NCBI GenBank assembly: GCA_900314865.1
Contig: OMWW01000002.1
Coordinates: forward strand, 66,136-130,135
From: an uncultured Erysipelotrichaceae bacterium
Lineage (GTDB): Bacteria > Bacillota_I > Bacilli_A > RFN20 > CAG-826
Reading direction: 5' to 3'
DNA: 64,000 bases
Under the pieces are notes generated by a model. It saw only the letters and a list, made by a program, of their open reading frames with translations, ran no database searches and was not told the DNA's origin. The stretch's first letter is position 1; each line of letters starts with the position of its first letter. Below are positions 1 to 64,000 of the stretch, one piece after another. Position numbers and translations under genes: made by a program.

Positions 1-420
1 CCTGACAGAGAATCCTTTTTCTCCAATTTGCATTCTTAATTGTTGTTGATGAACGCCATCACAGACATATTTACCATCAAACAACTTAGATTGAACACCA
101 TAATTAAACATATCGTCATAGTTACTTAAATGATGTGCGTTAGAGTAATCTCTTTGACTTAATGTATTTGGATCAGTAGTCGCATAATTTGGATCTAAAG
201 AACCGAGTTGTTTAAAGGAAGTAATTCTACTTTCAGCAACATTGGTCTCTTTTACGTGTTTAGCGTTAGTTAATTCACCATCCCAGTGTTCATAGAAATT
301 CTTCGTAAACACACTAGAAAGATATTTATCGCCTTCGACAATATAATCAAGAGAATAACCACCACAACTACTAAGAGCGGCAACAATTGGTAAAAGTAAT
401 AAGTATTTCTTTTTATGCAT
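1..420 (-). CDS. Lipoprotein, 3' end truncated by the window edge.
   Basis: Reverse-complement translation from the ATG at 418-420 gives MHKKKYLLLLPIVAALSSCGGYSL..., a signal peptide with an L-S-S-C lipobox. All 140 codons to position 1 are in frame. It overlaps the upstream membrane-protein gene by 8 nt, suggesting an operon. Confidence 0.6.
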   Translation of the reverse strand, partial: MHKKKYLLLLPIVAALSSCGGYSLDYIVEGDKYLSSVFTKNFYEHWDGELTNAKHVKETNVAESRITSFKQLGSLDPNYATTDPNTLSQRDYSNAHHLSNYDDMFNYGVQSKLFDGKYVCDGVHQQQLRMQIGEKGFSVR

Positions 421-1810
421 TGACACTTACCCCCTCAACTTGTGGGTTTTCTTTAATTATTGAAGCCTTTCCTTTAGCGATTACATAAGTAAAGATAAAT
501 AACACTAGGAAGAATGGACCAGTCATATAAATAGGACGAATGATGTTATAGAAAATACCAATCTCGCGATCCATAAAGAAAGCGGAGAAGATAATAAAGA
601 AGATAGTAAAGGCTAGTAACACTAGTTTTGCATATTTATCATCTTCACTATTAAGGATATATCTCTTAAAGCCTTTGAATCCCACAAAGAGCATAATCAC
701 AAAGCAAAGTGCACCGATAACACCACTGGTAACTATGTTATCAAAAATAAAGCTATTAGATAACTCGATTGGTGGAACTGGATCAAGAGTTGGATATAAC
801 GTGTAACTTCCTAAGAAATTATCGAAGAAGATATCTGTAACCGCTGGAACATAGTCTTTAGTAAATCTATTTGATCCAAAGATCTTTCCTAATAAATTAT
901 TGCTTAAAATCTTATTAGAAATGTTGTATTTGGTTTGATGGGCAAGGATAAAGATTAATAAACCAATCGCCATCATGATTAAAACGAAGTAAATGAAATA
1001 TTTTACGTATTTATAAGCCTTACCGTATCTATTAATTAAAAGAATACATAAATCAACAACTAAAATAATGATGATTGCGTATAACCCTAACATCGACGGA
1101 ATAAAGATTAGTGATAATAAACCGATAAGGGTGAAACCAGCGTAGGTAATGAATGTTTTCTTATGTTCTTTTGGTGACACGAACAATAAGGCAATAGAAG
1201 AAGTTAATAATAAAGCTGGATATATGACATATTGAGACATCTTAACTTCAACAAATTTAAGTCCTTGTAAGACATAAGCAAATTTATCAACAGTTACTGA
1301 GCTTGCTTCGCCAGCGTAATACATCCTATAGCCTTTATATAAAACCGTATAGAACGCTCCAAAGTTAACAAAGTTACAAATTAAATTAATAACTGAGATT
1401 AACGCTAAAGCGCCATAAATAACGATTAAGAATGTCTTAATGTTAAATGTCTTATCAATGGATAAAAGATATCCCGTAAAAGCTACAGGGATTAACCCCA
1501 AAGGAATGAATATGACTTCACCCAAGGAGAAATCACCCCAGAACATATGAGCGCGACTATAAATGCCTAAGGCAGTTAATAAAGTATATAGGAATAATGG
1601 GAAAATGAAGAAAGCAATTGAACTTATTCCATCAACGCTGATTTGTTTTATATTGAATAAGACCAATAAAACCATTAAAGCAATACTTAAAGCGCCATAA
1701 AGGATGTAATTATCGCCAAAAGAGAAAGCAATGAGTGCAAATATCTCCATCGCTAAAAAACTGATTGCAGCAGCGTATTTGTGAAGCTTTGATAATTTCT
1801 TAAATTCCAT
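413..1810 (-). CDS. Polytopic integral membrane protein with at least 12 predicted helices, possibly an oligosaccharide polymerase/ligase-like protein. Function unknown.
   Basis: A 465-aa ORF that is almost entirely hydrophobic helices. No catalytic motif was recognised. No clear Shine-Dalgarno sequence at the annotated start. Confidence 0.55.
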   Translation of the reverse strand: MEFKKLSKLHKYAAAISFLAMEIFALIAFSFGDNYILYGALSIALMVLLVLFNIKQISVDGISSIAFFIFPLFLYTLLTALGIYSRAHMFWGDFSLGEVIFIPLGLIPVAFTGYLLSIDKTFNIKTFLIVIYGALALISVINLICNFVNFGAFYTVLYKGYRMYYAGEASSVTVDKFAYVLQGLKFVEVKMSQYVIYPALLLTSSIALLFVSPKEHKKTFITYAGFTLIGLLSLIFIPSMLGLYAIIIILVVDLCILLINRYGKAYKYVKYFIYFVLIMMAIGLLIFILAHQTKYNISNKILSNNLLGKIFGSNRFTKDYVPAVTDIFFDNFLGSYTLYPTLDPVPPIELSNSFIFDNIVTSGVIGALCFVIMLFVGFKGFKRYILNSEDDKYAKLVLLAFTIFFIIFSAFFMDREIGIFYNIIRPIYMTGPFFLVLFIFTYVIAKGKASIIKENPQVEGVSVNA

Positions 1811-1882
1811 ACGCGTATATTATAAAGCAAAAAATAAAAACGAGTTAGCAAACTCGTTGATATTACAGATTTACAATTGACG

Positions 1883-2038
1883 TTAGATGATTTCTTCGAA
1901 GTCATATTCGTAAGTGGATGATTCATCACCTTCATCAAGATCAGAATAGTCATCACACTCTTCAATGATTTCAAGAATCTCTACTGTCTCTTCATCACTA
2001 GTTAATGTTTTAGATCTAGGATCAAATATTATGGCCAT
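1883..2038 (-). CDS. Small acidic protein of 51 aa (MAIIFDPRSKTLTSDEETVEILEIIEECDDYSDLDEGDESSTYEYDFEEII).
   Basis: Not in the ORF track because it is under 60 aa. A strong SD (GAGGGGGA) lies 8 nt upstream of the ATG. It overlaps the track ORF 1753..1974 in another frame, and that track ORF lacks an RBS. Confidence 0.45.
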   Translation of the reverse strand: MAIIFDPRSKTLTSDEETVEILEIIEECDDYSDLDEGDESSTYEYDFEEII

Positions 2039-2185
2039 TAACTTTTATCCCCCTCAATTTTCGCTTAACTAATGAAGCGTAAATCATTGTGAATAATGTA
2101 CCATCTTAGAATAAGTCGTTCAACAATAATTTTTATTATTTTAGACAGTGTCCAAAACGCCTATTTTAGTTTTTAAACTACAATA

Positions 2186-2211
2186 TGAAAAAAGGTGGTT
2201 TATCGACCACC
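2186..2211 (-). terminator. Intrinsic terminator of degV.
   Basis: The minus-strand RNA reads GGUGGUCGAUAAACCACC followed by UUUUUU. The hairpin overlaps the degV stop codon. Confidence 0.6.
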
Positions 2212-3045
2212 ATCATTCATATATAAGATACCAAGACATTTAGGTCCACAATGGGATGAAATTGTAGCTCCTGCAACAGTCTCAATAATACGTTTGAATC
2301 CTTTTTCTTCAAGTGCTTTTTTAGCGACTTCCACCATCTCTGGAGTAGCACCACTATGTGTCACAAATACTAGAGATAAGTCTGGATTGTTAAACTGCTC
2401 AAGTGTGTCCCTACAGTAATTAGCGACACATTCGACTTGTTTGCCCATATATTTCTTTCCTGGGCTCATCTTTCCATTTCCCATAATAATCTGTGGTCTA
2501 ATTCTAAATAACATTGCTCCTAGCTTAGCTAAGCCTGAACATCTACCACCTTTGTAAAGGTAATCAACTGTGGCTAAAACGAAGCTTGTTTGATCATTAG
2601 GAATTCTTTCGCTAACCTTCATTACGATATCTTCTGGTTTTAAGCCTTCTTTCACAAGTTTAGATGCATATATCGCTTGAAGGGCAATACCAGTAGATAA
2701 ACTTCTTGTATCAATAACAAAGACATTCTTAAGTTCACTAGCAGCGTTCATCGCGTTTTGGCAAGCACTAGAGATTTCACTAGATAACGCAAAATGGATA
2801 ACCGCGTCATATTTCTTTAATAAATCTTGGAAGTATTCAGAGTATTGAGCGTAATTAATCGCGCTTGTTTTAGGAAGTACACCTGTACGATCAACATAAT
2901 CGTAAATGATATCTGGAGTAATTTCTCCGTCTTTACCACTTTTATCGCCTAAAATAACTCCAAAAGGAATGGTGGAAATCTCGAATTCTTCTAAAAGCTC
3001 TTTTGGAAGATCGATTGTGCTTTCTGCAGAAATACAAATTTTCAT
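2200..3045 (-). CDS. degV: DegV family fatty-acid-binding protein.
   Basis: A 281-aa protein starting MKICISAESTIDLP... with the typical DegV/DAK2-like fold signature (EFEISTIPFGVILGDK..., C-terminal GGRCSG... region). Confidence 0.8.
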   Translation of the reverse strand: MKICISAESTIDLPKELLEEFEISTIPFGVILGDKSGKDGEITPDIIYDYVDRTGVLPKTSAINYAQYSEYFQDLLKKYDAVIHFALSSEISSACQNAMNAASELKNVFVIDTRSLSTGIALQAIYASKLVKEGLKPEDIVMKVSERIPNDQTSFVLATVDYLYKGGRCSGLAKLGAMLFRIRPQIIMGNGKMSPGKKYMGKQVECVANYCRDTLEQFNNPDLSLVFVTHSGATPEMVEVAKKALEEKGFKRIIETVAGATISSHCGPKCLGILYMNDGGR

Positions 3046-3084
3046 AAATATACCTCGTGTATCAAAGATACATAATTAACAGTT

Positions 3085-3474
3085 TGGTGGAGCCGGTGGT
3101 GTCGAAACCACGTCCGAAGATGGCCCAACAATATCGTCTACAGCTTAGACAATATTTGGTTTTAACATGACTTTGTATATTGACTCACTACATCATGCGA
3201 GACTAACCCTATTTCATGACTCATTAACTAGTCTACTATAAGCCACAATTCTTTTGTTATGACACTTACTTCAAGCGTGAAAGACTAAAACCTTGAAAAG
3301 CGCTCTGCCCCAACGATTGTCGGGACCCAAATATTAGGGTAAATTAAGCTAAGCAGAGGGATTGAGCTCTAGGAGCTCTCATATAACTGTTGTCAGTTAT
3401 TTTTGTTTTGGTTTAAGGTTACCAACCGCTGCAGATAAAGCCCTGCCAATCTCCGTCGAATCCAATACGACCCC
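3085..3474 (-). ncRNA. ssrA: tmRNA (SsrA), about 390 nt.
   Basis: The minus-strand RNA begins GGGGUCGUAUUGGAUUCGACGG, the canonical tmRNA 5' acceptor and D-like region. It ends GGACGUGGUUUCGACACCACCGGCUCCACCA, a T-arm and acceptor with encoded CCA. An internal tag-like reading frame, ...GAC AAC AGU UAU AUG AGA GCU CCU AGA GCU CAA UCC CUC UGC UUA GCU UAA, is followed by an ACCC...GGGU helix. An upstream TTTACT-N17-TAAAAT promoter-like sequence is present. Confidence 0.8.
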
Positions 3475-3532
3475 ATGAGATTTTGCCTATTTCTAGGCGT
3501 TTAGATTTTATCATTTATAGATAAAAAGTAAA

Positions 3533-6262
3533 CTATTTTGATGTCTTCTTTTTCTTAATTAAAAGTAAACATCCAATTGAAGCTGCTGAAATAACGCTTA
3601 CAAGAACGATAACAAAAACCATATTAGTATCTTCATTAAACAAGGAAAAATTCACGTTACTTGAAGAGATAGTTCTAGTTAAGAAGTTATTATAAGTAGC
3701 CGCTCCATATTTACTAATGATGTAATTATATCGATACATTGCTTGTTCAATCACGGTGCCATTTTCCACTAAATTAGCGGTTCTTAAGGCATCTTTATCT
3801 TGATCAAACAAATAACCTGCTCTAGTAGACATTGTGGACCAATTAGATGTAGAAGGTGCGTTATTTCCTGTTCCATCACACACTACAGTGGATAAGAAAT
3901 CAGTAGCATACATGGTTGCGTTGTAATAGTTGACTGTAATCGCAGCAATTCTTCTATGACCTTTTGATCCATCAATAGTGAAATCAACTGAATTAACATA
4001 GGTGTTAGAACCGGCAGACCATGTTTCATTTGTTAGTGTTCCGGTAGATGGGATAATATCATTACTATTGCCGCCACTTCCAAAAGTAAACACAATTGAA
4101 TAAATGTTTTGTTTTGAGCTAAAAACGTTAATTGTGTTTCCACCATAACATCTAATAGCAGAACCAGTTGTGTAATATTTAGGAGAAGTACTACCAGCGG
4201 CTTTATCAAAAGTCGCTGTAAATTCTTCATTATCAAAACTAACTGTGCCCATACCAGTTGCATCCGAATATCCTTGAGCTGTTGAATCAAAAGTCGCAGT
4301 TCCAGATGTTGGGTCAATAACCACTGGTGGTGCCTCATATGTTGCAGTCCATGAAATGGAAGATAAAGCAAAATTACCGCCACCTTTTGTTACATACGTA
4401 ATACGTATTCCGGTTGTTCCTTCTAAATCTTCAGATAAAGAGAACGTTACATCAGAATAACTTGTAGTAAAGACGCTTGATCCAGTTTTTTGTAATGATT
4501 TGATAACTTGTAAATTGTTTAGTGACGATCCTGAGACAGCTTCAACTTTATATGAATTAGCATCAGTTGGTGTTCCATATATTTTTGCATTTAACGTTAC
4601 TTCTAGGTCAGTCATATGTTCAGATACATCACCGCTAAAAATATCTAGCTTATAAACATTGTCTCCGCCTTCATCAAATTTAGCAGAACCATCGCTATAA
4701 GAACCCAAACTTACTCCTGTCCATCCTTCAAAAGATCCACTAGAAGCAGAAACGGTTCCATCTTCGGTCTCAATAGTTCCACTAGATGTTCCTGTTACAG
4801 TGATTTCACATGTAGCACTAAAACCACCATCTGTTGTAGTAGCAGTAATAGTAGCAGAACCTTCATTGATTGTTCTAACTAAGCCATTATGAACGGTGGC
4901 AACATTATCGTCACTACTGGTCCATAAAACTGATTGATCAGAAGCATTTGATGGGCTTACTGTCGCGTTAAGCTGCAATTCTTGATTGGTTTTTAATGTT
5001 TTAGAAGTAACATCTAATTGAACGCCAGTAACTGCAACTGGATCACTAGATCCGCCTTTATAACCATTAATTACGTCGCTATTCAAATCAACATATCCGG
5101 TTGGAGTAGAACTATAAGATTTGTATGTTGTTCCTTGATAAGTAACTGTACCCCAAATATAGTCAGCCCATTCTGGATAATCAATAAATGGATTTCTATT
5201 ATTTGTGTAGTTTCTATAAAGAAGGTTATTTCTATGAATCTCAAATTCATCAACAGGGTCTTCGTGATGCCAATTAAGTAAATCGGTCATTATTCCCATT
5301 TTGCCAGTATTAGAAGTGGTAGATGTATAACCTTGTTGGGACCAATCGTTTAACGATTGAGTAAGGGTCAAATTGGGGTTATTAGAATCAATACCATCAC
5401 TGTCACTACCTGATAGATAATTATATCTAGCAACCATATAAAAGATTGCTCTAGCAATATCTCCTCTATCAGATTTTTGTGGCTCAAAAACTTTGGTAGA
5501 ACCGCCAACAGTTTTAGAAGTTCCTCTAAGATTATTACTTAAATTAGTCCAATTATTATTATTTCCACAGTCAGTATAGGTTTTAGATGTATCAACATAA
5601 CCATAATAATAATTACTGTGAATTTGATTAACGTAGCCATTACCAGCCATTAAATGCATTGGATCGCCTCTAGCACCACCACTAGTGTCCAATGAATCAT
5701 CATCAAATCCTTCGGCTTTTGGCCAAACGTGTTCACGGTTAATACCCCATTGATTTTGGTTATGGTTACCCCAAGCTGTTACTTGATTATCAACATTTCT
5801 ATTCACATATAGAGCATGGAGGTATGGGTTGTTTTTACCATTTGAATTACTACCATATGTATAACCAGTAATAGTGTTATTTTGTGCATTATACGTACCA
5901 TATGTAGTTGAACTAGCTGGAGATTTTTCCCAATCTCTATCAGATATTTCATAAATCTGCCAAATTTTACTACCATCATCATAACTAAGATATTTTTGGT
6001 TGTTTTTTAAAATTGTTTTGAGATTCTTTAAAAGATTTGTACCTTGTCTTTGAGATGAGGCAAGAGAAGACAAGCTTGAATAATAGCTCTTTATTTCATT
6101 AGCGGTACAATCATCTAAATAAATTGTGGTTGGTAAAGAAGCGCTATCATAAGATTCAACTTCTTCAACTTTATTTGTTCCATTTAAGGACAACGCAAAA
6201 GCAAAGCTACCTGCGGATAACGCAAGAGCGGTAAATGATGTTAAAACAATTCTTTTTTTCAT
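3533..6262 (-). CDS. Surface-anchored secreted nuclease: endonuclease I-like (EndA/Vvn/Bsn-type) catalytic region, a Big_2 Ig-like domain and a C-terminal transmembrane anchor.
   Basis: Signal peptide MKKRIVLTSFTALALSAGSFAFA. The NREHVWPKAEGF...GNGYVNQ region resembles the Endonuclease I EH catalytic motif. A classic Big_2 segment is present (VTGVQLDVTSKTLKTNQELQLNATVSPSNASDQSVLWTSSDDNVATV...). The protein ends in a hydrophobic stretch followed by a KKKKTSK tail. Confidence 0.6.
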   Translation of the reverse strand: MKKRIVLTSFTALALSAGSFAFALSLNGTNKVEEVESYDSASLPTTIYLDDCTANEIKSYYSSLSSLASSQRQGTNLLKNLKTILKNNQKYLSYDDGSKIWQIYEISDRDWEKSPASSTTYGTYNAQNNTITGYTYGSNSNGKNNPYLHALYVNRNVDNQVTAWGNHNQNQWGINREHVWPKAEGFDDDSLDTSGGARGDPMHLMAGNGYVNQIHSNYYYGYVDTSKTYTDCGNNNNWTNLSNNLRGTSKTVGGSTKVFEPQKSDRGDIARAIFYMVARYNYLSGSDSDGIDSNNPNLTLTQSLNDWSQQGYTSTTSNTGKMGIMTDLLNWHHEDPVDEFEIHRNNLLYRNYTNNRNPFIDYPEWADYIWGTVTYQGTTYKSYSSTPTGYVDLNSDVINGYKGGSSDPVAVTGVQLDVTSKTLKTNQELQLNATVSPSNASDQSVLWTSSDDNVATVHNGLVRTINEGSATITATTTDGGFSATCEITVTGTSSGTIETEDGTVSASSGSFEGWTGVSLGSYSDGSAKFDEGGDNVYKLDIFSGDVSEHMTDLEVTLNAKIYGTPTDANSYKVEAVSGSSLNNLQVIKSLQKTGSSVFTTSYSDVTFSLSEDLEGTTGIRITYVTKGGGNFALSSISWTATYEAPPVVIDPTSGTATFDSTAQGYSDATGMGTVSFDNEEFTATFDKAAGSTSPKYYTTGSAIRCYGGNTINVFSSKQNIYSIVFTFGSGGNSNDIIPSTGTLTNETWSAGSNTYVNSVDFTIDGSKGHRRIAAITVNYYNATMYATDFLSTVVCDGTGNNAPSTSNWSTMSTRAGYLFDQDKDALRTANLVENGTVIEQAMYRYNYIISKYGAATYNNFLTRTISSSNVNFSLFNEDTNMVFVIVLVSVISAASIGCLLLIKKKKTSK

Positions 6263-6429
6263 ATAAACAAAACCCGTGTTTTCTTATTGTAATATAATAG
6301 ACATACTTTGAAAATAAATTTCAAAATTCATTATTAGTAAGAATTGTTATTTTGTATTTATCTTTACAATATGTTCAATAACATATAAACTTTACTTTGC
6401 TATTGTTAGAAATAGAATAGGAATTAGAT

Positions 6430-7584
6430 ATGGCAAAGAAACTCAAAAAAGCAAAAACAGGTATGTCCCCAAGGACAAAAAGTATAATTAGCAATTCCTT
6501 TAGAGGAATTATCTCCAACCAAGCATGTGTTGATAATGGTAGAGAAGCGCCATGGTGGCTCGCTATTATTTTCTTTTTGTTTGCAGTTATCATTCCTTTA
6601 GTTCCTAATCACGTTGCCATGAATAAAACCTATGGTGCCTCATTCTTAAATAATGGTACCTATGACTTTGCAGAACAAGTCACTAAAGCATCTGTCTTCT
6701 TAAAACAAGACGCGCTTAGATATGCGGACGGACAAGCTGGTGCTCATGATAAGCAATTAGTCGTTAATGGTTCAACACTCTACTATAAAGAAGACGGTGC
6801 TATCTTAACTGAAAATGATCAAACTAGAGAATTCTATAGCAATGTTAGCACTATCACCGGTGAATATGACTTCAGAATGATCTACACAACTTGTGAAGGA
6901 AGTACATTCGATGATGTCTGTAACATCTATAAATTAAGAAGATACTACAGTAACACTACAGATGAAGTTGATTGGACAGACTGGAATGCTAAACCAGCAG
7001 CCGAAAGAGAAACATATTATGTTCCAAATCTTATGATCTTTGGTAGATACACAATGAGATTATTCTTGTTTCAAAAATCTCAAAAGGGTACCGGAACATC
7101 AACATTAAAAAATGGTACTTCTTACGGCCTCACTTGGGAAAAGATTAGTGATGGCGACATCCTCTCTGCTTCCGTTTATAACTTAAAGAATTGGCAAACT
7201 ATTGATGTTAATCATATTAATCTTCAACAAGACACAGTTGTCTATGATTACTACAAAGAATTATTCAATAACTGCTATGTAGCTGAAAAGAACCGTATGA
7301 AATGGAACACTACATTAATTTACTTAGGTGTCTATGGCGGTCTCATGATCTTCCTTGGCTTAATGATCTTCTTACTCACGAGAGGACAAAAGAATCCATA
7401 CAGTTCACTCAACTTATGGCACGCTGAAAAGATTGCAGCTTTCTTAGGTTTCACCCCTGCATTACTTGCAATGATCTTCGGATTTATCTTCGGTGGAAAT
7501 ATGCTTGGTCAAATGGCGTTCATCATGCTCTTATCACTCAGAGTGATGTGGGCTAGTATGAGAACACTTAGACCAGTCGCTTAA
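6430..7584 (+). CDS. Membrane protein of unknown function, with an N-terminal TM helix and a C-terminal TM bundle.
   Basis: A 384-aa ORF with hydrophobic segments at residues ~40-60 and ~300-370. Divergent from the nuclease gene. Confidence 0.5.
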   Translation: MAKKLKKAKTGMSPRTKSIISNSFRGIISNQACVDNGREAPWWLAIIFFLFAVIIPLVPNHVAMNKTYGASFLNNGTYDFAEQVTKASVFLKQDALRYADGQAGAHDKQLVVNGSTLYYKEDGAILTENDQTREFYSNVSTITGEYDFRMIYTTCEGSTFDDVCNIYKLRRYYSNTTDEVDWTDWNAKPAAERETYYVPNLMIFGRYTMRLFLFQKSQKGTGTSTLKNGTSYGLTWEKISDGDILSASVYNLKNWQTIDVNHINLQQDTVVYDYYKELFNNCYVAEKNRMKWNTTLIYLGVYGGLMIFLGLMIFLLTRGQKNPYSSLNLWHAEKIAAFLGFTPALLAMIFGFIFGGNMLGQMAFIMLLSLRVMWASMRTLRPVA

Positions 7585-7587
7585 AAA

Positions 7588-7614
7588 AAATAAGAACCCT
7601 TAAGGGTTCTTTTT
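7588..7614. terminator. Bidirectional intrinsic terminator.
   Basis: AAAAAAAATAAGAACCCTTAAGGGTTCTTTTTT: a perfect hairpin flanked by A-run and T-run, lying between convergent genes. Confidence 0.7.
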
Positions 7615-7952
7615 TAATCACCGTAATCACTACCACGGCTTTTATCTTCAACAAATATTTTTAGCGAATCAGTAATATCAATTAATTCTAAATAGATGTA
7701 TCCATCTTTTTCCGTGAAGTAGTTTTCGAAATCACCAACGAAGATGACTTTCTTTAGTTTTTTAACTCTATTAATCATCTCTTCAATAATTAAGTGATAT
7801 TTATCAGGATGTCTTTCTTTAAAGCCACTTAATTGGGTAAAGACAACCGGTTCAACATAAAAGTCTTTCTCATCATCAATCACAAAGTGAGGGGTGAATG
7901 GATTAACGGGGTCTTTATCTAATTTGAATTCTTGAAAGTCTTCGTACATCAT
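7614..7952 (-). CDS. Hypothetical protein of 112 aa.
   Basis: Clean ORF whose start overlaps the rlmH stop, so translationally coupled. No family recognised. Confidence 0.45.
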   Translation of the reverse strand: MMYEDFQEFKLDKDPVNPFTPHFVIDDEKDFYVEPVVFTQLSGFKERHPDKYHLIIEEMINRVKKLKKVIFVGDFENYFTEKDGYIYLELIDITDSLKIFVEDKSRGSDYGD

Positions 7953-8425
7953 TTGTGGTAAGTCTCGTTATTAATAATTTTAAACGCGCGGAATATTTGT
8001 TCAACAAGAACTAATCTCGCAAGTTGATGAGGATATGTAAGTTTAGAGATGGAAATAGAGACATTTATTCTCTTTTTGAGTTCATCACTGAGGCCATAAC
8101 TACCACCGATGACAAAAGAAACACCACTACCGTTATTTACTAAACTATCTAATAAGAAAGATGCGAATTCTTCAGATGTCATTTCCTTCTTATTGAGGTC
8201 TAAACCAATCAGAAACTCATTATTTTTAAGTAAAGATAACACTCTTTTGCCTTCGTTGTCCTTGGATTTTTTGATCTCTGATTCACTTGGTTTATCGCTA
8301 AGAGAATCATCTTTTAATTCAATAACTTCGATTTTGGAATATCCACTTATTCTTTTTAAATATTCATCCACTCCAGCTTTATAGAAGTCTTTAATTTTTC
8401 CAATCGCATAAATTTTAATTGTCAT
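7949..8425 (-). CDS. rlmH: 23S rRNA (pseudouridine1915-N3)-methyltransferase RlmH (SPOUT, YbeA family).
   Basis: 158 aa, MTIKIYAIGKIKD...GSGVSFVIGGSYGLSDEL...LTYPHQLARLVLVEQIFRAFKI, the typical RlmH signature. Confidence 0.8.
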   Translation of the reverse strand: MTIKIYAIGKIKDFYKAGVDEYLKRISGYSKIEVIELKDDSLSDKPSESEIKKSKDNEGKRVLSLLKNNEFLIGLDLNKKEMTSEEFASFLLDSLVNNGSGVSFVIGGSYGLSDELKKRINVSISISKLTYPHQLARLVLVEQIFRAFKIINNETYHK

Positions 8426-9167
8426 AATTGCCTCCTATAAGTGGAGCCCACTGATTAGCGCATCTCACCTTATATCTGGATATATCAACATTCTTGTATT
8501 TGAACACTTTTTGATATGACTCTAACGCAACTTCTGGAGCATTAGCCTCTTCAGATAAATGAGCAAGAATAATCTCTTTCGTGTGCTCTCCAATAATCTC
8601 TAAAGTAGCGAACGCACTATCTTCATTACAAAGATGTCCGTAATCAGACATAATTCTTTGGATTAATTGCATTGGCCTATTCGTATGAAGGAGCATTTGA
8701 ATATCATGATTACTTTCAATTACTAAATAATCAGGATCTTTAACTAAATAGGTGTTCCTAGATAAATAAGTTCCAGTATCCGTCATATAGACAAGTTTTT
8801 CATCATCTACTTCTAGCATATATCCACAAGGATTAGTCGCGTCGTGACTTGTAGGAAAGGCGGTTATTTTAATATCTCCAATCACAAATGGTTCATATTC
8901 TTTAATCACATTGCTTAATGAACCTGGAATTGTTCCCTCTAGAGAGTACATCTTCTTTGGAGAGAACGCTTTTATACTACGATAATGATCAGCGTGATTA
9001 TGGGTGATTAAAATCCCATCCACATCCTTTATGGTTTTATCAAACTTTTCAAGTTCTTCTTTTACCCTTTCTAGAGGCAAACCCATATCTATTAAAAGAG
9101 TGGTTTTACTTGAAAACACAAGAGTTGCGTTTCCTTTTGAACCACTTCCAATAATATCAAAAAACAT
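8415..9167 (-). CDS. MBL-fold metallo-hydrolase (WalJ/YycJ/VicX-like).
   Basis: HNHADH metallo-beta-lactamase motif. 250 aa. It sits immediately downstream of dnaB and upstream of rlmH, as yycJ does relative to yydA in Bacillus. Confidence 0.75.
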   Translation of the reverse strand: MFFDIIGSGSKGNATLVFSSKTTLLIDMGLPLERVKEELEKFDKTIKDVDGILITHNHADHYRSIKAFSPKKMYSLEGTIPGSLSNVIKEYEPFVIGDIKITAFPTSHDATNPCGYMLEVDDEKLVYMTDTGTYLSRNTYLVKDPDYLVIESNHDIQMLLHTNRPMQLIQRIMSDYGHLCNEDSAFATLEIIGEHTKEIILAHLSEEANAPEVALESYQKVFKYKNVDISRYKVRCANQWAPLIGGNYDN

Positions 9168-9172
9168 TTTAA

Positions 9173-10684
9173 TTAATCTTCGTTAGCGATGGCCGCCATC
9201 GCGTCTTCCCATTCTTTACTTGGAGAATCAAATCTCACGTAGTCTTTATAGAAGAATAAACGCGCTACACCAGTTTGACCAGCACGGTTTTTAGCAACTA
9301 TTACTTCAGTATATGAAGCATTGCCAGGAATTTCCGCACCTAAGTCTTTTTCTTTTTGAGCCTTTGCTAATTCAAATTTATCATTAGCGGTTAATTGACC
9401 GCCCTTCTTATTAGCGGCATTACTGGTCTTCTTATCAGCGTAGTAATCTTCTCTGTAAAGAAGAATAACAATATCCGCGTCTTGTTCGATGTTACCAGAA
9501 TCACGTAAGTCAGACATCACAGGACGTTGAGAATCACGTTTTTCAACCGCTCTAGAAAGTTGGCTAACTGCAATAACAGGAATCTTTAAGTCTCTCGCTA
9601 ACGCTTTTAAGGCTAAAGAGATTTGACGAACTTCTTCTTGTCTACTATCTGGGGAACGACCATTCTTATTAGCGATTTGTACTAAACCTAAATAGTCGAC
9701 CACAATCAAAGCTAAATCAGGTTCATGAGCCTGTAATTTAGTGGATTTAGTAATAATATCGTTTAGTTTAATTGATGGAGTATCATCAATATAAATTTTG
9801 GAATTAGCGAGTGTCTTAATAGAATTAAGAACTTTAACTTTTTCAGTGGCGGAAGTTAATCTACCAGAATTAATTCTCTTCGCATCAACACAGCTATCCA
9901 TCGCCACTAAACGGTTAAAGAGTTGTTCTTTGGACATTTCCAAGGAGAAAATCGCGACTGCTTTTTTAGAGTGAGTAGCGATTTTGTGTGCAAAGTTTAA
10001 ACATAAAGCGGTCTTGCCAACAGCAGGACGAGCAGCAACAACAATCAATTCACCAGGTTTAAAGCCTTGGGTAATTTGATTTAAACGATCATAACCAGTA
10101 GAAACACCAATAACATCGCTATCATTGTCTGCGTCTTGGAGTTTTTCTAAGTCTTGTTGAATAATAGGAGCGATTTCACTAGTGGTCACAAACGAAGAGA
10201 TGTGACGTTTAGAGATGCTAGATTTAAATCTATTCTCACTATCAAGAATGAAGTCGTTGATGTTCTCAATTTCTTCATTACGGTATTCACTATCGATATC
10301 TCTAATGGTGATAAGCATATTTCTAAGAACTGAGTTGTCTTGAATAATACGCATATAAAAAGTTAAGGTTGATGGAGCAACCATGGTGTTTGTACATTCT
10401 GCTAAATATTTAGCGCCACCAACATTTTCAAGTTCTTTAAGATTGTCTAATTCTTCAGCAACAGTTAAAACATCAACATCAACACCTCTAACAGCGAGGG
10501 ATTGAATAGCTCTAAACATGATTTGATGCTTGCCAAGATAAAAATCAGATTCTTCAAGGGTATTTAAAATATCAAGACAATAGTCCTTTTTAAGCATTGC
10601 GCTTCCAAGAACCACTCTTTCAGCGTCCGCGTTAAATGGAAGATCAACAGCAACTTTTTTATTTGAAGATTTACTTGATGCCAT
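9173..10684 (-). CDS. dnaB: Replicative DNA helicase.
   Basis: 503 aa. Walker A motif AARPAVGKTALCLNFA, and the characteristic DnaB N- and C-terminal domains (LPFNADAERVVLGSAML...). Confidence 0.95.
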   Translation of the reverse strand: MASSKSSNKKVAVDLPFNADAERVVLGSAMLKKDYCLDILNTLEESDFYLGKHQIMFRAIQSLAVRGVDVDVLTVAEELDNLKELENVGGAKYLAECTNTMVAPSTLTFYMRIIQDNSVLRNMLITIRDIDSEYRNEEIENINDFILDSENRFKSSISKRHISSFVTTSEIAPIIQQDLEKLQDADNDSDVIGVSTGYDRLNQITQGFKPGELIVVAARPAVGKTALCLNFAHKIATHSKKAVAIFSLEMSKEQLFNRLVAMDSCVDAKRINSGRLTSATEKVKVLNSIKTLANSKIYIDDTPSIKLNDIITKSTKLQAHEPDLALIVVDYLGLVQIANKNGRSPDSRQEEVRQISLALKALARDLKIPVIAVSQLSRAVEKRDSQRPVMSDLRDSGNIEQDADIVILLYREDYYADKKTSNAANKKGGQLTANDKFELAKAQKEKDLGAEIPGNASYTEVIVAKNRAGQTGVARLFFYKDYVRFDSPSKEWEDAMAAIANED

Positions 10685-10686
10685 GT

Positions 10687-11136
10687 CTACTCCTTTCCGC
10701 TGATATGGACGTTAACTTCGCCTACCACACCTTTATATAATTCAATGCGTAAACGATAAGCTCCAAGCATATCAAGAGGTCCTTTATCAATGAATTTTCT
10801 TTTATCAATGACGATGTTATGTTTGGCCTTCATTTCCTCTTCAACTTGTTTTAAAGAGATAGAGCCAAATAACTTCGAATCTTTTCCAACTTTAGCTGAA
10901 AATTCAAGGGTAATTCCCTTTAAAGTTTCAACAAGCTTTAATGCGTCTTTTCTAGCGTTTTCTTCAGCAATTCTGGCATTTTCCTTTTGGTTTTCGAGGA
11001 TTTCGACGCTTTTTTTGCTCACTGGAACCGCTAAATGTTTCTTGAGTAAAAAGTTGTTCGCGTAACCATCACTAACATTGACAGTTTGGTTCTTTTTACC
11101 AACGTTTTTAACATCTGCTAATAAGATAACTTCCAT
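10687..11136 (-). CDS. rplI: 50S ribosomal protein L9.
   Basis: MEVILLADVKNVGKK... The start was moved to the internal ATG at 11134-11136, which has a strong SD (GGAGAGGAG). The track ORF start at 11169 would lie inside gdpP. Confidence 0.9.
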   Translation of the reverse strand: MEVILLADVKNVGKKNQTVNVSDGYANNFLLKKHLAVPVSKKSVEILENQKENARIAEENARKDALKLVETLKGITLEFSAKVGKDSKLFGSISLKQVEEEMKAKHNIVIDKRKFIDKGPLDMLGAYRLRIELYKGVVGEVNVHISGKE

Positions 11137-11137
11137 G

Positions 11138-13198
11138 TTAAATCTCCTCTCCACCTTTCTTAATGCCATCAGATTTTGCTTCTGATAAATATTTTCTAAT
11201 CGTACTAATTAAAATCTCCTCGACTTCATGAACGTTGCTCTTTAGGAATGTAGCAGCGGCACTTGTGAAGTGTCCGCCTCCACCCATACGCTCACATAAT
11301 TTGGAAACGTTAATGAGTCCATCACTACGAGCAGAGATTTTAATTTCTTTGCCACTAGTCTTTCCAATAACAAATGCAGCGTGAATTCCTTTCATTGATA
11401 AACAGGAATTAGCAGCTTTAGCAATGGAAGCGGTGTCATAAATTTTATCTTCACTAGCAATCGCATAGACAACACCATAATCGGCAGTCTTCAATTTGCT
11501 AACAATTGAGGTAATTTCAAGGTACTCTTCATAGTCATCCTTAAGGAGATCATCAGCAACACTATTATCAGCGCCATATTCTTTTAAGATTGTGGAAGCT
11601 TCGAATGTTCGAATACCAGTGTTCTTACTCTTAAAGAAGGAACTATCTAAGAAGATACCAGAGAGCATAATTGTTGCGTAAGTAGGATTGAGCTCAATAC
11701 GAGGAGAAATAGAAGCGAATCTAATAAATTCAGTAATGAGTTCGGAAGCACTACTCGCGGCAGGATCAATATAGTTAAAGACAGGAGATTCGATATATTC
11801 TTCTGCTCTTCTATGATGGTCGATAACGACAATCATATTAGTTTTATCTAACACATCTGGCGCCATAACCATGCTTGGAATATGGACATCACAAACTACA
11901 ACAAGAGTTTCACTCTTAATCAAGCCAAGAGCCTCTCTAGGAGTGACAGTTAAGTTTTCAAGTTCTTCACGGTTGAAACTGCTAGTTAAGGCTGCTCTAG
12001 TTTTAGATTCAGTGGCTTTTAAATCAACGATGAGTTTAGACTCAACGTTCATTCTTTCACAGATTGCTTTAACGCCTAAACAGCTTCCTAAAGCGTCCAT
12101 GTCCATATTAGTGTGGCCCATGATTAAGACGTTAGAAGCATTCTTAATTAAATTAATTAAGGAGTCAGCAAGAACACGAATTTTAACTCTAGAACGTTTT
12201 TCTTGAGCTTCGGTTTTACCACCATAGAATTCCATTTCTTTTCCGTAAACAGAAACAACAACTTGGTCACCACCACGGCTCATCGCAATATCTAAAGCCG
12301 CACTAGCGAGTTCGTTAAGTTTAACGACATCAGGGAAGTCTCTAGCAATACCAATAGAAAGAGTTAATGGAATATTTTCACCAAAAGAAACGGATCTAAC
12401 TTTATCAACAACCGAGAAATTATCCGCTCTCATTTTGGTGTAAGCATCATAGTTACATAACATTAAGTAAGTACTATCTTTAAATCTTCTAAGAAGAATG
12501 CCATATGTTTTAGCATAATCAAAGATTACATCTTTAGCTTTAGTGATGGTGTCGTTATAGTCATCATCACCTTTAATGACTTCTTCATAGTTATCAATAG
12601 ATAAAATGCCAACAACAGGAGCTTGTTGTCTGGAATATGTATAAACAGATTCATAATCAGTTGTATCTTTAAAGATCCATAAGCCAGCGTCACTTAAGAA
12701 CTTCACTTCATAGTTACGGTTATTGATAATAATTTTCTTAACAACCGTGCTATTACTCTTTTCTTTGAGCTCTCTTAATTCGGATTGCCATTCAAAAATA
12801 TTGAGGTCAATGATATCAAGATGACGTTCTTTAAATAAATCATTGGTCCAAATGACCGTGTCATTATCATCAGTGACCGCTAGACCAATCATCGCGAAGT
12901 TATATGCTTCTTGAACGTCACTACCAATAACTTCAGCGGCTTTTAAGTCAGTTCTATGTCGATAAGAAGAAATCCTAGCGCTAGAAATAGCAACAAACAA
13001 AGTGTTGACCGCCACTAAAGAGGCCGCTCCTATACAAACATATTCAGGAATACAAATCTCTTGAGTGTGGAAGAAGTTATTAAAATAAAAGACGATAAAG
13101 GTAGCAATACCAAGTACTTCTAATATAACGATTGAAAAGCCTAAAGCTTTAGTGCGACTAATTTTCTTTTTCATAGTAAATCTATTATACATACTCAC
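11138..13198 (-). CDS. gdpP: c-di-AMP phosphodiesterase GdpP: two N-terminal TM helices, a PAS/degenerate-GGDEF region, and DHH and DHHA1 domains.
   Basis: DHH motif (VIDHHRR) and GGGH motif. It keeps the conserved gdpP-rplI-dnaB synteny of Firmicutes. Confidence 0.85.
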   Translation of the reverse strand: MSMYNRFTMKKKISRTKALGFSIVILEVLGIATFIVFYFNNFFHTQEICIPEYVCIGAASLVAVNTLFVAISSARISSYRHRTDLKAAEVIGSDVQEAYNFAMIGLAVTDDNDTVIWTNDLFKERHLDIIDLNIFEWQSELRELKEKSNSTVVKKIIINNRNYEVKFLSDAGLWIFKDTTDYESVYTYSRQQAPVVGILSIDNYEEVIKGDDDYNDTITKAKDVIFDYAKTYGILLRRFKDSTYLMLCNYDAYTKMRADNFSVVDKVRSVSFGENIPLTLSIGIARDFPDVVKLNELASAALDIAMSRGGDQVVVSVYGKEMEFYGGKTEAQEKRSRVKIRVLADSLINLIKNASNVLIMGHTNMDMDALGSCLGVKAICERMNVESKLIVDLKATESKTRAALTSSFNREELENLTVTPREALGLIKSETLVVVCDVHIPSMVMAPDVLDKTNMIVVIDHHRRAEEYIESPVFNYIDPAASSASELITEFIRFASISPRIELNPTYATIMLSGIFLDSSFFKSKNTGIRTFEASTILKEYGADNSVADDLLKDDYEEYLEITSIVSKLKTADYGVVYAIASEDKIYDTASIAKAANSCLSMKGIHAAFVIGKTSGKEIKISARSDGLINVSKLCERMGGGGHFTSAAATFLKSNVHEVEEILISTIRKYLSEAKSDGIKKGGEEI

Positions 13199-13226
13199 GC
13201 GTACATTGGGAAGAGAAAAACAGGTA

Positions 13227-13251
13227 ATTCCTGTTTTGATTAGATGTAGTC
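13227..13251. terminator. Hairpin insulator between the divergent gdpP and GT2 promoters.
   Basis: AACAGGTAATTCCTGTT has T-rich flanks on both strands. Confidence 0.3.
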
Positions 13252-13320
13252 TTTTATCTGTTACTTTTCTACAAAAATTAATATAAGAAGCATGCTGATT
13301 TTTTATATAATTAGAGGGTA

Positions 13321-14325
13321 ATGAAAAAAGATGTTGTTATCTTAATACCTTCATATGAACCAGACGAATTATTCGTCGATATAATCAAGAATTTGATAGC
13401 TACTGGTTACCAAGTTTTAGTGGTTAACGATGGTTCTTCTGATGAATACGAAAAAGTGTTTGATCAAGTAAAAAAAGCGGTTTCTTATATCAAACAAACC
13501 CCAAATAATGGTAAAGGTGCAGCGTTAAAACTCGGATTTTCAAAAATTAAAGAATTCTTCCCTGACGCTAAATACGTGATTACTGCAGATGGAGATGGAC
13601 AACACTCCTTAAAAGATATCAATCGTGTTTATGAAAAGCTCCAAGAAACGGACAAATTAGTTTTTGGGGTTCGTAAATTTAAAGGCGTCCCATTTAGAAG
13701 TAAATTTGGCAATGACTTAAGTAGATTCACTCGTTCACTATTAACCAAGCAATATATTGAAGATGATCAATGCGGTCTTAGAGGCTTCCCAGTTAGATAT
13801 ATTGATGAACTAGTCACTATCGCTGGTAATCGATATGAATATGAAATGAATCAAATCGTTTTATTCCAAATTAAACAATATGACATCATTCCTCTTCCAA
13901 TTGAAACCATCTATTTAGAGAAGAACAGCAGAAGTCACTTTTCTCCTGTTATTGATACGATTAAAATTCAATCACGTATTTTATCTCACTCAATCATCGC
14001 GTTACTTTGTAACGTCTTACTCATTTTAGGTATTTATTTTGGAATTAAAAATGGTTACCACTCAGCGCTTGTGGTGTCGGTTTCTTATTTCGCCACGACT
14101 TTGATTTATCTAGCAGCGATAAGTGGCTTATATCCTTCTAAAGAACCATTTAGAAGAATGATCAAAGAATGTGGATATATGCTCATGAGGTTACTATTAA
14201 CCTGGGTTATCATCTTTGCGTTTGTCGACAATTTAAAAATGCCGATTGAAGTGTTCGCACCTCTAGGTGTCTTCTTCTCGGCATTCATGAATTTTGTTGT
14301 ATCCTTCTTTTTGAGAAAGAAATAA
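13321..14325 (+). CDS. Family 2 glycosyltransferase (DPM1-like) with a C-terminal membrane domain.
   Basis: VVILIPSYEPDELF...VVNDGSSDE... DxD-type N-terminal GT-A signature and C-terminal hydrophobic helices. Confidence 0.75.
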   Translation: MKKDVVILIPSYEPDELFVDIIKNLIATGYQVLVVNDGSSDEYEKVFDQVKKAVSYIKQTPNNGKGAALKLGFSKIKEFFPDAKYVITADGDGQHSLKDINRVYEKLQETDKLVFGVRKFKGVPFRSKFGNDLSRFTRSLLTKQYIEDDQCGLRGFPVRYIDELVTIAGNRYEYEMNQIVLFQIKQYDIIPLPIETIYLEKNSRSHFSPVIDTIKIQSRILSHSIIALLCNVLLILGIYFGIKNGYHSALVVSVSYFATTLIYLAAISGLYPSKEPFRRMIKECGYMLMRLLLTWVIIFAFVDNLKMPIEVFAPLGVFFSAFMNFVVSFFLRKK

Positions 14326-14985
14326 TTATTTGGGCCAGACAAAAGTTGAATTCAAATCTTGTTCCCCATTATCGATTAAAAGATCTTGGCCAGACATGGA
14401 TTTGTTTTTTATTAATAGGAAATACACCCACTCCGCAACTTCGTCTTCATTCATCCACTTTTTAAGTGGGGTAACTTCCATCACTTCTTTCCAAAGTTTA
14501 GGATCATCAGTTACAGGTTTATTTGATTCAGTCAACACTCCACCTAAAGATATTGAGTTACAAAGTACTCCTTGAGGCGCAACACGGATAGCGACATTTT
14601 TCATGTAACCGATAAGACCGCTTTTACTCGCTACATATTCTGGGAATTCTTGTCCACTTCTAGCAGAGGCTGAAGCATTAATCAACATCGCTTTCACATC
14701 TTTATCAAAGCCATATTTTTCAATCGTGTTTATAGTACCAACGAGGTTGTTATTTATATCATCACCGCTATTTTGTTTTCCCGCATTAGCAAAAACATAA
14801 TTGAGTCCAGAAATTGTAGGAAGTTCGCTCTTTTTAGAAATGTCGGCTTTATAGTGATGATAATTAGGATCGTCAATAGAAGCATCTAAAATATCAATTC
14901 CAAATACTTCGAAACCTTCTTTTAAAAACTTAATGGCAGTTGCTTTGCCTATCCCTTTAGAGGTACCAGTAATTAAAATCTTCAT
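14326..14985 (-). CDS. SDR-family short-chain dehydrogenase/reductase.
   Basis: N-terminal TGTSKGIGKA Rossmann motif. 219 aa. Confidence 0.8.
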   Translation of the reverse strand: MKILITGTSKGIGKATAIKFLKEGFEVFGIDILDASIDDPNYHHYKADISKKSELPTISGLNYVFANAGKQNSGDDINNNLVGTINTIEKYGFDKDVKAMLINASASARSGQEFPEYVASKSGLIGYMKNVAIRVAPQGVLCNSISLGGVLTESNKPVTDDPKLWKEVMEVTPLKKWMNEDEVAEWVYFLLIKNKSMSGQDLLIDNGEQDLNSTFVWPK

Positions 14986-15710
14986 AACGCTTCCTTTCTA
15001 CTTAAATAAGCTTCACCAACATTTTCTTGTTTCCATTTTTTGCATACCCAATAGCCAAACGGAGAAAAGACAACTTCCATGAAAAGCTCTAAGGACGCTC
15101 CTATAAGGGAACACGTTAAGCATTGAACAAATGTCCAAGAGAAACCATCCCAGAAAATAGGGGCGAATAACATAAAGGTTAAAAGTGAAAACACTAAGTT
15201 ATCAAAGAATTGACCAACAAAGGTAGAGACATAGGTTCTAGTGAAGAAGGCTAATTTACCATCAGGGTTCTTTTTGAATGATAAACCGATGATGAAATTA
15301 AGGAAGTTATTAAGTAACGCACTGCTGATAAAGGCAATCGTGCTACTTAAAAGGATGAACCATGTTCCTCCAAAGATACCATTAAAGGCACTATAGTCAT
15401 AATTGGTTGGGATAACACTTACAACATAGAAGATTAAACAGCATAACAAGTTCACACATATCGCAAAGATTGATAACTTGTTTGCAGCTTTAAGTCCAAA
15501 GTGCTTAACTGTGATATCCATACACAAGAAAGAAAGCCACGATACTAAAATACCGCCATCGAGGGCGACATATTGATTCTGGTATATGGTTTTATTTGCT
15601 AAGAGGTTCATCGTCACTACTGAGATGACAAATAACGCTGTTACAGTAGAGGGAATCGCTCTAAAGAGTGATTTGGTGTCAATCCACCAATCACGTATGA
15701 ATTTTTTCAT
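14982..15710 (-). CDS. Putative queuosine-precursor transporter (YhhQ/DUF165 family) membrane protein.
   Basis: Six-helix membrane protein. The CMDITVKHFG region is consistent with the YhhQ family, by pattern memory only. Confidence 0.45.
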   Translation of the reverse strand: MKKFIRDWWIDTKSLFRAIPSTVTALFVISVVTMNLLANKTIYQNQYVALDGGILVSWLSFLCMDITVKHFGLKAANKLSIFAICVNLLCCLIFYVVSVIPTNYDYSAFNGIFGGTWFILLSSTIAFISSALLNNFLNFIIGLSFKKNPDGKLAFFTRTYVSTFVGQFFDNLVFSLLTFMLFAPIFWDGFSWTFVQCLTCSLIGASLELFMEVVFSPFGYWVCKKWKQENVGEAYLSRKEAL

Positions 15711-15772
15711 AAAAAAATCTCCTTGGTTTTATTTTATATAGCGAAGGATTTAGAGGCCGAACTTCGCTCATC
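15711..15772 (-). promoter_or_regulatory. Candidate preQ1-I-like riboswitch / translational leader of the YhhQ-like gene.
   Basis: The minus-strand RNA forms a 7-bp stem (AGCGAAG/CUUCGCU) with a UUC-initiated loop containing CUCU. An A-rich tail, AUAUAAAAUAAAACCAAGGAG, ends in the SD. The loop CUCU could pair with the SD GGAG. YhhQ genes are classic preQ1-riboswitch targets. Confidence 0.3.
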
Positions 15773-15806
15773 AAATTATATATGATTTTTAATTGGACAC
15801 AATCAA

Positions 15807-16481
15807 TTATTTTGACTTATCAAAAAGTTTAAGAAGAAATACTCCTGGAATAGTGCCAATGGAGTTAAAGAAAATAACAAAGGCAAGGTTAACAAATGTA
15901 TAGCCATTAAAATGATTTCCAAATCCGAAATAGAACATATTAGCGATACAGTGTTGGAAACCAGCGTACACAAAAACAAATACGAATAAGACTAATAAAG
16001 AAATACCTATTGGTCTAAATCTATCTTTAGCGAATGCTTTAACCGCTAAATAGACACATAATCCACACAAGAATGATTTCACCATCATGGATAAATAATC
16101 GTTAAAAGTAATAAGTGAAGTTCTTGAAGCGCAAACACTATTAACGGTGGTCATAATCTCAGTGTTTTTAAAGATGACATAGCAAATTAAGCCTAAAGAA
16201 ACCGCTCCAATTGCGTTTCCCACCAACATAATTGGTAAAGAAATATAGAAGCTGTTTTCTTGTTTCTTTTCAAACACTAAACCAATCTTTCCGGTGTATA
16301 AAGCAAGATAAAAAGTACAAACAAGGAATAAACCAATAGAGAAAAGAAGCGAGCCCAAGACTTTGCCAAGTTCTCCATCAACATAATGGATCATGAGGAT
16401 ATATAAAAATCCACCAAGTCCAATCGCTAAACCTGCTAAGATGCCTTTTAATAATACAAATAAATAATTAAGTTGTTTCAT
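15807..16481 (-). CDS. Formate/nitrite transporter (FNT) family protein, short form.
   Basis: ILAGLAIGLGG and GFQHCIANMF match the FNT signature motifs (LAGAxIGxG; GFEHSIANM). Confidence 0.6.
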   Translation of the reverse strand: MKQLNYLFVLLKGILAGLAIGLGGFLYILMIHYVDGELGKVLGSLLFSIGLFLVCTFYLALYTGKIGLVFEKKQENSFYISLPIMLVGNAIGAVSLGLICYVIFKNTEIMTTVNSVCASRTSLITFNDYLSMMVKSFLCGLCVYLAVKAFAKDRFRPIGISLLVLFVFVFVYAGFQHCIANMFYFGFGNHFNGYTFVNLAFVIFFNSIGTIPGVFLLKLFDKSK

Positions 16482-16569
16482 TTTCTTTGAAAAACATAGT
16501 AAAACAAAGGCCAGTTAGTTTTCAATAGAAGTTCAAAAAAAGAACACGCTTAGCGTATTCTTCATTGGT

Positions 16570-17109
16570 TTAATAATTCTTGGCTTGTCTTTCGAAATAG
16601 CTCTTTGGATGTTTACAAGTTGGACATACCTCAGGAGCTTCTTTACCGACGTGGATATGACCGCAATTACGACATTTCCAAATCACAACATCTTCGCTAA
16701 CAAAGACTTTATCTTCTTTAACTCGTTTTAGTAAGGCTAAATATCTTTCTTCGTGTTCTTTTTCAATTTTAGCAACGAGTTCAAACTTTAGAGCGATTTC
16801 TAAAAATCCTTCTTCTCTAGCAACCTCAGCCATATGTTTGTACATATCTGTCCATTCAAAGTTTTCACCTTCCGCTGCATCTTTTAAATTAACTTCTGTA
16901 GTAGGAACAGCGCCACCATGGAGATATTTGAACCAAAGTTCAGCGTGTTCTTTTTCATTATCAGCGGTTTCTAAAAACAAGGCTGCAATTTGTTCATACC
17001 CTTCTTTTTTAGCTTTTGAAGCATAATAAGTATATTTGTTTCTTGCTTGACTTTCTCCAGCAAAAGCAATTTCCAAATTTTTTTCAGTTTTACTACCTTT
17101 TAATTCCAT
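16570..17109 (-). CDS. rbr: Rubrerythrin, with a C-terminal rubredoxin-like domain.
   Basis: Diiron E..H motifs ([16 protein letters not shown]) and a C-terminal CRNCG...CPTC domain. Confidence 0.9.
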
Positions 17110-17178
17110 ATGTCATTCTCCTTTATTATTATTTTAGCTGAGTTCTAGTGATATGAAAATTATTTGACTATATCATAT

Positions 17179-17856
17179 TTATCTAATCTTTAATTTCTTT
17201 AAATATTCTTTGTGTTCTTCACTCACTCTATATGATTCTATCGCTTTTTGAATAGCCTTGTTATGAGTAAAGGAATCAAATGATTTATCTTTGATAGGTT
17301 TGACAAATGAATCGTAGTTCTTCGCTAACCCAGTAGCAAGATACCACGCGATCATCATCTTAACGTAGTAATCATCAAGTTTAACTTCTTTCACTTTATC
17401 GATGTGTTCTTCTTTGAAATCTTCATCAAGGTAATAATTCATTAAGCACTTAACAGCGTATCTGACTCGATATAGTTCATCACTCTTAAGCCACTTATAT
17501 ATTTCCTTAATTAATTTATCTTTATATTTATTCAAATGCTTATTGCAGATTGCGTCAGACACACTCCAATTAGTGACATAAGGAAGAAAAGAGTCGACTT
17601 CCTTAATGAATTCATCATAATCTTTAATGTTTGAGAGAATAAAAGCGTGTAATAAATTCTCTTCATGATAAACGTGTGGAAGAGAAGATAAAAATTCTTT
17701 TCTTTCTACTTCAGTTAACTCCTTCGCATACTTTTTTATTAAAGGAAGACGAACCCCGATAAATGTCGTTTCATCAACGTTAGGAATTAGAGGCAAAGTA
17801 AAATCACGATACTTTTGATCTTGCAGTGACAAAAGGTGTTTTTGAATGTCCGTCAT
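17179..17856 (-). CDS. DNA alkylation repair enzyme-like (AlkD/AlkC HEAT-repeat family) protein.
   Basis: 225-aa alpha-helical protein starting MTDIQKHLLSLQDQKYRDF..., resembling DNA_alkylation repair family proteins. Confidence 0.5.
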   Translation of the reverse strand: MTDIQKHLLSLQDQKYRDFTLPLIPNVDETTFIGVRLPLIKKYAKELTEVERKEFLSSLPHVYHEENLLHAFILSNIKDYDEFIKEVDSFLPYVTNWSVSDAICNKHLNKYKDKLIKEIYKWLKSDELYRVRYAVKCLMNYYLDEDFKEEHIDKVKEVKLDDYYVKMMIAWYLATGLAKNYDSFVKPIKDKSFDSFTHNKAIQKAIESYRVSEEHKEYLKKLKIR

Positions 17857-17937
17857 AACTATGTTTTATTATAACTTATCCCCCCTACTTGCTTGAGCAA
17901 AAATCTTTATTGTTGACTTTAAATAATCATTTATACT

Positions 17938-17962
17938 AAAGTAATGATAGATAAAGTATCAT
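17938..17962. promoter_or_regulatory. Probable TetR operator: inverted repeat AATGATA-N7-TATCATT.
   Basis: A palindrome sits immediately upstream of, and overlapping, the TetR gene start. A second TATCATT half-site lies 15 nt downstream. Confidence 0.4.
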
Positions 17963-17963
17963 T

Positions 17964-18608
17964 TTGAAAGTGAGACTATCATTTATGGGATTTAAGGACC
18001 TTAAGACAGCTTTTATTGTCGAAGTCGCAAATAGGCTCTTTTTACAACGCGGAATTCGTGATGTCACAATTAAAGACATCGCTAATGAAGCCGGAATTGG
18101 AGAAGCGACTATTTATCGTCATTTTTCTAAGAAGCAAAATATCGTTTTAGCTTCCGCTCTTTCTCTTAAGGAAAAAGTTTTCAAAGGCTATTTTGATTTA
18201 TCTAAAGGGGTAACTGGTTTCGAAAAGTTATCCATCTTTTATAACTCTTACCTTACCATTTTTCGTCATTCACCTGAGTATTTTTATTTTATTAATGAAT
18301 TTGATGCATACATGTGCATGGAAGAGAATATTTCTCTAGATGAATATGAAGAAGAAATCGACTCCTTCAAATCAGAATATTTAGAGGCATATGAAGCAGG
18401 TTTAAAAGATCACTCTGTTCGTAAGATTGATTCCATTAAAACTTTCTATTTCGCCACTACACATTCTCTACTTGAGCTTTGTAAGAAACTCGCGGTTACT
18501 CGTGCTCTTCTTAAACAAGATCAAAATTCTGAAAAAGAGAAAGAAATCGAATGTTTGATTGAAATCATTCTTGCTTCTATTAAACAAAATGAATCAAATT
18601 CCAAATAA
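17964..18608 (+). CDS. TetR/AcrR family transcriptional regulator.
   Basis: HTH segment VTIKDIANEAGIGEATIYRHFSKKQNIV. The true start may be the internal ATG at 17985. Confidence 0.85.
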   Translation: MKVRLSFMGFKDLKTAFIVEVANRLFLQRGIRDVTIKDIANEAGIGEATIYRHFSKKQNIVLASALSLKEKVFKGYFDLSKGVTGFEKLSIFYNSYLTIFRHSPEYFYFINEFDAYMCMEENISLDEYEEEIDSFKSEYLEAYEAGLKDHSVRKIDSIKTFYFATTHSLLELCKKLAVTRALLKQDQNSEKEKEIECLIEIILASIKQNESNSK

Positions 18609-18629
18609 TTTCGAAAGGAAATTTTATTT

Positions 18630-20114
18630 ATGAAGAAAAGACTTACTAAAAAACAGATGATCATCTTCTCCTTGGGACAACTAGGCTGGTCATTACTCGG
18701 TGGTATTATCTCCGCTTGGTTAGTTACTTATTTCTTACCAACCAAAGAAGATGTCCTTGTAAATGGAGCTACCCAATATCTTATCCCAGGTTTGGCTATT
18801 GGCGGCTTCTTAACCATCATTGGATTAATTACCGCTGCTAGCCGTATCTTTGACGCAGTTACTGATCCACTTATCGCTTCTTTATCCGATAGATCAAAGA
18901 ATCCAAAAGGAAGAAGAATTCCATTTATGAAATTCGCCGCCATTCCATTCTCAGTTATTACTGTGTTAATGTTTGTGGTTGATTTCGGTGCTTATAATTC
19001 TTCCTTAGGTTGGCTTAACATCCTCTGGGTTTCCGTCATGATTGTTTTATTCTACTTATTCATGACAATGTACTGCACCCCATATAACGCTTTAATTTCC
19101 GAATTCGGTCAATGCCAAGAAGATAGAATGTTCATTTCTACCGCTATTTCATTCACCTACTTATTCGGTACTTTAATTGCTTACACTCCATTCGTCTTTG
19201 CACCATTACTCCGTGGTGGAGTTGGCTTTGCGTGGAGCTATCGTATTTGTTTCATCGTTTTAGCGGTTATCGCTTGTGTTGCAATGTTAATCCCAGCATT
19301 CGCGCTAAAAGAAACAGATTTCATCGATCCAAAACCATCGAGAGAAAATGTTTTCAAATCCTTAACTGCAACATTCAAAAACAAAGACTTCAGAGTCTTC
19401 TCTGGTAGTGACATCATGTACTGGGTTGGACTTACCATGTTCCAAACTGGTTTACCATATTTCGTCCGTGTGTCCATGGGCTTTGAACCAGGTATGGTTA
19501 TGCTCTTCATGGGTGGTATGACTATCTTAGCTGCTGTCTTCTATCCATTTGTTACTGGAATGGTTAAGAAGTTTGGTAAAAAGAAACTCGTTATTGCAGG
19601 TTTCTTAGGCTTAGCAATATGCTATGGAATCGCCGCTATTTCTTCTATTCCTGGCGTTTTACCAGAAGAAGGAACAGGTGGATCCGGATTAAGCTGGGTC
19701 TTTGGTATCGCTATTATGATTGTTTCTGCTCTTCCAATGGCACTTCTTGGTATCATTCCTCAATCAATCGTTGCTGACGTTGCCGAAGCTGAAGCTAAGA
19801 CAACAGGACAAAATAGAGAAGGTATGTTCTTCGCTGCTCGTACATTCGCGATGAAATTTGGACAATCCTTAGCAATGATCCTCTTCACTTCCTTAGCAGT
19901 TTCTATGGCCGCTAGCGGGGTTTCTGCTGATGAAGTTTATCCTTCTAAATCTGGCATGATCGTTGTTGCTGCTGTCGCGGTTGCCTTCTGTGTTTTAGGC
20001 GCTGTCATTCTCCTCTTCTTCAACGAGAAGAAAGTTATGAGAACCATTGCGAAAAAAGAAGACGAAGCCTTCTTAAAAGCCGCAGAAGAAAACGATAAAA
20101 AAGATAGAGAATAA
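18630..20114 (+). CDS. GPH-family (MelB-like) glycoside:cation symporter.
   Basis: 12 TM helices and the DRSKNPKGRRIPFM motif (GPH D..G.RRP). Confidence 0.8.
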   Translation: MKKRLTKKQMIIFSLGQLGWSLLGGIISAWLVTYFLPTKEDVLVNGATQYLIPGLAIGGFLTIIGLITAASRIFDAVTDPLIASLSDRSKNPKGRRIPFMKFAAIPFSVITVLMFVVDFGAYNSSLGWLNILWVSVMIVLFYLFMTMYCTPYNALISEFGQCQEDRMFISTAISFTYLFGTLIAYTPFVFAPLLRGGVGFAWSYRICFIVLAVIACVAMLIPAFALKETDFIDPKPSRENVFKSLTATFKNKDFRVFSGSDIMYWVGLTMFQTGLPYFVRVSMGFEPGMVMLFMGGMTILAAVFYPFVTGMVKKFGKKKLVIAGFLGLAICYGIAAISSIPGVLPEEGTGGSGLSWVFGIAIMIVSALPMALLGIIPQSIVADVAEAEAKTTGQNREGMFFAARTFAMKFGQSLAMILFTSLAVSMAASGVSADEVYPSKSGMIVVAAVAVAFCVLGAVILLFFNEKKVMRTIAKKEDEAFLKAAEENDKKDRE

Positions 20115-20116
20115 TA

Positions 20117-21739
20117 ATGAATATTAGATATCTCAAAAAAGGTAAAGAATATTCTAATTTCGATACCTGTAAAGATTTCGAAATTGAAGTGACGAAGAAA
20201 AACGGAAAAAATTCTGTCACTTTAATCGCGAAGACTGATATCGAACTTATTGACGCAGTGGAACTACTTCCAATTCCTACCAATCTCCATGATTTATATT
20301 TCTTAAATGGATATCAATCTTGGACAGACACTAAGGAATTTAAACTTGCTGATCGTCTTCGTAACATCAAGAAATCTCCACATATCATCTCGCATATGTT
20401 TGCAATGCAAGCCTATGGAGATAACCACTTCTACCACTACTCGATTATAAAATCCCATGGTTATGATCTCTTTTATAGTAAGGGAGAACATGAATCATTC
20501 ATCTTCAATGTTAACTTTGAAGTTGCTTACTTAATCATTGAAATCATCAAAAATAAAAGAACAACATTGAGATTAATCTCTGACTTAGAGGGCTGTAAGC
20601 TCAAAAAAGGTGAAAGCGTTCGTATCTTTGATTACTACTACTTCCCAGATTTCAAAGAAGGACTTGAATGTTTCTATAAACACGTCCCAATTGAAAAAAG
20701 AGAAAAAATCTTTGGTTACACCTCTTGGTATAACTACTATCAAAACATCAACGAAGAAATCATTCTTCGTGATTTAAAAGCCTTAGACAATAGATTCAAT
20801 CTCTTCCAAATCGACGATGGATATGAATCGTTCGTGGGAGATTGGCTTGAAGTTGATAAGAAGAAATTCCCTAATGGCTTAGAACCAATCGTCAAAGAAA
20901 TCCACTCTCGCGGATTTAAAGCAGGTATATGGCTTGCTCCATTTGTCGCAGAAACCAAATCTAAGTTATTTAAAGAACACAAAAATTGGATTGCTAAAGA
21001 CGAACACGGAAAGATGATAATCGCTGGAGGAAACTGGTCTAAACACTACGTCCTAGACTTAACCAAAGAAGAAGTGAGGAACTATATCGAAAAATGTTTA
21101 AAACATTATATGGATATGGGTTTTGATTTCTTTAAACTCGACTTCCTCTACGCAGCGGGATTAAGAAACTTTAAAGGAACCGGTAGAACACGTTGCCAAG
21201 GTCAAAAACAAGCCTATGACTTCTTAAGAAATATTCTTAAAGACAAACTAGTGCTTGGCTGTGGAGCAAACCTCCTCAATTCCTGGGGTAGTTTCGATTA
21301 TCTCCGTATTGGCCCAGACGTCTCTTTAACATTTGATGATGCCGCCTATATGAGAATGTTCCATAGAGAAAGACCATCCACAAAAGTGACTATTCAAAAC
21401 ACAATATATCGTTCAATATACGATCAAAGATTATTCGCTAACGACCCGGATGTCTTCTTATTAAGAGATGATAATATCGGACTAAGCTTTGAACAAAGAA
21501 AAGCCTTAACCACTATTAACGCTTTATTTGGCTCAGTACTAATGACTTCCGATAACATCGCTACTTATGATGACAAGAAGAAAAAGGTCCTTTCTGAAGC
21601 ATTAGATTTATTCGAAAACGCAACAGAAAAGCACTATGTCAAGCGTAAACACTATATCGATATTGAATATCAACTAAAGGGAAAGAAACATTCCTTTACC
21701 TATAACACTAAGAAAGGAGTTATGAGTAATGTTAGATAA
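20117..21739 (+). CDS. Alpha-galactosidase-like glycoside hydrolase (clan GH-D, GH36-like short form).
   Basis: FQIDDGYE and GFDFFKLDF motifs resemble the GH27/GH36 catalytic regions. The start is 2 nt after the symporter stop. Confidence 0.55.
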   Translation: MNIRYLKKGKEYSNFDTCKDFEIEVTKKNGKNSVTLIAKTDIELIDAVELLPIPTNLHDLYFLNGYQSWTDTKEFKLADRLRNIKKSPHIISHMFAMQAYGDNHFYHYSIIKSHGYDLFYSKGEHESFIFNVNFEVAYLIIEIIKNKRTTLRLISDLEGCKLKKGESVRIFDYYYFPDFKEGLECFYKHVPIEKREKIFGYTSWYNYYQNINEEIILRDLKALDNRFNLFQIDDGYESFVGDWLEVDKKKFPNGLEPIVKEIHSRGFKAGIWLAPFVAETKSKLFKEHKNWIAKDEHGKMIIAGGNWSKHYVLDLTKEEVRNYIEKCLKHYMDMGFDFFKLDFLYAAGLRNFKGTGRTRCQGQKQAYDFLRNILKDKLVLGCGANLLNSWGSFDYLRIGPDVSLTFDDAAYMRMFHRERPSTKVTIQNTIYRSIYDQRLFANDPDVFLLRDDNIGLSFEQRKALTTINALFGSVLMTSDNIATYDDKKKKVLSEALDLFENATEKHYVKRKHYIDIEYQLKGKKHSFTYNTKKGVMSNVR

Positions 21740-23165
21740 AAGTTCTGTAATATTTAATAACCCAATGGACAAAAAGACCGTTAAGGGTGCGAACAAATCC
21801 AAAAAGAAATACATCAAAAAATATGGTGATGATTCTAAAAAGGATTACAAGATTAGCTTTAAAGACATCGATACCTTAGACTATATCAAGGCTAGTAACA
21901 TCGTCTTTGGAGAAAGTAATCAAAAATTTGAAGATAACGCTCTTATCGTTGGTAATATCCGTATGGGTTTTGGCCACTACCGCATTTCCATTGCTATGGC
22001 CTCTGCCGCTAGAGCGTTAGGTTTCAAACCATATTGGTTAGACTTAGCGTCTTTTGATGCGACTGGTTCAAAAATGATCCGTGAACAAAATGATATGTAC
22101 TCATTAGCATCACGTATCTCTCAAAAATCAAAGCTCTTTAATAAACTTGTTTGGGAACCACTCAACTCCGAAGGATTTAAGAAGATTACCTATAACGCGA
22201 AAGATCAAAAAAATAGCGAGCTTCTCGTCCCTATCTTCAAAAACATCGATAAAGAAATCCCTTATATCGCCACTCACGTGTGGCCAAGCCAAGCCGCGAT
22301 TCATGCGGGTATGAAGAATGTTGTTAACGCCATTCCTGATAACTGGCCAATGGGATTACACCTTTCTGAAGGCGCAATCCATACTGTTCAAACTCCATTT
22401 GCTTACTTTGGTTATAAGACCTTAAATGGTTTTGCTAAAAAACCACTCAACGGTATCCCTGAAAGTGATTTAAAAATGGTTGGTTGCTACATTGACCACG
22501 AATTACTTGTTAACCTTGAAGAAGATAACAAACTTCGTAAAGAAAGAATCGCTAATGGTAAACCACTCAGAATCCTTATGACAGTAGGAGGAGCGGGAGC
22601 AGGATTTGATATGTTCCTCGCTATGGTAAAACACTTAATCCCATACGTCAAAGAAAACAAAGTCGCTCTCTTCATCAACTTTGGTGACCATCTTGATGTT
22701 TATGAAAAACTTTGTAAGAAAATTAGCGGTATTAAAACCACCAATTACTTCAATCAATATGGGGAATTGAAAGAATTCGTTAAAAATATTAGACATGGCG
22801 AAGCTACTGGAATCTACGCGATTTATAACAAAGACATCTTTGAAGCTGTATATTCCACTAACTTATTAATGCCTGTCACTGACTTATTAGTCACAAAACC
22901 AAGCGAATTAGCGTATTACCCAATTCCAAAGCTCTTCATGAGACATATTGGTGGTCATGAAGTATATGGAGGAATTAACGGAAGAGAATATGGTGATTCT
23001 ATTCCAGAATGTCCTACTAAAAAAGAAATCAATGCGATGTTAGATAAGATTATCTCTGACAAAGAATTAATCCCACACATCTGTGATCGTATCGATTATT
23101 TAAAGAAAGTTGGTCATTATGATGGAGCGTACGAATGTGTTAAACTCGCCGCTCACATGAAATAA
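21729..23165 (+). CDS. Putative GT-B fold glycosyltransferase (MGDG-synthase/UgtP-like), or an uncharacterised sugar-cluster protein.
   Basis: N-terminal glycine-rich IRMGFGHYRI and C-terminal VTKPSELAYYPIPKLFM...GHE resemble GT28-type signatures. This assignment is uncertain. Confidence 0.35.
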   Translation: MLDKSSVIFNNPMDKKTVKGANKSKKKYIKKYGDDSKKDYKISFKDIDTLDYIKASNIVFGESNQKFEDNALIVGNIRMGFGHYRISIAMASAARALGFKPYWLDLASFDATGSKMIREQNDMYSLASRISQKSKLFNKLVWEPLNSEGFKKITYNAKDQKNSELLVPIFKNIDKEIPYIATHVWPSQAAIHAGMKNVVNAIPDNWPMGLHLSEGAIHTVQTPFAYFGYKTLNGFAKKPLNGIPESDLKMVGCYIDHELLVNLEEDNKLRKERIANGKPLRILMTVGGAGAGFDMFLAMVKHLIPYVKENKVALFINFGDHLDVYEKLCKKISGIKTTNYFNQYGELKEFVKNIRHGEATGIYAIYNKDIFEAVYSTNLLMPVTDLLVTKPSELAYYPIPKLFMRHIGGHEVYGGINGREYGDSIPECPTKKEINAMLDKIISDKELIPHICDRIDYLKKVGHYDGAYECVKLAAHMK

Positions 23166-23289
23166 TTTGACATTTACATCATCAAAAAGGTGGCTCGTCC
23201 ACTTTTTTGTAGTCCGAAACTTTTTTCTAGGATTAATCATTAAAATGTCTTTTTAAGATAGTAAAATATTTTAGATGAGGTATAATAAA

Positions 23290-23400
23290 AACTACATATC
23301 GGCAAACCCGGAGTAATCCGGCGACGCAAAGCTAAAGGGTCCAGTGAAAATTGGATAGCCAGTTGCACTTATAACAAAACCATTTTTGTGCACGTTTGCG
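23290..23400 (+). promoter_or_regulatory. c-di-GMP-I (GEMM) riboswitch with an expression platform.
   Basis: GGCAAACC is followed by a GNRA hairpin (CCGGAGUAAUCCGG), then GACGCAAAGC, then a UCCAGU-GAAA-AUUGGA hairpin. These are hallmark GEMM-I elements. A TATAAT at 23281 precedes it. A downstream hairpin with a U-run (CGUUUGCGGUUUUUUGU) lies before the GGDEF start. Confidence 0.7.
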
Positions 23401-23432
23401 GTTTTTTGTCGGTATTAATTACCGATTTTTTT

Positions 23433-24980
23433 ATGGAACAAGTAAAGAAAAAAAGAAAATTTAAGTTCCCTCTTTGGGCTAAAACACTTATCGTGCTTCT
23501 ATTAAGCGTTACTGCTGTAAGCGTGGTTGCGGTTGTTTATTCATCTCGTTATTTGAAAAAAACAACCATGCAAAGTTATGTTGATAAATCCGTTCATCTC
23601 GCAGATACATTAGGTGTTTATCTTAACTATGACGAAGTACTTGCAGTTAGAGATAAGACAAAAGAAATCTATGAAACCGTTGTTCCTGCTGATGCATTTG
23701 TGTCAAATGATAGTTGGGGCGAAGATATTTGGTTAACATATCTCCACTACTTTGATGAAGTGGTCAATATGGTGGAATACCAAAACATCTTAAAAGATAT
23801 CGAAGCTTTCCATAAAGTTAATGAGGCTAAATATACATATGTTGCTTATGTTGATTGGACTAACGAAAGATTAATCTACCTCATTGATGATTCTCCTCTA
23901 GGAGAAGAAGATCCTGATGTTCCTGACGCTCCGATCATAGATGGAGAAAGATGCTTACCAGGTACTTTCGATGATTTTACCGAGCAAGATAAAACTATAT
24001 ATTCACATATAGCAGAAGGTTTCTATTCTGAAGTCACTAATATGGAACAATACGGTTACCTTGTCAGTGTTGGTCGTCCAGTCTTCAAAAAAGGAGAAGG
24101 AATTGATAAAAACGATAAGAACAACGTTGAATTCTTTACTCTTGTAGACTTATCAATGGATGCGATTATTGCCGAACAATCAAGAAGTGTTCAAACTTTA
24201 GCGTGGATTCTTGTTATTTTAGGTGTTGCCGCGGTTATCGTTGGTTATTTTTTGGTCGTCCTATTCATTCTTAGACCAGTTAGAAAATTAACCAAAGCCG
24301 CGAATGAATACACAGAAGGTTCTGGAGAAGAGTTAGATAAATTCGCAAAAGTGAAGATTCGTACAAGAGACGAGATTGAGGACTTGTCCAATTCTATGAA
24401 GAAAATGGAAGGTGATATTAATAAATATATTGCGGATTTATTATCAACCTCCAGTAAACTAGAAGGCGCAAAACGTAAAGCGGATGAAATGAAATCTCTC
24501 GCTGATAAAGATGCCTTGACTGGTATAGCCAATAAACGTGCCTATTTTGAAACTGAAGAAAGATTGAACAAAGAAATCAAACAAGGAAAAGCAAGATTCG
24601 CTATTTCGATGATTGACTTGAACGATCTAAAACTCACTAATGATACATTAGGCCATGAAAAAGGTGATGAGCTCATCATCGGATTAAGTAACATTATCAG
24701 AGAAACATTCACCTCCTCTAGCTTATATCGTATTGGTGGAGATGAATTCGCTGTTATATCTGAAAACGGAGACTTAAAAGACATTGATGTTCTTCAAAAG
24801 AAATTCGTTGATGCAATTAATAAATCTATCAAAGCGAAAGACGTTGATGGAATGGGTGTTTCCGCTGCTATAGGTTTTGCAATCTTTGATCCTAAGATTG
24901 ACAACAACGTTGAAGATACATTCAAACGTGCAGACAAAAAGATGTACGAAAACAAAAAGATGATGAAGGGAAGTAACTAA
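23433..24980 (+). CDS. Diguanylate cyclase (GGDEF) with two TM helices flanking a periplasmic-type sensor domain.
   Basis: RIGGDEF active site and an upstream coiled-coil. The start was moved to MEQVKKKRK, because the track start overlaps the riboswitch terminator. Confidence 0.8.
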   Translation: MEQVKKKRKFKFPLWAKTLIVLLLSVTAVSVVAVVYSSRYLKKTTMQSYVDKSVHLADTLGVYLNYDEVLAVRDKTKEIYETVVPADAFVSNDSWGEDIWLTYLHYFDEVVNMVEYQNILKDIEAFHKVNEAKYTYVAYVDWTNERLIYLIDDSPLGEEDPDVPDAPIIDGERCLPGTFDDFTEQDKTIYSHIAEGFYSEVTNMEQYGYLVSVGRPVFKKGEGIDKNDKNNVEFFTLVDLSMDAIIAEQSRSVQTLAWILVILGVAAVIVGYFLVVLFILRPVRKLTKAANEYTEGSGEELDKFAKVKIRTRDEIEDLSNSMKKMEGDINKYIADLLSTSSKLEGAKRKADEMKSLADKDALTGIANKRAYFETEERLNKEIKQGKARFAISMIDLNDLKLTNDTLGHEKGDELIIGLSNIIRETFTSSSLYRIGGDEFAVISENGDLKDIDVLQKKFVDAINKSIKAKDVDGMGVSAAIGFAIFDPKIDNNVEDTFKRADKKMYENKKMMKGSN

Positions 24981-24995
24981 TACTTCCTTTTATTT

Positions 24996-25026
24996 TAAAA
25001 GTCGCCCTTTCGGACGACTTATTTTA
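24996..25026. terminator. Intrinsic terminator between the convergent GGDEF genes.
   Basis: AAAAGTCGCCCTTTCGGACGACTTATTTT, a member of the recurring hairpin family. Confidence 0.6.
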
Positions 25027-26700
25027 TTTATCAATATTTTTCTTTCTTGAACGCTTATTCTCATACATCAAGTGATCAGCGTGAATAAGAACATCATTAG
25101 CGGTTCGATCGATTTCGTGATCATATGTAGCAACACCAACAGAAACTTTGATTTGTTCCCAAGGCTCCTTAGATAACGCACATATGTCTTTACTCTTTTC
25201 AAGGAAGATCTTCTTCAATTTTTCTCTATTCTTATAATCTTCACCTTGAAGAATAATCGCGAATTCGTCGCCTCCTAAACGATAAATAATACTATTTTGG
25301 AAAACACGTGTCATAAGAACGCTTGAGTTCTTTAAATAGACATTGCCTTTATCGTGTCCATATTTATCATTAATATCTTTGAGATTGTCACAGTCAAACA
25401 TCGCAATTGCAAACTCAATTGGTTTATCTGATTTATCGATGGTTTCTTGTAATTCCAATAACGCTTCATCAAAAGCAGATTTGTTTTTAGTTGATGTTAA
25501 TGCATCGGCGTAGGCCATAGAGTTAAGATCATCAATATAATCGCCTAGATGAGAAACAAGTTTATTTGTCGCTGCGGTAAGCTCACCAATCTCATCGTTA
25601 CCGCGATAATTGAGTTCAAAACTGTAATTACCATCATTAATCTTTTCGGCGGCCTCGGTTAATTCTTTAAGTGGTTTAGTAATTTTTCTAGTATAAAGAA
25701 TCGTTACTAGTATAGTTAAACCAATTAAAAATAAAGACACAGAGGCGATAATAATAACAGTGTTTATCCAAGTTTCATTGACTTCTTTTAAAGGAACAGC
25801 AACAACGATGTTCATATCATTACTAAGTCTTAGCCAATAACCATGTTTTTTCACACCACCAAAGGTGTATTCGATATGATGTTTTTCGCTTTTAATGCTG
25901 TTATAAAATTCTTCTGGGATACTTGGCCTTTCACTTGGGTCCATGCCTAAAATATCAAGGTGAGGATGATAAATGATTGAGCCATCTTTATTATCAACAA
26001 TGAAGGCAAAACCAGTTTTATGGACAACGATGTCTTTAATTTGCTCACCCAAGGTGCTGTAATTGATTTCAATTCCTACTACACCAATAAAGGTCTCGTT
26101 TTCTCCAGATTTTCTATATACAGGAGCGTTATATGATATAACGGTTACTTGTTCAAGACTATCAGTGTCATATGGTGTTAACCACACCGGTGCTTTGGTT
26201 TCTTTAGGAATCCAAAACCATGGACATTTATTTTTGCTATCAGAAATATCGGTGACTGGAGTATCGACAAAACCTTTTCCATCTAAATCTGTGTACCAGA
26301 ATCCTTTTTCGTTAGTAACATCAGTTATATCTGGATCCATACGGTAATAGAAAGTTAACACTCCATTAGTGTGAGTAGCAGCTTCTAAAAAGATGTTTCT
26401 TGCTTGATAGACATGATCAGCAAACTTAGTATTAAATTCGCTATCGTCAATTGCATCAAGATTATCATCAATCAATCTCGAAACAGTTTTCACTGATTGC
26501 TCAACACTCTTAAAATAATAGTTAAGATTGCTTTTACCAGTTTCACATAACAAGTAAAGAGCCTGTTCAGAACTCTTGTGGCCCGAGCTAGCAATCGAAA
26601 TCGAACCAATTGATGAGGTGATGAGAATTGAAACTGAGACCGCAATAGCGTTAAGAACCGCAATTCTAATCCTCAATGTTTTTCTTCTTTTTGCTGCCAT
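25024..26700 (-). CDS. Diguanylate cyclase (GGDEF) with an N-terminal TM helix, an extracellular Cache-like sensor and a second TM helix.
   Basis: RLGGDEF motif, with TM helices at residues ~10-35 and ~300-325. Confidence 0.8.
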   Translation of the reverse strand: MAAKRRKTLRIRIAVLNAIAVSVSILITSSIGSISIASSGHKSSEQALYLLCETGKSNLNYYFKSVEQSVKTVSRLIDDNLDAIDDSEFNTKFADHVYQARNIFLEAATHTNGVLTFYYRMDPDITDVTNEKGFWYTDLDGKGFVDTPVTDISDSKNKCPWFWIPKETKAPVWLTPYDTDSLEQVTVISYNAPVYRKSGENETFIGVVGIEINYSTLGEQIKDIVVHKTGFAFIVDNKDGSIIYHPHLDILGMDPSERPSIPEEFYNSIKSEKHHIEYTFGGVKKHGYWLRLSNDMNIVVAVPLKEVNETWINTVIIIASVSLFLIGLTILVTILYTRKITKPLKELTEAAEKINDGNYSFELNYRGNDEIGELTAATNKLVSHLGDYIDDLNSMAYADALTSTKNKSAFDEALLELQETIDKSDKPIEFAIAMFDCDNLKDINDKYGHDKGNVYLKNSSVLMTRVFQNSIIYRLGGDEFAIILQGEDYKNREKLKKIFLEKSKDICALSKEPWEQIKVSVGVATYDHEIDRTANDVLIHADHLMYENKRSRKKNIDK

Positions 26701-26907
26701 GTTTGATATTATACTACAAAATGACCCCCTCTATTAGAGAAATCTAATAAAGTACTGATGATATCGATGTTTTTTAACACTACGCTCGCTTTTTCATAGA
26801 TAAGACTCTAGTGTTTGTATGTCGAATTTGTTTTTAGAATATGAGCGTATTAGATTTGAACGAATTATTCAATTATTATAATATTGAATTAACGAGGAAT
26901 TATACCT

Positions 26908-27942
26908 ATGAAGATAGCGTTCTTTGACACCAAAAACTATGACATAGAATCTTTTGATTCTTATATTAAAGAAAGAAATATTGAAGTTAAGTATTTCGAG
27001 CCAAAGTTGAATATTGACACTGTTGAACTCGCAAAGGGATTTGATGGGGTTTGTGTCTTTGTTAATGATTATTTAAATAAAGACGTAATCAATCGTTTAT
27101 ATGAATTGGGTATCAAAGCCATATTCCTAAGATGTGCTGGTTTTAATAATGTTGATTTAACCGCAGCGTTTGGAAAGATTCATGTCTACCGTGTTCCTGC
27201 TTATTCTCCTTACGCAGTAGCAGAACACGCAATGGCCTTATATCTCACTAGTAATAGAAGAATCCATAAAGCCTATAACCGTGTTAAAGAATATAACTTT
27301 TCTCTTTCTGGATTAGCAGGGAATGACTTATACGGCAAGACCGTTGGTGTCATTGGAACCGGTAAGATAGGAAGAATCTTCATCAATATCTGTCGTGGTT
27401 TTGGAATGAAAGTTATCGCCTATGACTTATTCCCGATCAAAGATAGTGATATTGAATATGTCTCTTTAGAAGAGTTATTTAAACAAAGTGATATTATCTC
27501 ACTTCACTGCCCATTAACTCCAGAAACCACTCATATTATTAATAAAGATAGCATTGCCTTAATGAAGAAAGGTGTAGCAATCATTAATACCTCTAGAGGT
27601 GGCTTAATCAATTCTGAAGATTTGCTTCAAGGAATTAAAGATAGAAAAATTGGCACTGTTTGTTTAGATGTCTATGAGGAAGAAAGTGATGTCTTCTTTG
27701 AAGATAAATCTGGTCATATTATGAATGATGAAACATTACTTCAACTCATCGCAATGCCTAATGTGATTATCACCTCACATCAAGCCTTCTTAACTAAAGA
27801 AGCCTTAAATAACATCGCTGACACCACAACAAGAAATATAGTGGACTTCTTTAGTGATAAACTACTTAGTGATACAGAAGTTTGTTACCACTGTGGTAAC
27901 CAAGCAAACTGCAAACGCGAAAGAAAAGCAAAGTGTTTCTAA
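26908..27942 (+). CDS. D-isomer-specific 2-hydroxyacid dehydrogenase (D-lactate dehydrogenase-like).
   Basis: MKIAFFDTKNYDIESF...GxGxxG NAD motif (GVIGTGKIGR). An unusual C-terminal tail contains CYHCGNQANC. Confidence 0.8.
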   Translation: MKIAFFDTKNYDIESFDSYIKERNIEVKYFEPKLNIDTVELAKGFDGVCVFVNDYLNKDVINRLYELGIKAIFLRCAGFNNVDLTAAFGKIHVYRVPAYSPYAVAEHAMALYLTSNRRIHKAYNRVKEYNFSLSGLAGNDLYGKTVGVIGTGKIGRIFINICRGFGMKVIAYDLFPIKDSDIEYVSLEELFKQSDIISLHCPLTPETTHIINKDSIALMKKGVAIINTSRGGLINSEDLLQGIKDRKIGTVCLDVYEEESDVFFEDKSGHIMNDETLLQLIAMPNVIITSHQAFLTKEALNNIADTTTRNIVDFFSDKLLSDTEVCYHCGNQANCKRERKAKCF

Positions 27943-28382
27943 ATATGAAAACCGCTATTGTCTATTATTCAAAACATCATAACAATACAAAAAAGATTTT
28001 AGATGTTCTTAAGAAAGAGTATCCTTCACTTGATTTATTTGACGTCACTTCAAAAGAAGATATTGATTTATCTACCTACGATAGAATCGGATTGGCCTCA
28101 GGCATTTACTTCAGTTCCTACGCAAAACAGGTGCTTTCTTTCGCGTTAAATAATCTTCCTGAGGGTAAAGATGTATTTTTCATTTACACTCATGGAGCTC
28201 CTATTGGTGGCTTTACTAGAAGTATCAAAAAGATAGTTAAAAAGAAAAAGTGTAAGGTAATAGGTAAGTTCCACTGCCGTGGATATGATACCTATGTTTT
28301 TAAACGCTTTGGTGGAATAGCAAAAGGAAGACCAAATAGCAAAGACATTGCCAATGCTATAAAATTTTACAAATCTTTGTAG
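27933..28382 (+). CDS. Flavodoxin-like protein.
   Basis: MKTAIVYYSKHHNNTKK, the flavodoxin N-terminal motif. 149 aa. Confidence 0.6.
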   Translation: MFLNMKTAIVYYSKHHNNTKKILDVLKKEYPSLDLFDVTSKEDIDLSTYDRIGLASGIYFSSYAKQVLSFALNNLPEGKDVFFIYTHGAPIGGFTRSIKKIVKKKKCKVIGKFHCRGYDTYVFKRFGGIAKGRPNSKDIANAIKFYKSL

Positions 28383-28385
28383 CAA

Positions 28386-28420
28386 AAAAGTCGCCCATCT
28401 TGGACGACTTATTTTTTATA
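28386..28420. terminator. Intrinsic terminator, bidirectional.
   Basis: AAAAAAGTCGCCCATCTTGGACGACTTATTTTTT. Confidence 0.6.
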
Positions 28421-28432
28421 ACAATCTTCAGA

Positions 28433-28708
28433 TCAGATGGTCAAATTTTCTTCAATTAGTTTGTTTATTAAATTTCTAGATTTGTCTAAAGAGTAGCCTT
28501 CTTCACCAGTAAGTCTTGCTGCAAAGGCTTCTAGCACTAGTTGCTGAGCCTGTAGCTCTTGTTCTCTCTTTTCAAAAGAGGAAATATCCATAACTACTAA
28601 TTCACTTTTTCCGTTTTTAGTTATGTAAATAGGTTTCCCGCTTCCTTTGCATTTTTTAACAGCTTCTTCGTATTTTAACTGGATACCATCAGATGTTGTG
28701 ATTCTCAT
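28433..28708 (-). CDS. Orphan Phd/YefM-like type II antitoxin.
   Basis: PIYITKNGKSELVVMDISSF matches the YefM/Phd pattern. No cognate toxin ORF is adjacent. Confidence 0.45.
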   Translation of the reverse strand: MRITTSDGIQLKYEEAVKKCKGSGKPIYITKNGKSELVVMDISSFEKREQELQAQQLVLEAFAARLTGEEGYSLDKSRNLINKLIEENLTI

Positions 28709-29024
28709 ACAAAACCCCTTTAAATAAATTTAGTAGATTTTTTAATGTTTTACAATTTGTCTCAAAAAAACATTTTATCAATGTCTCAGCGACAATTAAG
28801 CGAAGTAAAAAACATTACTGTATAGTTTTTCATACTACTTTATGAAATTTGATAAATCTTAGAGGTACAGATTATGAAGAAAAACGCAATCTTAAATGCG
28901 CTTAATCTAAATTAGTTAAATGAAATAAAATCCGAAATTTAGATTCGAACTTTTTTAAACTTAACGATACAAAATTTATAAACACTGCAACAAAACTAGA
29001 AAGGATCGGCCAAACCGATCTTTT

Positions 29025-29300
29025 CTAATTATCTCCGTAGTGTGACCACATTGAATGAACAACAATTGTGTTAATATCTTCGTGAACTTTGTAAACGAGC
29101 CTATGTTGAAGATTAATTCTTCTAGAATAATAGCCTTGTAAATCGCCAACAAGTTTTTCATAACTTGGTGGGTTTTGAAAAGGGTTTTTAGCGATAAGGT
29201 TTAATAATTTCTTTACTTTATCTTCCAATCCAGCGCTTTTAAGTAGTTTTTTATCTTTCTCAGCGTTTTTAGTGAATTTAATAATCCACATAACTACCAC
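29025..29300 (-). CDS. yoeB: YoeB/Txe family type II toxin (mRNA interferase).
   Basis: YYSRRINLQHRLVYKV...IVVHSMWSHY matches the YoeB signature. The probable start is the internal Met (MWIIKF...). Confidence 0.85.
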   Translation of the reverse strand: MVVMWIIKFTKNAEKDKKLLKSAGLEDKVKKLLNLIAKNPFQNPPSYEKLVGDLQGYYSRRINLQHRLVYKVHEDINTIVVHSMWSHYGDN

Positions 29301-29545
29301 TCTTCATTTGGATTATAAGTAGACATTTTAGAAATATCTTCTTTTTCGCCTTCTTTAATCTTTTCAACAAGACCTTTCTGAGAAACTAAATAAATAGTTT
29401 CCAACATAGCGTTGTATTCAGCTTCAGAGATAATAACTGCGTTTCCATTTTTTGTGTTCACAGTGATGGAGTCATTAAACTCAATGACGTTATCAATAGA
29501 ACTAAAGAGATTTTTTCTCAAAACAGAAATATTTGTAACTGCCAT
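29294..29545 (-). CDS. yefM: YefM/Phd family antitoxin.
   Basis: MAVTNISVLRKNLFSSIDNV...AVIISEAEYNAMLETIYL, the canonical YefM sequence. It overlaps the yoeB start. Confidence 0.85.
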   Translation of the reverse strand: MAVTNISVLRKNLFSSIDNVIEFNDSITVNTKNGNAVIISEAEYNAMLETIYLVSQKGLVEKIKEGEKEDISKMSTYNPNEEW

Positions 29546-29740
29546 AAGCTTTTCCTCCTGATTTCATTATACATAATTTATGTACGTAATCAAGTACAAT
29601 TGTTCTCTTTTATGTACATATAATTATCCAGTGGAGGACGTCAACTTAGCTAGTTTTACTATGGCTTCTTAACTATCTCGTACCAATTAACCTAAATGGT
29701 TCAGGCTTAGGTTTAGTGTAAATATATTCAATGAACATCA

Positions 29741-29770
29741 AAAAAGCGCCGGATTTATTCCGGCGTTTCT
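29741..29770. terminator. Intrinsic terminator of the ABC exporter operon.
   Basis: AAAAAGCGCCGGATTTATTCCGGCGTTTCTTTCTTTTT. Confidence 0.6.
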
Positions 29771-29793
29771 TTCTTTTTGGGTTTAAAACTCTA

Positions 29794-31581
29794 TTAATTG
29801 AATTGAGAGTTATAGATTTCGCTATATAGACCACCAAGTTTCATTAAGGAATCATGGGTTCCGGTTTCAACGATGTTACCATCTTTCATGACAAAGATGA
29901 GATCAGCGTTTTTAATGGTGGAAAGTCTATGAGCAATAACAAAGCTTGTTCTTCCTTTGGTCAAGGAGTCCATTGCTTTTTGAATCAAGATTTCGGTTCT
30001 AGTATCAACGTTACTAGTCGCTTCATCTAAGATAAGCATTGGAGCGTTTTCAGTCATCGCTCTTGCAATAGTCACTAATTGTTTTTGACCAGCGGATAAG
30101 GCACTTTCTTTTTGAATAATGGTGTCTAATCCTTGTGGTAAGGTCTCAACATAGTGGGCTAAGTTAGTCTCTTCAAGAATTTCTTTGAGTCGATTTTCAT
30201 CAACGTTCTTCAAGTTATAGACAATGTTTTCTCTTAATGAACCATTGATAACCCAAGTTTCTTGTAAGATCATTCCGAAGACGTCACGGAGTTCCGCTCT
30301 CGACATCTCTTTGATTGATTTACCATCCACTAAGATATCACCACTAGTGAGTTCATAGAATCTCATTAATAAGTTCACTAATGTGGTTTTACCAGCGCCG
30401 GTAGGACCAATAATTGCCACTTTCATACCAGGTTGAATCTTACCAGAGAAGTGTTTGATGGTAAGTTTACTTGGATCATAACCAAAGCACACATCTTTGA
30501 ATTCAACTTCACCACGGATATGAGAGTGATCAAGTAAGACTGGTTTATAACTATCATCATCAAGTTCTGGTTGTTCTAAGAGGTTGAAGACACGGTTACA
30601 AGCAGCGGTACCAAGTTGAATGGTTGAGCTGGCTTGGCCGATTTGCGCGAGTGGTTCTTGGAACAAGGAAACATAGATAATAAATCCAGTAATAATACCG
30701 ATATCGGAAATTTTGCCATTGGCGAATAATAAACCACCAGTAATCAAAACTGCCGCGTAAGTTAAGTAAGAAACAAAGGACATTGCAGGTTCAATTAATC
30801 CACCGATAGCTTGAGATTTGTATAAAACTGAACCAAGGACATTGTTCTTTTCTTTGAATTCTTCAATCTTCATATTTTCAGCATTGAAGGCTTTAATAAC
30901 GAGTTGTCCAGAATAGTTCTCTTCAACCGCAGCGTTAACATCACCAAGGACCTGTTGAGTCTTATCAAATAATGGTAAGGCTTTCTTAAAGGTCAATAAG
31001 ATGATAACTAACATAATTGGTAAGGAGCAAAGGACCACAAACGCCATTTGCCAGCAAGCGATGAACATGGCGATTAAAACACCAATTAACATGACGCCAG
31101 ATTGAACTAACATACTGACTGAGTTTTGTAAGGATGTTGATAAGGTATCAACGTCGTTAGTCATAACAGAGAGGATGTCACCGGTTTGAGTGGTGTCAAA
31201 GAAGTTAAGTGGCATCTTGTTGATTTTTTGAGAAATATCTCTTCTTAAATCCTTAGAGAATTTTTGAATAATAGTGTTAAGGATAAAGGCAGAAGCAAAT
31301 CCACCGATGAAGGATATAGCAATATAAATAATTAATATAGTTGCGTAATGGAGAACGCCATCTAAATTAACATAGAAACGTCCATCAAATATCGCAGCAG
31401 GATTTGGAACTAATTGGTTAGTTAAATTACGGACTGTTCCTGGAGTCAAAATTGTGAATACTACGGAAGTAATAAGTAAGATGATAGAAATAGCAAAAGG
31501 AATGTAGTATTTACGGAAAGCTTTTACGAGGCTGCCAAGTTTATTTTTTTCTTTACGAGCAGCTTTTAATTTTTCACTCAT
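29794..31581 (-). CDS. ABC exporter permease/ATPase fusion, heterodimeric multidrug-type, subunit B.
   Basis: Six TM helices plus an NBD with Walker A (GPTGAGKTT), signature (LSAGQKQ) and Walker B (ILDEATS). Confidence 0.85.
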   Translation of the reverse strand: MSEKLKAARKEKNKLGSLVKAFRKYYIPFAISIILLITSVVFTILTPGTVRNLTNQLVPNPAAIFDGRFYVNLDGVLHYATILIIYIAISFIGGFASAFILNTIIQKFSKDLRRDISQKINKMPLNFFDTTQTGDILSVMTNDVDTLSTSLQNSVSMLVQSGVMLIGVLIAMFIACWQMAFVVLCSLPIMLVIILLTFKKALPLFDKTQQVLGDVNAAVEENYSGQLVIKAFNAENMKIEEFKEKNNVLGSVLYKSQAIGGLIEPAMSFVSYLTYAAVLITGGLLFANGKISDIGIITGFIIYVSLFQEPLAQIGQASSTIQLGTAACNRVFNLLEQPELDDDSYKPVLLDHSHIRGEVEFKDVCFGYDPSKLTIKHFSGKIQPGMKVAIIGPTGAGKTTLVNLLMRFYELTSGDILVDGKSIKEMSRAELRDVFGMILQETWVINGSLRENIVYNLKNVDENRLKEILEETNLAHYVETLPQGLDTIIQKESALSAGQKQLVTIARAMTENAPMLILDEATSNVDTRTEILIQKAMDSLTKGRTSFVIAHRLSTIKNADLIFVMKDGNIVETGTHDSLMKLGGLYSEIYNSQFN

Positions 31582-33326
31582 AATCCTAATTCCTCCTTAC
31601 TTAATTGAGATAACGCAATTTCTTGGTAAACTGGGCAATTTCTCACTAAATCATAGTGTTTGCCAATACCAACCATCTTGCCGTGATCTAAAACGACGAT
31701 TTGGTCTGCGTCCATAATCGTACCAACACGTTGAGCAATAATAACACGGGTGGTGTTTGGAAGTTTTTCAGCAATACGACCTCTGACAACTTTATCAGTC
31801 TTATAGTCAAGAGCAGAGAAAGAATCATCAAAGATTAAGATTTCTGGTTTGGTAGCTACTGCTCTAGCGATACATAATCTTTGTTTTTGTCCACCAGAGA
31901 AGTTCATACCACCTTGAGCGACTTCAGAATCATAGCCATTACGTTTATTCATGACGAAGCCGTCCGCATCGGCGATTTCGGCTGCCCATCTGACATCTGC
32001 TAAAGTCATATCTGGATTCTTAAAGGCGATATTGTCTTTGATAATACCTTTAAAGAGGAAGCCTCTTTGTGGAGCGTAACCAATACGATCTCTTAAATCT
32101 TTTTGAAGAACGTCTTTAACGTTAACCCCATCCACTAAAACTTCTCCACTTGTGGCGTCTGCCATACGTGGAATCATATTAATAATTGTGGTTTTACCAC
32201 TACCAGTTGCACCGATAAAGGCAATGGTCTCGCCTTGTTTCACTTTAAAGGAAATATTAGAGACCGCTTCTTTTTCACTGCCAGGATAAGCAAAACCAAC
32301 GTTTTTAAATTCAATTGTACCTTTTTCTTTGAATTCCACTGGATGATCGGTATCTAAAATTGAGACATCGTGGTCGATAACTTCTTGAATACGTTTCGCA
32401 CAGACAGAAGCTCTTGGCCAGATAACGATAAGAGTGATAATAAGAATGAAGGACATAACGATTTGGCTAGCAAGCATAACGAAGGCATTAGTAGAACTAA
32501 AGGCCGCGGCTGCAGGTGCTACTTCCATACCGTTAATTGTATAAGCACTAACCCATAAGATACATAGTGTTAAGCCCATCATAACCATCATTACGAATGG
32601 TGTGAAGAATGCTAAAACACGACCTGTAAAGATTTGCACTTTTGTAAATTGAGCGTTAACTTCTTCAAATTTACCTTCTTGGTATTTCTCGGCATTGAAC
32701 GCTCTAACGACTCTAACACCAGTTAAGTTTTCTCTTGAAGAGATGTTGAGGTAATCAGTTAATTTTTGAACAATCTTATATTTTGGTGTCACCATCATTA
32801 ATAGAATGGCAACAACCGCCACTAATAAGAAAACCCAAATAGCGGTAACAATGGTTAATGAAGAATTAGCCTTTTGCACCAAAAGAACGATTGACCACAC
32901 CAAAGTAATTGGAGCGACAAACGCTGTCTTTAAGAATGTTAACCAAGCAAGGTGAACATTTTGGATATCGTTAGTGGTTCTAGTAATTAAGGACTCTGTT
33001 GAAAAAGAAGCGAAATCAGAAAGAGCAAATTCATTAGCTCTCTCATAGAGCTTCTCTCTTAAAGAAGTGACTGTACTACTAGCTGCCGCACTAGCGACAA
33101 AACGAATAATAACTTCGACTACTGCCATACATACTGCACAAATAACCATGTATAAGCCATAACGCCAAATCGCATCGACGTTTTGCTCACCCACTGATTT
33201 TGTAAGCAGTTCGATGTTCTGAACAATCGTCATCATGAAGAAAACCTGGCCAAAGGTCAAAATAAAAATCACTACGACCGCGATCCAGTTCTTTGCCTTC
33301 ATGTTTTTGAAAAGTAACTTGAACAT
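31578..33326 (-). CDS. ABC exporter permease/ATPase fusion, subunit A. No C39 peptidase domain.
   Basis: GATGSGKTT, FSGGQKQR, ILIFDDSFSALD. It overlaps the partner gene by 4 nt. Confidence 0.85.
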   Translation of the reverse strand: MFKLLFKNMKAKNWIAVVVIFILTFGQVFFMMTIVQNIELLTKSVGEQNVDAIWRYGLYMVICAVCMAVVEVIIRFVASAAASSTVTSLREKLYERANEFALSDFASFSTESLITRTTNDIQNVHLAWLTFLKTAFVAPITLVWSIVLLVQKANSSLTIVTAIWVFLLVAVVAILLMMVTPKYKIVQKLTDYLNISSRENLTGVRVVRAFNAEKYQEGKFEEVNAQFTKVQIFTGRVLAFFTPFVMMVMMGLTLCILWVSAYTINGMEVAPAAAAFSSTNAFVMLASQIVMSFILIITLIVIWPRASVCAKRIQEVIDHDVSILDTDHPVEFKEKGTIEFKNVGFAYPGSEKEAVSNISFKVKQGETIAFIGATGSGKTTIINMIPRMADATSGEVLVDGVNVKDVLQKDLRDRIGYAPQRGFLFKGIIKDNIAFKNPDMTLADVRWAAEIADADGFVMNKRNGYDSEVAQGGMNFSGGQKQRLCIARAVATKPEILIFDDSFSALDYKTDKVVRGRIAEKLPNTTRVIIAQRVGTIMDADQIVVLDHGKMVGIGKHYDLVRNCPVYQEIALSQLSKEELGL

Positions 33327-33587
33327 AACTTCTCCTTTTTAAAAAAATGTAGGTATTATTTTAGAAGAAAGAAAGATTATTCATAATCTCTTTTATTCTT
33401 CTACAAACTAAAAAAATTATATAGAGATATAAGGTGTTTTTCAATTTAATAAATTACAAAAACAAAAAGTCGTCCTCAAGGACGAGTTATTAAACGCGCA
33501 CAAATTCTTTGTATATCATACAAAATCTAAGAAAATGCCTCCTCAAAGGAAAGGACAAACAATATGTTTCGATTAGTGCAACAAAAA

Positions 33588-33612
33588 ACCGAGTTCGACT
33601 CGGTAATTTTTT
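33588..33612. terminator. Bidirectional terminator hairpin after the peptide gene.
   Basis: AAAAAACCGAGTTCGACTCGGTAATTTTTTT. Confidence 0.5.
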
Positions 33613-33615
33613 TAA

Positions 33616-33912
33616 TTAATTTTCAAGATTTTTGTTCACTGTGATTTTGTTGCAGTACTTGCATCTATACCATGCGTCTGACACTTTTTCCATACAGTGT
33701 CTATTGAGACATTCTGGACATTGCATATTGTCAATTTCATACCATTCTTTTGATTTACCACATCCACCATTAATAGCGGATAGTTGCTCGTCGGTGAGTT
33801 CAACACCTTCATCTTTGGCAAGTTTAAATAGTTCTTCTTGACCATTACACGCTTTGACTTTTGCGATTTGTTCTTCAGTTAAACCTTTTAATAATTCTTG
33901 TTTCATATTCAA
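33616..33912 (-). CDS. Nif11/NHLP-like-leader peptide precursor with a Cys-rich C-terminal core (putative RiPP, bacteriocin or zinc-ribbon peptide).
   Basis: The leader LTEEQIAKVKACNGQEELFKLAKDEGVELTDEQLSAINGG resembles the Nif11-type leader family (LAKEAGFEFTAEEL...ELEAVAGG) and ends in a double-Gly. The core after GG contains 7 Cys: CGKSKEWYEIDNMQCPECLNRHCMEKVSDAWYRCKYCNKI. Confidence 0.5.
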   Translation of the reverse strand: MNMKQELLKGLTEEQIAKVKACNGQEELFKLAKDEGVELTDEQLSAINGGCGKSKEWYEIDNMQCPECLNRHCMEKVSDAWYRCKYCNKITVNKNLEN

Positions 33913-33946
33913 AGTTCTCCGTTATTAATTGTATGTTACCATAGTG

Positions 33947-33968
33947 GTTGCCACAGAAGTGCCACACA
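33947..33968 (-). promoter_or_regulatory. Tandem direct-repeat promoter motif (minus strand TGTGTGGCAC-TTC-TGTGGCAAC-N8-TAACAT).
   Basis: The same architecture (two ~8-bp TGTGRYRC repeats 11 bp apart, then 8 nt, then a -10 hexamer) recurs upstream of the genes starting at 36353 and 43822. Confidence 0.45.
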
Positions 33969-33996
33969 AAAAAGCCGCCCGCTAGGACGACTTAAT
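33967..33996 (-). terminator. Intrinsic terminator for the minus-strand gene 34025..34696.
   Basis: AAAAAAGCCGCCCGCTAGGACGACTTAAT. The plus-strand C/A mismatches become G-U pairs in the minus-strand RNA. Confidence 0.5.
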
Positions 33997-34024
33997 ATGC
34001 ATTCAATTTTAAGAATGAAAATAA

Positions 34025-34696
34025 TTAGATATTAAACACATCTCCTGGAGAAACGATTGCTAATACAGGTTCATTTCTTAAACCGTGTTCAGTAATGAAT
34101 ATTAAAGCGCATCTTTTGTGATCTTTGTTATAGCCAATAAAATATTGTTTGGCGTCAAAAGCAAAGGTGTCTCTCGCCAAGAAAAGATAATATAAATCTT
34201 TACTGTTATTAATATCGAACTTATCTTTAAAATCTTCAATAATGTATGTTTTATCTTCGTCGTATTCTTCGTTAGCTAGAATGGAGAATATTGTTCGCAT
34301 AGAAACAACATACCTTACACATCCTTTGTCATCAAAGATTGGAACATTGGTGATGTGATGATGATCCATAAAACGCATAGCGTGTGATACATCAGTGTCA
34401 GGCGATAGTGTTTTAATATTATCTTTTTTAATTCCTACATCGTACGCTTTTACAACCAATTTATTTATTATTTCTTCTAGTGTTTCTAGTACATAATCAG
34501 CGACGTGAAAAGGAAAATCACCATTAACTTTTGGGGTGTGTGTCAAACAATTACGGATATGTCTTAAAGCATTGAATTCGACAAAGTGTTGTTTTTTGAT
34601 CATCTCAAAGCGATGAGGATCATTTTCTTCGATATATTCAAATGTCTTATACTCATCTAGGAATTTTTGCGTTATTTCAGCGTTATATGTAGCCAT
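34025..34696 (-). CDS. Putative HEPN-like (RNxxxH) domain protein fused to a CBS domain. Function unknown, possibly a ligand-gated RNase or Abi-like protein.
   Basis: FNALRHIRNCLTHTP contains an R-N-x3-H motif typical of HEPN nucleases. The C-terminal IKTLSPDTDVSHAMRFMDHHHITNVPIFDDKGCVRYVVSMRTIF matches the CBS domain pattern. Confidence 0.35.
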   Translation of the reverse strand: MATYNAEITQKFLDEYKTFEYIEENDPHRFEMIKKQHFVEFNALRHIRNCLTHTPKVNGDFPFHVADYVLETLEEIINKLVVKAYDVGIKKDNIKTLSPDTDVSHAMRFMDHHHITNVPIFDDKGCVRYVVSMRTIFSILANEEYDEDKTYIIEDFKDKFDINNSKDLYYLFLARDTFAFDAKQYFIGYNKDHKRCALIFITEHGLRNEPVLAIVSPGDVFNI

Positions 34697-34800
34697 AAAT
34701 CAACATATCCCTTCTATAAATAAATTTTAATCTTTTTTTAAAAGAAAAGCGCACAAATTCTTCTACAACATAAACTTTAAAGGCCAAGTAATTCATCAAA

Positions 34801-34830
34801 AAAAGCCGCCACTGTGGGCGACTTAATTTG
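34801..34830 (-). terminator. Intrinsic terminator for the gene at 34863..36353.
   Basis: AAAAGCCGCCACTGTGGGCGACTTAATTT. Confidence 0.5.
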
Positions 34831-34862
34831 TACAACTAGACATCGTCTAGCTATTTTGCATT

Positions 34863-36353
34863 TTATTGTTCGAGCTGAGGAATTTCAACTTTGTAGTGAA
34901 CCACTAACCTTTTGACCTTAAAGAAGTTAACGTTACTAATATTATCAGGAATACTGATTTTGATTTCGTCTTTTGTAAAGCTATCGATATAGAATTTAGA
35001 AATCTTTTCGTTGTCAGTATCATCGATATTTAATTTGGTATGGGCAAAATTGCCACCAGTAATTGAAAGATCATCTCTTGCGCCCACTTCACTCATATCG
35101 AGCACTAATTCAATGCAGCTAACTTTATCAGGATCGAAGTCTTTGACATCAACCTTATCTTGGTTGCCTTTTCCGTCCGCTTTATAGTATTTACTATAAT
35201 TTTTGTTTAAGCGTAAATAAGGAGTTAGGGCAGATGTGCCTCTAGCGTGTTGATGCCATAAATCATCTTCATCATAGCTTTGAGTTTCACAATGGCCTTT
35301 TCCACTAATGGTGTCAACATAACTTTCGAGATCATAATATGCGCCATCATAAGATTTAACGAATGTATCAGTTTCTTCTTCACGCCACACCATATTATCA
35401 AGCCATTTTTCTTGATAGCATAGTCTAACACCTTGTCTAAAAGTTTCACTTGGTGCTTCGATAAATTCTGCAACAAACTTATAAACACCGTCTTGTTCAG
35501 TTACGAACGTGTAATCAGCATCGGTGCTAATGATTTGTTCGCTGCCATTTAAATGCCATCCCTTAAAGAGACAGAAATTATCATTTTGATAATTATAGAA
35601 TGGGTAAGCATGAATTGTGACAGAAGTTCCATTAGCGACAACTTTATAGCCTTTATTATTCGCTACCGCATTATCGATAGCAACATTGCCTTTTGAGGAA
35701 TCAGAACTCGTTACACTGACATAGGTTTTCGTGCTTTCGCAACTAAAATAATATTTAACAGAATCGATTACCCATGTATTGCCACTATAGAAATAGTCTT
35801 TGTTACCAATATAATAATAAGCACTACCTTCTCTATCAAAACCACTACCTGTGTTTATAACATAAGTGTAATCATATTCTTTTACAGAATGAATACTACT
35901 TGTAGCATTTGTCAGAGTGTCCTTATCTAAATTAGCCATATCAGGATCGGCAAGATAATAGACATATAATGCATAGTAATACCCTAAACTTGTGCCACTC
36001 AGATAATGGCCAGTGATATCCATTCTTGTGACACCTCTAAGTGGGGTTTCGTTGATTAAATAATCATTAGCGCTTGTCATTTCTAGAGCAACACCCTCTT
36101 TAGTGGAAGGAGCTGATTTCGTTTTAAAAACTATATCATTGCCAAGACCAGTTTTAAACGTACCTCTATACACATCTCCATCTTGCACAAAGTTAGATTT
36201 ATTTGATGCGTCGATAGTTAATGTGTAATCATTCTCTGCACGAGTTCGAAGACTAATAAAGTCATTAGTACTCATAAAAGTAGCAATACCAATACATATT
36301 GATAAAGTTACTGTAGTAATAGTAGTAAGAGTGAATAAATCTTTCTTTTTCAT
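34863..36353 (-). CDS. Secreted or surface protein of unknown function.
   Basis: Start reassigned to ATG 36351-36353 (MKKKDLFTLTTITTVTLSICIGIATF..., a signal/anchor sequence) with SD GAGGT. The track's GTG-initiated N-terminal extension contains the promoter -10 TATAAT. Confidence 0.6.
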   Translation of the reverse strand: MKKKDLFTLTTITTVTLSICIGIATFMSTNDFISLRTRAENDYTLTIDASNKSNFVQDGDVYRGTFKTGLGNDIVFKTKSAPSTKEGVALEMTSANDYLINETPLRGVTRMDITGHYLSGTSLGYYYALYVYYLADPDMANLDKDTLTNATSSIHSVKEYDYTYVINTGSGFDREGSAYYYIGNKDYFYSGNTWVIDSVKYYFSCESTKTYVSVTSSDSSKGNVAIDNAVANNKGYKVVANGTSVTIHAYPFYNYQNDNFCLFKGWHLNGSEQIISTDADYTFVTEQDGVYKFVAEFIEAPSETFRQGVRLCYQEKWLDNMVWREEETDTFVKSYDGAYYDLESYVDTISGKGHCETQSYDEDDLWHQHARGTSALTPYLRLNKNYSKYYKADGKGNQDKVDVKDFDPDKVSCIELVLDMSEVGARDDLSITGGNFAHTKLNIDDTDNEKISKFYIDSFTKDEIKISIPDNISNVNFFKVKRLVVHYKVEIPQLEQ

Positions 36354-36383
36354 ATTATTTACCTCACACATATTATACGCGTG

Positions 36384-36404
36384 CTGTGTCACAAAAGTGT
36401 CACA
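36384..36404 (-). promoter_or_regulatory. Tandem direct-repeat promoter motif (TGTGACAC-TTT-TGTGACAC-N8-TATAAT).
   Basis: Seen directly in the minus-strand sequence. See the shared motif at 33947 and 43862. Confidence 0.45.
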
Positions 36405-36744
36405 AAAAAGGACGCCACTGTGGGCGACTTAATTTTTATTGATTTAGCCTAAATTTAGAGCCTTACCATATGTGTCGAATGATTCCTGTGAAAGGAGAGA
36501 AAGTATGAAAAATGATCAAGTGTTAGTAGATCTTAATTTGTGTTTTGTGTTTTGATTAATTAATTATTTGTGAGTAAGTTATCTATGTCAATTGTTGAAT
36601 AGAGATTTTTCGCGCTAGAAAAATGCGTTTTTATTATTTCTTTTCTCATTTTTTTACACTGAATCATACTAAATAAATAATTCCTTGAATTACGAAGTTA
36701 AAAGTTATATAACTTTAGATACTTTGTTTAGGAGAGTGAATACT

Positions 36745-38019
36745 ATGAAAATTAGAAATATCATTGCTACTTCGTTATTAGGGCTCATATCTATTGCTGG
36801 ATTATCTTCTTTATTAATCAATAAGACTAATAAACCAGTTATCGCTAAAGCAGAAGATGAAGTAACCATGAAAAGAACCTATGTCGGAATTGATCGAGAT
36901 GGAAAAATGGAGAACGCTGATCAATATTTAAATGCTGAAGGAGTTAAGGCGGTTGTTTGGTGTTTTACTGGAGATTTTAGTCTTACTGAATCAAACGGAG
37001 AATTATTTGATATCACTGTGATTGGTCCTCGACTTGGAATTACTGAATTACCAGTTAATCTTCCAAAAAGTAGAATCTTTAGAACTCCTATTTCCACTCC
37101 AGCAGGAATTACATCTCTAAAAGATGTCACTATTTATAATATGTCTAAAGAAGATATTATTAGATATGACTCTCCAAACACTATTACAGTAGGCGATTGG
37201 GATTATGCTACTTATACCCTCGGCATGAGAGATGAAAAATTTAAATTTATGCCATCAGGCACTACTGTTACTTTAGATCTCACTGAATGCGATATCAATT
37301 GGTTAGATGCTTACGCGACACATTATTTTGTAAGCTATTGTTATTTTGATTACATGTTTAGCTATACATCTATTTTTGTGAAAATGGAATTTGACACTAC
37401 ATTAAATAAATTAGTCGCAACTACCACTCAAGATATTTGGTGTACAGGTATTATCTTTACTAGAAACGATCCAAATGGAACTCCATATAGCTGGGAGTCA
37501 AAATGGAATCAAACCACTAATCAAGATGATGTAGAAAGTTCATGCAACTTCAAAATGTTAGAAGGCAAATTTGGAGATAATTATAACTGTGCCTCAGTAG
37601 ATGATATTGAACGTACTGAAATATACGCACAAAAGATATTAGATAAATTTACTTGTACCGGAGAAACTAGAAGCTTCTCTAACGATGATTGGGTTTATTT
37701 CTTCTTTGATTTACAATATGAATCTTATTCATTTAAAGATTTGCTTAAAACCTCAGTGGCTAAAGAAAGTTCTACTTATCTTAGAGAAGTAGCCTTATAT
37801 AGATATGACTATGTAGTTTTCTATAAAGATTATGGCTTATATGATTATATGGATAGAGGTAGCTCTCCAAATAAAGCCTTCTCAGCAAAGAACACATCCA
37901 CTAGTGGCGTCTTAAATGATTTGAGCTCTGATAGCACTCCAATATTAATTGTTGTTGCCGCTACTGCTACTTTATCATTAACCGCTTTACTTATTATCAA
38001 AAAGAAAAAAAGTAGATAA
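36745..38019 (+). CDS. Surface-anchored protein of unknown function.
   Basis: Start moved to MKIRNIIATSLLGLISIAGL (signal peptide; SD AGGAGAG). A C-terminal hydrophobic segment is followed by a KKKKSR tail, as in the nuclease. Confidence 0.6.
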   Translation: MKIRNIIATSLLGLISIAGLSSLLINKTNKPVIAKAEDEVTMKRTYVGIDRDGKMENADQYLNAEGVKAVVWCFTGDFSLTESNGELFDITVIGPRLGITELPVNLPKSRIFRTPISTPAGITSLKDVTIYNMSKEDIIRYDSPNTITVGDWDYATYTLGMRDEKFKFMPSGTTVTLDLTECDINWLDAYATHYFVSYCYFDYMFSYTSIFVKMEFDTTLNKLVATTTQDIWCTGIIFTRNDPNGTPYSWESKWNQTTNQDDVESSCNFKMLEGKFGDNYNCASVDDIERTEIYAQKILDKFTCTGETRSFSNDDWVYFFFDLQYESYSFKDLLKTSVAKESSTYLREVALYRYDYVVFYKDYGLYDYMDRGSSPNKAFSAKNTSTSGVLNDLSSDSTPILIVVAATATLSLTALLIIKKKKSR

Positions 38020-38027
38020 TACAAATT

Positions 38028-38058
38028 AGAAATAAAACGCGCGGACATCCGTGCGTTT
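38028..38058 (+). terminator. Intrinsic terminator.
   Basis: AAAACGCGCGGACATCCGTGCGTTTTTTTATT. Confidence 0.55.
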
Positions 38059-38393
38059 TTTTATTGCAATAGATATCCACCAGACAGTCCGGTGATTTTT
38101 CATAGTCGGGCAGATATTAGCCCTCTTTGATACACATTTCTCTATTTAAATAGTCACTATACCAAGATACTTCTTCGTATTCCAAAGTGCAATTCCAAAG
38201 TGCAATTACTCAATTTTGCCCTTTGGGATAAAGTGTTTTTGTTATAAAAAGCCGCCCATTATAGACGACTTAATTTACATTGATTTACAGTTTTGTATAA
38301 AATCACTTTTCGTATTATGCCGCACTTTCATCCCTTCGCGAGCCCCTGAAATGTACAAAAAAGATCTACCCTTCGATAGATCCTTTAATGTAA

Positions 38394-39824
38394 TTAATCT
38401 TGGTAGTGTTTTATCGCATCATAGATGGTCTTTTCTTTTGATTCATGACCATATTTATCGACGTCTAATTTATTTCTCACTTCGTGGGTCAAAGAGCACG
38501 GTCCTCCAATGCATCCAGTAAGACATCCCATACCTTCAATGAAGTTAAAGTCAACAGTGCCAGTTTTAGCTTTCATAAGTGCTAAACGACAATTATCTAA
38601 ACCATCAACTGAGATTGGTTTAACTTCAAATGAACTTCCTTGTTCTTTAAGAGCTTCTTTAACTGCATCGGTAAGTCCGCCGCTACGAGCGAAGATTCTG
38701 CCATAGTATGAAGCATTATCTAGTGGCGATTCTTCTAAAGAAGCAAAATCAATTTCTTTAGCATCGATCATCGCTTGAAGTTCTTCAAATGTTAAAGCAA
38801 CATCAACATATGGAGCGACTCTTTCATCTTTGATTTCTTGTTTCTTAGAAATACATGGTCCAATAAACATAATCTTACAATTTGGATTATGCTCTTTGAT
38901 CCATTTCGCAATGGTTGCCATAGGCGATAAATTATGAGAAATCTTATCTGCTAAAGTTGGGAAATATTTCTTAATGAAAGTTACGAATGTTGGACAGCAA
39001 CTAGAAGTTAAGAATCCTTTTTCTTCGAGTTCTTTAGCCTCAGCGTAGCTAACCATATCTGCTCCTAAAGCAGCTTCAATTACACTTCGATAGCCAAGTT
39101 TTTGAATAGCGGTCACAACTTGTCCTAAGGTAACACCTTTAAATTGTGATGAGATTGAAGGAGCGACAATCGCATAGACCGGATATTTATTTGAATAATC
39201 AGAATCTTTCAAAATATCGATTGCATCTTTGATGAAACTTTTATCCATGATTGCACCAAATGGGCATTGATAGACGCAAGCTCCACATTGGACACACTTT
39301 TCATCATCGATTTTGGCAGAGTGATCGTCATTTGTAGAAATAGCTTTAACCTTACAAGCTTGTTCACATGGTCTAAGATAGTTTTGAATCGCGTTATATT
39401 GACATGCTTTCGCACACATTCCGCAGTTGATACATTTAGTTTTATCGATGATTGCAGTTCTATTTACTTCGTCAAATCTAATCGCATCTTTACGACAAGC
39501 TTTTTGACAACGATGGGCAATGCAACCGCGACATCTATTCGTGACTTCATATCCACCTAAAGGACATTCATCACAAGCAATCTTGACGACTTCAACAATA
39601 TTTTTAATATTCTTATTGCCGCCTAAAGCTAATTTCATTCTTTCTAAAACGATAGCTCTTTCTTTATAAATACAGCATCTCATCGTGGATTTTGGTCCCG
39701 GTGATATTCTTAAAGGAATCTCGTTATATTCTTCTAAAAGAGTATCATTAAATAATCCTCTAGCGATTTCTTTGAGAATCTTATACTTGAGTTCTTGAAC
39801 ACTTGTATCAAATCTTGTATCCAT
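38394..39824 (-). CDS. hydA: [FeFe] hydrogenase catalytic subunit with N-terminal ferredoxin-like [4Fe-4S] domains.
   Basis: H-cluster motifs L1 (TSSCCP), L2 (GPCISKKQE) and L3 (EGMGCLTGCIGGP), plus three CxxCxxCxxxCP clusters at the N-terminus. Confidence 0.8.
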   Translation of the reverse strand: MDTRFDTSVQELKYKILKEIARGLFNDTLLEEYNEIPLRISPGPKSTMRCCIYKERAIVLERMKLALGGNKNIKNIVEVVKIACDECPLGGYEVTNRCRGCIAHRCQKACRKDAIRFDEVNRTAIIDKTKCINCGMCAKACQYNAIQNYLRPCEQACKVKAISTNDDHSAKIDDEKCVQCGACVYQCPFGAIMDKSFIKDAIDILKDSDYSNKYPVYAIVAPSISSQFKGVTLGQVVTAIQKLGYRSVIEAALGADMVSYAEAKELEEKGFLTSSCCPTFVTFIKKYFPTLADKISHNLSPMATIAKWIKEHNPNCKIMFIGPCISKKQEIKDERVAPYVDVALTFEELQAMIDAKEIDFASLEESPLDNASYYGRIFARSGGLTDAVKEALKEQGSSFEVKPISVDGLDNCRLALMKAKTGTVDFNFIEGMGCLTGCIGGPCSLTHEVRNKLDVDKYGHESKEKTIYDAIKHYQD

Positions 39825-39836
39825 AGTATCTGCTCC

Positions 39837-41015
39837 TTAAAAGTAAGTTACTTTGACGTTTTTACCCATCAATTTTAGCTTTTTAGCTAATTTGTCAATT
39901 AAATGCATTTTGGTCGTAAAGTTGATGCCGGTATCTTCTCCTTGATGAGCGTTGTTAATCGCGCAGCCTACAAAGAAATTAATATCGGTAGCTTGTTCAA
40001 ATAAACATTTAGCAATTTGACTCGCTCCATCGATCTTATAAAACCAGGTGACGAACAAGTCGTTTTGTTTTAAATAGTTATCAGCATATTCTAAAACTTT
40101 ATTAATCGTAATGATCCCTTCGGTAACTAAATCAACTCCTTCGATTGAAGCAGTTGGAGGTACTTCTTTATCTAAATATTCAGTTTGTAAAACCAAAGGT
40201 TGATTTAAATATCTAGAAACGAGATTACCAGTTGTTCCTCCTGAGACGATATGAATACCTTCTTTAGCAAAAAATAATGAAAGTATTTCTTCATCATCCT
40301 CTTTGTTAGTTGGAGGACCAATTAATAAATTAACTTGTTGTCTTTCTCTGATTCTTACCACTGCGACAGTGGTGTCATCACCTGGTCGGCCATTATATAG
40401 TTCATTACATTGACTTGCTAATAGAGTGGCTAACGCCTTAGAAGAATAGTCATTTCTATAGAAAATAGACATAAACTCTTTAATCTGAGGCATATCCCAT
40501 CCAAAATTCAATGTTTCACCCACTCCTGCATATTTAACACCATCGCTCATTAAGATAAATGTGTCATATAATGAGGCTTCAATTTTCGCATGATAAATAG
40601 TCTTACCATCGATAACCATTGATGAATAAGATAAATCCATTACTTTGCCATTGCGAATCATAAATGGTTCGGGATTATCAAAGTTATAAATATCAACATA
40701 TTTGTTGTCTTGAATTTTGATGATAGTGAAAGTTGAATAAGCAACTTTTCTCACTTTACATACTGGCAATGTATTAGCGATACATCTAATGCATTCCTTG
40801 ATGGAAATATCTCCTGCAATCATTGAGGAAAGCATCTTGCTAGTGAGAGTGGATAAAATATTGGCTTTCACTCCACTACCAAGACCATCCGCCAAAACCA
40901 AAATCTTTGTTGATTCATCTTTAGAAGTGACTTCTACATGGTCACCACAAAGCTCTTCACCAAAATGATTAAAGGAAAGATATCCAATTTCCGTCATGTA
41001 ACGATTATTTATCAT
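39837..41015 (-). CDS. PP2C-type (SpoIIE/RsbU-like) serine phosphatase.
   Basis: LADGLGSG and MSDGV metal-binding motifs. It sits between hydS and hydA, as in group C sensory hydrogenase loci. Confidence 0.65.
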   Translation of the reverse strand: MINNRYMTEIGYLSFNHFGEELCGDHVEVTSKDESTKILVLADGLGSGVKANILSTLTSKMLSSMIAGDISIKECIRCIANTLPVCKVRKVAYSTFTIIKIQDNKYVDIYNFDNPEPFMIRNGKVMDLSYSSMVIDGKTIYHAKIEASLYDTFILMSDGVKYAGVGETLNFGWDMPQIKEFMSIFYRNDYSSKALATLLASQCNELYNGRPGDDTTVAVVRIRERQQVNLLIGPPTNKEDDEEILSLFFAKEGIHIVSGGTTGNLVSRYLNQPLVLQTEYLDKEVPPTASIEGVDLVTEGIITINKVLEYADNYLKQNDLFVTWFYKIDGASQIAKCLFEQATDINFFVGCAINNAHQGEDTGINFTTKMHLIDKLAKKLKLMGKNVKVTYF

Positions 41016-42684
41016 CTTTAATTGTGTCCTTTAATGAAGTTAAGGCGACCTTTGTCTCCGCGGTAGTCTCACCTAAAAGTGAAGCGATTTCTTGTACCGC
41101 TCTCATATTCTTTTCGACAACTTTATCGGTGATTTCGAGAGATTTTCTCACAACCTCTTCATGTTTTTGTCTACTGAGTTCTTCGTTAGTAATGTCTTTC
41201 ATAATTGAAAGAAGAACATGGAATTTTTCATCATAGACAATCGTATTTTCAATGTATTTGTTATATTCACTTAAATATGATTTGCGGCGGAAAACCATCT
41301 CCCCACCTAAGGCGTTACAGAAAACGGTAGGATCTAAAATTGAGGAAACGTTTTTATGAATAACAATACTTGGCTTTTCAATATTGATGATACGGCACAT
41401 CGTTTTGTTTAATGATTGAATATTGAGTGATTCATCGAGCACTAAAATGCCATTTGGTGAATTGCTGACTATGTTATCAGAGAACGATTCTGCTTTTTCC
41501 ATCAAATAGGGAAGGCACATTTCTAAAGCGGCCTTGCCTTGAATGATGGCAATAGCTTTTTCTCGACATGTATCATATCCACAAGAACCACAGTTAAGAA
41601 TCTTTGATTTTTCGGTCTTACCCATCTCGATGAGTTTGGCTTCGATTTCTTCTTCACTTGGTGTGGCTTCTTTAGCACCGATTGAATAATAGTTTTTAGA
41701 AATATCTTTGTAACCAATCTTACCTTCAGTGAAATCTAGATCACCTGCACTCTTATTGATATCAATGTAGCTAGCGATAACGCTCTTTTCTTTATTGGAA
41801 ACTGGGCCATTGATGCAGCTACCTTCACAGCTGGACATTTCGATGAAACATTTATGAATCTTACCAGCTAAGATATCTTCAATGACTCGACGTGAATTCT
41901 CAACTCCATCGACTGCTAAATATTGATAATCTTTGTTGGAGCATTCCATCGTACGAAGAATGCCACCAGTGGTTGGGAATAGGCGGGCTTTACTTTCTTT
42001 CTTTTTCCAATCATATTTGACTTCCTTAAGGGTGATATTCTCACTCTTGAGCCAGTCTTCTAATTCTTTAAAAGTTAAGGCTACATCAATGATATCAAAA
42101 TTTAAATCTGCTTCATTCTTTTTAGCGATACATGGTCCAACAAAGACAACCTTTGCTTCTGGATCACGGCTTTTAATATCTTTTCCATGCGCGAGCATAG
42201 GCGAAAGAATATTTGCCAAATATTTTCGAGCTTCTGGATAATGCTTTTGAATTAGTAAATTGATTGAATGACAGCAAGAAGAGATGATAACGTCTCGATC
42301 CTTTTCTTGAAGCATTTCATCGTAGGCTTTTTTAACGATGGTCGCGCCAATCGCGGTTTCTTCAACTGCATAGAAGCCTAATTTCTTTAAAGCATTTACA
42401 ATCTCATCCATTGAAGTGTATGAGAAATAGCTGATGAAGCTTGGAGCTAAAGAAACATATACTTTCTTATTGTTCTTGAAAAGATTCTTAACAACATCAA
42501 CATCATTACGAATCACTTTAACTTCTTGAGGACACACTAAAAAGCAACGTCCACATAAAATACAACTATCTTGAATAATCTGAGCTTTATTTGAGGCGAA
42601 AGAAATCGATTTAATCGGGCAGTGACGAATGCATTTATAACAGTTCTTACAGTTTGTTGTTTTACTTTGTAAACAGTATTCCAT
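41005..42684 (-). CDS. hydS: Sensory [FeFe] hydrogenase HydS (group C) with a C-terminal PAS domain.
   Basis: N-terminal [4Fe-4S] motifs and degenerate H-cluster motifs (ISSCCHS, VGPCIAKK, EMSSCEGSCINGP), plus an extra CGSCGYDTC cluster and a PAS-like C-terminal ~120 aa. Confidence 0.75.
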   Translation of the reverse strand: MEYCLQSKTTNCKNCYKCIRHCPIKSISFASNKAQIIQDSCILCGRCFLVCPQEVKVIRNDVDVVKNLFKNNKKVYVSLAPSFISYFSYTSMDEIVNALKKLGFYAVEETAIGATIVKKAYDEMLQEKDRDVIISSCCHSINLLIQKHYPEARKYLANILSPMLAHGKDIKSRDPEAKVVFVGPCIAKKNEADLNFDIIDVALTFKELEDWLKSENITLKEVKYDWKKKESKARLFPTTGGILRTMECSNKDYQYLAVDGVENSRRVIEDILAGKIHKCFIEMSSCEGSCINGPVSNKEKSVIASYIDINKSAGDLDFTEGKIGYKDISKNYYSIGAKEATPSEEEIEAKLIEMGKTEKSKILNCGSCGYDTCREKAIAIIQGKAALEMCLPYLMEKAESFSDNIVSNSPNGILVLDESLNIQSLNKTMCRIINIEKPSIVIHKNVSSILDPTVFCNALGGEMVFRRKSYLSEYNKYIENTIVYDEKFHVLLSIMKDITNEELSRQKHEEVVRKSLEITDKVVEKNMRAVQEIASLLGETTAETKVALTSLKDTIKDDK

Positions 42685-42686
42685 AG

Positions 42687-42950
42687 TTAGCCCTCAACAC
42701 GAGAAAGAACATATTTTTCAAAGACATCATCAAAATTCTTTGGAGTGACACCAGTGATGATTTCATCATCAACTTGAATAGATACACCAGCGATACCGCA
42801 CTTGCCTAAACAGAAAGTACCTTTTAAAACAACTTTGTCTTCGAGTTTTTCTTTAGCAAGTCTCGCTTTGAATAATTCGATGATTTCATAGCTTCCTTTT
42901 AAGTGGCATGAAGAGCCAACACATACAAGAACTGTCATATTACACCTCAA
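42687..42950 (-). CDS. Thioredoxin-like [2Fe-2S] ferredoxin (HydC/NuoE-like small subunit).
   Basis: VLVCVGSSCHLKGS...CLGKCGIAG has the four Cys of the thioredoxin-like 2Fe-2S fold. SD GAGGTG. Confidence 0.65.
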   Translation of the reverse strand: MRCNMTVLVCVGSSCHLKGSYEIIELFKARLAKEKLEDKVVLKGTFCLGKCGIAGVSIQVDDEIITGVTPKNFDDVFEKYVLSRVEG

Positions 42951-43126
42951 GATTTTGTAACAAAATCAATATATCAATAGTCTACTAAAAATATCGATTA
43001 TCTTCCATAACAAATATTGAACATTAGAAAACAAAAAATCGTCAATATAATGACGATTTAATGTTAAAAGGGGGCTTATTCGCCAACCGGTTTCAAAGCC
43101 CCCATTAAATCTTATTGATTAATATG

Positions 43127-43822
43127 TTAACAATCCCAAGTTACAGTTATGCTGTCAAGAAATAAAGCGCAATATCCGCCACCAGAAACAACCGCTGTAC
43201 TAAAAATTTTAATTTCGAATAAAGCATATCTAATCACATGATTTTGATCTGGCTTTGTCCATGTATGAGTGTAGTGATGATCATTTATGACAGTGTTGCT
43301 GGAAAATTCCCCTTGTTGATAGAGTTCGTCTTCACTAATAGGATTATTTATACATTTATTAACATCATAATCTTCGCCAAAAAACCTAACTGTCGCACTA
43401 TAACTGGTACTATTTTGATTGTCAGCGCCTGGAAGCAAATGGAACGAGAATGAGAATGATTGCAAGTTATTGACACCAACTGCAAACGTAGTTTTTAAGT
43501 CATGGGAGTTGTCATTGACTGGATAATCGGTCCAATAGAAACAATCGTTTTGAACACCAAATCCATGTTGATTACCCCAGGTTACGGTATTTGTTCTTGC
43601 AGAAATTGCACTACGATTCACGGTAGGAGCAATAGTTTTTTCGTCGTCTATGTCGCTGCTCCAATAGGTATTTCCCACACCCTGATCAAATGTAAAACTC
43701 TTTTCGCTTGCTAACACTTTATTGAATGAAGGTAATACTTTACCTGTTTGAGTTGTAATGATTGTCAATGCTGTTAATGTTGCTGCCGTTATAGACGCTA
43801 ATAATAATCCTTTATTTTTCAT
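43127..43822 (-). CDS. Secreted protein of unknown function.
   Basis: Signal peptide MKNKGLLLASITAATLTALT. Its promoter carries the tandem TGTG repeat motif. Confidence 0.55.
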   Translation of the reverse strand: MKNKGLLLASITAATLTALTIITTQTGKVLPSFNKVLASEKSFTFDQGVGNTYWSSDIDDEKTIAPTVNRSAISARTNTVTWGNQHGFGVQNDCFYWTDYPVNDNSHDLKTTFAVGVNNLQSFSFSFHLLPGADNQNSTSYSATVRFFGEDYDVNKCINNPISEDELYQQGEFSSNTVINDHHYTHTWTKPDQNHVIRYALFEIKIFSTAVVSGGGYCALFLDSITVTWDC

Positions 43823-43861
43823 ATTTTCGCACCCTCAAAATGCTTATAGATATTATCATTT

Positions 43862-43883
43862 TTGTGTAACAAAAGCACCACAA
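43862..43883 (-). promoter_or_regulatory. Tandem direct-repeat promoter motif (TGTGGTGC-TTT-TGTTACAC-N8-TAATAT).
   Basis: Same spacing and architecture as the motifs at 33947 and 36384. Confidence 0.4.
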
Positions 43884-43977
43884 AACTAAAAATCGCTGAA
43901 AATATTTGATAGTGTCTATAAATATTAATATATTGACTAAATTTTGCTTTCCCCGAAAAGAGCCTCCGCCAACTGTC

Positions 43978-44850
43978 TCACTGATACAGAGAATTAATAA
44001 TCCAGTTCTTAATAAACTCTTTTTCTTCTTCGGTGTGCATATAGTGTTCCGCACCTTGTTTTATCGTTAATTTAGAGTTTGGGTGTTTAGCAAGAAAATC
44101 AGCGATGTTTTCAATATAAATAACATTGTCTCTTTCTCCATATAGAATTTCGGTTGGAACTGTCCAATTATCAGGATGATTTTCTAAGCTTTTGTAAAAG
44201 TTGTAAGAAATCGATGTCTTATCATCTATTTTAATCACTCTTTCTTGTTTGAGTGTTTCTAGGTATATGTCTTTTGACATCATAATTCCAATAATTAATT
44301 GATGCATGTCTGCAACTGGAGAAATAAAGAATGCTTGTTTGATGTTGAAATTGCTTAAATATTCATAAGCATAAAAAGCACCAATGGAGTTAGCAATTAC
44401 TATGATCTCTTTATAATTCTTTGTGATTTTTTCAAACTCGTTTATTATCGTGTCTTTTAATTCCCAAGGATTCCCATCTTCATAATCGAGCCCAACAACA
44501 TCATATTCATCTTTTAAATAAGAGTAGTCTTTGGCTTCTTCAGCAGATCCATATAACCCATGAATATACACCGCTACTTTCTTAGTTTTTCTTTGCTCCA
44601 TTCTCCAATCGTCTAATTGTTTATCAATCCTTTCAACTTCAAAAAGTTCATTAGCGTCTAACATGTATGTTCTTAAAAGAAGAAGAATCTTCTCATAAGT
44701 CATATCAGCGTCGCCTTTCTCAATATGAGAAATAACTGATTTCCCAGAGTACCCTAAAGATTCCGCCAATTCATCTTGAGTTAGTTTTCTTTTTTTTCGA
44801 AATTGTTTGATTTTTGGTCCAATAGTTTCTTTAGACATATGTATATTCAC
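43978..44850 (-). CDS. XRE-family HTH domain fused to an alpha/beta-hydrolase domain.
   Basis: The N-terminus (IKQFRKKRKLTQDELAESLGYSGKSVISHIEKG) is an HTH_3 domain. The C-terminal ~200 aa has an esterase-like nucleophile elbow (IANSIGAFYAYEY) and an alpha/beta-hydrolase layout. Confidence 0.55.
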   Translation of the reverse strand: MNIHMSKETIGPKIKQFRKKRKLTQDELAESLGYSGKSVISHIEKGDADMTYEKILLLLRTYMLDANELFEVERIDKQLDDWRMEQRKTKKVAVYIHGLYGSAEEAKDYSYLKDEYDVVGLDYEDGNPWELKDTIINEFEKITKNYKEIIVIANSIGAFYAYEYLSNFNIKQAFFISPVADMHQLIIGIMMSKDIYLETLKQERVIKIDDKTSISYNFYKSLENHPDNWTVPTEILYGERDNVIYIENIADFLAKHPNSKLTIKQGAEHYMHTEEEKEFIKNWIINSLYQ

Positions 44851-45151
44851 TTTTCATGAGAATTTGCTATAATAAATTTGCAAGAACGGAAGCCCATTGA
44901 ACTACTGCTGCAAATCAAGTGTTAAATGGCTTCTTTTTTATTTGAAGATTAAGATCAGCAAACAAAGCAACAAGCAGAGAACTATTAGAGAAATCACTTT
45001 CTTTAAAGGTTCCATGGCATTACCCCCCTTTCTATATTTCTATAGTTCAAGAGGCGTATCCGTTCCGAGTTTTAATGACTTTTCTTTGTCTTAATTATCA
45101 TATCAAAAAAGTTGTTAATTTTACAACTGATATATAAAAGGATTTATATAG

Positions 45152-45182
45152 AAAAAGCCGCCCTTCATGGACGACTTATTGT
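45152..45182 (-). terminator. Intrinsic terminator.
   Basis: AAAAAGCCGCCCTTCATGGACGACTTATT, a hairpin-family member. Confidence 0.5.
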
Positions 45183-45255
45183 CAAATGCATTGAATAGTT
45201 TTTCGAAAAAAGAAAGAGCTGTATATTTAACAGCCCAATTAGTAATTGAATTATA

Positions 45256-46125
45256 TTACTCAACAAATCTACCAGCGAAGTCGACCAATCCTAATGATTC
45301 GTGATATCTATTGTAGACCCAGTCATATCTCGCCATTCTATCAAGAGAGGTTTCTTCGGGTGTAACGTCGTCGTCATTTTCAACTCCATCAGTACGTTTG
45401 AAGTACTCTTTGACATCAGCACCAGGAATTGAATTATATGTGGTTATTGTATATTCCCAAGAATCTTTAAGTTCGTTTTTGTTGGTGTCGCTTCCTTTAC
45501 TACTATCATGACAAACAGAATAATCATTCCATTGAGCACTATTAGCGCACCATTTAGCAATACGGGTGAAAGCTTCATACTTACCAAAAGAAGCATCGTT
45601 GTTTTCATTTTCATCTTTTGATTCTTGAATTGTAACTCTATTAACACCAGAACTGTTAACAGTAACGTTAATAGTTTTATTTAAGATGTTGGACAATGTC
45701 TCATCAGCTTGTCCACCTTTGGAACGGTAAACAACGACATTTGTCCAATAATTACTATCTGTATAGCCACTTGGAACTGCTACTTCCAAAACATATTTAT
45801 CATTTGGAACAATTTGCTCAAGGTGAGCCCAAGCTTTTTCTTCGTTATTGTTGAAGAAACACGCCCATGTTTCTGTGTTTTTTTGCACGCCTGCATCTTC
45901 ATATGTGTACCACCAATTTTTGACATTGATGAGGTTTACATAAAATGCATTACCTGCTATAGCAGCGCCTTCATGAATAGTAATTGTGTTATCCACTCTT
46001 GTATAAGCTTTTGCTTGATATGCTAGTTTTAATTCGATATTACCATTTGTTGTAGCGGCCAAACCAATAACCACGCCACAGGATAATATAGAAGTGATAC
46101 CAGCGATTAATAAACTCTTTTTCAT
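45256..46125 (-). CDS. Lipoprotein of unknown function.
   Basis: MKKSLLIAGITSILSCG lipobox. Canonical TTGACA-N17-TAACAT promoter upstream. Confidence 0.6.
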   Translation of the reverse strand: MKKSLLIAGITSILSCGVVIGLAATTNGNIELKLAYQAKAYTRVDNTITIHEGAAIAGNAFYVNLINVKNWWYTYEDAGVQKNTETWACFFNNNEEKAWAHLEQIVPNDKYVLEVAVPSGYTDSNYWTNVVVYRSKGGQADETLSNILNKTINVTVNSSGVNRVTIQESKDENENNDASFGKYEAFTRIAKWCANSAQWNDYSVCHDSSKGSDTNKNELKDSWEYTITTYNSIPGADVKEYFKRTDGVENDDDVTPEETSLDRMARYDWVYNRYHESLGLVDFAGRFVE

Positions 46126-46310
46126 AGTTTTACAATTTCCTTTCTTAGTTTTTCATATACATTCAGTGAATGTAGAATCACCAAGGAAAAATGTTACGCT
46201 TACGTACGCGAGTTGTCAAACAAAAAAGCCGCCCTTTGAAGGGTGTCCATTTCCTAATGTCTAGGATTTGGGGCACCTTTCAGACAGACCGCCCAGACAT
46301 CACAAAAAAA

Positions 46311-48122
46311 GGGGCTGTTAAGAAACCTAAAAGGTGATTAAGCCCCTTTTAGTTTGCGCTTAAGACTTAACAGATAAACTGTTAAGAAACCTTTTTCTTC
46401 TTTCGGTGTTCTAATCTCAGCGACTCATTAATATCTTTTTTGCGTATCTTTTTCTTGAAAGTTTTTGCGTCAACAATTGGCAGTTCCTCATCTTTTAAAT
46501 CAGATGGAGCGATCCAATATTCAAATTTTGCTTTTCCATCATAGAACGTGAATAATTTTCTAAGGAGATGACCGATTAGAATTAGACAAATTTCAACATG
46601 CACCTTGTCTAATCCTCTTCTTCTGAAACGATCATATTGCATATCTTGTTTAACTATACCAAATACACCTTCGACCTGAGAGCTTCTATTAACTCTCATC
46701 TCTATTCCTTTGGCGGTTAATAGGTTTTCTCTTGCGACCGTTTTTCCTTTCCAAAATTCATATGAAACATCAAAACACCTAAATATCGCTTTTTTATCTT
46801 TAACGCCTTCTTTACAGACTTTTTGATATTTACACCTTTTACAATTTGCGATCACATATAAATATCCATGGCTCTTAGGATGGCGACCATTATACTCTGA
46901 ATATTTTGTAGCGGTTTTGCCGTTTAAACAAACAAGTTCCTCCTTATCATTAAATGAATATAAATCTATTGCGTTCCCTTTTCTTAATTGTTCCCAATCT
47001 TGAAATTTAACATAGTTGCCAATATTGTTTACAATCATGTAGACATAGTTTTTCCATGAACCATATCCTGCATCGGCACATAAGTTTTTGGGATAAAATC
47101 CATAATCTATATGAAATTGTTCAACAGTTGGTATAAAAGCGTAAAAATCTGTTCTTTCTTGCCCGACGTAATAAGTCAAAGCAATTCCTTTAGAAACAAT
47201 AATTTGTATATTGTATGCGGCATGCATATTGCTCCCTACTCCGGAATAAAAGTCTTCTTTTAATGTCATCGCGGTTGCATCCTTATCGGTTTTAAAATAG
47301 GAATTCCTATTTAGGCCACATATCTCTTCTTTTTCTTCATATTCAAGTAACTTAAGAAGATATTTTTCAAGTTGCTTATAATCCTTTTTGCCGTCTTTAT
47401 TTAAAGTGAAATCACCTAATTTTGTAATATATTCAGCAACTTCAATTGACTTCAAAAGTTCGATTTTGTTAATAGTGAAATACTTATTCAAAAGTGCTTT
47501 GATATTCTCATCTAACTTTTTATGAAATGTCGTGGGTTTCCAAACAAACTTATACTTATTTGCATTAGCCTCAATCTTGGTTCCATCAAGAAAACAATCA
47601 TCAACGTTTATTCCTGTTTCTTTAATGAATTGAGAGACTAAAAGCGAATATATTTTATGATGAAACTTAACAAATAAATTGTTAAGAAACTCTCCAATCT
47701 TTGCATATGAGGGATTTTCGTTATCCATTAAATACATAAATCTAACATCATATGTAAAACTATCTTCAATTTTCCTTAATGTTCCTGGATGTTTAGAAAA
47801 AGCATATATGGAAGCAGCAAATAAATTGTAATAGTTATATGGAGGTCTTCCTCCTTTGGAATAATCTTTATAACATTCTCGATGTATCAATTCTCCAACT
47901 CCAGAATTTTCAAGAAAAACTAAAAACTTATTCAATTTTTCTTCTTCCTTCTTGTTAAGTTGGTAGGAAGAAAACAAAAAAATTGTTTTATGGTAAAATA
48001 AGGCATATCAATACCTCCCTCGACAAGAGATATTGTAACAAAAGAGGCGATTTCTTACGATTTCACCTCTTTTTTGTAAACTAAAAGGGGCCTAGTCACC
48101 TTTTAGGTTTCTTAACAGCCCC
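46311..48122 (-). mobile_element. IS1182-family insertion sequence, 1812 bp.
   Basis: Perfect 26-bp terminal inverted repeats, GGGGCTGTTAAGAAACCTAAAAGGTG at 46311-46336 and its reverse complement at 48097-48122, flank a single transposase ORF. No obvious target-site duplication. Confidence 0.75.
46382..47977 (-). CDS. DDE transposase, IS1182 family (IS5 superfamily).
   Basis: N-terminal GGRPPYNYYNLF matches the IS1182 GRPxY motif. 531 aa with a C-terminal basic tail. Confidence 0.7.
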   Translation of the reverse strand: MFSSYQLNKKEEEKLNKFLVFLENSGVGELIHRECYKDYSKGGRPPYNYYNLFAASIYAFSKHPGTLRKIEDSFTYDVRFMYLMDNENPSYAKIGEFLNNLFVKFHHKIYSLLVSQFIKETGINVDDCFLDGTKIEANANKYKFVWKPTTFHKKLDENIKALLNKYFTINKIELLKSIEVAEYITKLGDFTLNKDGKKDYKQLEKYLLKLLEYEEKEEICGLNRNSYFKTDKDATAMTLKEDFYSGVGSNMHAAYNIQIIVSKGIALTYYVGQERTDFYAFIPTVEQFHIDYGFYPKNLCADAGYGSWKNYVYMIVNNIGNYVKFQDWEQLRKGNAIDLYSFNDKEELVCLNGKTATKYSEYNGRHPKSHGYLYVIANCKRCKYQKVCKEGVKDKKAIFRCFDVSYEFWKGKTVARENLLTAKGIEMRVNRSSQVEGVFGIVKQDMQYDRFRRRGLDKVHVEICLILIGHLLRKLFTFYDGKAKFEYWIAPSDLKDEELPIVDAKTFKKKIRKKDINESLRLEHRKKKKVS

Positions 48123-48246
48123 TTAATTTACATTGATCTTAGCCTTAATTCAGGCCTTGTCATATGTATCGACTAATTGTCGTGCTAGGAGAGTGACTTT
48201 TGTCTCATTGAAGAGAACGGGCTTCGTCCTGCGACAACATATTCAA

Positions 48247-48474
48247 TTAGTCAGCAACGTATGGGAGAAGAGCCATGAATCTTGCGTTTTTAATCGCAAC
48301 AGCTAATTCTCTTTGATGCTTTGCACATGTACCAGTGGTTCTACGTGGAGAAATCTTTCCATTAGAAGCAATAAACATTTTTAATGTTTCAACATCTTTA
48401 TAGTCGATGTGGGTAATGTTATTTTTCTTGAAGTAACAGACCTTCTTGTGTGGTCTAACTTTCTTAAATGCCAT
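48247..48474 (-). CDS. rpsR: 30S ribosomal protein S18.
   Basis: 75 aa, ...[34 protein letters not shown]. Confidence 0.95.
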
Positions 48475-48491
48475 TTTTTAAATCTTCCTTT

Positions 48492-48929
48492 CTAGAATGG
48501 GAGATCGTCATCAGTGAGCTCAATGCCCTCTAAGTTTTTATTATCTTCGTTTACGACTTGGTTCATATCATCATAAGGTGGGATGTCCATTTCTTCGTTT
48601 GGAACTTCCTCTCTTCTTTCTAAGAATTGAACTGAGTCACAAATGATTTCAATAACGCTTCCTTTGGAACCATCTTGTCTAATAAAACTTCTTTGGTTTA
48701 GACGACCTTCGACTCCTACTAATAAACCTTTTCTGGCGTATTTTGAGACTGTGTCCGCTCCTTGGGCAAATACTGTACAAGGAATAAAACTTGTACCTTT
48801 AGAGCCATCAGGATTCTTCATTCTGTTATCAACTGCTACAGTGAAGGAACAAACAGAATTGCCAGAGTTGGTTCTTCTTAATTCTGGATCACGGGTTAAT
48901 CTACCGACCAAAACTACACGATTAATCAT
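48492..48929 (-). CDS. ssb: Single-stranded DNA-binding protein.
   Basis: MINRVVLVGRLTRDPELR... OB fold with an acidic C-terminal DDLPF tail. Confidence 0.95.
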   Translation of the reverse strand: MINRVVLVGRLTRDPELRRTNSGNSVCSFTVAVDNRMKNPDGSKGTSFIPCTVFAQGADTVSKYARKGLLVGVEGRLNQRSFIRQDGSKGSVIEIICDSVQFLERREEVPNEEMDIPPYDDMNQVVNEDNKNLEGIELTDDDLPF

Positions 48930-48942
48930 AAATGATTACCTC

Positions 48943-49233
48943 CTATTTGTGTTCTACAACAATTAAATGACGTAAGACACTTTGGTTATGACGGACCTTA
49001 CGATTGAATTCACTAATCGCTTGGTTGCCCATGGTAACCTTGAGTACAACATAGTAGCCTTTGGTTTGATCCTTGATAGGATATGCGAGTTCACGTAATC
49101 CCATGGATTCATCAGTCTTTTCAACTTTGCCACCGTTATCGTGAATGATACCGGCAAGCTTGTCCATGACTGCTTTACGTGTTTCTTCGTCTAAATCGGC
49201 TTTCAAAATGTACATAATTTCGTAATTGCGCAT
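48943..49233 (-). CDS. rpsF: 30S ribosomal protein S6.
   Basis: MRNYEIMYILKADLDEE..., within the rpsF-ssb-rpsR operon. Confidence 0.95.
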   Translation of the reverse strand: MRNYEIMYILKADLDEETRKAVMDKLAGIIHDNGGKVEKTDESMGLRELAYPIKDQTKGYYVVLKVTMGNQAISEFNRKVRHNQSVLRHLIVVEHK

Positions 49234-49475
49234 TTCTTTTACCTCCTCTTTGGTCTAATGGCTGTTATCATAGTAACAGCAGAGTTCGCTAAGTTTTTAG
49301 CAATATGTATTATACATATCGACCATAATGTTGTAAAGAAGTACTTACGTCTATATTTCAAGTAGATAATGGCGAACTACTTGTTAGCAATTTACGAGGC
49401 TTATAAAAATAACCCTCACAAATATATAAGGGGCGTTTTTCATTTTTTTTGGTAAAAATTTTTGTTTTTTGTTCT

Positions 49476-49504
49476 GTAAAAGAAAAAAGACCATAAGGTC
49501 TTAA
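49476..49504 (-). terminator. Intrinsic terminator of the MscS gene.
   Basis: The minus-strand RNA reads AAGACCUUAUGGUCUU followed by UUUUCUUUU. Confidence 0.55.
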
Positions 49505-50394
49505 TTTTCTAAATTTTTCACTCTTATATCTGTACTTGAAGCGAGTTGAATTCCGCTATTTCTACAAGCGAGAATGATTTTTTCACCTAAGTCATTATAA
49601 ACTGGCCAGTAATCATCGAAGCTAGTCCAGCATCGCATACGCATTTGAATTGCGAAACTATCAAGTTGATTAACAAAGACATCAATGACTTCATCTTTAA
49701 GCACTCTTTCGTCTTCAGTTAAAACTTTGAGTAATGCTTCCTTAGCAACAGCGAGATCACTATGATAATCGATACCGAAATCGTAATCGATTCTTCTTTT
49801 TCCTAAACGAGAATAGTTAGTGATAACTGCACTAGTCATGTTCTTGTTTGGAATAGTAACAACTTGACCTTGTGGAGTAATGAGATGTGTGAAGAAAAGA
49901 TGGATATTTTTTACAGTACCTTCACAACTTCCAAAGGCATTAGTGACTTTGATATATTCTCCAGCCAAAATGTTTTTTTGGTGAAGAATGAGAACACCAG
50001 AGAATAAAGATCCTATAAGATCTTGTAACGCTAAACCGAGAGCGACCGCAATAGCACTTGTAATACCAGCAATCGCACTTAAGTCAATCTTTAAGATGCT
50101 ACAAATTATAAAGGCTGAAGCAATCCATAATGCACTCTTAATAACAGTGATGATGAAATATTTCGCAGAGATGTCGATATCAGGTCCACGCTTCTTTAAG
50201 CCCATTGCCTTTCTTAATATCCAACCAACCAATCTGATTACAAAATAAGAAACAAAGACAAACAAAACCGCGAAAACGATACGTGTTAAGTAAGAAATAC
50301 CTGCTCCATCAGGGGTAAGGAAAAAGTTTCCAACTCTAGTCCAGAAATCAGTCCATCCATTTAAAGTAAGAATTTGACCACCATTAACTGCCAT
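49501..50394 (-). CDS. Small-conductance mechanosensitive channel (MscS family).
   Basis: Three TM helices plus the conserved MscS beta-domain (VTNAFGSCEGTVKNIHLFFTHLITPQGQVVTIPN). Confidence 0.75.
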   Translation of the reverse strand: MAVNGGQILTLNGWTDFWTRVGNFFLTPDGAGISYLTRIVFAVLFVFVSYFVIRLVGWILRKAMGLKKRGPDIDISAKYFIITVIKSALWIASAFIICSILKIDLSAIAGITSAIAVALGLALQDLIGSLFSGVLILHQKNILAGEYIKVTNAFGSCEGTVKNIHLFFTHLITPQGQVVTIPNKNMTSAVITNYSRLGKRRIDYDFGIDYHSDLAVAKEALLKVLTEDERVLKDEVIDVFVNQLDSFAIQMRMRCWTSFDDYWPVYNDLGEKIILACRNSGIQLASSTDIRVKNLEN

Positions 50395-50473
50395 ATTTAG
50401 TATTATAACAAAAGCAAAGAAGATATCTAATTGTAAATTGTTTGCACTATAATTATTAATGAGGTTTAACTAA

Positions 50474-51781
50474 ATGAATGTAACAAAGTTAGGTTTAAGA
50501 AAATGGCTTTCTTTTATCTTGGCAGGTCTCATTGGTCAACTTGCATGGGCCATTGAAAACAATTATCTGAATGTTTTCGTTTTTGATTGTACAGGTGATA
50601 CAAGATTTATTACCTATATGACCGCTTTTAGTGCGGTAGCCGCTACTATAACAACTCTATTTATGGGAGCGCTAAGCGATCGATTAGGCAAAAGGAAACT
50701 ATTTGTTTCATCCGGATATATTATTTGGGGTATTTCAATCATCCTATTTGCGTTTTTAGATCCACGAAAACCATATAGCTTTGTTGCCCATTCCGCTTTA
50801 GCAAGTGGAACAATGATTGTTGTCATGGACTGTGTCATGACTTTCTTTGGTAGCACAGCAAATGACGCTGCATTTAACGCTTTTGTTACCGATAATACAA
50901 ACTCTTCTAATAGAGGAAAGGTTGAAAGTGTTCTTTCTATTCTTCCACTTGTGGCAATGATAGCGGTCGTCCTACTTCAAGGGATTTTAGTAGGTGATAG
51001 AACGAAAGTTGCAGAATGTAATTGGATGCCATTCTTTGCAATCTTTGGTGGTATAACTACCGCTAGTGGTATTGCCCTTATCTTTATCCTTCCTAAAGAT
51101 GTTAAAGCACCTAATAGAGAAGAACCATATTTAAGAAACATTGTTCATGGTTTTAGACCTAGTGTTATTAAAAGTAGACCCAAATTATATTTAGCTTTGT
51201 TATCATTCATGATTTTCAGCATTGCCATTCAAATATTCATGCCTTATTTCATGGTTTATATAAATATCAATAAATTTGAATTAGTATCCACGGCTGGTCC
51301 AATTTTAGGAGCAGCATGTGTTTTAACAGTTTTATTTGGATTCTTCATGGATAGAATTGGTAAATATAAGCTTGCTTATTCCGCGATTGCGGCATCTGTT
51401 ATTGGTGGATTGTTGCTCTTCTTCTTTAAAGACCAAGTTGGAGTCATTATTGGCGGTATCGTTTTAATGACTGGATACTTAGTCGCTACAGCAGTATTAG
51501 GTGCAAAAATTAGAGACTACACTCCTGAAAATGAAACAGGATTATTTCAAGGTGTCAGAATGGTGTTTGTAGTTATGATACCGATGGTAACTGGCCCATT
51601 TATTGGACAAGGTGTATCAAATATTAACCCAGTAATTGGTTTAAATGATTATCAAGAATTGGTGGTTCTTCCAAATGAATATATTTTCTTATTTGCAGCG
51701 ATTGCAATAGTCTTTGCGGTTATACCACTATTATTCTTAATGAAGAAAGAAAAAGAAGATGGAAAAGTTACCGCTGAGTGA
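50474..51781 (+). CDS. MFS transporter, probably for glycosides.
   Basis: 12 TM helices with the GALSDRLGKRK motif. Confidence 0.75.
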   Translation: MNVTKLGLRKWLSFILAGLIGQLAWAIENNYLNVFVFDCTGDTRFITYMTAFSAVAATITTLFMGALSDRLGKRKLFVSSGYIIWGISIILFAFLDPRKPYSFVAHSALASGTMIVVMDCVMTFFGSTANDAAFNAFVTDNTNSSNRGKVESVLSILPLVAMIAVVLLQGILVGDRTKVAECNWMPFFAIFGGITTASGIALIFILPKDVKAPNREEPYLRNIVHGFRPSVIKSRPKLYLALLSFMIFSIAIQIFMPYFMVYININKFELVSTAGPILGAACVLTVLFGFFMDRIGKYKLAYSAIAASVIGGLLLFFFKDQVGVIIGGIVLMTGYLVATAVLGAKIRDYTPENETGLFQGVRMVFVVMIPMVTGPFIGQGVSNINPVIGLNDYQELVVLPNEYIFLFAAIAIVFAVIPLLFLMKKEKEDGKVTAE

Positions 51782-53441
51782 ATATCCTAGACCTCAACTA
51801 TATCGTGATTCATATAAATCACTTAATGGTTATTGGGATTATAAAATAAGTAAAGATAGCGAACTTCCTACAAGTTATGATGGAAAAATACTTGTTCCTT
51901 TTTCTCCTGAAAGTCCATTGAGTGGAGTTAATCATATTCTTCAACCAGATGAATATCTTTTCTATCATTTAGAATTTTCTCTAAGTGATTTTGTAGTCCT
52001 AGATAAACTACTTCTTCACTTTTTGGCGGTAGATCAAATCGCAGAAGTATATATTAATGGTCATTTTCTAGGAAAACATATAGGTGGATTCTTACCATTT
52101 AGTTTCGATATTAGGCCATATATTAACGCTGATAAGAACGACCTAGTGGTTAAGGTAATCGATTTAACTGATACAAGTTATCATTCAAGAGGAAAACAAA
52201 AACTTGAACATGGAGGAATATGGTACACTCCTCAAAGTGGTATATATTTCCCTGCTTTTCTAGAAAGCGTATCTTTTGACTATATTGAAAGTATCAAAAT
52301 AACTCCTGATATCGATAAGAAAGAAGTTGTTTTAAATATTAAAAGCTCCTCCAAGATTGCTAATATACATATTTTTGGAATGGATCGTCCAATAGACACA
52401 AATAAAGATATCCATTTAAAAGTAAAAGATATACATTTATGGTCACCTGAAGATCCTTATTTATATTTCTTTAAAGTGTGGACTGATAATGATGAAGTTA
52501 GTTCATATTTCGCAATGCGTAAATTCTCCTTGGTTGTTGATGACAAAGGAATTATTAGATTGGGTTTAAATAACAAACCTTATTTTATGAAAGGCGTATT
52601 AGACCAAGGTTATTATAAAGATGGACTCCTTACCCCACCTAGTTATGAAAACTATATTAACGATATTAAATTAATAAAAGCACTAGGCTTTAACACGGTT
52701 AGAAAACATATCAAGATCGAAATCCCAAGATGGTATTTTGAATGTGATAAAGAAGGCCTAATTGTCTGGCAAGACTTTGTAAATGGAGGAGAAGAATATA
52801 AATTTTCCACCATTGCTTTCCCTTTAATCACAAATAGACATAAAAACGACCGTAATTATCAAAGGTTTAGTAGGTTAGTTATAGATGGTAGAAAAGAATC
52901 TCTAGATGAGTATAAAGAAACAATAAAATATTTGTATAATGTACCATCAATTGGACTATGGACAATCTTTAACGAAGGGTGGGGACAATTTGACTCAAAA
53001 GACATTTATAATGAACTAATTGGACTTGATCCAACAAGACTATATGACCACGCATCAGGATGGCATGATCAAGGAATAAGTGATGTAAAATCATATCACG
53101 TCTATTTTAAGCATTTTAAGCTAAAAAATACGTCAAAAGTCGGTCAAAGAGCAGTAGTTTTATCAGAATTTGGTGGTTTTGTTTATCCAATCGATGGCCA
53201 TAAAATAGAAGGAAAAAAGACTTATCGAAGCTATAAAACATTAAGGTCATGGTTCAAGAAATTTATTTCCACTATAAATAAAGATGTTATAGCAAATATA
53301 CCTAATGGATTGAGCGCAATGATATACACTCAACTATCAGATGTAGAAGAAGAATTAAATGGCTTTATAACATATGATAGAGAAGTTATTAAATTAGAAA
53401 CAAAAGAGGTTAAAAAAATACTTGATAAAGTTCATTATTAA
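51759..53441 (+). CDS. Glycoside hydrolase family 2-like (beta-galactosidase/beta-glucuronidase-type) protein.
   Basis: N-terminal SEYPRPQLYRDSYKSLNGYWDY, the GH2 sugar-binding domain signature. It overlaps the MFS gene. Confidence 0.6.
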   Translation: MEKLPLSEYPRPQLYRDSYKSLNGYWDYKISKDSELPTSYDGKILVPFSPESPLSGVNHILQPDEYLFYHLEFSLSDFVVLDKLLLHFLAVDQIAEVYINGHFLGKHIGGFLPFSFDIRPYINADKNDLVVKVIDLTDTSYHSRGKQKLEHGGIWYTPQSGIYFPAFLESVSFDYIESIKITPDIDKKEVVLNIKSSSKIANIHIFGMDRPIDTNKDIHLKVKDIHLWSPEDPYLYFFKVWTDNDEVSSYFAMRKFSLVVDDKGIIRLGLNNKPYFMKGVLDQGYYKDGLLTPPSYENYINDIKLIKALGFNTVRKHIKIEIPRWYFECDKEGLIVWQDFVNGGEEYKFSTIAFPLITNRHKNDRNYQRFSRLVIDGRKESLDEYKETIKYLYNVPSIGLWTIFNEGWGQFDSKDIYNELIGLDPTRLYDHASGWHDQGISDVKSYHVYFKHFKLKNTSKVGQRAVVLSEFGGFVYPIDGHKIEGKKTYRSYKTLRSWFKKFISTINKDVIANIPNGLSAMIYTQLSDVEEELNGFITYDREVIKLETKEVKKILDKVHY

Positions 53442-53487
53442 AACAAATTAAAACTGACACTTTCGAATGATTGTGTCAGTTTTTGTT

Positions 53488-54660
53488 TTATAGTTGTTTG
53501 ATAATTTTTGGTCCGTCTTCTCTTATGAAGATTTCCTTAACATTGTCTTTTCCGTATTTCTTACTTAGAGCGGTTAATACTGTTTTAAGGTTTTTGGTTG
53601 GAACGAAGGCAATAACACTACCAGCAAATCCGCCACCATTAATTTTACATGCACCTTCTTTATTGGTGGCTTCCATGATTAAATCGCAAGCTTCAAGTGG
53701 ACTACCTTCATATTTTTTGTCTACCATCATGTTCTTTAAGTTTATAGTTGAACTAATTCTTGATTCGTTAATTTGTTTTAAGAAAGAGACTTCATCATTT
53801 TCTTTTAAAGCCTTAATAGCAAGCTCGACTCTCTCATTTTCAGTATAGAAATGCTTGGCTCTTAAATATTCATTCTCTGGTAAAAGATGTTTAACTTCTT
53901 CTAATTTAGCTAGTGTCGCATCAGCAAGGAAATGAACTCTCATTTGGTTTGCTGCAGCGTACATATCGACGGGAATTGATGAATATAAATCGCTTAAGGA
54001 TGAGTGGTCACCACCAGTATTCACTAATACGAAATGTAAATCGGTAAATGGATATTCGACTTGTTCAACAACAGGGTTATCAATATTCTTGAAATCAATC
54101 TTAACAATGCCGCCATAAGCAACACCAATTTGATCTAACAATCCACTCTTCTTGCCAAAGTATTCATTTTCAGCAAATTGACCGGCTTTACAAAGAGTAA
54201 GTTTATCAATTTTTCCATCGTTATAAAGAATGTTAAAAATGAAACCGACTAATAATTCAAAAGCGGCAGAACTTGAAACACCAGCACCTTTAAAAATAGT
54301 AGAGGTTGTATAAGCATTAAACCCACCAATCTTATAACCGTGTGAAGATAAATACTTTGCAACACCTCTAATTAATCCGGCAGAGGTTTCTTTTTCGTTT
54401 GGTTGAATGGATAAGTCATTAAGTTCAACTTCATCGGCTTGGAAGCCTAAAGATTTAAGATTAACCAAGTTATTTTTGTTTGGTTTAATGGTAGCAACAA
54501 TTTGTAAATCACACGCACTAGCGATACATAAACCATGGTTATGATCAGTGTGGTTTCCTAAAATTTCAAAGCGGCCACCACAGCTAACAACCAAATCGGG
54601 TTTTTCTTCATGATATACTTCGTGTAAGTGTATTAAATTCTTAAGATCTAAATCATTCAT
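53488..54660 (-). CDS. galK: Galactokinase.
   Basis: GGRFEILGNHTDHNHG is the galactokinase signature. GHMP kinase motif GAGVSSSAAFE. Confidence 0.85.
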   Translation of the reverse strand: MNDLDLKNLIHLHEVYHEEKPDLVVSCGGRFEILGNHTDHNHGLCIASACDLQIVATIKPNKNNLVNLKSLGFQADEVELNDLSIQPNEKETSAGLIRGVAKYLSSHGYKIGGFNAYTTSTIFKGAGVSSSAAFELLVGFIFNILYNDGKIDKLTLCKAGQFAENEYFGKKSGLLDQIGVAYGGIVKIDFKNIDNPVVEQVEYPFTDLHFVLVNTGGDHSSLSDLYSSIPVDMYAAANQMRVHFLADATLAKLEEVKHLLPENEYLRAKHFYTENERVELAIKALKENDEVSFLKQINESRISSTINLKNMMVDKKYEGSPLEACDLIMEATNKEGACKINGGGFAGSVIAFVPTKNLKTVLTALSKKYGKDNVKEIFIREDGPKIIKQL

Positions 54661-54698
54661 AATTCTTTATTCCTACAATAAATAAAGCAAATTCGATT

Positions 54699-55262
54699 TT
54701 ACTTCATTAATTTTTTGCCATCAGAAAAGGCTTGTCCAACTTTCTCTTTGACAACATAATAACCGTGATTGAATGGATCATACGCAATGATGTTAAGTTT
54801 TGAAACATCAACCTTACCATTCTCATCCAAATATTTTTCATCAACAGTTAAACGAATGATATCGGCGATAACACCATAATCTTCTGGATTAATTTCACTA
54901 GCGCGACATTCCATACAAATAGCAAAGTCATCTAAAATAGGAGCGTCAATAATATCAGATTTATGAGCTTTTAAGCCTGTTCTTTCAAACTTGTCTTTAA
55001 CTTTGTTCCCAGAGACCATACCAACATAATCAGCCTCTTTGATGTGAGAGGCATCCGCAACTGTAACAGTGAAGCATCCTGTTCTTCTAATGTTTTTTGT
55101 TGTTTTATGTTCTTCAGAGATATTCAACTTTAATTGTTTATAGTCATAAGCACAGCCCCACGCTGCATTCATAACATCAATTGAACCATCCTCGTTATAT
55201 GTCGCAATAAGAATTACTGGCATTGGAAACAAGCCAGGAACGATAGGTAATTCTTTTCTCAT
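54699..55262 (-). CDS. Flavin reductase-like FMN-binding split-barrel protein.
   Basis: PMPVILIATYNEDGSIDVMNAAW matches the Flavin_Reduct family pattern. Confidence 0.65.
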   Translation of the reverse strand: MRKELPIVPGLFPMPVILIATYNEDGSIDVMNAAWGCAYDYKQLKLNISEEHKTTKNIRRTGCFTVTVADASHIKEADYVGMVSGNKVKDKFERTGLKAHKSDIIDAPILDDFAICMECRASEINPEDYGVIADIIRLTVDEKYLDENGKVDVSKLNIIAYDPFNHGYYVVKEKVGQAFSDGKKLMK

Positions 55263-56419
55263 AATAAGTTCTCCTTCTTTAAAAAAACTAAAAGTAAGTC
55301 ACAAAATTTCTTTATATTTTCTCTATTAGTAGCAATGTTCAAACGAATAAAACTAGAGTAATGTTCATGGTATATTTTACCACTACAAACAAGTATTCTT
55401 CCCTTCTTCAAAAGCAAGTTAGTGAATGCCTCTGAATCATGGGAATATTGCGAGATATCTATCCATAATAAATACGTAGCAGAACTATCAATAATTTTCA
55501 TTTTTATGCCATTTTTGACGAAAAAATCATTCAAAAACGCTTTGTTTTCACTTATATAGTTGTTTAATTCATTCACATATTCTTCGCACTTATTGTAGGC
55601 CGCTATTACTGGTCTAATTGAGAAGAAAGTTGGTTCACCTACATCGTCTTCCTCAAGACCTTTTTTTATCATATTTCTAAGTGATTCATTTGGTATAACA
55701 ACAACCGAAGAATGTAGGCCGGCAAGATTAAATGTTTTCCCAGGAGAAAGCATTACTATGAGCTTATCAAAATTGGAGGTTTTTAAAACCGGTACATACC
55801 TATGTTTGTTATAGTCAAGATCAGAATGAATTTCATCACTTATAAAGTAGACGTCGTATTTTTTACATAATCCAACAAGACGAATAATTTCTTCTTCACT
55901 AAATTGTTTTCCGATTGGATTATGAGGATTGCAGAAAATAAAAATCTTTGATTTTGAAATTATCTCTTCTGTTATTTTCCAATCGATTGAGTACTTATAA
56001 TCTTTATAGATAAAAGGAATCTCTAAAATCTTTCTATGATTATTGATAATGCAGTTATAGAACACATTATAGTTAGGCGAGAATAAAGAGATTGAATCGT
56101 TAATATTGCTCACTCTTTTTATTGCTGAATCAATAGATGCTACTATCGAAGTAGAAAACATAAACCATTCAAGTTTAAGTTCGGTGTTATATCTATGCTT
56201 CCACCAGTAAATATAAGCTTCATAATATTCATCAGAAACAAAAGTATAGCCATATGTAGGAATATCAGCCTGCTCTTTAATTGCTTCTTTAATTTCATTA
56301 GCGACATCAAAATCCATATCAGCAATTGAATATGAATATTCATCATCTTTGATATTCCATTTATAAGAATTGATGTGTCGTCTATTTATGAATTTGTCGA
56401 AGTTATATTTATTTCCCAT
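55259..56419 (-). CDS. PLP-dependent class I/II aminotransferase / C-S lyase (MalY/PatB-like).
   Basis: 386 aa starting MGNKYNFDKFINRRHINSYKWNI..., the typical PatB-type N-terminus. Confidence 0.7.
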   Translation of the reverse strand: MGNKYNFDKFINRRHINSYKWNIKDDEYSYSIADMDFDVANEIKEAIKEQADIPTYGYTFVSDEYYEAYIYWWKHRYNTELKLEWFMFSTSIVASIDSAIKRVSNINDSISLFSPNYNVFYNCIINNHRKILEIPFIYKDYKYSIDWKITEEIISKSKIFIFCNPHNPIGKQFSEEEIIRLVGLCKKYDVYFISDEIHSDLDYNKHRYVPVLKTSNFDKLIVMLSPGKTFNLAGLHSSVVVIPNESLRNMIKKGLEEDDVGEPTFFSIRPVIAAYNKCEEYVNELNNYISENKAFLNDFFVKNGIKMKIIDSSATYLLWIDISQYSHDSEAFTNLLLKKGRILVCSGKIYHEHYSSFIRLNIATNRENIKKFCDLLLVFLKKENLL

Positions 56420-57254
56420 AAATTTCTATTGTGATTAGGTTTCTATTTACGAATTCATCATCAAGGATTAATTCTTTAACACCTTTGACTCTAATCTTTC
56501 CTGAAGTTGGGTTCTTAATAGAATCAACAACATTAATAATGTCTGCATCTATATCTTTACAGAACTCAAAACACAAATCAGTATCAATTAGTTCACAGTT
56601 TACTAATTTAACGTTTTCCATATAGCAAAGACCTTGATGAGAAGTGATTTTACAGTTGATAAATGTTACATTCTTACTGTTCCACGCTAAATACTCACCT
56701 TTAATGGTAGAGTTAATGATTGTGACGTTTTCAGAGTTCCAAAAGCTATCTTTGCTGTTTAGAACTGAATCATGGATAATGATATTTTTACCACCATCAA
56801 AGCAATAATTACCATCTAAGTGTAATCCACTTATTTCAATATCTTCAGAATTAAGTCCAAAGTAATCCCCTTTAGCGTTAACCCCTTTAATATTTATCTT
56901 TTTACATTTCCAGAACGTTTCTGAGGCATTAGGAAGATTAACGTTCACTATTTTGATATTGCTGCTACGTCTAAATGTTTTAGGAGCGTCAATTAAAGAA
57001 TCAATTATTTCAATATTATTTGTATACCAAATTCCACTTCTAGCGGTTTCTAAAAAATGAGATTGAATAACCTTAACATCATTGCAATACCATAAAGGAT
57101 ATTTCCACCTAAATTCTGAGAAAGTGATAAGCAGTTTGCTACTTTCCTTTAAAGGAGATTCACCATCTTCAAAAACACAATGATCAAATTGTTTATCATT
57201 GCTATGAAAACAAGCACGTTCTCCAGTAAAAATACGATTATTAAAATAATTCAT
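56409..57254 (-). CDS. Right-handed beta-helix repeat protein (DUF3737-like).
   Basis: Repetitive N.N..I.NS.I / VNC beta-helix rungs. 281 aa. Confidence 0.45.
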   Translation of the reverse strand: MNYFNNRIFTGERACFHSNDKQFDHCVFEDGESPLKESSKLLITFSEFRWKYPLWYCNDVKVIQSHFLETARSGIWYTNNIEIIDSLIDAPKTFRRSSNIKIVNVNLPNASETFWKCKKINIKGVNAKGDYFGLNSEDIEISGLHLDGNYCFDGGKNIIIHDSVLNSKDSFWNSENVTIINSTIKGEYLAWNSKNVTFINCKITSHQGLCYMENVKLVNCELIDTDLCFEFCKDIDADIINVVDSIKNPTSGKIRVKGVKELILDDEFVNRNLITIEIYGK

Positions 57255-57315
57255 GATAATGATATTATCATTATTTATTTATGGTATCAAGAAAAGTAAA
57301 AGAAAATCCTTATTT

Positions 57316-58770
57316 CTAAGGATTAACTTCTTTATTGATTGGATTTCTTCTAACCTTTGTCCATTTTGGTTTGGAGAATACTCCAATAGTAATGGTAATA
57401 ACATAGATGATTGAGAAGAATGGAAATAAGATAACTCCACTAATGAGATCACGTTTACGTTTAGCGCCCATCTTCTTATAGTCACTAAATACCATAAGTA
57501 CGCCTTGAAGAATGCCACAGAAGGCGAATAGAACGCCAATACAGAATAGGATAACGTAAGCGTATGTTACGCACCATTGATTAGGTGTATAGACAGGGAA
57601 CATGCCTGCAATCGGTTCGTATCCTTTTCCAGCCGCTAAGTTACCAGCAATAATTTCTGCTGGTCCCATATGTCCCATGAAGTGATAAATATAGGCGTAA
57701 ATATAATAACCTGGTAACCATAAGCAAAGGATTGGACAAATAGGAATAAACAAATAATTTAAGAAAGCTTCAATATAAGAAGGATTATGGTTTTTAATTG
57801 AATAGAAGAACATTTTAGGAGCGTATCTTCCAAGCATTCTAACATTACCAGCACCAAGTCTTTTATTTCTTGCAAGGGTGTCTTTCATAGTGGATGGAAG
57901 GTCTTCATAAACTACAGCGTCTTCAACGAAATGTGGTTTAATTTTTTCAAACATTCTCTTGAAGTTAAATTCTGTATCTTCACACATTGTAACGGTGTCG
58001 TAGCCACCAATACGGCGTATAATATCCATCTCAATTAAACTTCCTGGGCCATTAACGTGAGCGTCAATATGTAATCTTTCTCTAACACGTGATCCACATC
58101 TACTATCAAAGATGTAGTATAAGCCACAAGCTTTAGTGTAAGCGCTTTGAGTCATGTTAAGAGCACTTTCATAAGGACGGGCAATTTTCGCTCCATTATT
58201 ATAAGCATCATTCATTAAAGAGAAGAATTCAGGATTAATGTGATTATCCGCGTCTAATCTAATAATAAAGTCATAATATTTATTACATTTAACTGTTTCT
58301 GGTTTTTGACCTTTCTTTACCCTCTTCCAAGGTCTAAGAATATATTCGCCAGGTGCACCTTTTTCAGAATCAATTTTCAATAATTCCTTAAATCCATATT
58401 CAAGCGCAAAACCCACCATATGGTGTCTTGGGTCTGGATCGGTGTGGACAAATACTGTCGCACCAGCTTTCTTTGCTAATTCTTCAGTTTTATCATTACA
58501 GTTATCAGCGATAACATAGACATCAAACATATCGCGTGGATATTTTTGATTCTCGATGACATCTTTAACTGTGTCATAAATGACATCTTCTTCATTATGA
58601 GCTGGGATAACTAAGGCAATGCGATTAATCTTTTCTGTTTTCTTAAATTTCTTTTTTGGAAGCCAGAATAAAAGCATGTAAATCATTTGCAAAGCAAATG
58701 GAATACCAATGAAAATCAATATACCAACATTAATTTGAGTTAAATAATAATATACCCAATCGTACCACAT
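57316..58770 (-). CDS. Membrane-embedded family 2 glycosyltransferase (processive/synthase-type).
   Basis: N-terminal TM helices, VIPAHNEEDVI, RLDADN (DxD) and a C-terminal TM bundle. Confidence 0.7.
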   Translation of the reverse strand: MWYDWVYYYLTQINVGILIFIGIPFALQMIYMLLFWLPKKKFKKTEKINRIALVIPAHNEEDVIYDTVKDVIENQKYPRDMFDVYVIADNCNDKTEELAKKAGATVFVHTDPDPRHHMVGFALEYGFKELLKIDSEKGAPGEYILRPWKRVKKGQKPETVKCNKYYDFIIRLDADNHINPEFFSLMNDAYNNGAKIARPYESALNMTQSAYTKACGLYYIFDSRCGSRVRERLHIDAHVNGPGSLIEMDIIRRIGGYDTVTMCEDTEFNFKRMFEKIKPHFVEDAVVYEDLPSTMKDTLARNKRLGAGNVRMLGRYAPKMFFYSIKNHNPSYIEAFLNYLFIPICPILCLWLPGYYIYAYIYHFMGHMGPAEIIAGNLAAGKGYEPIAGMFPVYTPNQWCVTYAYVILFCIGVLFAFCGILQGVLMVFSDYKKMGAKRKRDLISGVILFPFFSIIYVITITIGVFSKPKWTKVRRNPINKEVNP

Positions 58771-58808
58771 AGAGTTTTAACACCTCTCTTTATAAGTCTA
58801 CAAAAATA

Positions 58809-59477
58809 TTAAGATATAGTCATGGAAATCTTTTTATCTAAATAATCCGCTAAATCATCAACACCAATGTCTTTAAGCGCGCTAACCCGAAATACTTTTG
58901 CATTCGGATTTCTTTTAAGAATATACTCTTTACATTTATCAAAATCAAAATCAAAAACAGGAAGAGTGTCGATTTTTGTTATTACCGCAATCTCGCTTAC
59001 CTCAAACATAAGTGGATATTTGAGTGGTTTGTCTTCCCCTTCTGGAACCGATAAAAGCATCATATTTAAGTTACTGCCAGTATCAAATTCTGCCGGACAA
59101 ACTAAGTTTCCGATATTCTCCAAAATCACCACATCTAAATCGGTTAAATCAAAGGACTTAAAAGCATCGTTTACCATCTGAGCAGTTAAGTGACACGCTC
59201 CGGAAGTATGAACTTGAATTGAGCGGGTTTCTGTCGTGTTAACGATTGTTTTTGCGTCTTCTTCTCCATCAATATCAGCCTCTAAAACACCAATACGATA
59301 TTTCTTCTTAAGACGATTGATAAGGTTAACTAAAAGAGTAGTCTTTCCTGCTCCTGGAGAAGCCATAACATTAATAAAATAAATATTCTTGGATTTTAAA
59401 AAATCTCGAACATCTTGAGCTTTCTTGTTATTTTCAACCAAAATATCTTCTTTAACTTTGACAACACGATAGTCCAT
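58809..59477 (-). CDS. hypB: Hydrogenase/urease nickel-incorporation GTPase HypB (G3E family), paralog 1.
   Basis: SPGAGKTT Walker A, SGACH metal-site motif and ENIGNLVCPAEFDTG. Confidence 0.8.
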   Translation of the reverse strand: MDYRVVKVKEDILVENNKKAQDVRDFLKSKNIYFINVMASPGAGKTTLLVNLINRLKKKYRIGVLEADIDGEEDAKTIVNTTETRSIQVHTSGACHLTAQMVNDAFKSFDLTDLDVVILENIGNLVCPAEFDTGSNLNMMLLSVPEGEDKPLKYPLMFEVSEIAVITKIDTLPVFDFDFDKCKEYILKRNPNAKVFRVSALKDIGVDDLADYLDKKISMTIS

Positions 59478-59579
59478 AGTCGTAAATATTGTAACATATC
59501 ATCGAGTATAATAAACCTAGAGTAAAATAAAAGTTCACAAAATTTCCATATTAGAATAATATAGAAATACAGATATTTT

Positions 59580-60254
59580 ATGGGTGAAGTCAAAATAATC
59601 GCTGTAAATCGTTCCGCTTACGCTGATAATGATCTCGAAGCAGAAGCTTTAAGAGGTTATTTAAAAGACAAAGGGACTTTTTTAGTGAATGTAATGTCTT
59701 CTCCAGGTGCGGGAAAGACCACCACTCTTACAAAATTAATAAATTTATTAAAAAATGAATTAAGGATTGGAGTGATGGAAGCAGATATAGATAGTGATGT
59801 TGATGCGTTGTCTATCGCTAAGAATACCGGAGTTAGATCAATTCAGATTCATACCTCTGGAATGTGCCATCTCGATGCCGGAATGACTAAGTCGGGATTA
59901 GATGAAATTGATATAAGCGATTTAGACCTCGTCTTCCTAGAAAACGTTGGTAATCTAGTCTGTCCTGCTGAATTTGATACAGGAGCGTCTATGGATATGG
60001 TAATCCTATCAATTCCAGAAGGAGACGATAAGCCGTTAAAGTATCCACTCATCTTTGAAAAGTGCGACCTCGTACTAATCAACAAAATTGATACAATTGA
60101 TTACTTCGATTTCAACTTTGAAAGATGTGAAAAAGATATTAGGTGGAGAAATAAAAACGCCACCATTATTAAAATAAGTGCGAAAACAGGTGAAGGCATT
60201 GAGGATGTCAAAACCTATTTCATAAATAAAATTCAAAACTGGAGGAAAGAATAA
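59580..60254 (+). CDS. hypB: HypB GTPase, paralog 2. It is the first gene of the hypB-X-hypA operon.
   Basis: SPGAGKTT, SGMCH, ENVGNLVCPAEFDTG. About half of its residues are identical to the divergently transcribed paralog. Confidence 0.8.
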   Translation: MGEVKIIAVNRSAYADNDLEAEALRGYLKDKGTFLVNVMSSPGAGKTTTLTKLINLLKNELRIGVMEADIDSDVDALSIAKNTGVRSIQIHTSGMCHLDAGMTKSGLDEIDISDLDLVFLENVGNLVCPAEFDTGASMDMVILSIPEGDDKPLKYPLIFEKCDLVLINKIDTIDYFDFNFERCEKDIRWRNKNATIIKISAKTGEGIEDVKTYFINKIQNWRKE

Positions 60255-60255
60255 T

Positions 60256-63150
60256 ATGCCAGAGAAAAACACAAAGATTGTCTCAAAGTACGAAGGAGAA
60301 AAAGGCTACAGTTATGAGCAAAAACTCATCAAGCTTTGTAGAAAAATCACAGACGTTGTTCCACATAAGTTAATAGGAATGACAACAGAAGATCCAGAAT
60401 ACTGGGGATTAAGAGAAGTCTTAACTGAACCGATGATTGACGTTCTTTTAAAGATGAAACAAAGAAAACACTATCTCTTTGAAGATTTAGTGAAAATAAA
60501 CAAAGAGCTCAATCCTGCCGAACTACAAAAATTACTCGATGAAATGTCAGTTATCGGTATTATTGAATACGATTATGGTGATAACTATGCTTGGGATCAT
60601 CCTCTTGAGGACAAACCAAAAGTGAAGAGATATATGCTCTCTTACTTTGTTCCAGGAAGTGCAGAGCTTATGAACTCCTCGGTTGATCGTATTGCAAAGA
60701 ATCCTGCGGTTGCCTCTTTCTTTGAAAGAATGACATTTATTCCTCTAGCAGGTGTTACAGAAATGCTTCCTCCTGGAGGTGGCGGTGTTGGTATGCACGT
60801 CATTCCTGTAGAAAAAGCTATTGAAAGCGAACAAACATCCATCGATGTCGAGCATATCTCCCACTGGATGAAAAAATATGAAGGTCATATCTCTGCTGGT
60901 ATTTGTTCTTGTAGAGCAAGTAGAACAATGTTAGGAGATGGCTGTATCGACGATGTCGATGATTGGTGTATCCAATTCGGTGATATGGCAGACTACACAG
61001 TCGAAACTGGTAGAGCCCACTACATCACTAAAGAAAGAGCGTTAGAAATTTTTGAATTATCTGAAAAGAACGGCTTTGTTCACCAAATCACCAATATCGA
61101 TGGTGAAAACAAAATCTTTGATATTTGTAACTGTGACGTCAAGATTTGTAACGCCTTAAGAACAGCATTATTATTCAACACTCCATATCTAGAAAGAAGT
61201 GCGTATACTGCAAAAGTTAATCCAACCAACTGTGTTGCGTGTGGTCAATGTGTTACAAATTGTCCTGCAGGCGCTGTTAAACTTGGTCAAAAACTTTGTA
61301 AGAAAGATGGAAGTGAACAAAAATATCCTGAAGCACCACTCCCAGACAAAATTAAATGGGGCAAATATGCTTGGGACGAAAATTATAGAGACACAATGAG
61401 AAAACACGATACCTACGAAACAGGTACCGCTCCTTGTAAAGTTGCTTGTCCAGCTCACGTACCAGTTCAAGGCTATCTTAAGATGGCAAATGAAGGAAGA
61501 TACAGAGAAGCTCTTGCATTAATCAAAACACAAAATCCATTCCCTGCTGTTTGTGGTCGTGTTTGTAACAAGAAATGTGAAGAAGCATGTACTAGAGGTG
61601 ATGTTGATCGCCCAGTCTCTATTGACGCAGTTAAAAAATTCCTCGCTGATTTAGAAAGAAATTCTAAAGATAGATATATTCCAGAAAAGATCGTTGCATC
61701 AGTGCATGGAAAATTTGATGAAAAGATCGCTATTATCGGTGCTGGTCCAGCTGGTTTAAGTGCAGCCTATTACTTATGTGAAATGGGCTTCAAACCTACC
61801 GTCTTTGAAAAAGAAAAAAAACCAGGCGGTATGATGATGTATGGAATTCCAAGTTATAAACTTGAAAAAGATGTTATTGAATCGGAAATCGATATTATTA
61901 GAGCTTTAGGCGCAGAAATCAAATGTGGCGTTGAAGTTGGTAAGGATGTCACTATTGAAGAACTCAAAAAACAAGGATATAAAGCTTTCTATGTTGCTAT
62001 TGGCTGCCAAGGCGGAAAACGCCCGGGCGTTCCAAATGACAACGCTAAAGGAACAGACATCGCTGTAAATTACTTAAAGAGTGTCTTTGATAAGAAAGAA
62101 GACTTCAAAGGTGATGTTGTCGTCGTTGGTGGCGGTAACGTTGCTATTGACTGTGTGAGAACCGCTCATAGATTAAAGGCTAAATCCGTCTCTATGTTCT
62201 GTTTAGAAGATAAAGACCATATGCCTGCTACAAACGAAGAAGTAAAAGAAGCTCTTGAAGAAGATATCACCATTAATAATGGTTGGGGTCCAAAAGAAGT
62301 TAAGGTTAACGACAAAGGTGAAGTTACTGGTATCGTCTTTAAAAAATGTGTTTCCGTCTTTGATGAAGCTGGAAAATTCAATCCTAAATATGATGAAAAC
62401 GAAGTCTTAGAAGTCAAAGCTGATAAGATTATCTTCGCTATCGGACAAGATATCGTTTGGGGTGACTTACTTAAAGGTAGTAAAGTTACTTTCTGGCATG
62501 GAAATTATCCACTTGCGGATAAAGTCACATATCAAACCGCTGATGAAGATATCTTCGTTGGTGGCGACGTCTTCACTGGTCCTAAGTTCGTTATTAATGC
62601 GATTGCAGCAGGACATGAAGTTGCTGACGCCTTAGCAAGACACGTTAGACCAAACGCTCACCCAACTATCGCCTTTAACCATCGTGGATTTACACCTCTT
62701 AACAAGGAAGATATCACACTTCCTGGTTATGATGACGCAGGTAGACAAGAAGAAAAGATGGATGAATCCATTGACCATAAGAATTCATTTAAGGACGCTC
62801 ACGGAACATTAACTGAAGAACAAGTTAAGATTGAAACTGGACGTTGCTTAAGTTGTGGTGCTGCTCACGTTGATCCTCATAAGTGTATCGGCTGTGGTAT
62901 TTGTACAACAAAGTGTCATTTCGACGCCATCCACTTAGTAAGAGATCATCCAGAATGTTCTAAGATGAGAAGAGCAGAAAAGAAAGTCTCTGGCTTACTT
63001 GGTTACGCTCTTAAACGTGAATTCAAGATTCTCTTCCATTCTTGTAGTAAAGAAGCACGCGTAATGAGAAAGAAACGTAAAGCGTGGAATAAATACTACA
63101 AAGAAGCAAAGAAAACCGCTCCAAATACAGGAAACGCAGTCGATGCATGA
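60256..63150 (+). CDS. Large YgfK-like flavo-iron-sulfur oxidoreductase with a GltD-like FAD/NAD(P) domain, [4Fe-4S] clusters and an N-terminal domain of unknown function.
   Basis: GltD N-terminal signature (CPAHVPVQGYLKMANEGRYREALALIKTQNPFPAVCGRVCNKKCEEACTR). FAD motif IAIIGAGPAGL and second Rossmann motif VVVGGGNVAIDC. Ferredoxin motifs CVACGQCVTNCP and CLSCG...CIGCGICTTKC. The start is 2 nt after the hypB stop and the end overlaps hypA by 8 nt. Confidence 0.6.
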   Translation: MPEKNTKIVSKYEGEKGYSYEQKLIKLCRKITDVVPHKLIGMTTEDPEYWGLREVLTEPMIDVLLKMKQRKHYLFEDLVKINKELNPAELQKLLDEMSVIGIIEYDYGDNYAWDHPLEDKPKVKRYMLSYFVPGSAELMNSSVDRIAKNPAVASFFERMTFIPLAGVTEMLPPGGGGVGMHVIPVEKAIESEQTSIDVEHISHWMKKYEGHISAGICSCRASRTMLGDGCIDDVDDWCIQFGDMADYTVETGRAHYITKERALEIFELSEKNGFVHQITNIDGENKIFDICNCDVKICNALRTALLFNTPYLERSAYTAKVNPTNCVACGQCVTNCPAGAVKLGQKLCKKDGSEQKYPEAPLPDKIKWGKYAWDENYRDTMRKHDTYETGTAPCKVACPAHVPVQGYLKMANEGRYREALALIKTQNPFPAVCGRVCNKKCEEACTRGDVDRPVSIDAVKKFLADLERNSKDRYIPEKIVASVHGKFDEKIAIIGAGPAGLSAAYYLCEMGFKPTVFEKEKKPGGMMMYGIPSYKLEKDVIESEIDIIRALGAEIKCGVEVGKDVTIEELKKQGYKAFYVAIGCQGGKRPGVPNDNAKGTDIAVNYLKSVFDKKEDFKGDVVVVGGGNVAIDCVRTAHRLKAKSVSMFCLEDKDHMPATNEEVKEALEEDITINNGWGPKEVKVNDKGEVTGIVFKKCVSVFDEAGKFNPKYDENEVLEVKADKIIFAIGQDIVWGDLLKGSKVTFWHGNYPLADKVTYQTADEDIFVGGDVFTGPKFVINAIAAGHEVADALARHVRPNAHPTIAFNHRGFTPLNKEDITLPGYDDAGRQEEKMDESIDHKNSFKDAHGTLTEEQVKIETGRCLSCGAAHVDPHKCIGCGICTTKCHFDAIHLVRDHPECSKMRRAEKKVSGLLGYALKREFKILFHSCSKEARVMRKKRKAWNKYYKEAKKTAPNTGNAVDA

Positions 63151-63487
63151 GTTAGGGATTGTCGTTCACGTAATTAAACAAATCGAAGATTTAGCAGCTA
63201 AGCAACAAGTTAAAGAAGTTGTTGAACTCACCTTAGAAGTTGGAGAAGTTTCTGGAGTAGTTAAAGAATATTTCTACGACGCCTTTGAATGGGCGAAGAA
63301 ACGTACTGAATATATGAAGAATTGTAAACTCAATCTCATCATTATTCAGGGAATCACTTATTGTGAGAGCTGCGGAAAAACTTATTCCACAACTGAGTAT
63401 GGGAAAGAATGTCCATATTGTCATTCGACAAAAACCTATTTAGTTACTGGAAAAGACGTGATGATTAAAAACGTCAAAGTAATATAA
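63143..63487 (+). CDS. hypA: Hydrogenase nickel-incorporation protein HypA.
   Basis: MHELGIV... (N-terminal MHE Ni-binding motif) and a C-terminal zinc site CESCG...CPYCHS. 114 aa. Confidence 0.85.
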   Translation: MHELGIVVHVIKQIEDLAAKQQVKEVVELTLEVGEVSGVVKEYFYDAFEWAKKRTEYMKNCKLNLIIIQGITYCESCGKTYSTTEYGKECPYCHSTKTYLVTGKDVMIKNVKVI

Positions 63488-63502
63488 AAAATAAGGAACC
63501 GA

Positions 63503-64000
63503 TTATTTTTTATTCGGTTCCTTTTCATCATATTCATCTAAGAAAGAATGAAGCTCTCCATATTTTCGATATCCTAAAATCATATCAAGGGTCACATTAC
63601 TTGCAGATTTAAAGATGTTTTGTTCTACTTGTGGGATTTCTTTTTTAAGTGATTTAATAAGGTTCTTTGTGTATAAACGCATACTTTTTGATTCATCTTC
63701 ACTTGCGGCTTCAGAGAATTTACAAGCACATTGGATGAATTCTAAGTTATGGTGTTTACTCCAGGCGATGATATCTTTTTCTCTTACAAAATACATAGGT
63801 CTAATAAGTTCCATCCCTTCAAAGTTGGTGCTATGGAGTTTTGGTAACATTGTTTGGAAAGAACCACTGTTGAGCATGTTCATTAAGGTTGTTTCAATAA
63901 CGTCGTCATAATGATGACCTAACGCTATTTTGTTACATCCTAATTGTTTGGCAGCGGTATATAAGGCACCTCTTCGCATTCTTGCGCACATGAAACATGG
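63503..64000 (-). CDS. ttcA: TtcA-family PP-loop ATPase (tRNA 2-thiocytidine synthase-like). The 5' end lies outside the window.
   Basis: ...PCFMCARMRRGALY...GHHYDDVIETTLMNMLNSGSFQTMLP matches TtcA conserved blocks. The ORF is open to the window edge. Confidence 0.65.
   Translation of the reverse strand, partial: PCFMCARMRRGALYTAAKQLGCNKIALGHHYDDVIETTLMNMLNSGSFQTMLPKLHSTNFEGMELIRPMYFVREKDIIAWSKHHNLEFIQCACKFSEAASEDESKSMRLYTKNLIKSLKKEIPQVEQNIFKSASNVTLDMILGYRKYGELHSFLDEYDEKEPNKK

Follow-up and report, generated by a model that had tools for sequence, protein, structure and literature searches.

An hfsABCD-type gene cassette of a rumen Erysipelotrichaceae-like bacterium that probably couples an [FeFe] hydrogenase to its own putative H2 sensor

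In Thermoanaerobacterium saccharolyticum and T. thermosaccharolyticum the hfsABCD operon begins with a gene for a small Fe-S protein, followed by genes for an [FeFe] hydrogenase containing a PAS domain, for a serine phosphatase and for a ferredoxin-linked [FeFe] hydrogenase (PMC5707799, PMC11837493). Genetic work in T. saccharolyticum assigned a regulatory role to HfsA and HfsB and the role of working hydrogenase to HfsD (PMC5707799, PMC11837493). Deletion of hfsA or hfsB led to an increased ethanol yield and increased adhE expression, with hfsC and hfsD being required (PMC5707799). Hydrogenase activity increased after deletion of hfsB alone and decreased after deletion of the whole hfs operon (PMC5707799). 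In Ruminococcus albus, a cluster encoding HydS, a phosphatase, HydA2 and AdhE was 111-fold lower when a partner organism removed H2 (PMC6776011).

Here we describe four co-directional minus-strand genes which were found in the ORF list at 38394-42950 of the window (the whole 64-kb stretch of DNA analyzed) and encode a ferredoxin, a HydS protein, a PP2C/SpoIIE-family phosphatase and a hydrogenase. With a probability of roughly 70% the locus is an hfsABCD-type operon in which a hydrogenase that evolves H2 in fermentation is coupled to an H2 sensor of its own. An earlier annotation (the sequence-only reading) had read the locus in terms of H2-sensing regulation through a serine phosphatase, and this interpretation is supported by the present analysis.

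Gene order, boundaries and distribution of the cassette

The presence of this cluster was confirmed. The sequence-only reading proved correct in its gene order and in each of its four domain assignments, with Pfam and NCBIfam matches far beyond chance. The open reading frames extend over 42687..42950 (87 aa from a TTG codon), 41005..42684 (559 aa), 39837..41015 (392 aa) and 38394..39824 (476 aa); the individual features are listed in Table 1. A gap of 2 nt separates the ferredoxin gene from hydS, the hydS and phosphatase genes overlap by 11 nt, and a gap of 12 nt precedes the hydrogenase gene. Thus, the tight packing described before holds, but of the several overlaps claimed only the one at the HydS/phosphatase junction exists. 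This overlap of phosphatase start and HydS stop is kept in related loci.

Table 1. Position and basis of the features assigned in and around the cassette.
Feature	Coordinates	Strand	Basis
Hairpin, 9-bp inverted repeat AAATCGTCA-N6-TGACGATTT followed by a T-run	43036..43059	-	terminator scan
Promoter-like site TCGATA-18-TATATT with TG	42968..42997	-	promoter scan, consensus match only
HfsA-like thioredoxin-like [2Fe-2S] ferredoxin, 83 aa	42687..42938	-	PF01257
HydS-type putative sensory [FeFe] hydrogenase, 559 aa, group C phosphatase-linked type	41005..42684	-	
HydS N-terminal 2x[4Fe-4S] motifs, C12/15/18/22 and C41/44/47/51	42532..42651	-	
HydS H-domain, residues 73-294	41803..42468	-	alignments to CpI and T. 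kivui HydA1
HydS four-Cys motif Cx2Cx4Cx16C (C365, C368, C373, C390), putative signalling [4Fe-4S] cluster	41515..41592	-	PF04060
HydS PAS domain, approximately residues 412-497	41194..41451	-	AlphaFold2, Foldseek, PF00989
HydS C-terminal single helix, 60 residues (499-558)	41011..41190	-	AlphaFold2 model
HfsC-like phosphatase, PPM/PP2C (SpoIIE-family) catalytic domain, residues 1-224	40344..41015	-	PF07228
Phosphatase C-terminal Rossmann-like alpha/beta domain, residues 225-392	39840..40343	-	
HfsD-like group B (B1) [FeFe] hydrogenase, 476 aa	38394..39824	-	TIGR04105
Intrinsic terminator, hairpin and U-run	38354..38392	-	right after the hydrogenase stop codon

For the ferredoxin, the ATG at 42938 (83 aa) is a more likely start codon than the TTG at 42950 (87 aa), since a GAGGTG ribosome-binding site precedes the ATG and gene callers choose this codon on identical contigs. 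The protein is related to NuoE/HoxE, matches profile positions 66-144 of 145 of PF01257 (E 4.5e-10) and contains Cys6, Cys11, Cys43 and Cys47 in a Cx4C...Cx3C pattern. For the phosphatase some gene callers predict 386 aa; the 392-aa start is supported by most homologues down to 59% identity, which comprise 389-393 aa at full query coverage.

The hairpin upstream of the cassette (RNA fold -10.2 kcal/mol, z -5.3) may serve either to terminate the gene further upstream or, overlapping a TTGACG -35-like hexamer, as an operator or regulatory hairpin. It is largely kept in the related locus L005 despite a different upstream sequence there. The promoter-like site overlaps a lineage-conserved block, TTTTTAGTAGACTATTGATAT (42971-42991), approximately 50 nt 5' of the ferredoxin ATG. 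The window and the related loci L005, L085, L086 and L087, all with different flanking genes, share this block at -49 to -53; the background expectation is 0.008 matches per 160 nt. At the other end, the terminator hairpin folds with -16.3 kcal/mol (z -5.24), and none of 200 shuffled sequences was equally stable.

Related loci were taken from the best 80 species genomes, all chosen via the phosphatase. All four genes occur in the same order in 59 of these 80, and 8 further loci are interrupted by contig ends. HydS adjoins the phosphatase wherever the contig extends, and in most loci the ferredoxin gene is the first of the operon. The cassette was found in Erysipelotrichaceae, Oscillospiraceae, Christensenellaceae, Lachnospiraceae, Selenomonadales and Anaeroplasmatales; in close relatives it is intact while the flanks on both sides differ. 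Erysipelotrichaceae MAGs are the nearest genomes and share the cassette, which is also present in an Anaeroplasmatales MAG. Such a locus had been called notable in a genome of otherwise Mollicutes- or Erysipelotrichia-like appearance; for this lineage it is not unusual. An APH/RIO-like kinase-fold gene lies just upstream in 35 of the 80 related loci and adhE upstream in 26.

Active sites of the two hydrogenases

HydS matches PF02906 (E 8e-51), PF04060 (E 2e-10) and Fer4. It has more than 8000 homologues, and most of the 120 listed among them comprise 557-565 aa. The H-cluster loops read S135-S-C137-C138-H139 (L1), G183-P-C185...K188...E191 (L2) and E282-M-S284-S-C286...C290 (L3). All four H-cluster cysteine ligands are retained: C138, C185, C286 and C290 correspond to CpI C300, C355, C499 and C503, and each is present in 68 of 68 orthologues. 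A residue-by-residue alignment with CpI revealed the substitutions M353G, M497S, E279K, S319A and Q325M. The residues concerned include G183 (M353), S284 (M497), K119 (E279) and A157 (S319), and the E279/S319 proton relay is absent. Conservation among the 68 orthologues is high for G183 (68/68), S284 (67/68), A157 (65/68) and H139 (67/68), the near-invariant histidine that replaces the L1 proline in this clade (SSCCH). The motifs had been called degenerate on account of SSCCHS; this string is indeed found at HydS 135-140, but every H-cluster cysteine is retained, and so is the cysteine at the C299 position. In the motif comparison with group C, HydS shows a sensory-type active-site signature, with M353G and M497S exactly as in Thermotoga maritima HydS (TmHydS).

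The cysteine at the C299 position (C137) is also present in 64 of the 68 orthologues. Among group C sequences only 17% possess a cysteine here, and TmHydS has an alanine (PMC10055695). Since this residue is kept, the HydS described here may turn over more quickly than TmHydS. The Cx2Cx4Cx16C motif, which has been described for M2e/M2f HydS enzymes (PMC8163306), is invariant in all 68 orthologues.

The 476-aa enzyme scored 557.2 bits with the NCBIfam B1 model TIGR04105 over residues 5-447 (cut-off 450) and 155.8 bits with the group A model (cut-off 405.95). It shares 31% identity with HydS over 321 aligned positions. Its motifs are T273-S-S-C276-C277-P, G322-P-C324 and M432-G-C434...C438, and the proton relay E262/E265/S296 is intact; these residues are conserved in 60 of 60 orthologues. 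Sixteen more cysteines are arranged in four CxxC-type groups. L1 (FLTSSCCP) is a six-residue loop lacking the upstream proline, with gaps at P292 and P294 in the CpI alignment, and a glycine occupies the M353 position. The enzyme had been taken for a catalytic HydA with canonical L1-L3 motifs. With the extra residue in TSSCCP, no upstream proline and M353 replaced by glycine it belongs to group B1 and not to group A. The M2a subtype (CpIII/ToHydA, TSCCCP) was rejected: the extra position is Ser275 in 60 of 60 orthologues instead of an additional cysteine, and the enzyme is thus a B1-type relative. In CpI numbering this paralogue keeps M497, E279, E282 and S319 in all 60 orthologues, whereas HydS lacks E279 and S319. 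Thus, only one of the two genes appears to be made for turnover. Genes for the maturases HydE, HydF and HydG were not found in the 64-kb window.

The genes are tightly linked, translationally coupled and inherited as one block, which would also fit the original 'Hfs' reading of one multi-subunit catalytic hydrogenase with no signal leaving the complex. As a second subunit, HydS would then contribute slow catalysis or electron transfer; the ferredoxin would be an internal wire and the PP2C-like protein a structural or auto-regulatory subunit. HydS retains every H-cluster ligand as well as C299, K358 and E361, both TmHydS and TamHydS catalyze H2 turnover at low rates (PMC8163306, PMC10055695), and loss of the whole T. 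saccharolyticum operon lowers hydrogenase activity (PMC5707799). Nevertheless, we regard a multi-subunit enzyme as very unlikely. The hfsB deletion raises hydrogenase activity and hfsD expressed alone restores the phenotype; thus, HfsD works without HfsB. Moreover, the catalytic residues of the phosphatase are conserved, and in ten related loci HydS and the phosphatase lack a group B gene and are linked to HydABC-type, NfnAB-like or Rex-like genes, as would be expected of a sensor module that is portable.

PAS domain, phosphatase and proposed signalling

The AlphaFold2 model of HydS contains a five-stranded PAS core with a pLDDT of about 88-92. In a Foldseek comparison with the PDB each of the 50 listed matches was a PAS/LOV-type sensor domain or a protein with such a domain; E<=1e-3 was reached by 184 matches. 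PF00989 scored 23.0 bits with the domain alone, above the gathering score of 22.6, but fell short of it with 19.5 bits in the scan of full-length HydS. Since Foldseek and PF00989 support the PAS fold, the locus does not consist of two fully canonical hydrogenases lacking a PAS domain. The PAS domain had been placed at the C-terminus; its fold is supported, but the extreme C-terminus is the 60-residue helix that comes after it. Most of the last approximately 30 residues (527-554) of the helix are invariant among the aligned homologues, and in the alignment the helix is better conserved than the PAS domain. We propose that it may serve as an output or linker helix. PAS domains and coiled-coil linkers are known to control PPM phosphatases such as RsbP (PMC12143880).

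The phosphatase matches PF07228 with 51.8 bits (E 1.3e-13, cut-off 25). Its metal-binding motifs GD(25), DG(43-44), SDG(157-159) and DD(213-214) are present; GD, DGxG, SDG and DD align with those of solved SpoIIE/RsbX-type phosphatases and are nearly invariant in homologues. The C-terminal domain matched no Pfam family and is the least understood part of the locus. It is conserved as much as the catalytic domain, with the invariant motifs H-I-V-x-G-G-x-T, E-G-x-x-T-x-N, D-G-A-S and F-x-V-G-x-A-x-N-x-A-H-Q. Its fold is common to a domain inside formate dehydrogenase, FwdB and NuoG chains, which we take to be a Rossmann-like cofactor-binding domain.

The following model is suggested by the observations on the four genes (their composition, residues and conserved order and the folds predicted for them), together with mechanistic steps deduced from homologues. 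The group B hydrogenase would re-oxidize reduced ferredoxin and release H2. HydS would bind H2 at an H-cluster tuned to sensing and not to turnover, as glycine and serine replace two framing methionines and the Glu/Ser proton relay is missing. Electrons would pass to the accessory clusters of HydS, including the Cx2Cx4Cx16C cluster directly before the PAS domain, whose redox state would alter the PAS domain and the C-terminal helix. The small [2Fe-2S] ferredoxin is probably the redox partner of the sensor. The helix would act in trans on the translationally coupled phosphatase in an arrangement resembling a split RsbP layout (PAS, coiled-coil, PPM). We infer this contact from the gene overlap and its conservation only. 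The phosphatase would dephosphorylate a protein encoded elsewhere and thereby adapt the activity or expression of the hydrogenase, and also the selection of fermentation products, to ambient H2.

HydS might instead report the redox state of the ferredoxin or electron-carrier pool. In that case the C-terminal cluster and the PAS domain would receive electrons from the adjacent [2Fe-2S] ferredoxin and from the N-terminal clusters, and the H-cluster would only be a vent or an equilibrium link to H2. A dedicated ferredoxin gene does stand first in most of the operons; immediately upstream, 10 of the 80 loci carry Rex-like redox repressor genes and 4 carry NfnAB-like genes. In addition, the HfsB PAS domain has been described as possibly responsive to redox potential. 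We consider this quite unlikely, as the strongly conserved H-cluster ligands and sensory-type pocket residues would be needless in a pure ferredoxin sensor and R. albus regulation tracks the H2 concentration (PMC6776011). H2 sensing and redox sensing are not fully exclusive, since H2 and ferredoxin equilibrate through the H-cluster.

As had been noted for the locus itself, no gene for a histidine kinase or an anti-sigma partner was found, and the same holds for Ser/Thr kinase and STAS genes across the whole 64-kb window. Likewise, the window contains no partner-switching set of STAS protein and HATPase_c anti-sigma kinase beside the phosphatase. Among ten loci with ORFs listed in full, only L027 showed a STAS/HATPase_c/sigma-factor-like set, on the opposite strand. 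Both the kinase opposing the phosphatase and the phospho-substrate would be encoded outside the window, possibly elsewhere in the genome. The scarcity of STAS and anti-sigma genes agrees with a phosphatase that acts post-translationally on the group B hydrogenase or on HydS and not through a STAS/anti-sigma transcription cascade, its C-terminal domain being a docking or ligand-binding module. Of the 70 loci which continue beyond the phosphatase gene and have a group B gene nearby, 67 have this gene immediately after the phosphatase gene, and the conservation and fold of the C-terminal domain also agree with this idea. The T. saccharolyticum authors, too, read the loss of hfsB as 'deregulating hfsD'. 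Such a direct output appears unlikely all the same. PF07228 phosphatases characterized so far act on STAS proteins (PMC11418112), and changes of the adhE transcript in T. saccharolyticum as well as the 111-fold transcript change in R. albus suggest a transcriptional output.

Comparison with known systems

An analogous logic is found in the HoxBC-HoxJ-HoxA system of Ralstonia eutropha, in which, as cited in PMC5707799, a low-activity hydrogenase serves as H2 sensor tied to phosphorylation signalling. This [NiFe] system has an unrelated metal centre and unrelated proteins, and employs a histidine kinase and response regulator instead of a PP2C phosphatase. In Bacillus subtilis RsbP, a PAS domain and a long helix precede a PF07228-type phosphatase domain which acts on RsbV-P (PMC12143880). 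The outline is alike, but here PAS domain and helix belong to HydS and the phosphatase is a separate protein, without an N-terminal linker and with a C-terminal Rossmann-like domain.

The 476-aa enzyme resembles group B hydrogenases (CpIII, ToHydA, Bacteroides HydM) in its six-residue L1 without upstream proline (bioRxiv 10.1101/2025.03.17.643706, PMC12578642), the glycine at M353 as in CpIII, a proton relay that is intact and several motifs for accessory clusters. In group B M2a enzymes the extra L1 residue is a cysteine, which reportedly confers O2 stability (bioRxiv 10.1101/2025.03.17.643706, PMC12578642), and the window enzyme has a serine. The paper on the Bacteroides enzymes names no phosphatase or operon partner. 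T. maritima HydS (group C, M2f) shares with the HydS described here two N-terminal [4Fe-4S] clusters, the H-domain, the C-terminal four-Cys cluster and the PAS domain (PMC10055695). Glycine at M353 and serine at M497 (TmHydS G177/S267) and the loss of E279/S319 are also common to both (PMC8163306, PMC10055695).

The architecture proposed by the sequence-only reading for H2 sensing via a serine phosphatase is that of HydDB '[FeFe] group C3, phosphatase-linked (putative)', a sensory-type hydrogenase transcribed with a Ser/Thr phosphatase (PMC5037454). As the PF07228 gene overlaps the HydS stop, HydS putatively belongs to C3 rather than C1 or C2, an assignment made by genetic linkage only. In R. 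albus 7, a putatively H2-sensing PAS HydS, a Ser/Thr phosphatase and a ferredoxin-only hydrogenase form one H2-responsive HydS-HydA2-AdhE unit (Zheng et al. 2014, as cited in PMC6776011 and PMC10838669). By its description, the window cassette matches part of that cluster, which comprises eight genes including adhE on a plasmid and a group A1 hydrogenase, compared to four genes, a group B enzyme and no adhE here.

By published descriptions, the cassette matches the gene and domain order of hfsABCD in Thermoanaerobacterium. The hosts differ, as hfsABCD is known from thermophilic Clostridia and the window derives from a mesophilic rumen Erysipelotrichaceae-like bacterium. HfsA was called poorly alignable in one paper, whereas the window ferredoxin is a clear member of PF01257.

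Gene layout and upstream region of the cassette

The four open reading frames of the cassette were all found on the minus strand, at exactly the positions which the sequence-only reading had assigned to them. They had been described as tightly packed with overlaps. The packing was confirmed, but only the HydS/PP2C junction overlaps (by 11 nt), while gaps of 2 nt and 12 nt separate fd from hydS and the phosphatase gene from the hydrogenase gene, respectively. Homologues support the start that gives a 392-aa phosphatase, on which the overlap depends: most of them, down to 59% identity, comprise 389–393 aa with full query coverage. For the ferredoxin the ATG at 42938 (83 aa) is the more plausible start, since it is preceded by a GAGGTG ribosome-binding site and was chosen by gene callers on contigs encoding identical proteins. 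The operon is bracketed by an upstream hairpin with a T-run and by a strong terminator hairpin directly past the last stop codon. A leader RNA or riboswitch 5' of the operon was rejected, as Rfam gave sub-threshold chance matches only and no family at threshold. An apparent PP2C-hydrogenase fusion in a related locus (L022) was also rejected; judged from the coordinates, the hydrogenase frame merely extends upstream and PP2C lies in a different frame.

Features of the cassette and its surroundings (positions in the window)
Feature	Position	Strand	Remarks
fd gene	42687-42950	-	87 aa counted from TTG
hydS	41005-42684	-	559 aa
PP2C phosphatase gene	39837-41015	-	392 aa
group B hydrogenase gene	38394-39824	-	476 aa
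upstream hairpin and T-run	43036-43059		RNA fold -10.2 kcal/mol, z -5.3
terminator hairpin	38354-38392		RNA fold -16.3 kcal/mol, z -5.2
17-bp palindrome	42951-42967
conserved non-coding block	42971-42991
IS-type DDE transposase gene	46382-47977		PF01609
hypB paralogues	58809-59477; 59580-60254	-; +	each ~220 bits on TIGR00073 (cut-off 121)
Fe-S flavoprotein gene	60256-63150		964 aa
hypA	63143-63487
ORFs near the operon	34863-38019; 43127-43822; 45256-46125; 413-1810		231-509 aa
three small ORFs	28433-29545	-	91, 91 and 83 aa
DUF6937-DUF6938 gene	21729-23165		478 aa (E 2e-110, 1e-84)

The perfect palindrome GATTTTGTTACAAAATC lies immediately 5' of the ferredoxin ribosome-binding site. It is the sole copy in the window, and its near-matches are at chance level (21 observed versus 15.6 expected). 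The palindrome is not kept in close relatives and is therefore probably no conserved operator. The non-coding block TTTAGTA(A/G)A(C/T)TA(A/T)T is conserved in four close Erysipelotrichaceae loci (L005, L085, L086 and L087), whose flanking genes all differ. Its spacing from the ferredoxin ATG is fixed in these loci and in the window (-49 to -53), and its background frequency amounts to 0.008 hits per 160 nt. More distant related loci did not contain it. The block is possibly a -10 region or an operator. Inspection of the cassette promoter region by eye revealed no recognisable Rex box.

Two hydrogenase paralogues and the PAS domain

The first gene encodes a thioredoxin-like [2Fe-2S] ferredoxin (PF01257, E 4.5e-10) with Cys6, Cys11, Cys43 and Cys47 in a Cx4C...Cx3C pattern. 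HydS contains two [4Fe-4S] motifs, an H-domain (PF02906, E 8e-51) and the four-Cys motif of PF04060, and it also gave a weak match to PAS. HydS and the 476-aa enzyme are paralogues with 31% identity over 321 aligned positions. The 476-aa enzyme, which had been taken for a HydA, scored 557 bits with the NCBIfam model TIGR04105 "FeFe_hydrog_B1" (cut-off 450) and 156 bits with the group A model (cut-off 406). Consequently, it is a group B hydrogenase.

Active-site positions of both proteins were read in CpI numbering from HMMER alignments to the solved structures of CpI and of T. kivui HydA1, with residues located by script.

Active-site and proton-relay residues of the two hydrogenase paralogues
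CpI position	HydS	Group B enzyme
L1	S135-S-C137-C138-H139	T273-S-S275-C276-C277-P
M353	G183	G322
C355 / K358 / E361	kept	kept
M497	S284	M432 (kept)
C499 / C503	kept	kept
E279	K119	E262 (kept)
E282	no score, aligners disagree	E265 (kept)
S319	A157	S296 (kept)
Q325	M163	M302

Among 68 HydS orthologues from related genomes the active-site residues are strongly conserved (G183 68/68, S284 67/68, H139 67/68, A157 65/68, C137 64/68), and all four cysteines of the C-terminal Cx2Cx4Cx16C motif (C365, C368, C373, C390) are present in each. The Thermotoga maritima protein TmHydS has G177 at M353 and S267 at M497, lacks the relay residues and carries the same four-Cys motif (PMC8163306; PMC10055695). The window HydS is alike in all these respects, in line with the sensory type proposed before. 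Position C299 is Ala in TmHydS and Cys in 17% of group C sequences (PMC10055695), so that the window HydS, with Cys there, is a normal variant.

The L1, L2, L3 and proton-relay residues tabulated for the group B enzyme were found in 60/60 orthologues, with the exceptions of S274 (58/60) and M302 (55/60). Published group B features are a six-residue L1 loop without an upstream proline (bioRxiv 10.1101/2025.03.17.643706) and a glycine at M353, which CpIII shares (PMC10055695). Thus, the L1-L3 motifs, previously called canonical, are so by the group B1 standard but not by that of group A. The extra L1 residue is Ser here, whereas it is Cys in the TSCCCP motif of M2a.

HydS residues 331-559 were modelled with an alignment of 40 homologues. 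The model (mean pLDDT 80, about 88-92 across the PAS domain) revealed a PAS core, predicted to have five strands, at roughly residues 412-497. A Foldseek search with the PAS model gave 184 matches at E<=1e-3, and all 50 listed matches in the PDB were PAS/LOV-type sensor domains or proteins containing them. Scanned alone, the segment reached 23.0 bits versus the Pfam PAS gathering score of 22.6. Predicted fold, structural matches and Pfam score agree on a C-terminal PAS domain. The refuting outcome named beforehand, canonical H-cluster residues in both proteins together with no PAS fold, was therefore not obtained, and the sensory interpretation stands. The PAS domain is followed in the model by a single unbroken 60-residue helix. 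The final ~30 residues of the helix (527-554) are mostly invariant in the alignment and exceed the PAS domain in conservation. We read this helix as the output element of HydS.

The phosphatase and its candidate partners

The third gene product matched PF07228 (SpoIIE/RsbU-type PP2C) over residues 38-222, followed by ~170 residues without any family. Its PPM metal-binding motifs GD25, DG43-44, SDG157-159 and DD213-214 align with those of solved SpoIIE-type phosphatases and are nearly invariant among homologues. The C-terminal 168 residues are as conserved as the catalytic domain, with the invariant motifs H-I-V-x-G-G-x-T, E-G-x-x-T-x-N, D-G-A-S and F-x-V-G-x-A-x-N-x-A-H-Q; a Pfam search with this part gave no family even at E<=10. 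Among 1.84 billion representative proteins it matched 923 clusters (50% identity) at E<=1e-3, nearly always as residues ~223-392 of ~390-aa proteins. Some matches were proteins of ~162-172 aa, which could be stand-alone forms or fragments. This previously undescribed C-terminal domain of the phosphatase is Rossmann-like, with the fold of a domain found in the chains of formate dehydrogenase, FwdB and NuoG, which we take to be their dinucleotide-cofactor-binding domain. On a rumen contig whose HydS is identical to that of the window the phosphatase was called at 307 aa (L002:11688-12611) with most of the C-terminal domain gone, through natural truncation or else through a fault of the assembly.

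Pfam scans covering almost every ORF >=120 aa and inspection of intergenic small ORFs revealed no histidine kinase, Ser/Thr kinase, STAS, anti-sigma or HydE/F/G gene in the 64-kb window. The lack of a histidine kinase or anti-sigma partner, noted before for the locus, thus extends to the whole window. Clustering of neighbours across 80 related loci identified recurrent upstream genes. A gene for an APH/RIO-like kinase-fold protein of ~249 aa (PF01636, E 1.5e-13; HGDFNPSN motif) directly precedes the ferredoxin gene in 35 of the 80 loci (L013, L018, L036, L066, for instance L066:2362-3111, and 31 others). Further upstream adhE occurs in 26/80, and a Rex-like gene is among the upstream neighbours in 10/80. 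By tblastn none of the three has a counterpart in the window. The kinase-fold protein is a candidate for the kinase opposing PP2C. The adhE-kinase-fd-hydS-PP2C-hydrogenase layout recalls the R. albus eight-gene cluster and also the "adjacent Ser/Thr protein kinase" to which PMC5707799 refers in that species.

It appears rather unlikely that the C-terminal domain of the phosphatase is the real output or a second input of H2 sensing, binding a nucleotide or redox cofactor or docking the phosphatase onto the group B hydrogenase of the same operon. In that case the switch in H2 production would be post-translational and would not run through a sigma-factor cascade, with the kinase-fold protein encoded upstream in about 44% of related loci as opposing enzyme.

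Distribution, proposed function and relation to known systems

Cow-rumen metagenome contigs (PRJEB21624, STEW19 records) and a 215-kb NCBI contig encode proteins identical to those of the window. The two nearest genomes, RUG13318 and SIG214, are Erysipelotrichaceae MAGs whose four proteins show 76-93% amino-acid identity to those of the window, in line with the lineage guessed from the sequence. The cassette had been considered notable for such a lineage; its presence in both MAGs and in an Anaeroplasmatales MAG (L008) shows that it is normal there. At least 547 genomes, in a set that represents each species once, code for a protein related to the phosphatase domain. In the best 80 loci all four genes share order and strand in 59; eight keep the group B gene and are cut upstream by contig ends, three have no sequence past the PP2C gene, and ten lack the group B gene with downstream room present. 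Among these ten, HydS-PP2C adjoins HydABC-type genes in L062 and L064, NfnAB-like genes in L016 (Flexilinea) and L059 (Desulfitobacterium), and also Rex-like genes. In one case, L027, a spoIIAA/AB/sigF-like set lies nearby on the opposite strand.

In four close relatives (HydS identity 77-88%) the cassette is intact and both flanks are wholly different; the flanks of L085-L088 contain GGDEF, SHOCT, aldolase/LMWPc and LrgAB genes unrelated to those of the window. Together with the IS-type transposase gene 3.4 kb upstream, this marks the cassette as a self-contained unit and suggests that its four genes move or rearrange together.

Several other genes of the window were recorded. The products of the ORFs near the operon begin with a hydrophobic stretch, match no Pfam family and are probably lineage-specific secreted or surface proteins. 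The three adjacent small ORFs, in an otherwise gene-free 1.4-kb gap, look by eye like toxin-antitoxin pairs of the YefM/YoeB type. The protein consisting entirely of DUF6937 and DUF6938 is encoded directly 3' of an MFS sugar transporter and a melibiase-like glycosidase and is thus probably part of a putative sugar-utilisation operon. The two hypB paralogues are divergent, and the Fe-S flavoprotein gene follows hypB and overlaps hypA with its stop. Residues 377-897 of this flavoprotein form a GltD-like NAD(P)-binding part; its first ~300 residues gave no Pfam family or PDB sequence match. Of possible clients of these HypA/HypB nickel chaperones, no [NiFe] hydrogenase, CODH or urease gene was visible in the window. 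The related locus L086 has a hypA about 2.7 kb 5' of its hydS cassette.

From the observed composition, residues, predicted folds and synteny we infer, as the best model for all functional steps, that the group B enzyme would vent ferredoxin electrons as H2, with which HydS would equilibrate at its slow, relay-less H-cluster. The redox state of the C-terminal cluster of HydS may then set the conformation of the PAS domain and the invariant helix, and the helix would control the translationally coupled PP2C, which would act on a phosphoprotein. The literature search found no paper on the signalling mechanism of the cassette or the substrate of its phosphatase.

Rumen methane formation is driven by H2 supply (PMC6776011), and group B [FeFe] hydrogenases were recently reported as the main H2 source in the human gut in a paper which does not discuss a linkage to a HydS/PP2C sensor (PMC12578642). 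Beyond Bacteroides, the gene of the group B enzyme very frequently comes firmly linked to those of HydS and PP2C (59/80 related species genomes); to understand the switch would be to explain how fermenters limit their release of H2. No new principle emerges from the window, which extends a known cassette to rumen Erysipelotrichaceae. What novelty remains concerns the phosphatase domain, which is unannotated, and the frequent hydrogenase-sensor linkage, and the locus sharpens two open points, this domain and the often-linked atypical kinase gene. Thermoanaerobacterium is already a genetically tractable system, and the window locus makes the mechanism no more testable.

A regulatory role is supported by genetics in the homologous systems of T. 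saccharolyticum and R. albus. In T. saccharolyticum deletion of hfsA or hfsB increased ethanol yield and adhE expression only with hfsC and hfsD intact, and deletion of hfsB alone increased hydrogenase activity (PMC5707799); expression of hfsD alone suffices for the phenotype (PMC11837493). The HydS-containing cluster of R. albus falls 111-fold once H2 is withdrawn by a partner organism (PMC6776011). The proposed control of PP2C resembles the PAS, coiled-coil and PPM logic of RsbP (PMC12143880), but is here divided between two polypeptides. Placed by gene linkage, the architecture belongs to the HydDB class "[FeFe] group C3, phosphatase-linked (putative)" (PMC5037454), and the cassette matches the published description of hfsABCD.

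What the first reader, a model, noticed from the sequence alone, without database searches (positions are those of the whole stretch)
58809..63487. HypB / YgfK-like 964-aa flavo-FeS oxidoreductase / HypA operon with a divergent second HypB, and no [NiFe] hydrogenase genes in view
hypB (59580..60254), the large ORF (60256..63150) and hypA (63143..63487) are separated by 2 nt and an 8-nt overlap, implying translational coupling. HypA and HypB are nickel chaperones; HypA here has the MHE Ni-binding N-terminus and HypB the C-H metal motif. The protein sandwiched between them is not a hydrogenase large subunit. It has a GltD-like NAD(P)H/FAD module, ferredoxin-type clusters and a ~300-aa N-terminal domain with CSCRASR...C...C, overall resembling the YgfK family. 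The only hydrogenases in the window are [FeFe] enzymes, which do not need Hyp proteins. This could be a nickel- or metal-dependent oxidoreductase system of unknown function, or Ni chaperones serving an enzyme encoded elsewhere. A second, ~55%-identical HypB paralog is transcribed divergently from a shared 102-bp promoter region.
Basis: partly seen in the sequence, partly recalled or inferred. Interest (0 to 1): 0.6.

Follow-up and report, generated by a model that had tools for sequence, protein, structure and literature searches.

The report
IsrA-like reductase with dedicated nickel chaperones
This is a real hypB–oxidoreductase–hypA operon, and its large protein belongs to the IsrA ("putative isoprene reductase") family described in 2023; that family is almost always flanked by nickel-chaperone genes and is suspected, but not yet shown, to be a new kind of nickel enzyme.

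Summary
X (964 aa) is not a YgfK, GltD or NfnB orthologue. Those relatives match only residues ~385–870. X aligns end to end (44% identity) with IsrA of Acetobacterium wieringae, which I recovered and verified by its published contig coordinates and five-gene operon.

X shares the family's hallmark. Its ~310-aa N-terminal domain has no Pfam or PDB match. That domain carries six invariant cysteines in two CxC motifs 74 residues apart, plus an invariant histidine. Four canonical [4Fe-4S] motif sets and an FAD/NAD(P) module follow.

In 80 species genomes from five phyla, hypA lies directly downstream in 70 of 72 testable loci, and hypB directly upstream in 55 of 77. No other gene family recurs widely. 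The hyp genes therefore most likely mature X itself.

Kronen et al. (2023) already reported this linkage and the nickel hypothesis. No biochemistry exists yet. X lacks the features of the isoprene-reducing subclade, so its substrate is unknown.

Verdict: a new member of a described but uncharacterised family.

The parts
58809..59477 (-). hypB' : second, divergently transcribed HypB paralogue (222 aa). It is type 1: no N-terminal CxxCGC motif and no His-rich stretch. The P-loop, CH motif, NIGNLVCP and TKID motifs are intact.
   Evidence: TIGR00073 220.5 bits vs cutoff 121.2. 50% identical to hypB. The same divergent copy is present in relatives L001-L003 and L006.
59478..59579 (.). 102-bp divergent intergenic (promoter) region. 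It contains a 12-nt inverted repeat, ATTTCCATATTA-gaa-TAATATAGAAAT, at 59542-59568, just upstream of hypB.
   Evidence: Sequence. Inverted repeat. A weak sigma-70-like match lies at 59534-59562, but such matches are no more frequent here than in shuffled sequence. The repeat is not conserved in L001.
59580..60254 (+). hypB (224 aa), a type-1 HypB GTPase and the first gene of the operon.
   Evidence: TIGR00073 221.1 bits vs cutoff 121.2. It has the G.CH and NVGNLVCP metal motifs. A HypB lies directly upstream of X homologues in 55/77 species loci.
60256..63150 (+). X: IsrA-like ('clade 9') flavo-iron-sulfur oxidoreductase, 964 aa.
   Evidence: 44% identity over 883 aa with verified IsrA, P0433. 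Relatives at 75-97% identity in Erysipelotrichaceae/Bacilli MAGs carry only generic names.
60373..60585 (+). X residues ~40-110: winged-helix-like sub-domain.
60796..61170 (+). X residues 181-305: Cys-rich sub-domain. C217, C219, R220, C238, H276, C291, N292, C293, C298 and R302 are invariant. This is the 'Cys6' site (cluster V of Kronen et al.), the candidate Ni or Ni-Fe-S site.
61210..61290 (+). X residues 319-345: first ferredoxin-type CxxCxxCxxxC motif (C326, C329, C332, C336).
   Evidence: PF12837/PF00037 hits. The four Cys are invariant.
61426..61665 (+). X residues 391-470: DPD-domain-II-type 2x[4Fe-4S] region (C394, C398, C433, C437, C441, C445).
   Evidence: PF14691, 76.2 bits. The six Cys are invariant.
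61723..62646 (+). X residues 490-797: FAD/NAD(P)-binding module of GltD/NfnB type.
   Evidence: PF07992, 85.2 bits. PDB relatives 9bov, 9n5u, 5jca, 4ylf, 2vdc and 1gt8 align only to residues ~385-870.
62845..62946 (+). X residues 864-897: C-terminal Cys motifs (C864, C867; C877, C880, C883, C887), which complete the four canonical clusters.
   Evidence: Fer4 hits. The Cys are 99-100% conserved.
63143..63487 (+). hypA (114 aa), overlapping X by 8 nt. It has the MHE Ni-binding N-terminus and a CxxC-x12-CxxC zinc site.
   Evidence: PF01155, 100.1 bits. hypA lies directly downstream of X homologues in 70/72 species loci, median gap 31.5 nt. 75/75 linked HypAs have the Zn motif and 62/75 start with MHE.
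63493..63523 (.). Hairpin terminator shared with the convergent ttcA-like gene (63503-63991, minus strand). It marks the end of the operon.
   Evidence: RNA fold -15.7 kcal/mol, z = -5.2, 0 of 200 shuffles fold as well. Sequence.

Best explanation
The locus is a three-gene operon, hypB - isrA-like oxidoreductase - hypA, plus a divergent second hypB. It encodes a member of the IsrA-like ('clade 9') family together with its own dedicated HypA/HypB metallochaperones.

Shown here:
- X is a full-length homologue of IsrA.
- It has motif sets for four canonical [4Fe-4S] clusters and an FAD/NAD(P) module.
- It has a family-specific N-terminal domain with six invariant Cys, in two CxC motifs, and one invariant His.
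- hypA and hypB flank this gene across phyla, and nothing else recurs widely.

Inferred:
- HypB (GTPase) and HypA load Ni(II) into the Cys6/His site of X.
- This yields a Ni or Ni-Fe-S centre that is the substrate-reducing site.
- Electrons flow from NAD(P)H to FAD, along the four [4Fe-4S] clusters, to that site.

The substrate in this Erysipelotrichaceae-like organism is unknown. By analogy with IsrA it may be an unactivated or conjugated C=C bond. It is probably not isoprene, because X lacks the features of the isoprene subclade.

My confidence by step:
- family membership: ~0.97
- hyp genes serve X: ~0.85
- the metal is Ni and sits in the Cys6 site: ~0.5
- C=C reduction: ~0.3
For: Membership. 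P0433 was verified as IsrA. Its gene starts at record position 69,745 of the 90,374-bp contig CABIIK010000043.1, as published, and is followed by HypA-HypB-ferredoxin-HypA (PMC10134865). X aligns to it over residues 47-898, with 44% identity and E = 0. The CxC motifs are 74 residues apart in both proteins.

Conservation. In 84 family members, six N-domain Cys plus H276, R220, N292 and R302 are 100% conserved, as are 16 further Cys, enough for four [4Fe-4S] clusters.

Linkage. hypA is adjacent in 70/72 loci. hypB is adjacent in 55/77, and some hypB lies within 10 kb in 62/77, using one genome per species across Bacillota, Bacteroidota, Spirochaetota, Actinomycetota and Fibrobacterota. X, HypA and HypB are the only families that recur widely.

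Coupling. The 1-nt gap and the 8-nt overlap suggest translational coupling.

Chaperones look functional. The Ni and Zn motifs of HypA and the CH...C metal motif of HypB are conserved in the linked copies.

Independent literature. A neighbourhood network of 988 homologues gave HypA 0.73 and HypB 0.56. A. wieringae lacks [NiFe] hydrogenase and hypCDEF. IsrA, HypA and HypB are induced together by isoprene. hypA and hypB rise 373- and 585-fold under isoprene in a Pelotomaculum enrichment (preprint).
Against: No member of the family has been purified. Nickel content, cofactors, electron donor and substrate are all untested.

About 20% of loci show no hypB within 10 kb.

HypA scores below the curated TIGR00100 cutoff, so it is a divergent HypA whose metal specificity is not established.

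My full-length AF2 model has low confidence (pLDDT < 50) in all Fe-S-binding stretches. I therefore could not verify that the six Cys cluster together in this protein; that rests on the published IsrA model.

The rest of this organism's genome is unseen. Another Ni enzyme elsewhere cannot be excluded.
Confidence: 0.6

Rival explanations
1. HypA and HypB deliver a metal other than nickel (Zn, Fe or Co). Alternatively they act as a GTP-dependent assembly factor for an unusual all-iron Fe-S cluster at the Cys6 site, such as a P-cluster-like or double-cubane cluster. X would then be a flavo-Fe-S reductase without nickel.
For: Kronen et al. note that the Cys6 site also resembles P-type and double-cubane [8Fe-9S] sites. 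The CobW/HypB/UreG superfamily includes Zn and Co chaperones (Pfam PF02492; weak ZigA and MeaB hits). HypA falls below the TIGR00100 cutoff.
Against: Both HypBs score as equivalog-level HypB: 220 bits against 121 for TIGR00073, versus only 48-50 bits for UreG. The linked HypAs keep the MHE Ni-binding N-terminus in 62/75 cases. All characterised HypA/HypB pairs handle Ni; this rests on established knowledge, reviewed in the paper read.
Confidence: 0.2
2. The hyp genes serve a nickel enzyme encoded elsewhere, such as a [NiFe] hydrogenase, urease or CODH. X would be an ordinary GltD/NfnB/YgfK-type oxidoreductase that merely happens to sit between them.
For: The rest of the genome is not visible. 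In Helicobacter, HypA and HypB also serve urease (established knowledge). Pelotomaculum species carry [NiFe] hydrogenases as well.
Against: The same gene sandwich recurs in 80 species from five phyla with different flanks. No Ni enzyme and no hypCDEF recur in the 10-kb flanks. X fails the curated cutoffs for YgfK, GltD and related models, and it has a unique N-terminal domain. A. wieringae has the operon but no [NiFe] hydrogenase or hypCDEF, and its other Ni enzymes have their own maturases.
Confidence: 0.07
3. X is itself an isoprene reductase, the functional orthologue of A. wieringae IsrA.
For: Full-length homology to IsrA with the same cofactor motifs. Isoprene is available in animal-associated habitats (general knowledge).
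Against: Identity is only 44%, similar to the 47-49% Acetobacterium homologues from strains shown experimentally not to reduce isoprene. X lacks the ~26-residue insertion specific to the IsrA/Pelotomaculum subclade. The operon lacks the accessory ferredoxin and the second hypA of the isr operon.
Confidence: 0.08
4. The N-terminal winged-helix plus Cys-rich domain makes X a redox- or metal-sensing DNA-binding regulator rather than a catalytic enzyme.
Confidence: 0.03

Closest known systems
IsrA, putative isoprene reductase of Acetobacterium wieringae ISORED-2 (VUZ27132.1), and its 'clade 9' homologues (Kronen et al. 2023, mSystems, PMC10134865)
   Same: End-to-end homology at 44% identity. Same domain order: N-terminal uncharacterised domain, Fer4, DPD-domain II, FAD/NAD(P), Fer4. 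Same Cys6 site with two CxC motifs 74 residues apart. Same adjacency to hypA and hypB. No hypCDEF or [NiFe] hydrogenase structural genes nearby.
   Different: Gene order is hypB-X-hypA plus a divergent second hypB, rather than isrA-hypA-hypB-fdx-hypA. There is no accessory ferredoxin and no second hypA. X lacks the ~26-residue insertion of the isoprene-reducing subclade. X has ~40 extra N-terminal residues and ~65 extra C-terminal residues. The host is an Erysipelotrichaceae-like gut or rumen bacterium rather than an acetogen. The substrate is unknown.
NfnB / GltD / dihydropyrimidine dehydrogenase N-terminal modules (PDB 5jca_L, 4ylf_B, 2vdc_G, 1gt8_A) and the FDH-fused GltD-like modules (9bov_A, 8oh5_C)
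   Same: The NAD(P)H/FAD domain plus the two [4Fe-4S] clusters of DPD-domain-II type. These align to X residues ~385-870 (E from 1e-42 to 3e-90).
   Different: None has the N-terminal 380 residues (winged helix, Cys6 domain and extra ferredoxin motif). None is linked to hypA or hypB. X has no NfnA or GltB partner gene. All curated model cutoffs are missed.
YgfK (TIGR03315, putative selenate reductase subunit / uric-acid cluster protein of E. coli)
   Same: A large fusion protein (about 1000 aa) with a GltD-like core and a C-terminal ferredoxin motif.
   Different: The score is 266.5 bits against a cutoff of 835.3. Only model positions 438-888 align. The N-terminal ~430 positions of YgfK have no counterpart in X. 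The genomic context also differs: there are no ygf, xdh or ssnA neighbours.
Canonical HypA/HypB nickel delivery to [NiFe] hydrogenase, and to urease in Helicobacter
   Same: A type-1 HypB GTPase with the CH...C metal site. HypA with the MHE Ni site and a CxxC/CxxC Zn site.
   Different: The presumed client is a flavo-Fe-S oxidoreductase, not a hydrogenase large subunit or urease. There is no HypC, HypD, HypE, HypF or endopeptidase. HypA is divergent (below the TIGR00100 cutoff). Two HypB paralogues are present here.
A-cluster of acetyl-CoA synthase (Ni-Ni-[4Fe-4S], with a Cys-Gly-Cys motif) and double-cubane or P-type clusters
   Same: CxC motifs and a six-cysteine environment. Kronen et al. 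note a conformational resemblance.
   Different: There is no sequence or fold homology. The resemblance is a hypothesis about metal-site chemistry only and was not tested here.

Membership tests
IsrA-like 'clade 9' oxidoreductases (Kronen et al. 2023) | Aligns over the whole ~900-aa length of IsrA (VUZ27132.1) | tested here: met
   X residues 47-898 align to IsrA residues 24-878: 44% identity, 699 bits, E = 0. IsrA's identity was verified by contig coordinates and operon.
IsrA-like 'clade 9' oxidoreductases (Kronen et al. 2023) | N-terminal ~270-310 aa domain with no recognised domain | tested here: met
IsrA-like 'clade 9' oxidoreductases (Kronen et al. 2023) | Six-cysteine site with two CxC motifs (IsrA C180/C182 and C254/C256) | tested here: met
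   X has C217/C219 and C291/C293 at the same 74-residue spacing, plus C238 and C298. All six are 100% conserved in 84 members. Their spatial clustering in X could not be checked.
IsrA-like 'clade 9' oxidoreductases (Kronen et al. 2023) | Four canonical [4Fe-4S] motif sets plus an FAD/NAD(P) module | tested here: met
   PF14691, PF07992 and Fer4 hits. Sixteen further invariant Cys. This is sequence-level evidence only.
IsrA-like 'clade 9' oxidoreductases (Kronen et al. 2023) | Genomic adjacency to hypA and hypB | tested here: met
   In the window. Across the family, hypA in 70/72 loci and hypB in 55/77.
Isoprene-reducing IsrA subclade (cluster I: A. wieringae ISORED-2 / strain Y, Pelotomaculum) | About 77% or more identity to IsrA, the 26-residue insertion (IsrA 756-782), and the five-gene isr operon with ferredoxin and a second hypA | tested here: not met
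   Identity is 44%. The alignment shows gaps in X where IsrA has the insertion. The operon has no ferredoxin gene and only one hypA.
Isoprene-reducing IsrA subclade | Isoprene to methylbutene reduction activity | not testable with these tools
   Needs a cell or enzyme assay.
Nickel enzyme (any) | Nickel bound and required for activity | not testable with these tools
   Inferred only from the hypA/hypB linkage. No member of the family has been analysed for metals.
YgfK (TIGR03315) | Score at or above the curated cutoff (835.3 bits) over the full model | tested here: not met
   266.5 bits. Only model positions 438-888 are matched.
GltD / NADPH-glutamate synthase small subunit and NfnB | Curated model cutoffs, plus a partner subunit gene (gltB or nfnA) adjacent | tested here: not met
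   TIGR01317 scores 201.5 bits against 447.7, TIGR01318 250.4 against 483, and TIGR01316 251.6 against 471.8. There is no partner gene in the operon.
HypB (TIGR00073) | Curated equivalog cutoff, GTPase motifs and the CH...C metal site | tested here: met
   220.5 and 221.1 bits against 121.2. The motifs are present in both copies.
HypA (PF01155 / TIGR00100) | Model cutoffs, the MHE N-terminus and two CxxC motifs | tested here: inconclusive
   Pfam is passed (100.1 bits against 28.9) and the motifs are present. TIGR00100 is missed (75.5 bits against 88.1). This is a divergent HypA.
[NiFe]-hydrogenase maturation system | hypC, hypD, hypE, hypF, a large subunit and an endopeptidase encoded with hypA and hypB | tested here: not met
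   None in the 64-kb window. None recurs in the 10-kb flanks of 80 related loci. The whole genome was not visible.

The most novel reading that the evidence does not exclude
IsrA-like proteins, including this one, would be a new class of nickel enzyme. A Ni or Ni-Fe-S centre sits in a six-cysteine/histidine site of a previously unseen fold. It is matured by HypA and HypB alone, without HypCDEF, and is fed by an in-built NAD(P)H-FAD-4x[4Fe-4S] wire. In gut and rumen anaerobes of at least five phyla it would hydrogenate unactivated C=C bonds of diet- or host-derived hydrocarbons such as terpenes, other isoprenoids or polyenes. The paired HypB paralogues here might form a heterodimeric Ni-loading GTPase.
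Probability: 0.35. Interest if true: 0.8.

Novelty: new member of a known kind. Interest (0 to 1): 0.42.

Why it matters
Only a handful of nickel enzyme classes are known. This would be a further one, using a minimal HypA/HypB maturation pathway and carrying out chemically difficult reductions, so it would be significant for bioinorganic chemistry.

The family is very common in gut and rumen anaerobes: at least 388 species genomes and 958 clusters at 50% identity. Its substrate could therefore matter for host-associated hydrocarbon or isoprenoid metabolism.

The idea and the hyp linkage were already published in 2023. This window therefore adds a further example in an Erysipelotrichaceae-like genome, with a variant operon that has two HypB paralogues and no ferredoxin. 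It also adds sharper statistics and a list of invariant residues. It does not add a new concept.

Tried and rejected
1. YgfK, GltD or NfnB membership. Rejected: all curated cutoffs are missed and only residues ~385-870 align.

3. Full-length AF2 model, intended to inspect the Cys6 geometry and the Fe-S chain. All Fe-S stretches have pLDDT below 50, because the alignment is shallow at the C-terminus, and no coordinates were accessible. It was not used for any geometric claim.

4. Looking for a conserved substrate-related neighbour. Beyond X, HypA and HypB, only clade-restricted DUF5692 (20 loci), GntR (12), an ABC ATPase (9) and MatE (8) recur. None is in this window.

5. Naming P0190 as an IsrA orthologue from its motif numbering. 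Its context is TetR-X-HypA, not the isr operon, so it was used only as a stepping stone to the real IsrA.

6. Supplementary files of the paper, searched for sequences. None was usable.

7. Literature search for biochemical follow-up or other characterised members. None was found in the held library.

8. Promoter scan of the intergenic region. Matches are no more frequent than in shuffled sequence. The inverted repeat found there is not conserved in a relative at 83% identity.

Full report
**Observation**

- X and hypA overlap by 8 nt.
- hypB and X are separated by 1 nt, not 2, with a GGAGG ribosome-binding site 7 nt upstream of the X start.
- The divergent hypB'/hypB intergenic region is 102 bp.
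- The operon ends in a strong hairpin at 63493-63523 (-15.7 kcal/mol, z = -5.2). A convergent ttcA-like PP-loop gene follows. Nothing beyond 63487 therefore belongs to the operon.

Both HypBs pass the curated HypB equivalog model (220.5 and 221.1 bits against 121.2). They are 50% identical. Both are "type 1" HypBs: the CH...C G-domain metal site is present, and there is no N-terminal CxxCGC or His-rich stretch.

HypA passes Pfam PF01155 (100.1 bits against 28.9) and has the MHE N-terminus and CxxC-x12-CxxC. It misses the TIGR00100 cutoff (75.5 against 88.1), so it is a divergent HypA.

**What X is not**

Pfam and NCBIfam recognise only residues ~319-341 (Fer4), 391-470 (DPD-domain-II Fe-S), 490-797 (FAD/NAD(P)) and ~866-900 (Fer4).

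The YgfK model TIGR03315 scores 266.5 bits against a cutoff of 835.3 and aligns only model positions 438-888. The GltD, NfnB-like, AegA and YgfT models all miss their cutoffs too.

All solved relatives align only to X residues ~385-870. These are FDH-fused GltD modules (9bov, 8oh5), NfnA (9n5u), NfnB (5jca, 4ylf, 5vj7), GltD (2vdc, 6s6s, 7mfm) and DPD (1gt8).

**What X is**

An exhaustive HMMER search with the N-terminal 315 residues found 958 cluster representatives at 50% identity (95 with E at or below 1e-30). Many are ~880-945 aa long with the same architecture.

A literature search led to Kronen et al. 2023 (mSystems, PMC10134865). They describe IsrA, a 901-aa "putative isoprene reductase" of Acetobacterium wieringae ISORED-2, and its "clade 9" homologues. 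The published features are:

- an N-terminal ~270 aa with no predicted domain;
- two pairs of canonical [4Fe-4S] clusters;
- an FAD/NAD(P) site;
- a putative fifth cluster in a Cys6 environment with two CxC motifs (C180/C182 and C254/C256);
- co-occurrence, among 988 homologues, with HypA (0.73), HypB (0.56), DUF5692 (0.4) and TetR (0.21).

I recovered the actual IsrA as P0433 and verified it. Its gene starts at position 69,745 of the 90,374-bp contig CABIIK010000043.1, exactly as published. It is followed by HypA-HypB-ferredoxin-HypA.

X aligns with it from residue 47 to 898, at 44% identity and E = 0. X's CxC motifs (C217/C219 and C291/C293) have the same 74-residue spacing. X is therefore a member of this family.

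X is not in the isoprene-reducing subclade. It is as distant from IsrA as the 47-49% Acetobacterium homologues from strains that do not reduce isoprene. It lacks the ~26-residue insertion of that subclade. Its operon lacks the accessory ferredoxin and the second hypA.

**Conserved residues**

I aligned 84 full-length members that are 35-83% identical to X.

- C217, C219, C238, C291, C293 and C298 are 100% conserved, as are H276, R220, N292 and R302.
- C230 is not invariant (87%).
- Sixteen further Cys are 99-100% conserved: 326/329/332/336, 877/880/883/887, 394/398/433/437/441/445 and 864/867. That is the number needed for four [4Fe-4S] clusters.

How these Cys pair up into clusters is my inference from motif patterns. 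My full-length AF2 model had pLDDT below 50 in all Fe-S stretches and no accessible coordinates. I make no geometric claim for X. The spatial clustering of the six Cys rests on the published IsrA model.

**Linkage**

A scan of one genome per species found at least 388 species that encode the N-terminal domain. I analysed the best 80 loci with 10-kb flanks. They come from Bacillota (Erysipelotrichaceae, Oscillospiraceae, Lachnospiraceae, Christensenellales), Bacteroidales, Spirochaetia, Atopobiaceae and Fibrobacterota (Hallerella). Most are from gut or rumen.

| Feature | Result |
|---|---|
| hypA directly downstream, same strand | 70 of 72 testable loci, median gap 31.5 nt |
| hypB directly upstream | 55 of 77 |
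| some hypB within the locus | 62 of 77 |
| two or more hypB copies | 8 loci |

Clustering all ORFs from the loci shows that X (81 loci), HypA (75) and HypB (65) are the only real families that recur widely. The next ones are clade-restricted: DUF5692 (20, Bacteroidales), GntR (12), an ABC ATPase (9) and MatE (8). No hypCDEF, [NiFe] hydrogenase, CODH or urease recurs.

Close relatives of the window, at 83% and 75% identity, keep the hypB'/hypB/X/hypA block in completely different flanks.

The window itself holds no other Ni enzyme and no Ni transporter. Its only hydrogenase-type genes are [FeFe]-type.

All of this agrees with the published neighbourhood network, and it tightens the numbers.

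**Mechanism (inferred)**

HypB is a GTPase and HypA is the Ni-delivery protein. The most economical reading of the near-obligate linkage is that they insert Ni into X. The only conserved, unassigned ligand set in X is the Cys6/His276 site of the N-terminal domain.

Electrons would pass from NAD(P)H via FAD and the four [4Fe-4S] clusters to this site, where the substrate is reduced. In IsrA the proposed substrate is a conjugated C=C bond of isoprene. For this protein the substrate is unknown.

None of this has been tested biochemically for any member. The 2026 Pelotomaculum preprint still lists characterisation of isrA-like proteins as future work. I found no other follow-up.

**Rivals**

- The chaperones may deliver another metal or assemble an all-iron cluster (0.2).
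- The chaperones may serve an enzyme elsewhere (0.07). The cross-phylum synteny argues against this.
- X may be a true isoprene reductase (0.08).
- X may be a winged-helix redox sensor (0.03).

**Verdict**

The "YgfK-like" label is wrong as a statement of family membership. The system is already described in the literature, including the hyp linkage and the Ni hypothesis.

This is a new member of a known but biochemically uncharacterised kind, with a variant operon. The underlying open question, whether this is a new class of nickel enzyme, remains interesting and directly testable. This window does not raise it for the first time.

Noticed in passing
window 38394-42684 (- strand): Two [FeFe]-hydrogenase-type genes (476 aa and 559 aa, the latter with an extra PF04060 'putative Fe-S cluster' domain) flank a SpoIIE/PP2C phosphatase gene (39837-41015). 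The arrangement looks like a sensory hydrogenase-phosphatase regulatory module next to a catalytic hydrogenase.
   Followed up: partly
window 59542-59568: A 12-nt inverted repeat, ATTTCCATATTA-gaa-TAATATAGAAAT, ends 11 nt upstream of the hypB start and overlaps a weak -10-like element. It could be an operator. It is not conserved in the 83%-identity relative L001.
   Followed up: partly
L088 4001-5650 (also L089, L090); protein P0311: A 549-aa protein in which the IsrA-type N-terminal domain plus a partial Fer4_20 region is fused directly to a complete HypA domain (residues 430-542). The FAD/NAD(P) module is absent, and hypB lies upstream. It is seen on 16 contigs from several samples. It may be a recurrent in-frame deletion or a genuine N-domain-HypA fusion, and radical-SAM/HydF [FeFe]-hydrogenase maturation genes lie downstream.
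   Followed up: partly
protein P0325: A 610-aa protein with a HypB/CobW domain (residues 36-196) fused in front of the IsrA-type N-terminal domain. It was seen on a single 3.2-kb contig. It could be a frameshift or read-through of the 1-nt hypB-X junction rather than a real fusion.
   Followed up: partly
L065 13206-14614 and 19 other Bacteroidales loci: A DUF5692 membrane protein (349 aa) lies downstream of hypA in 20 loci. It is often preceded by a ~110-aa ORF with no Pfam hit, which is present in 10 loci. It may be a transporter for the substrate or the metal. It is absent from this window.
   Followed up: partly
L052, L028, L044, L048, L064: Variant gene orders occur: hypB-hypA-X in L052, and X-hypA-hypB (or X-hypA-hypB-hypB) in the others. 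Tandem hypB-hypB pairs lie upstream of X in L029, L031, L035 and L040.
   Followed up: no
window 54699-58770 (- strand): Downstream of hypB', in the same orientation, are a GT2 glycosyltransferase (484 aa), a DUF3737 protein (377 bits), a class I/II aminotransferase and a flavin-reductase-like protein. hypB' may be co-transcribed with them. The neighbours are not conserved in relatives.
   Followed up: no
window 46382-47977 (- strand): A DDE transposase (DDE_Tnp_1_6/DDE_Tnp_1), probably an insertion sequence, lies next to several small ORFs with no Pfam hit and an HTH_3 regulator.
   Followed up: no
window 20117-23165 (+ strand): A protein made entirely of DUF6937 plus DUF6938 (478 aa, 368 and 284 bits) follows an MFS sugar transporter and a melibiase/GH31-like hydrolase, behind a TetR regulator. 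This looks like an uncharacterised glycoside-utilisation cluster.
   Followed up: no
window 23388-26700: Two convergent GGDEF diguanylate-cyclase genes, one with dCache and HAMP sensor domains. A GdpP-type c-di-AMP phosphodiesterase lies at 11138-13198.
   Followed up: no
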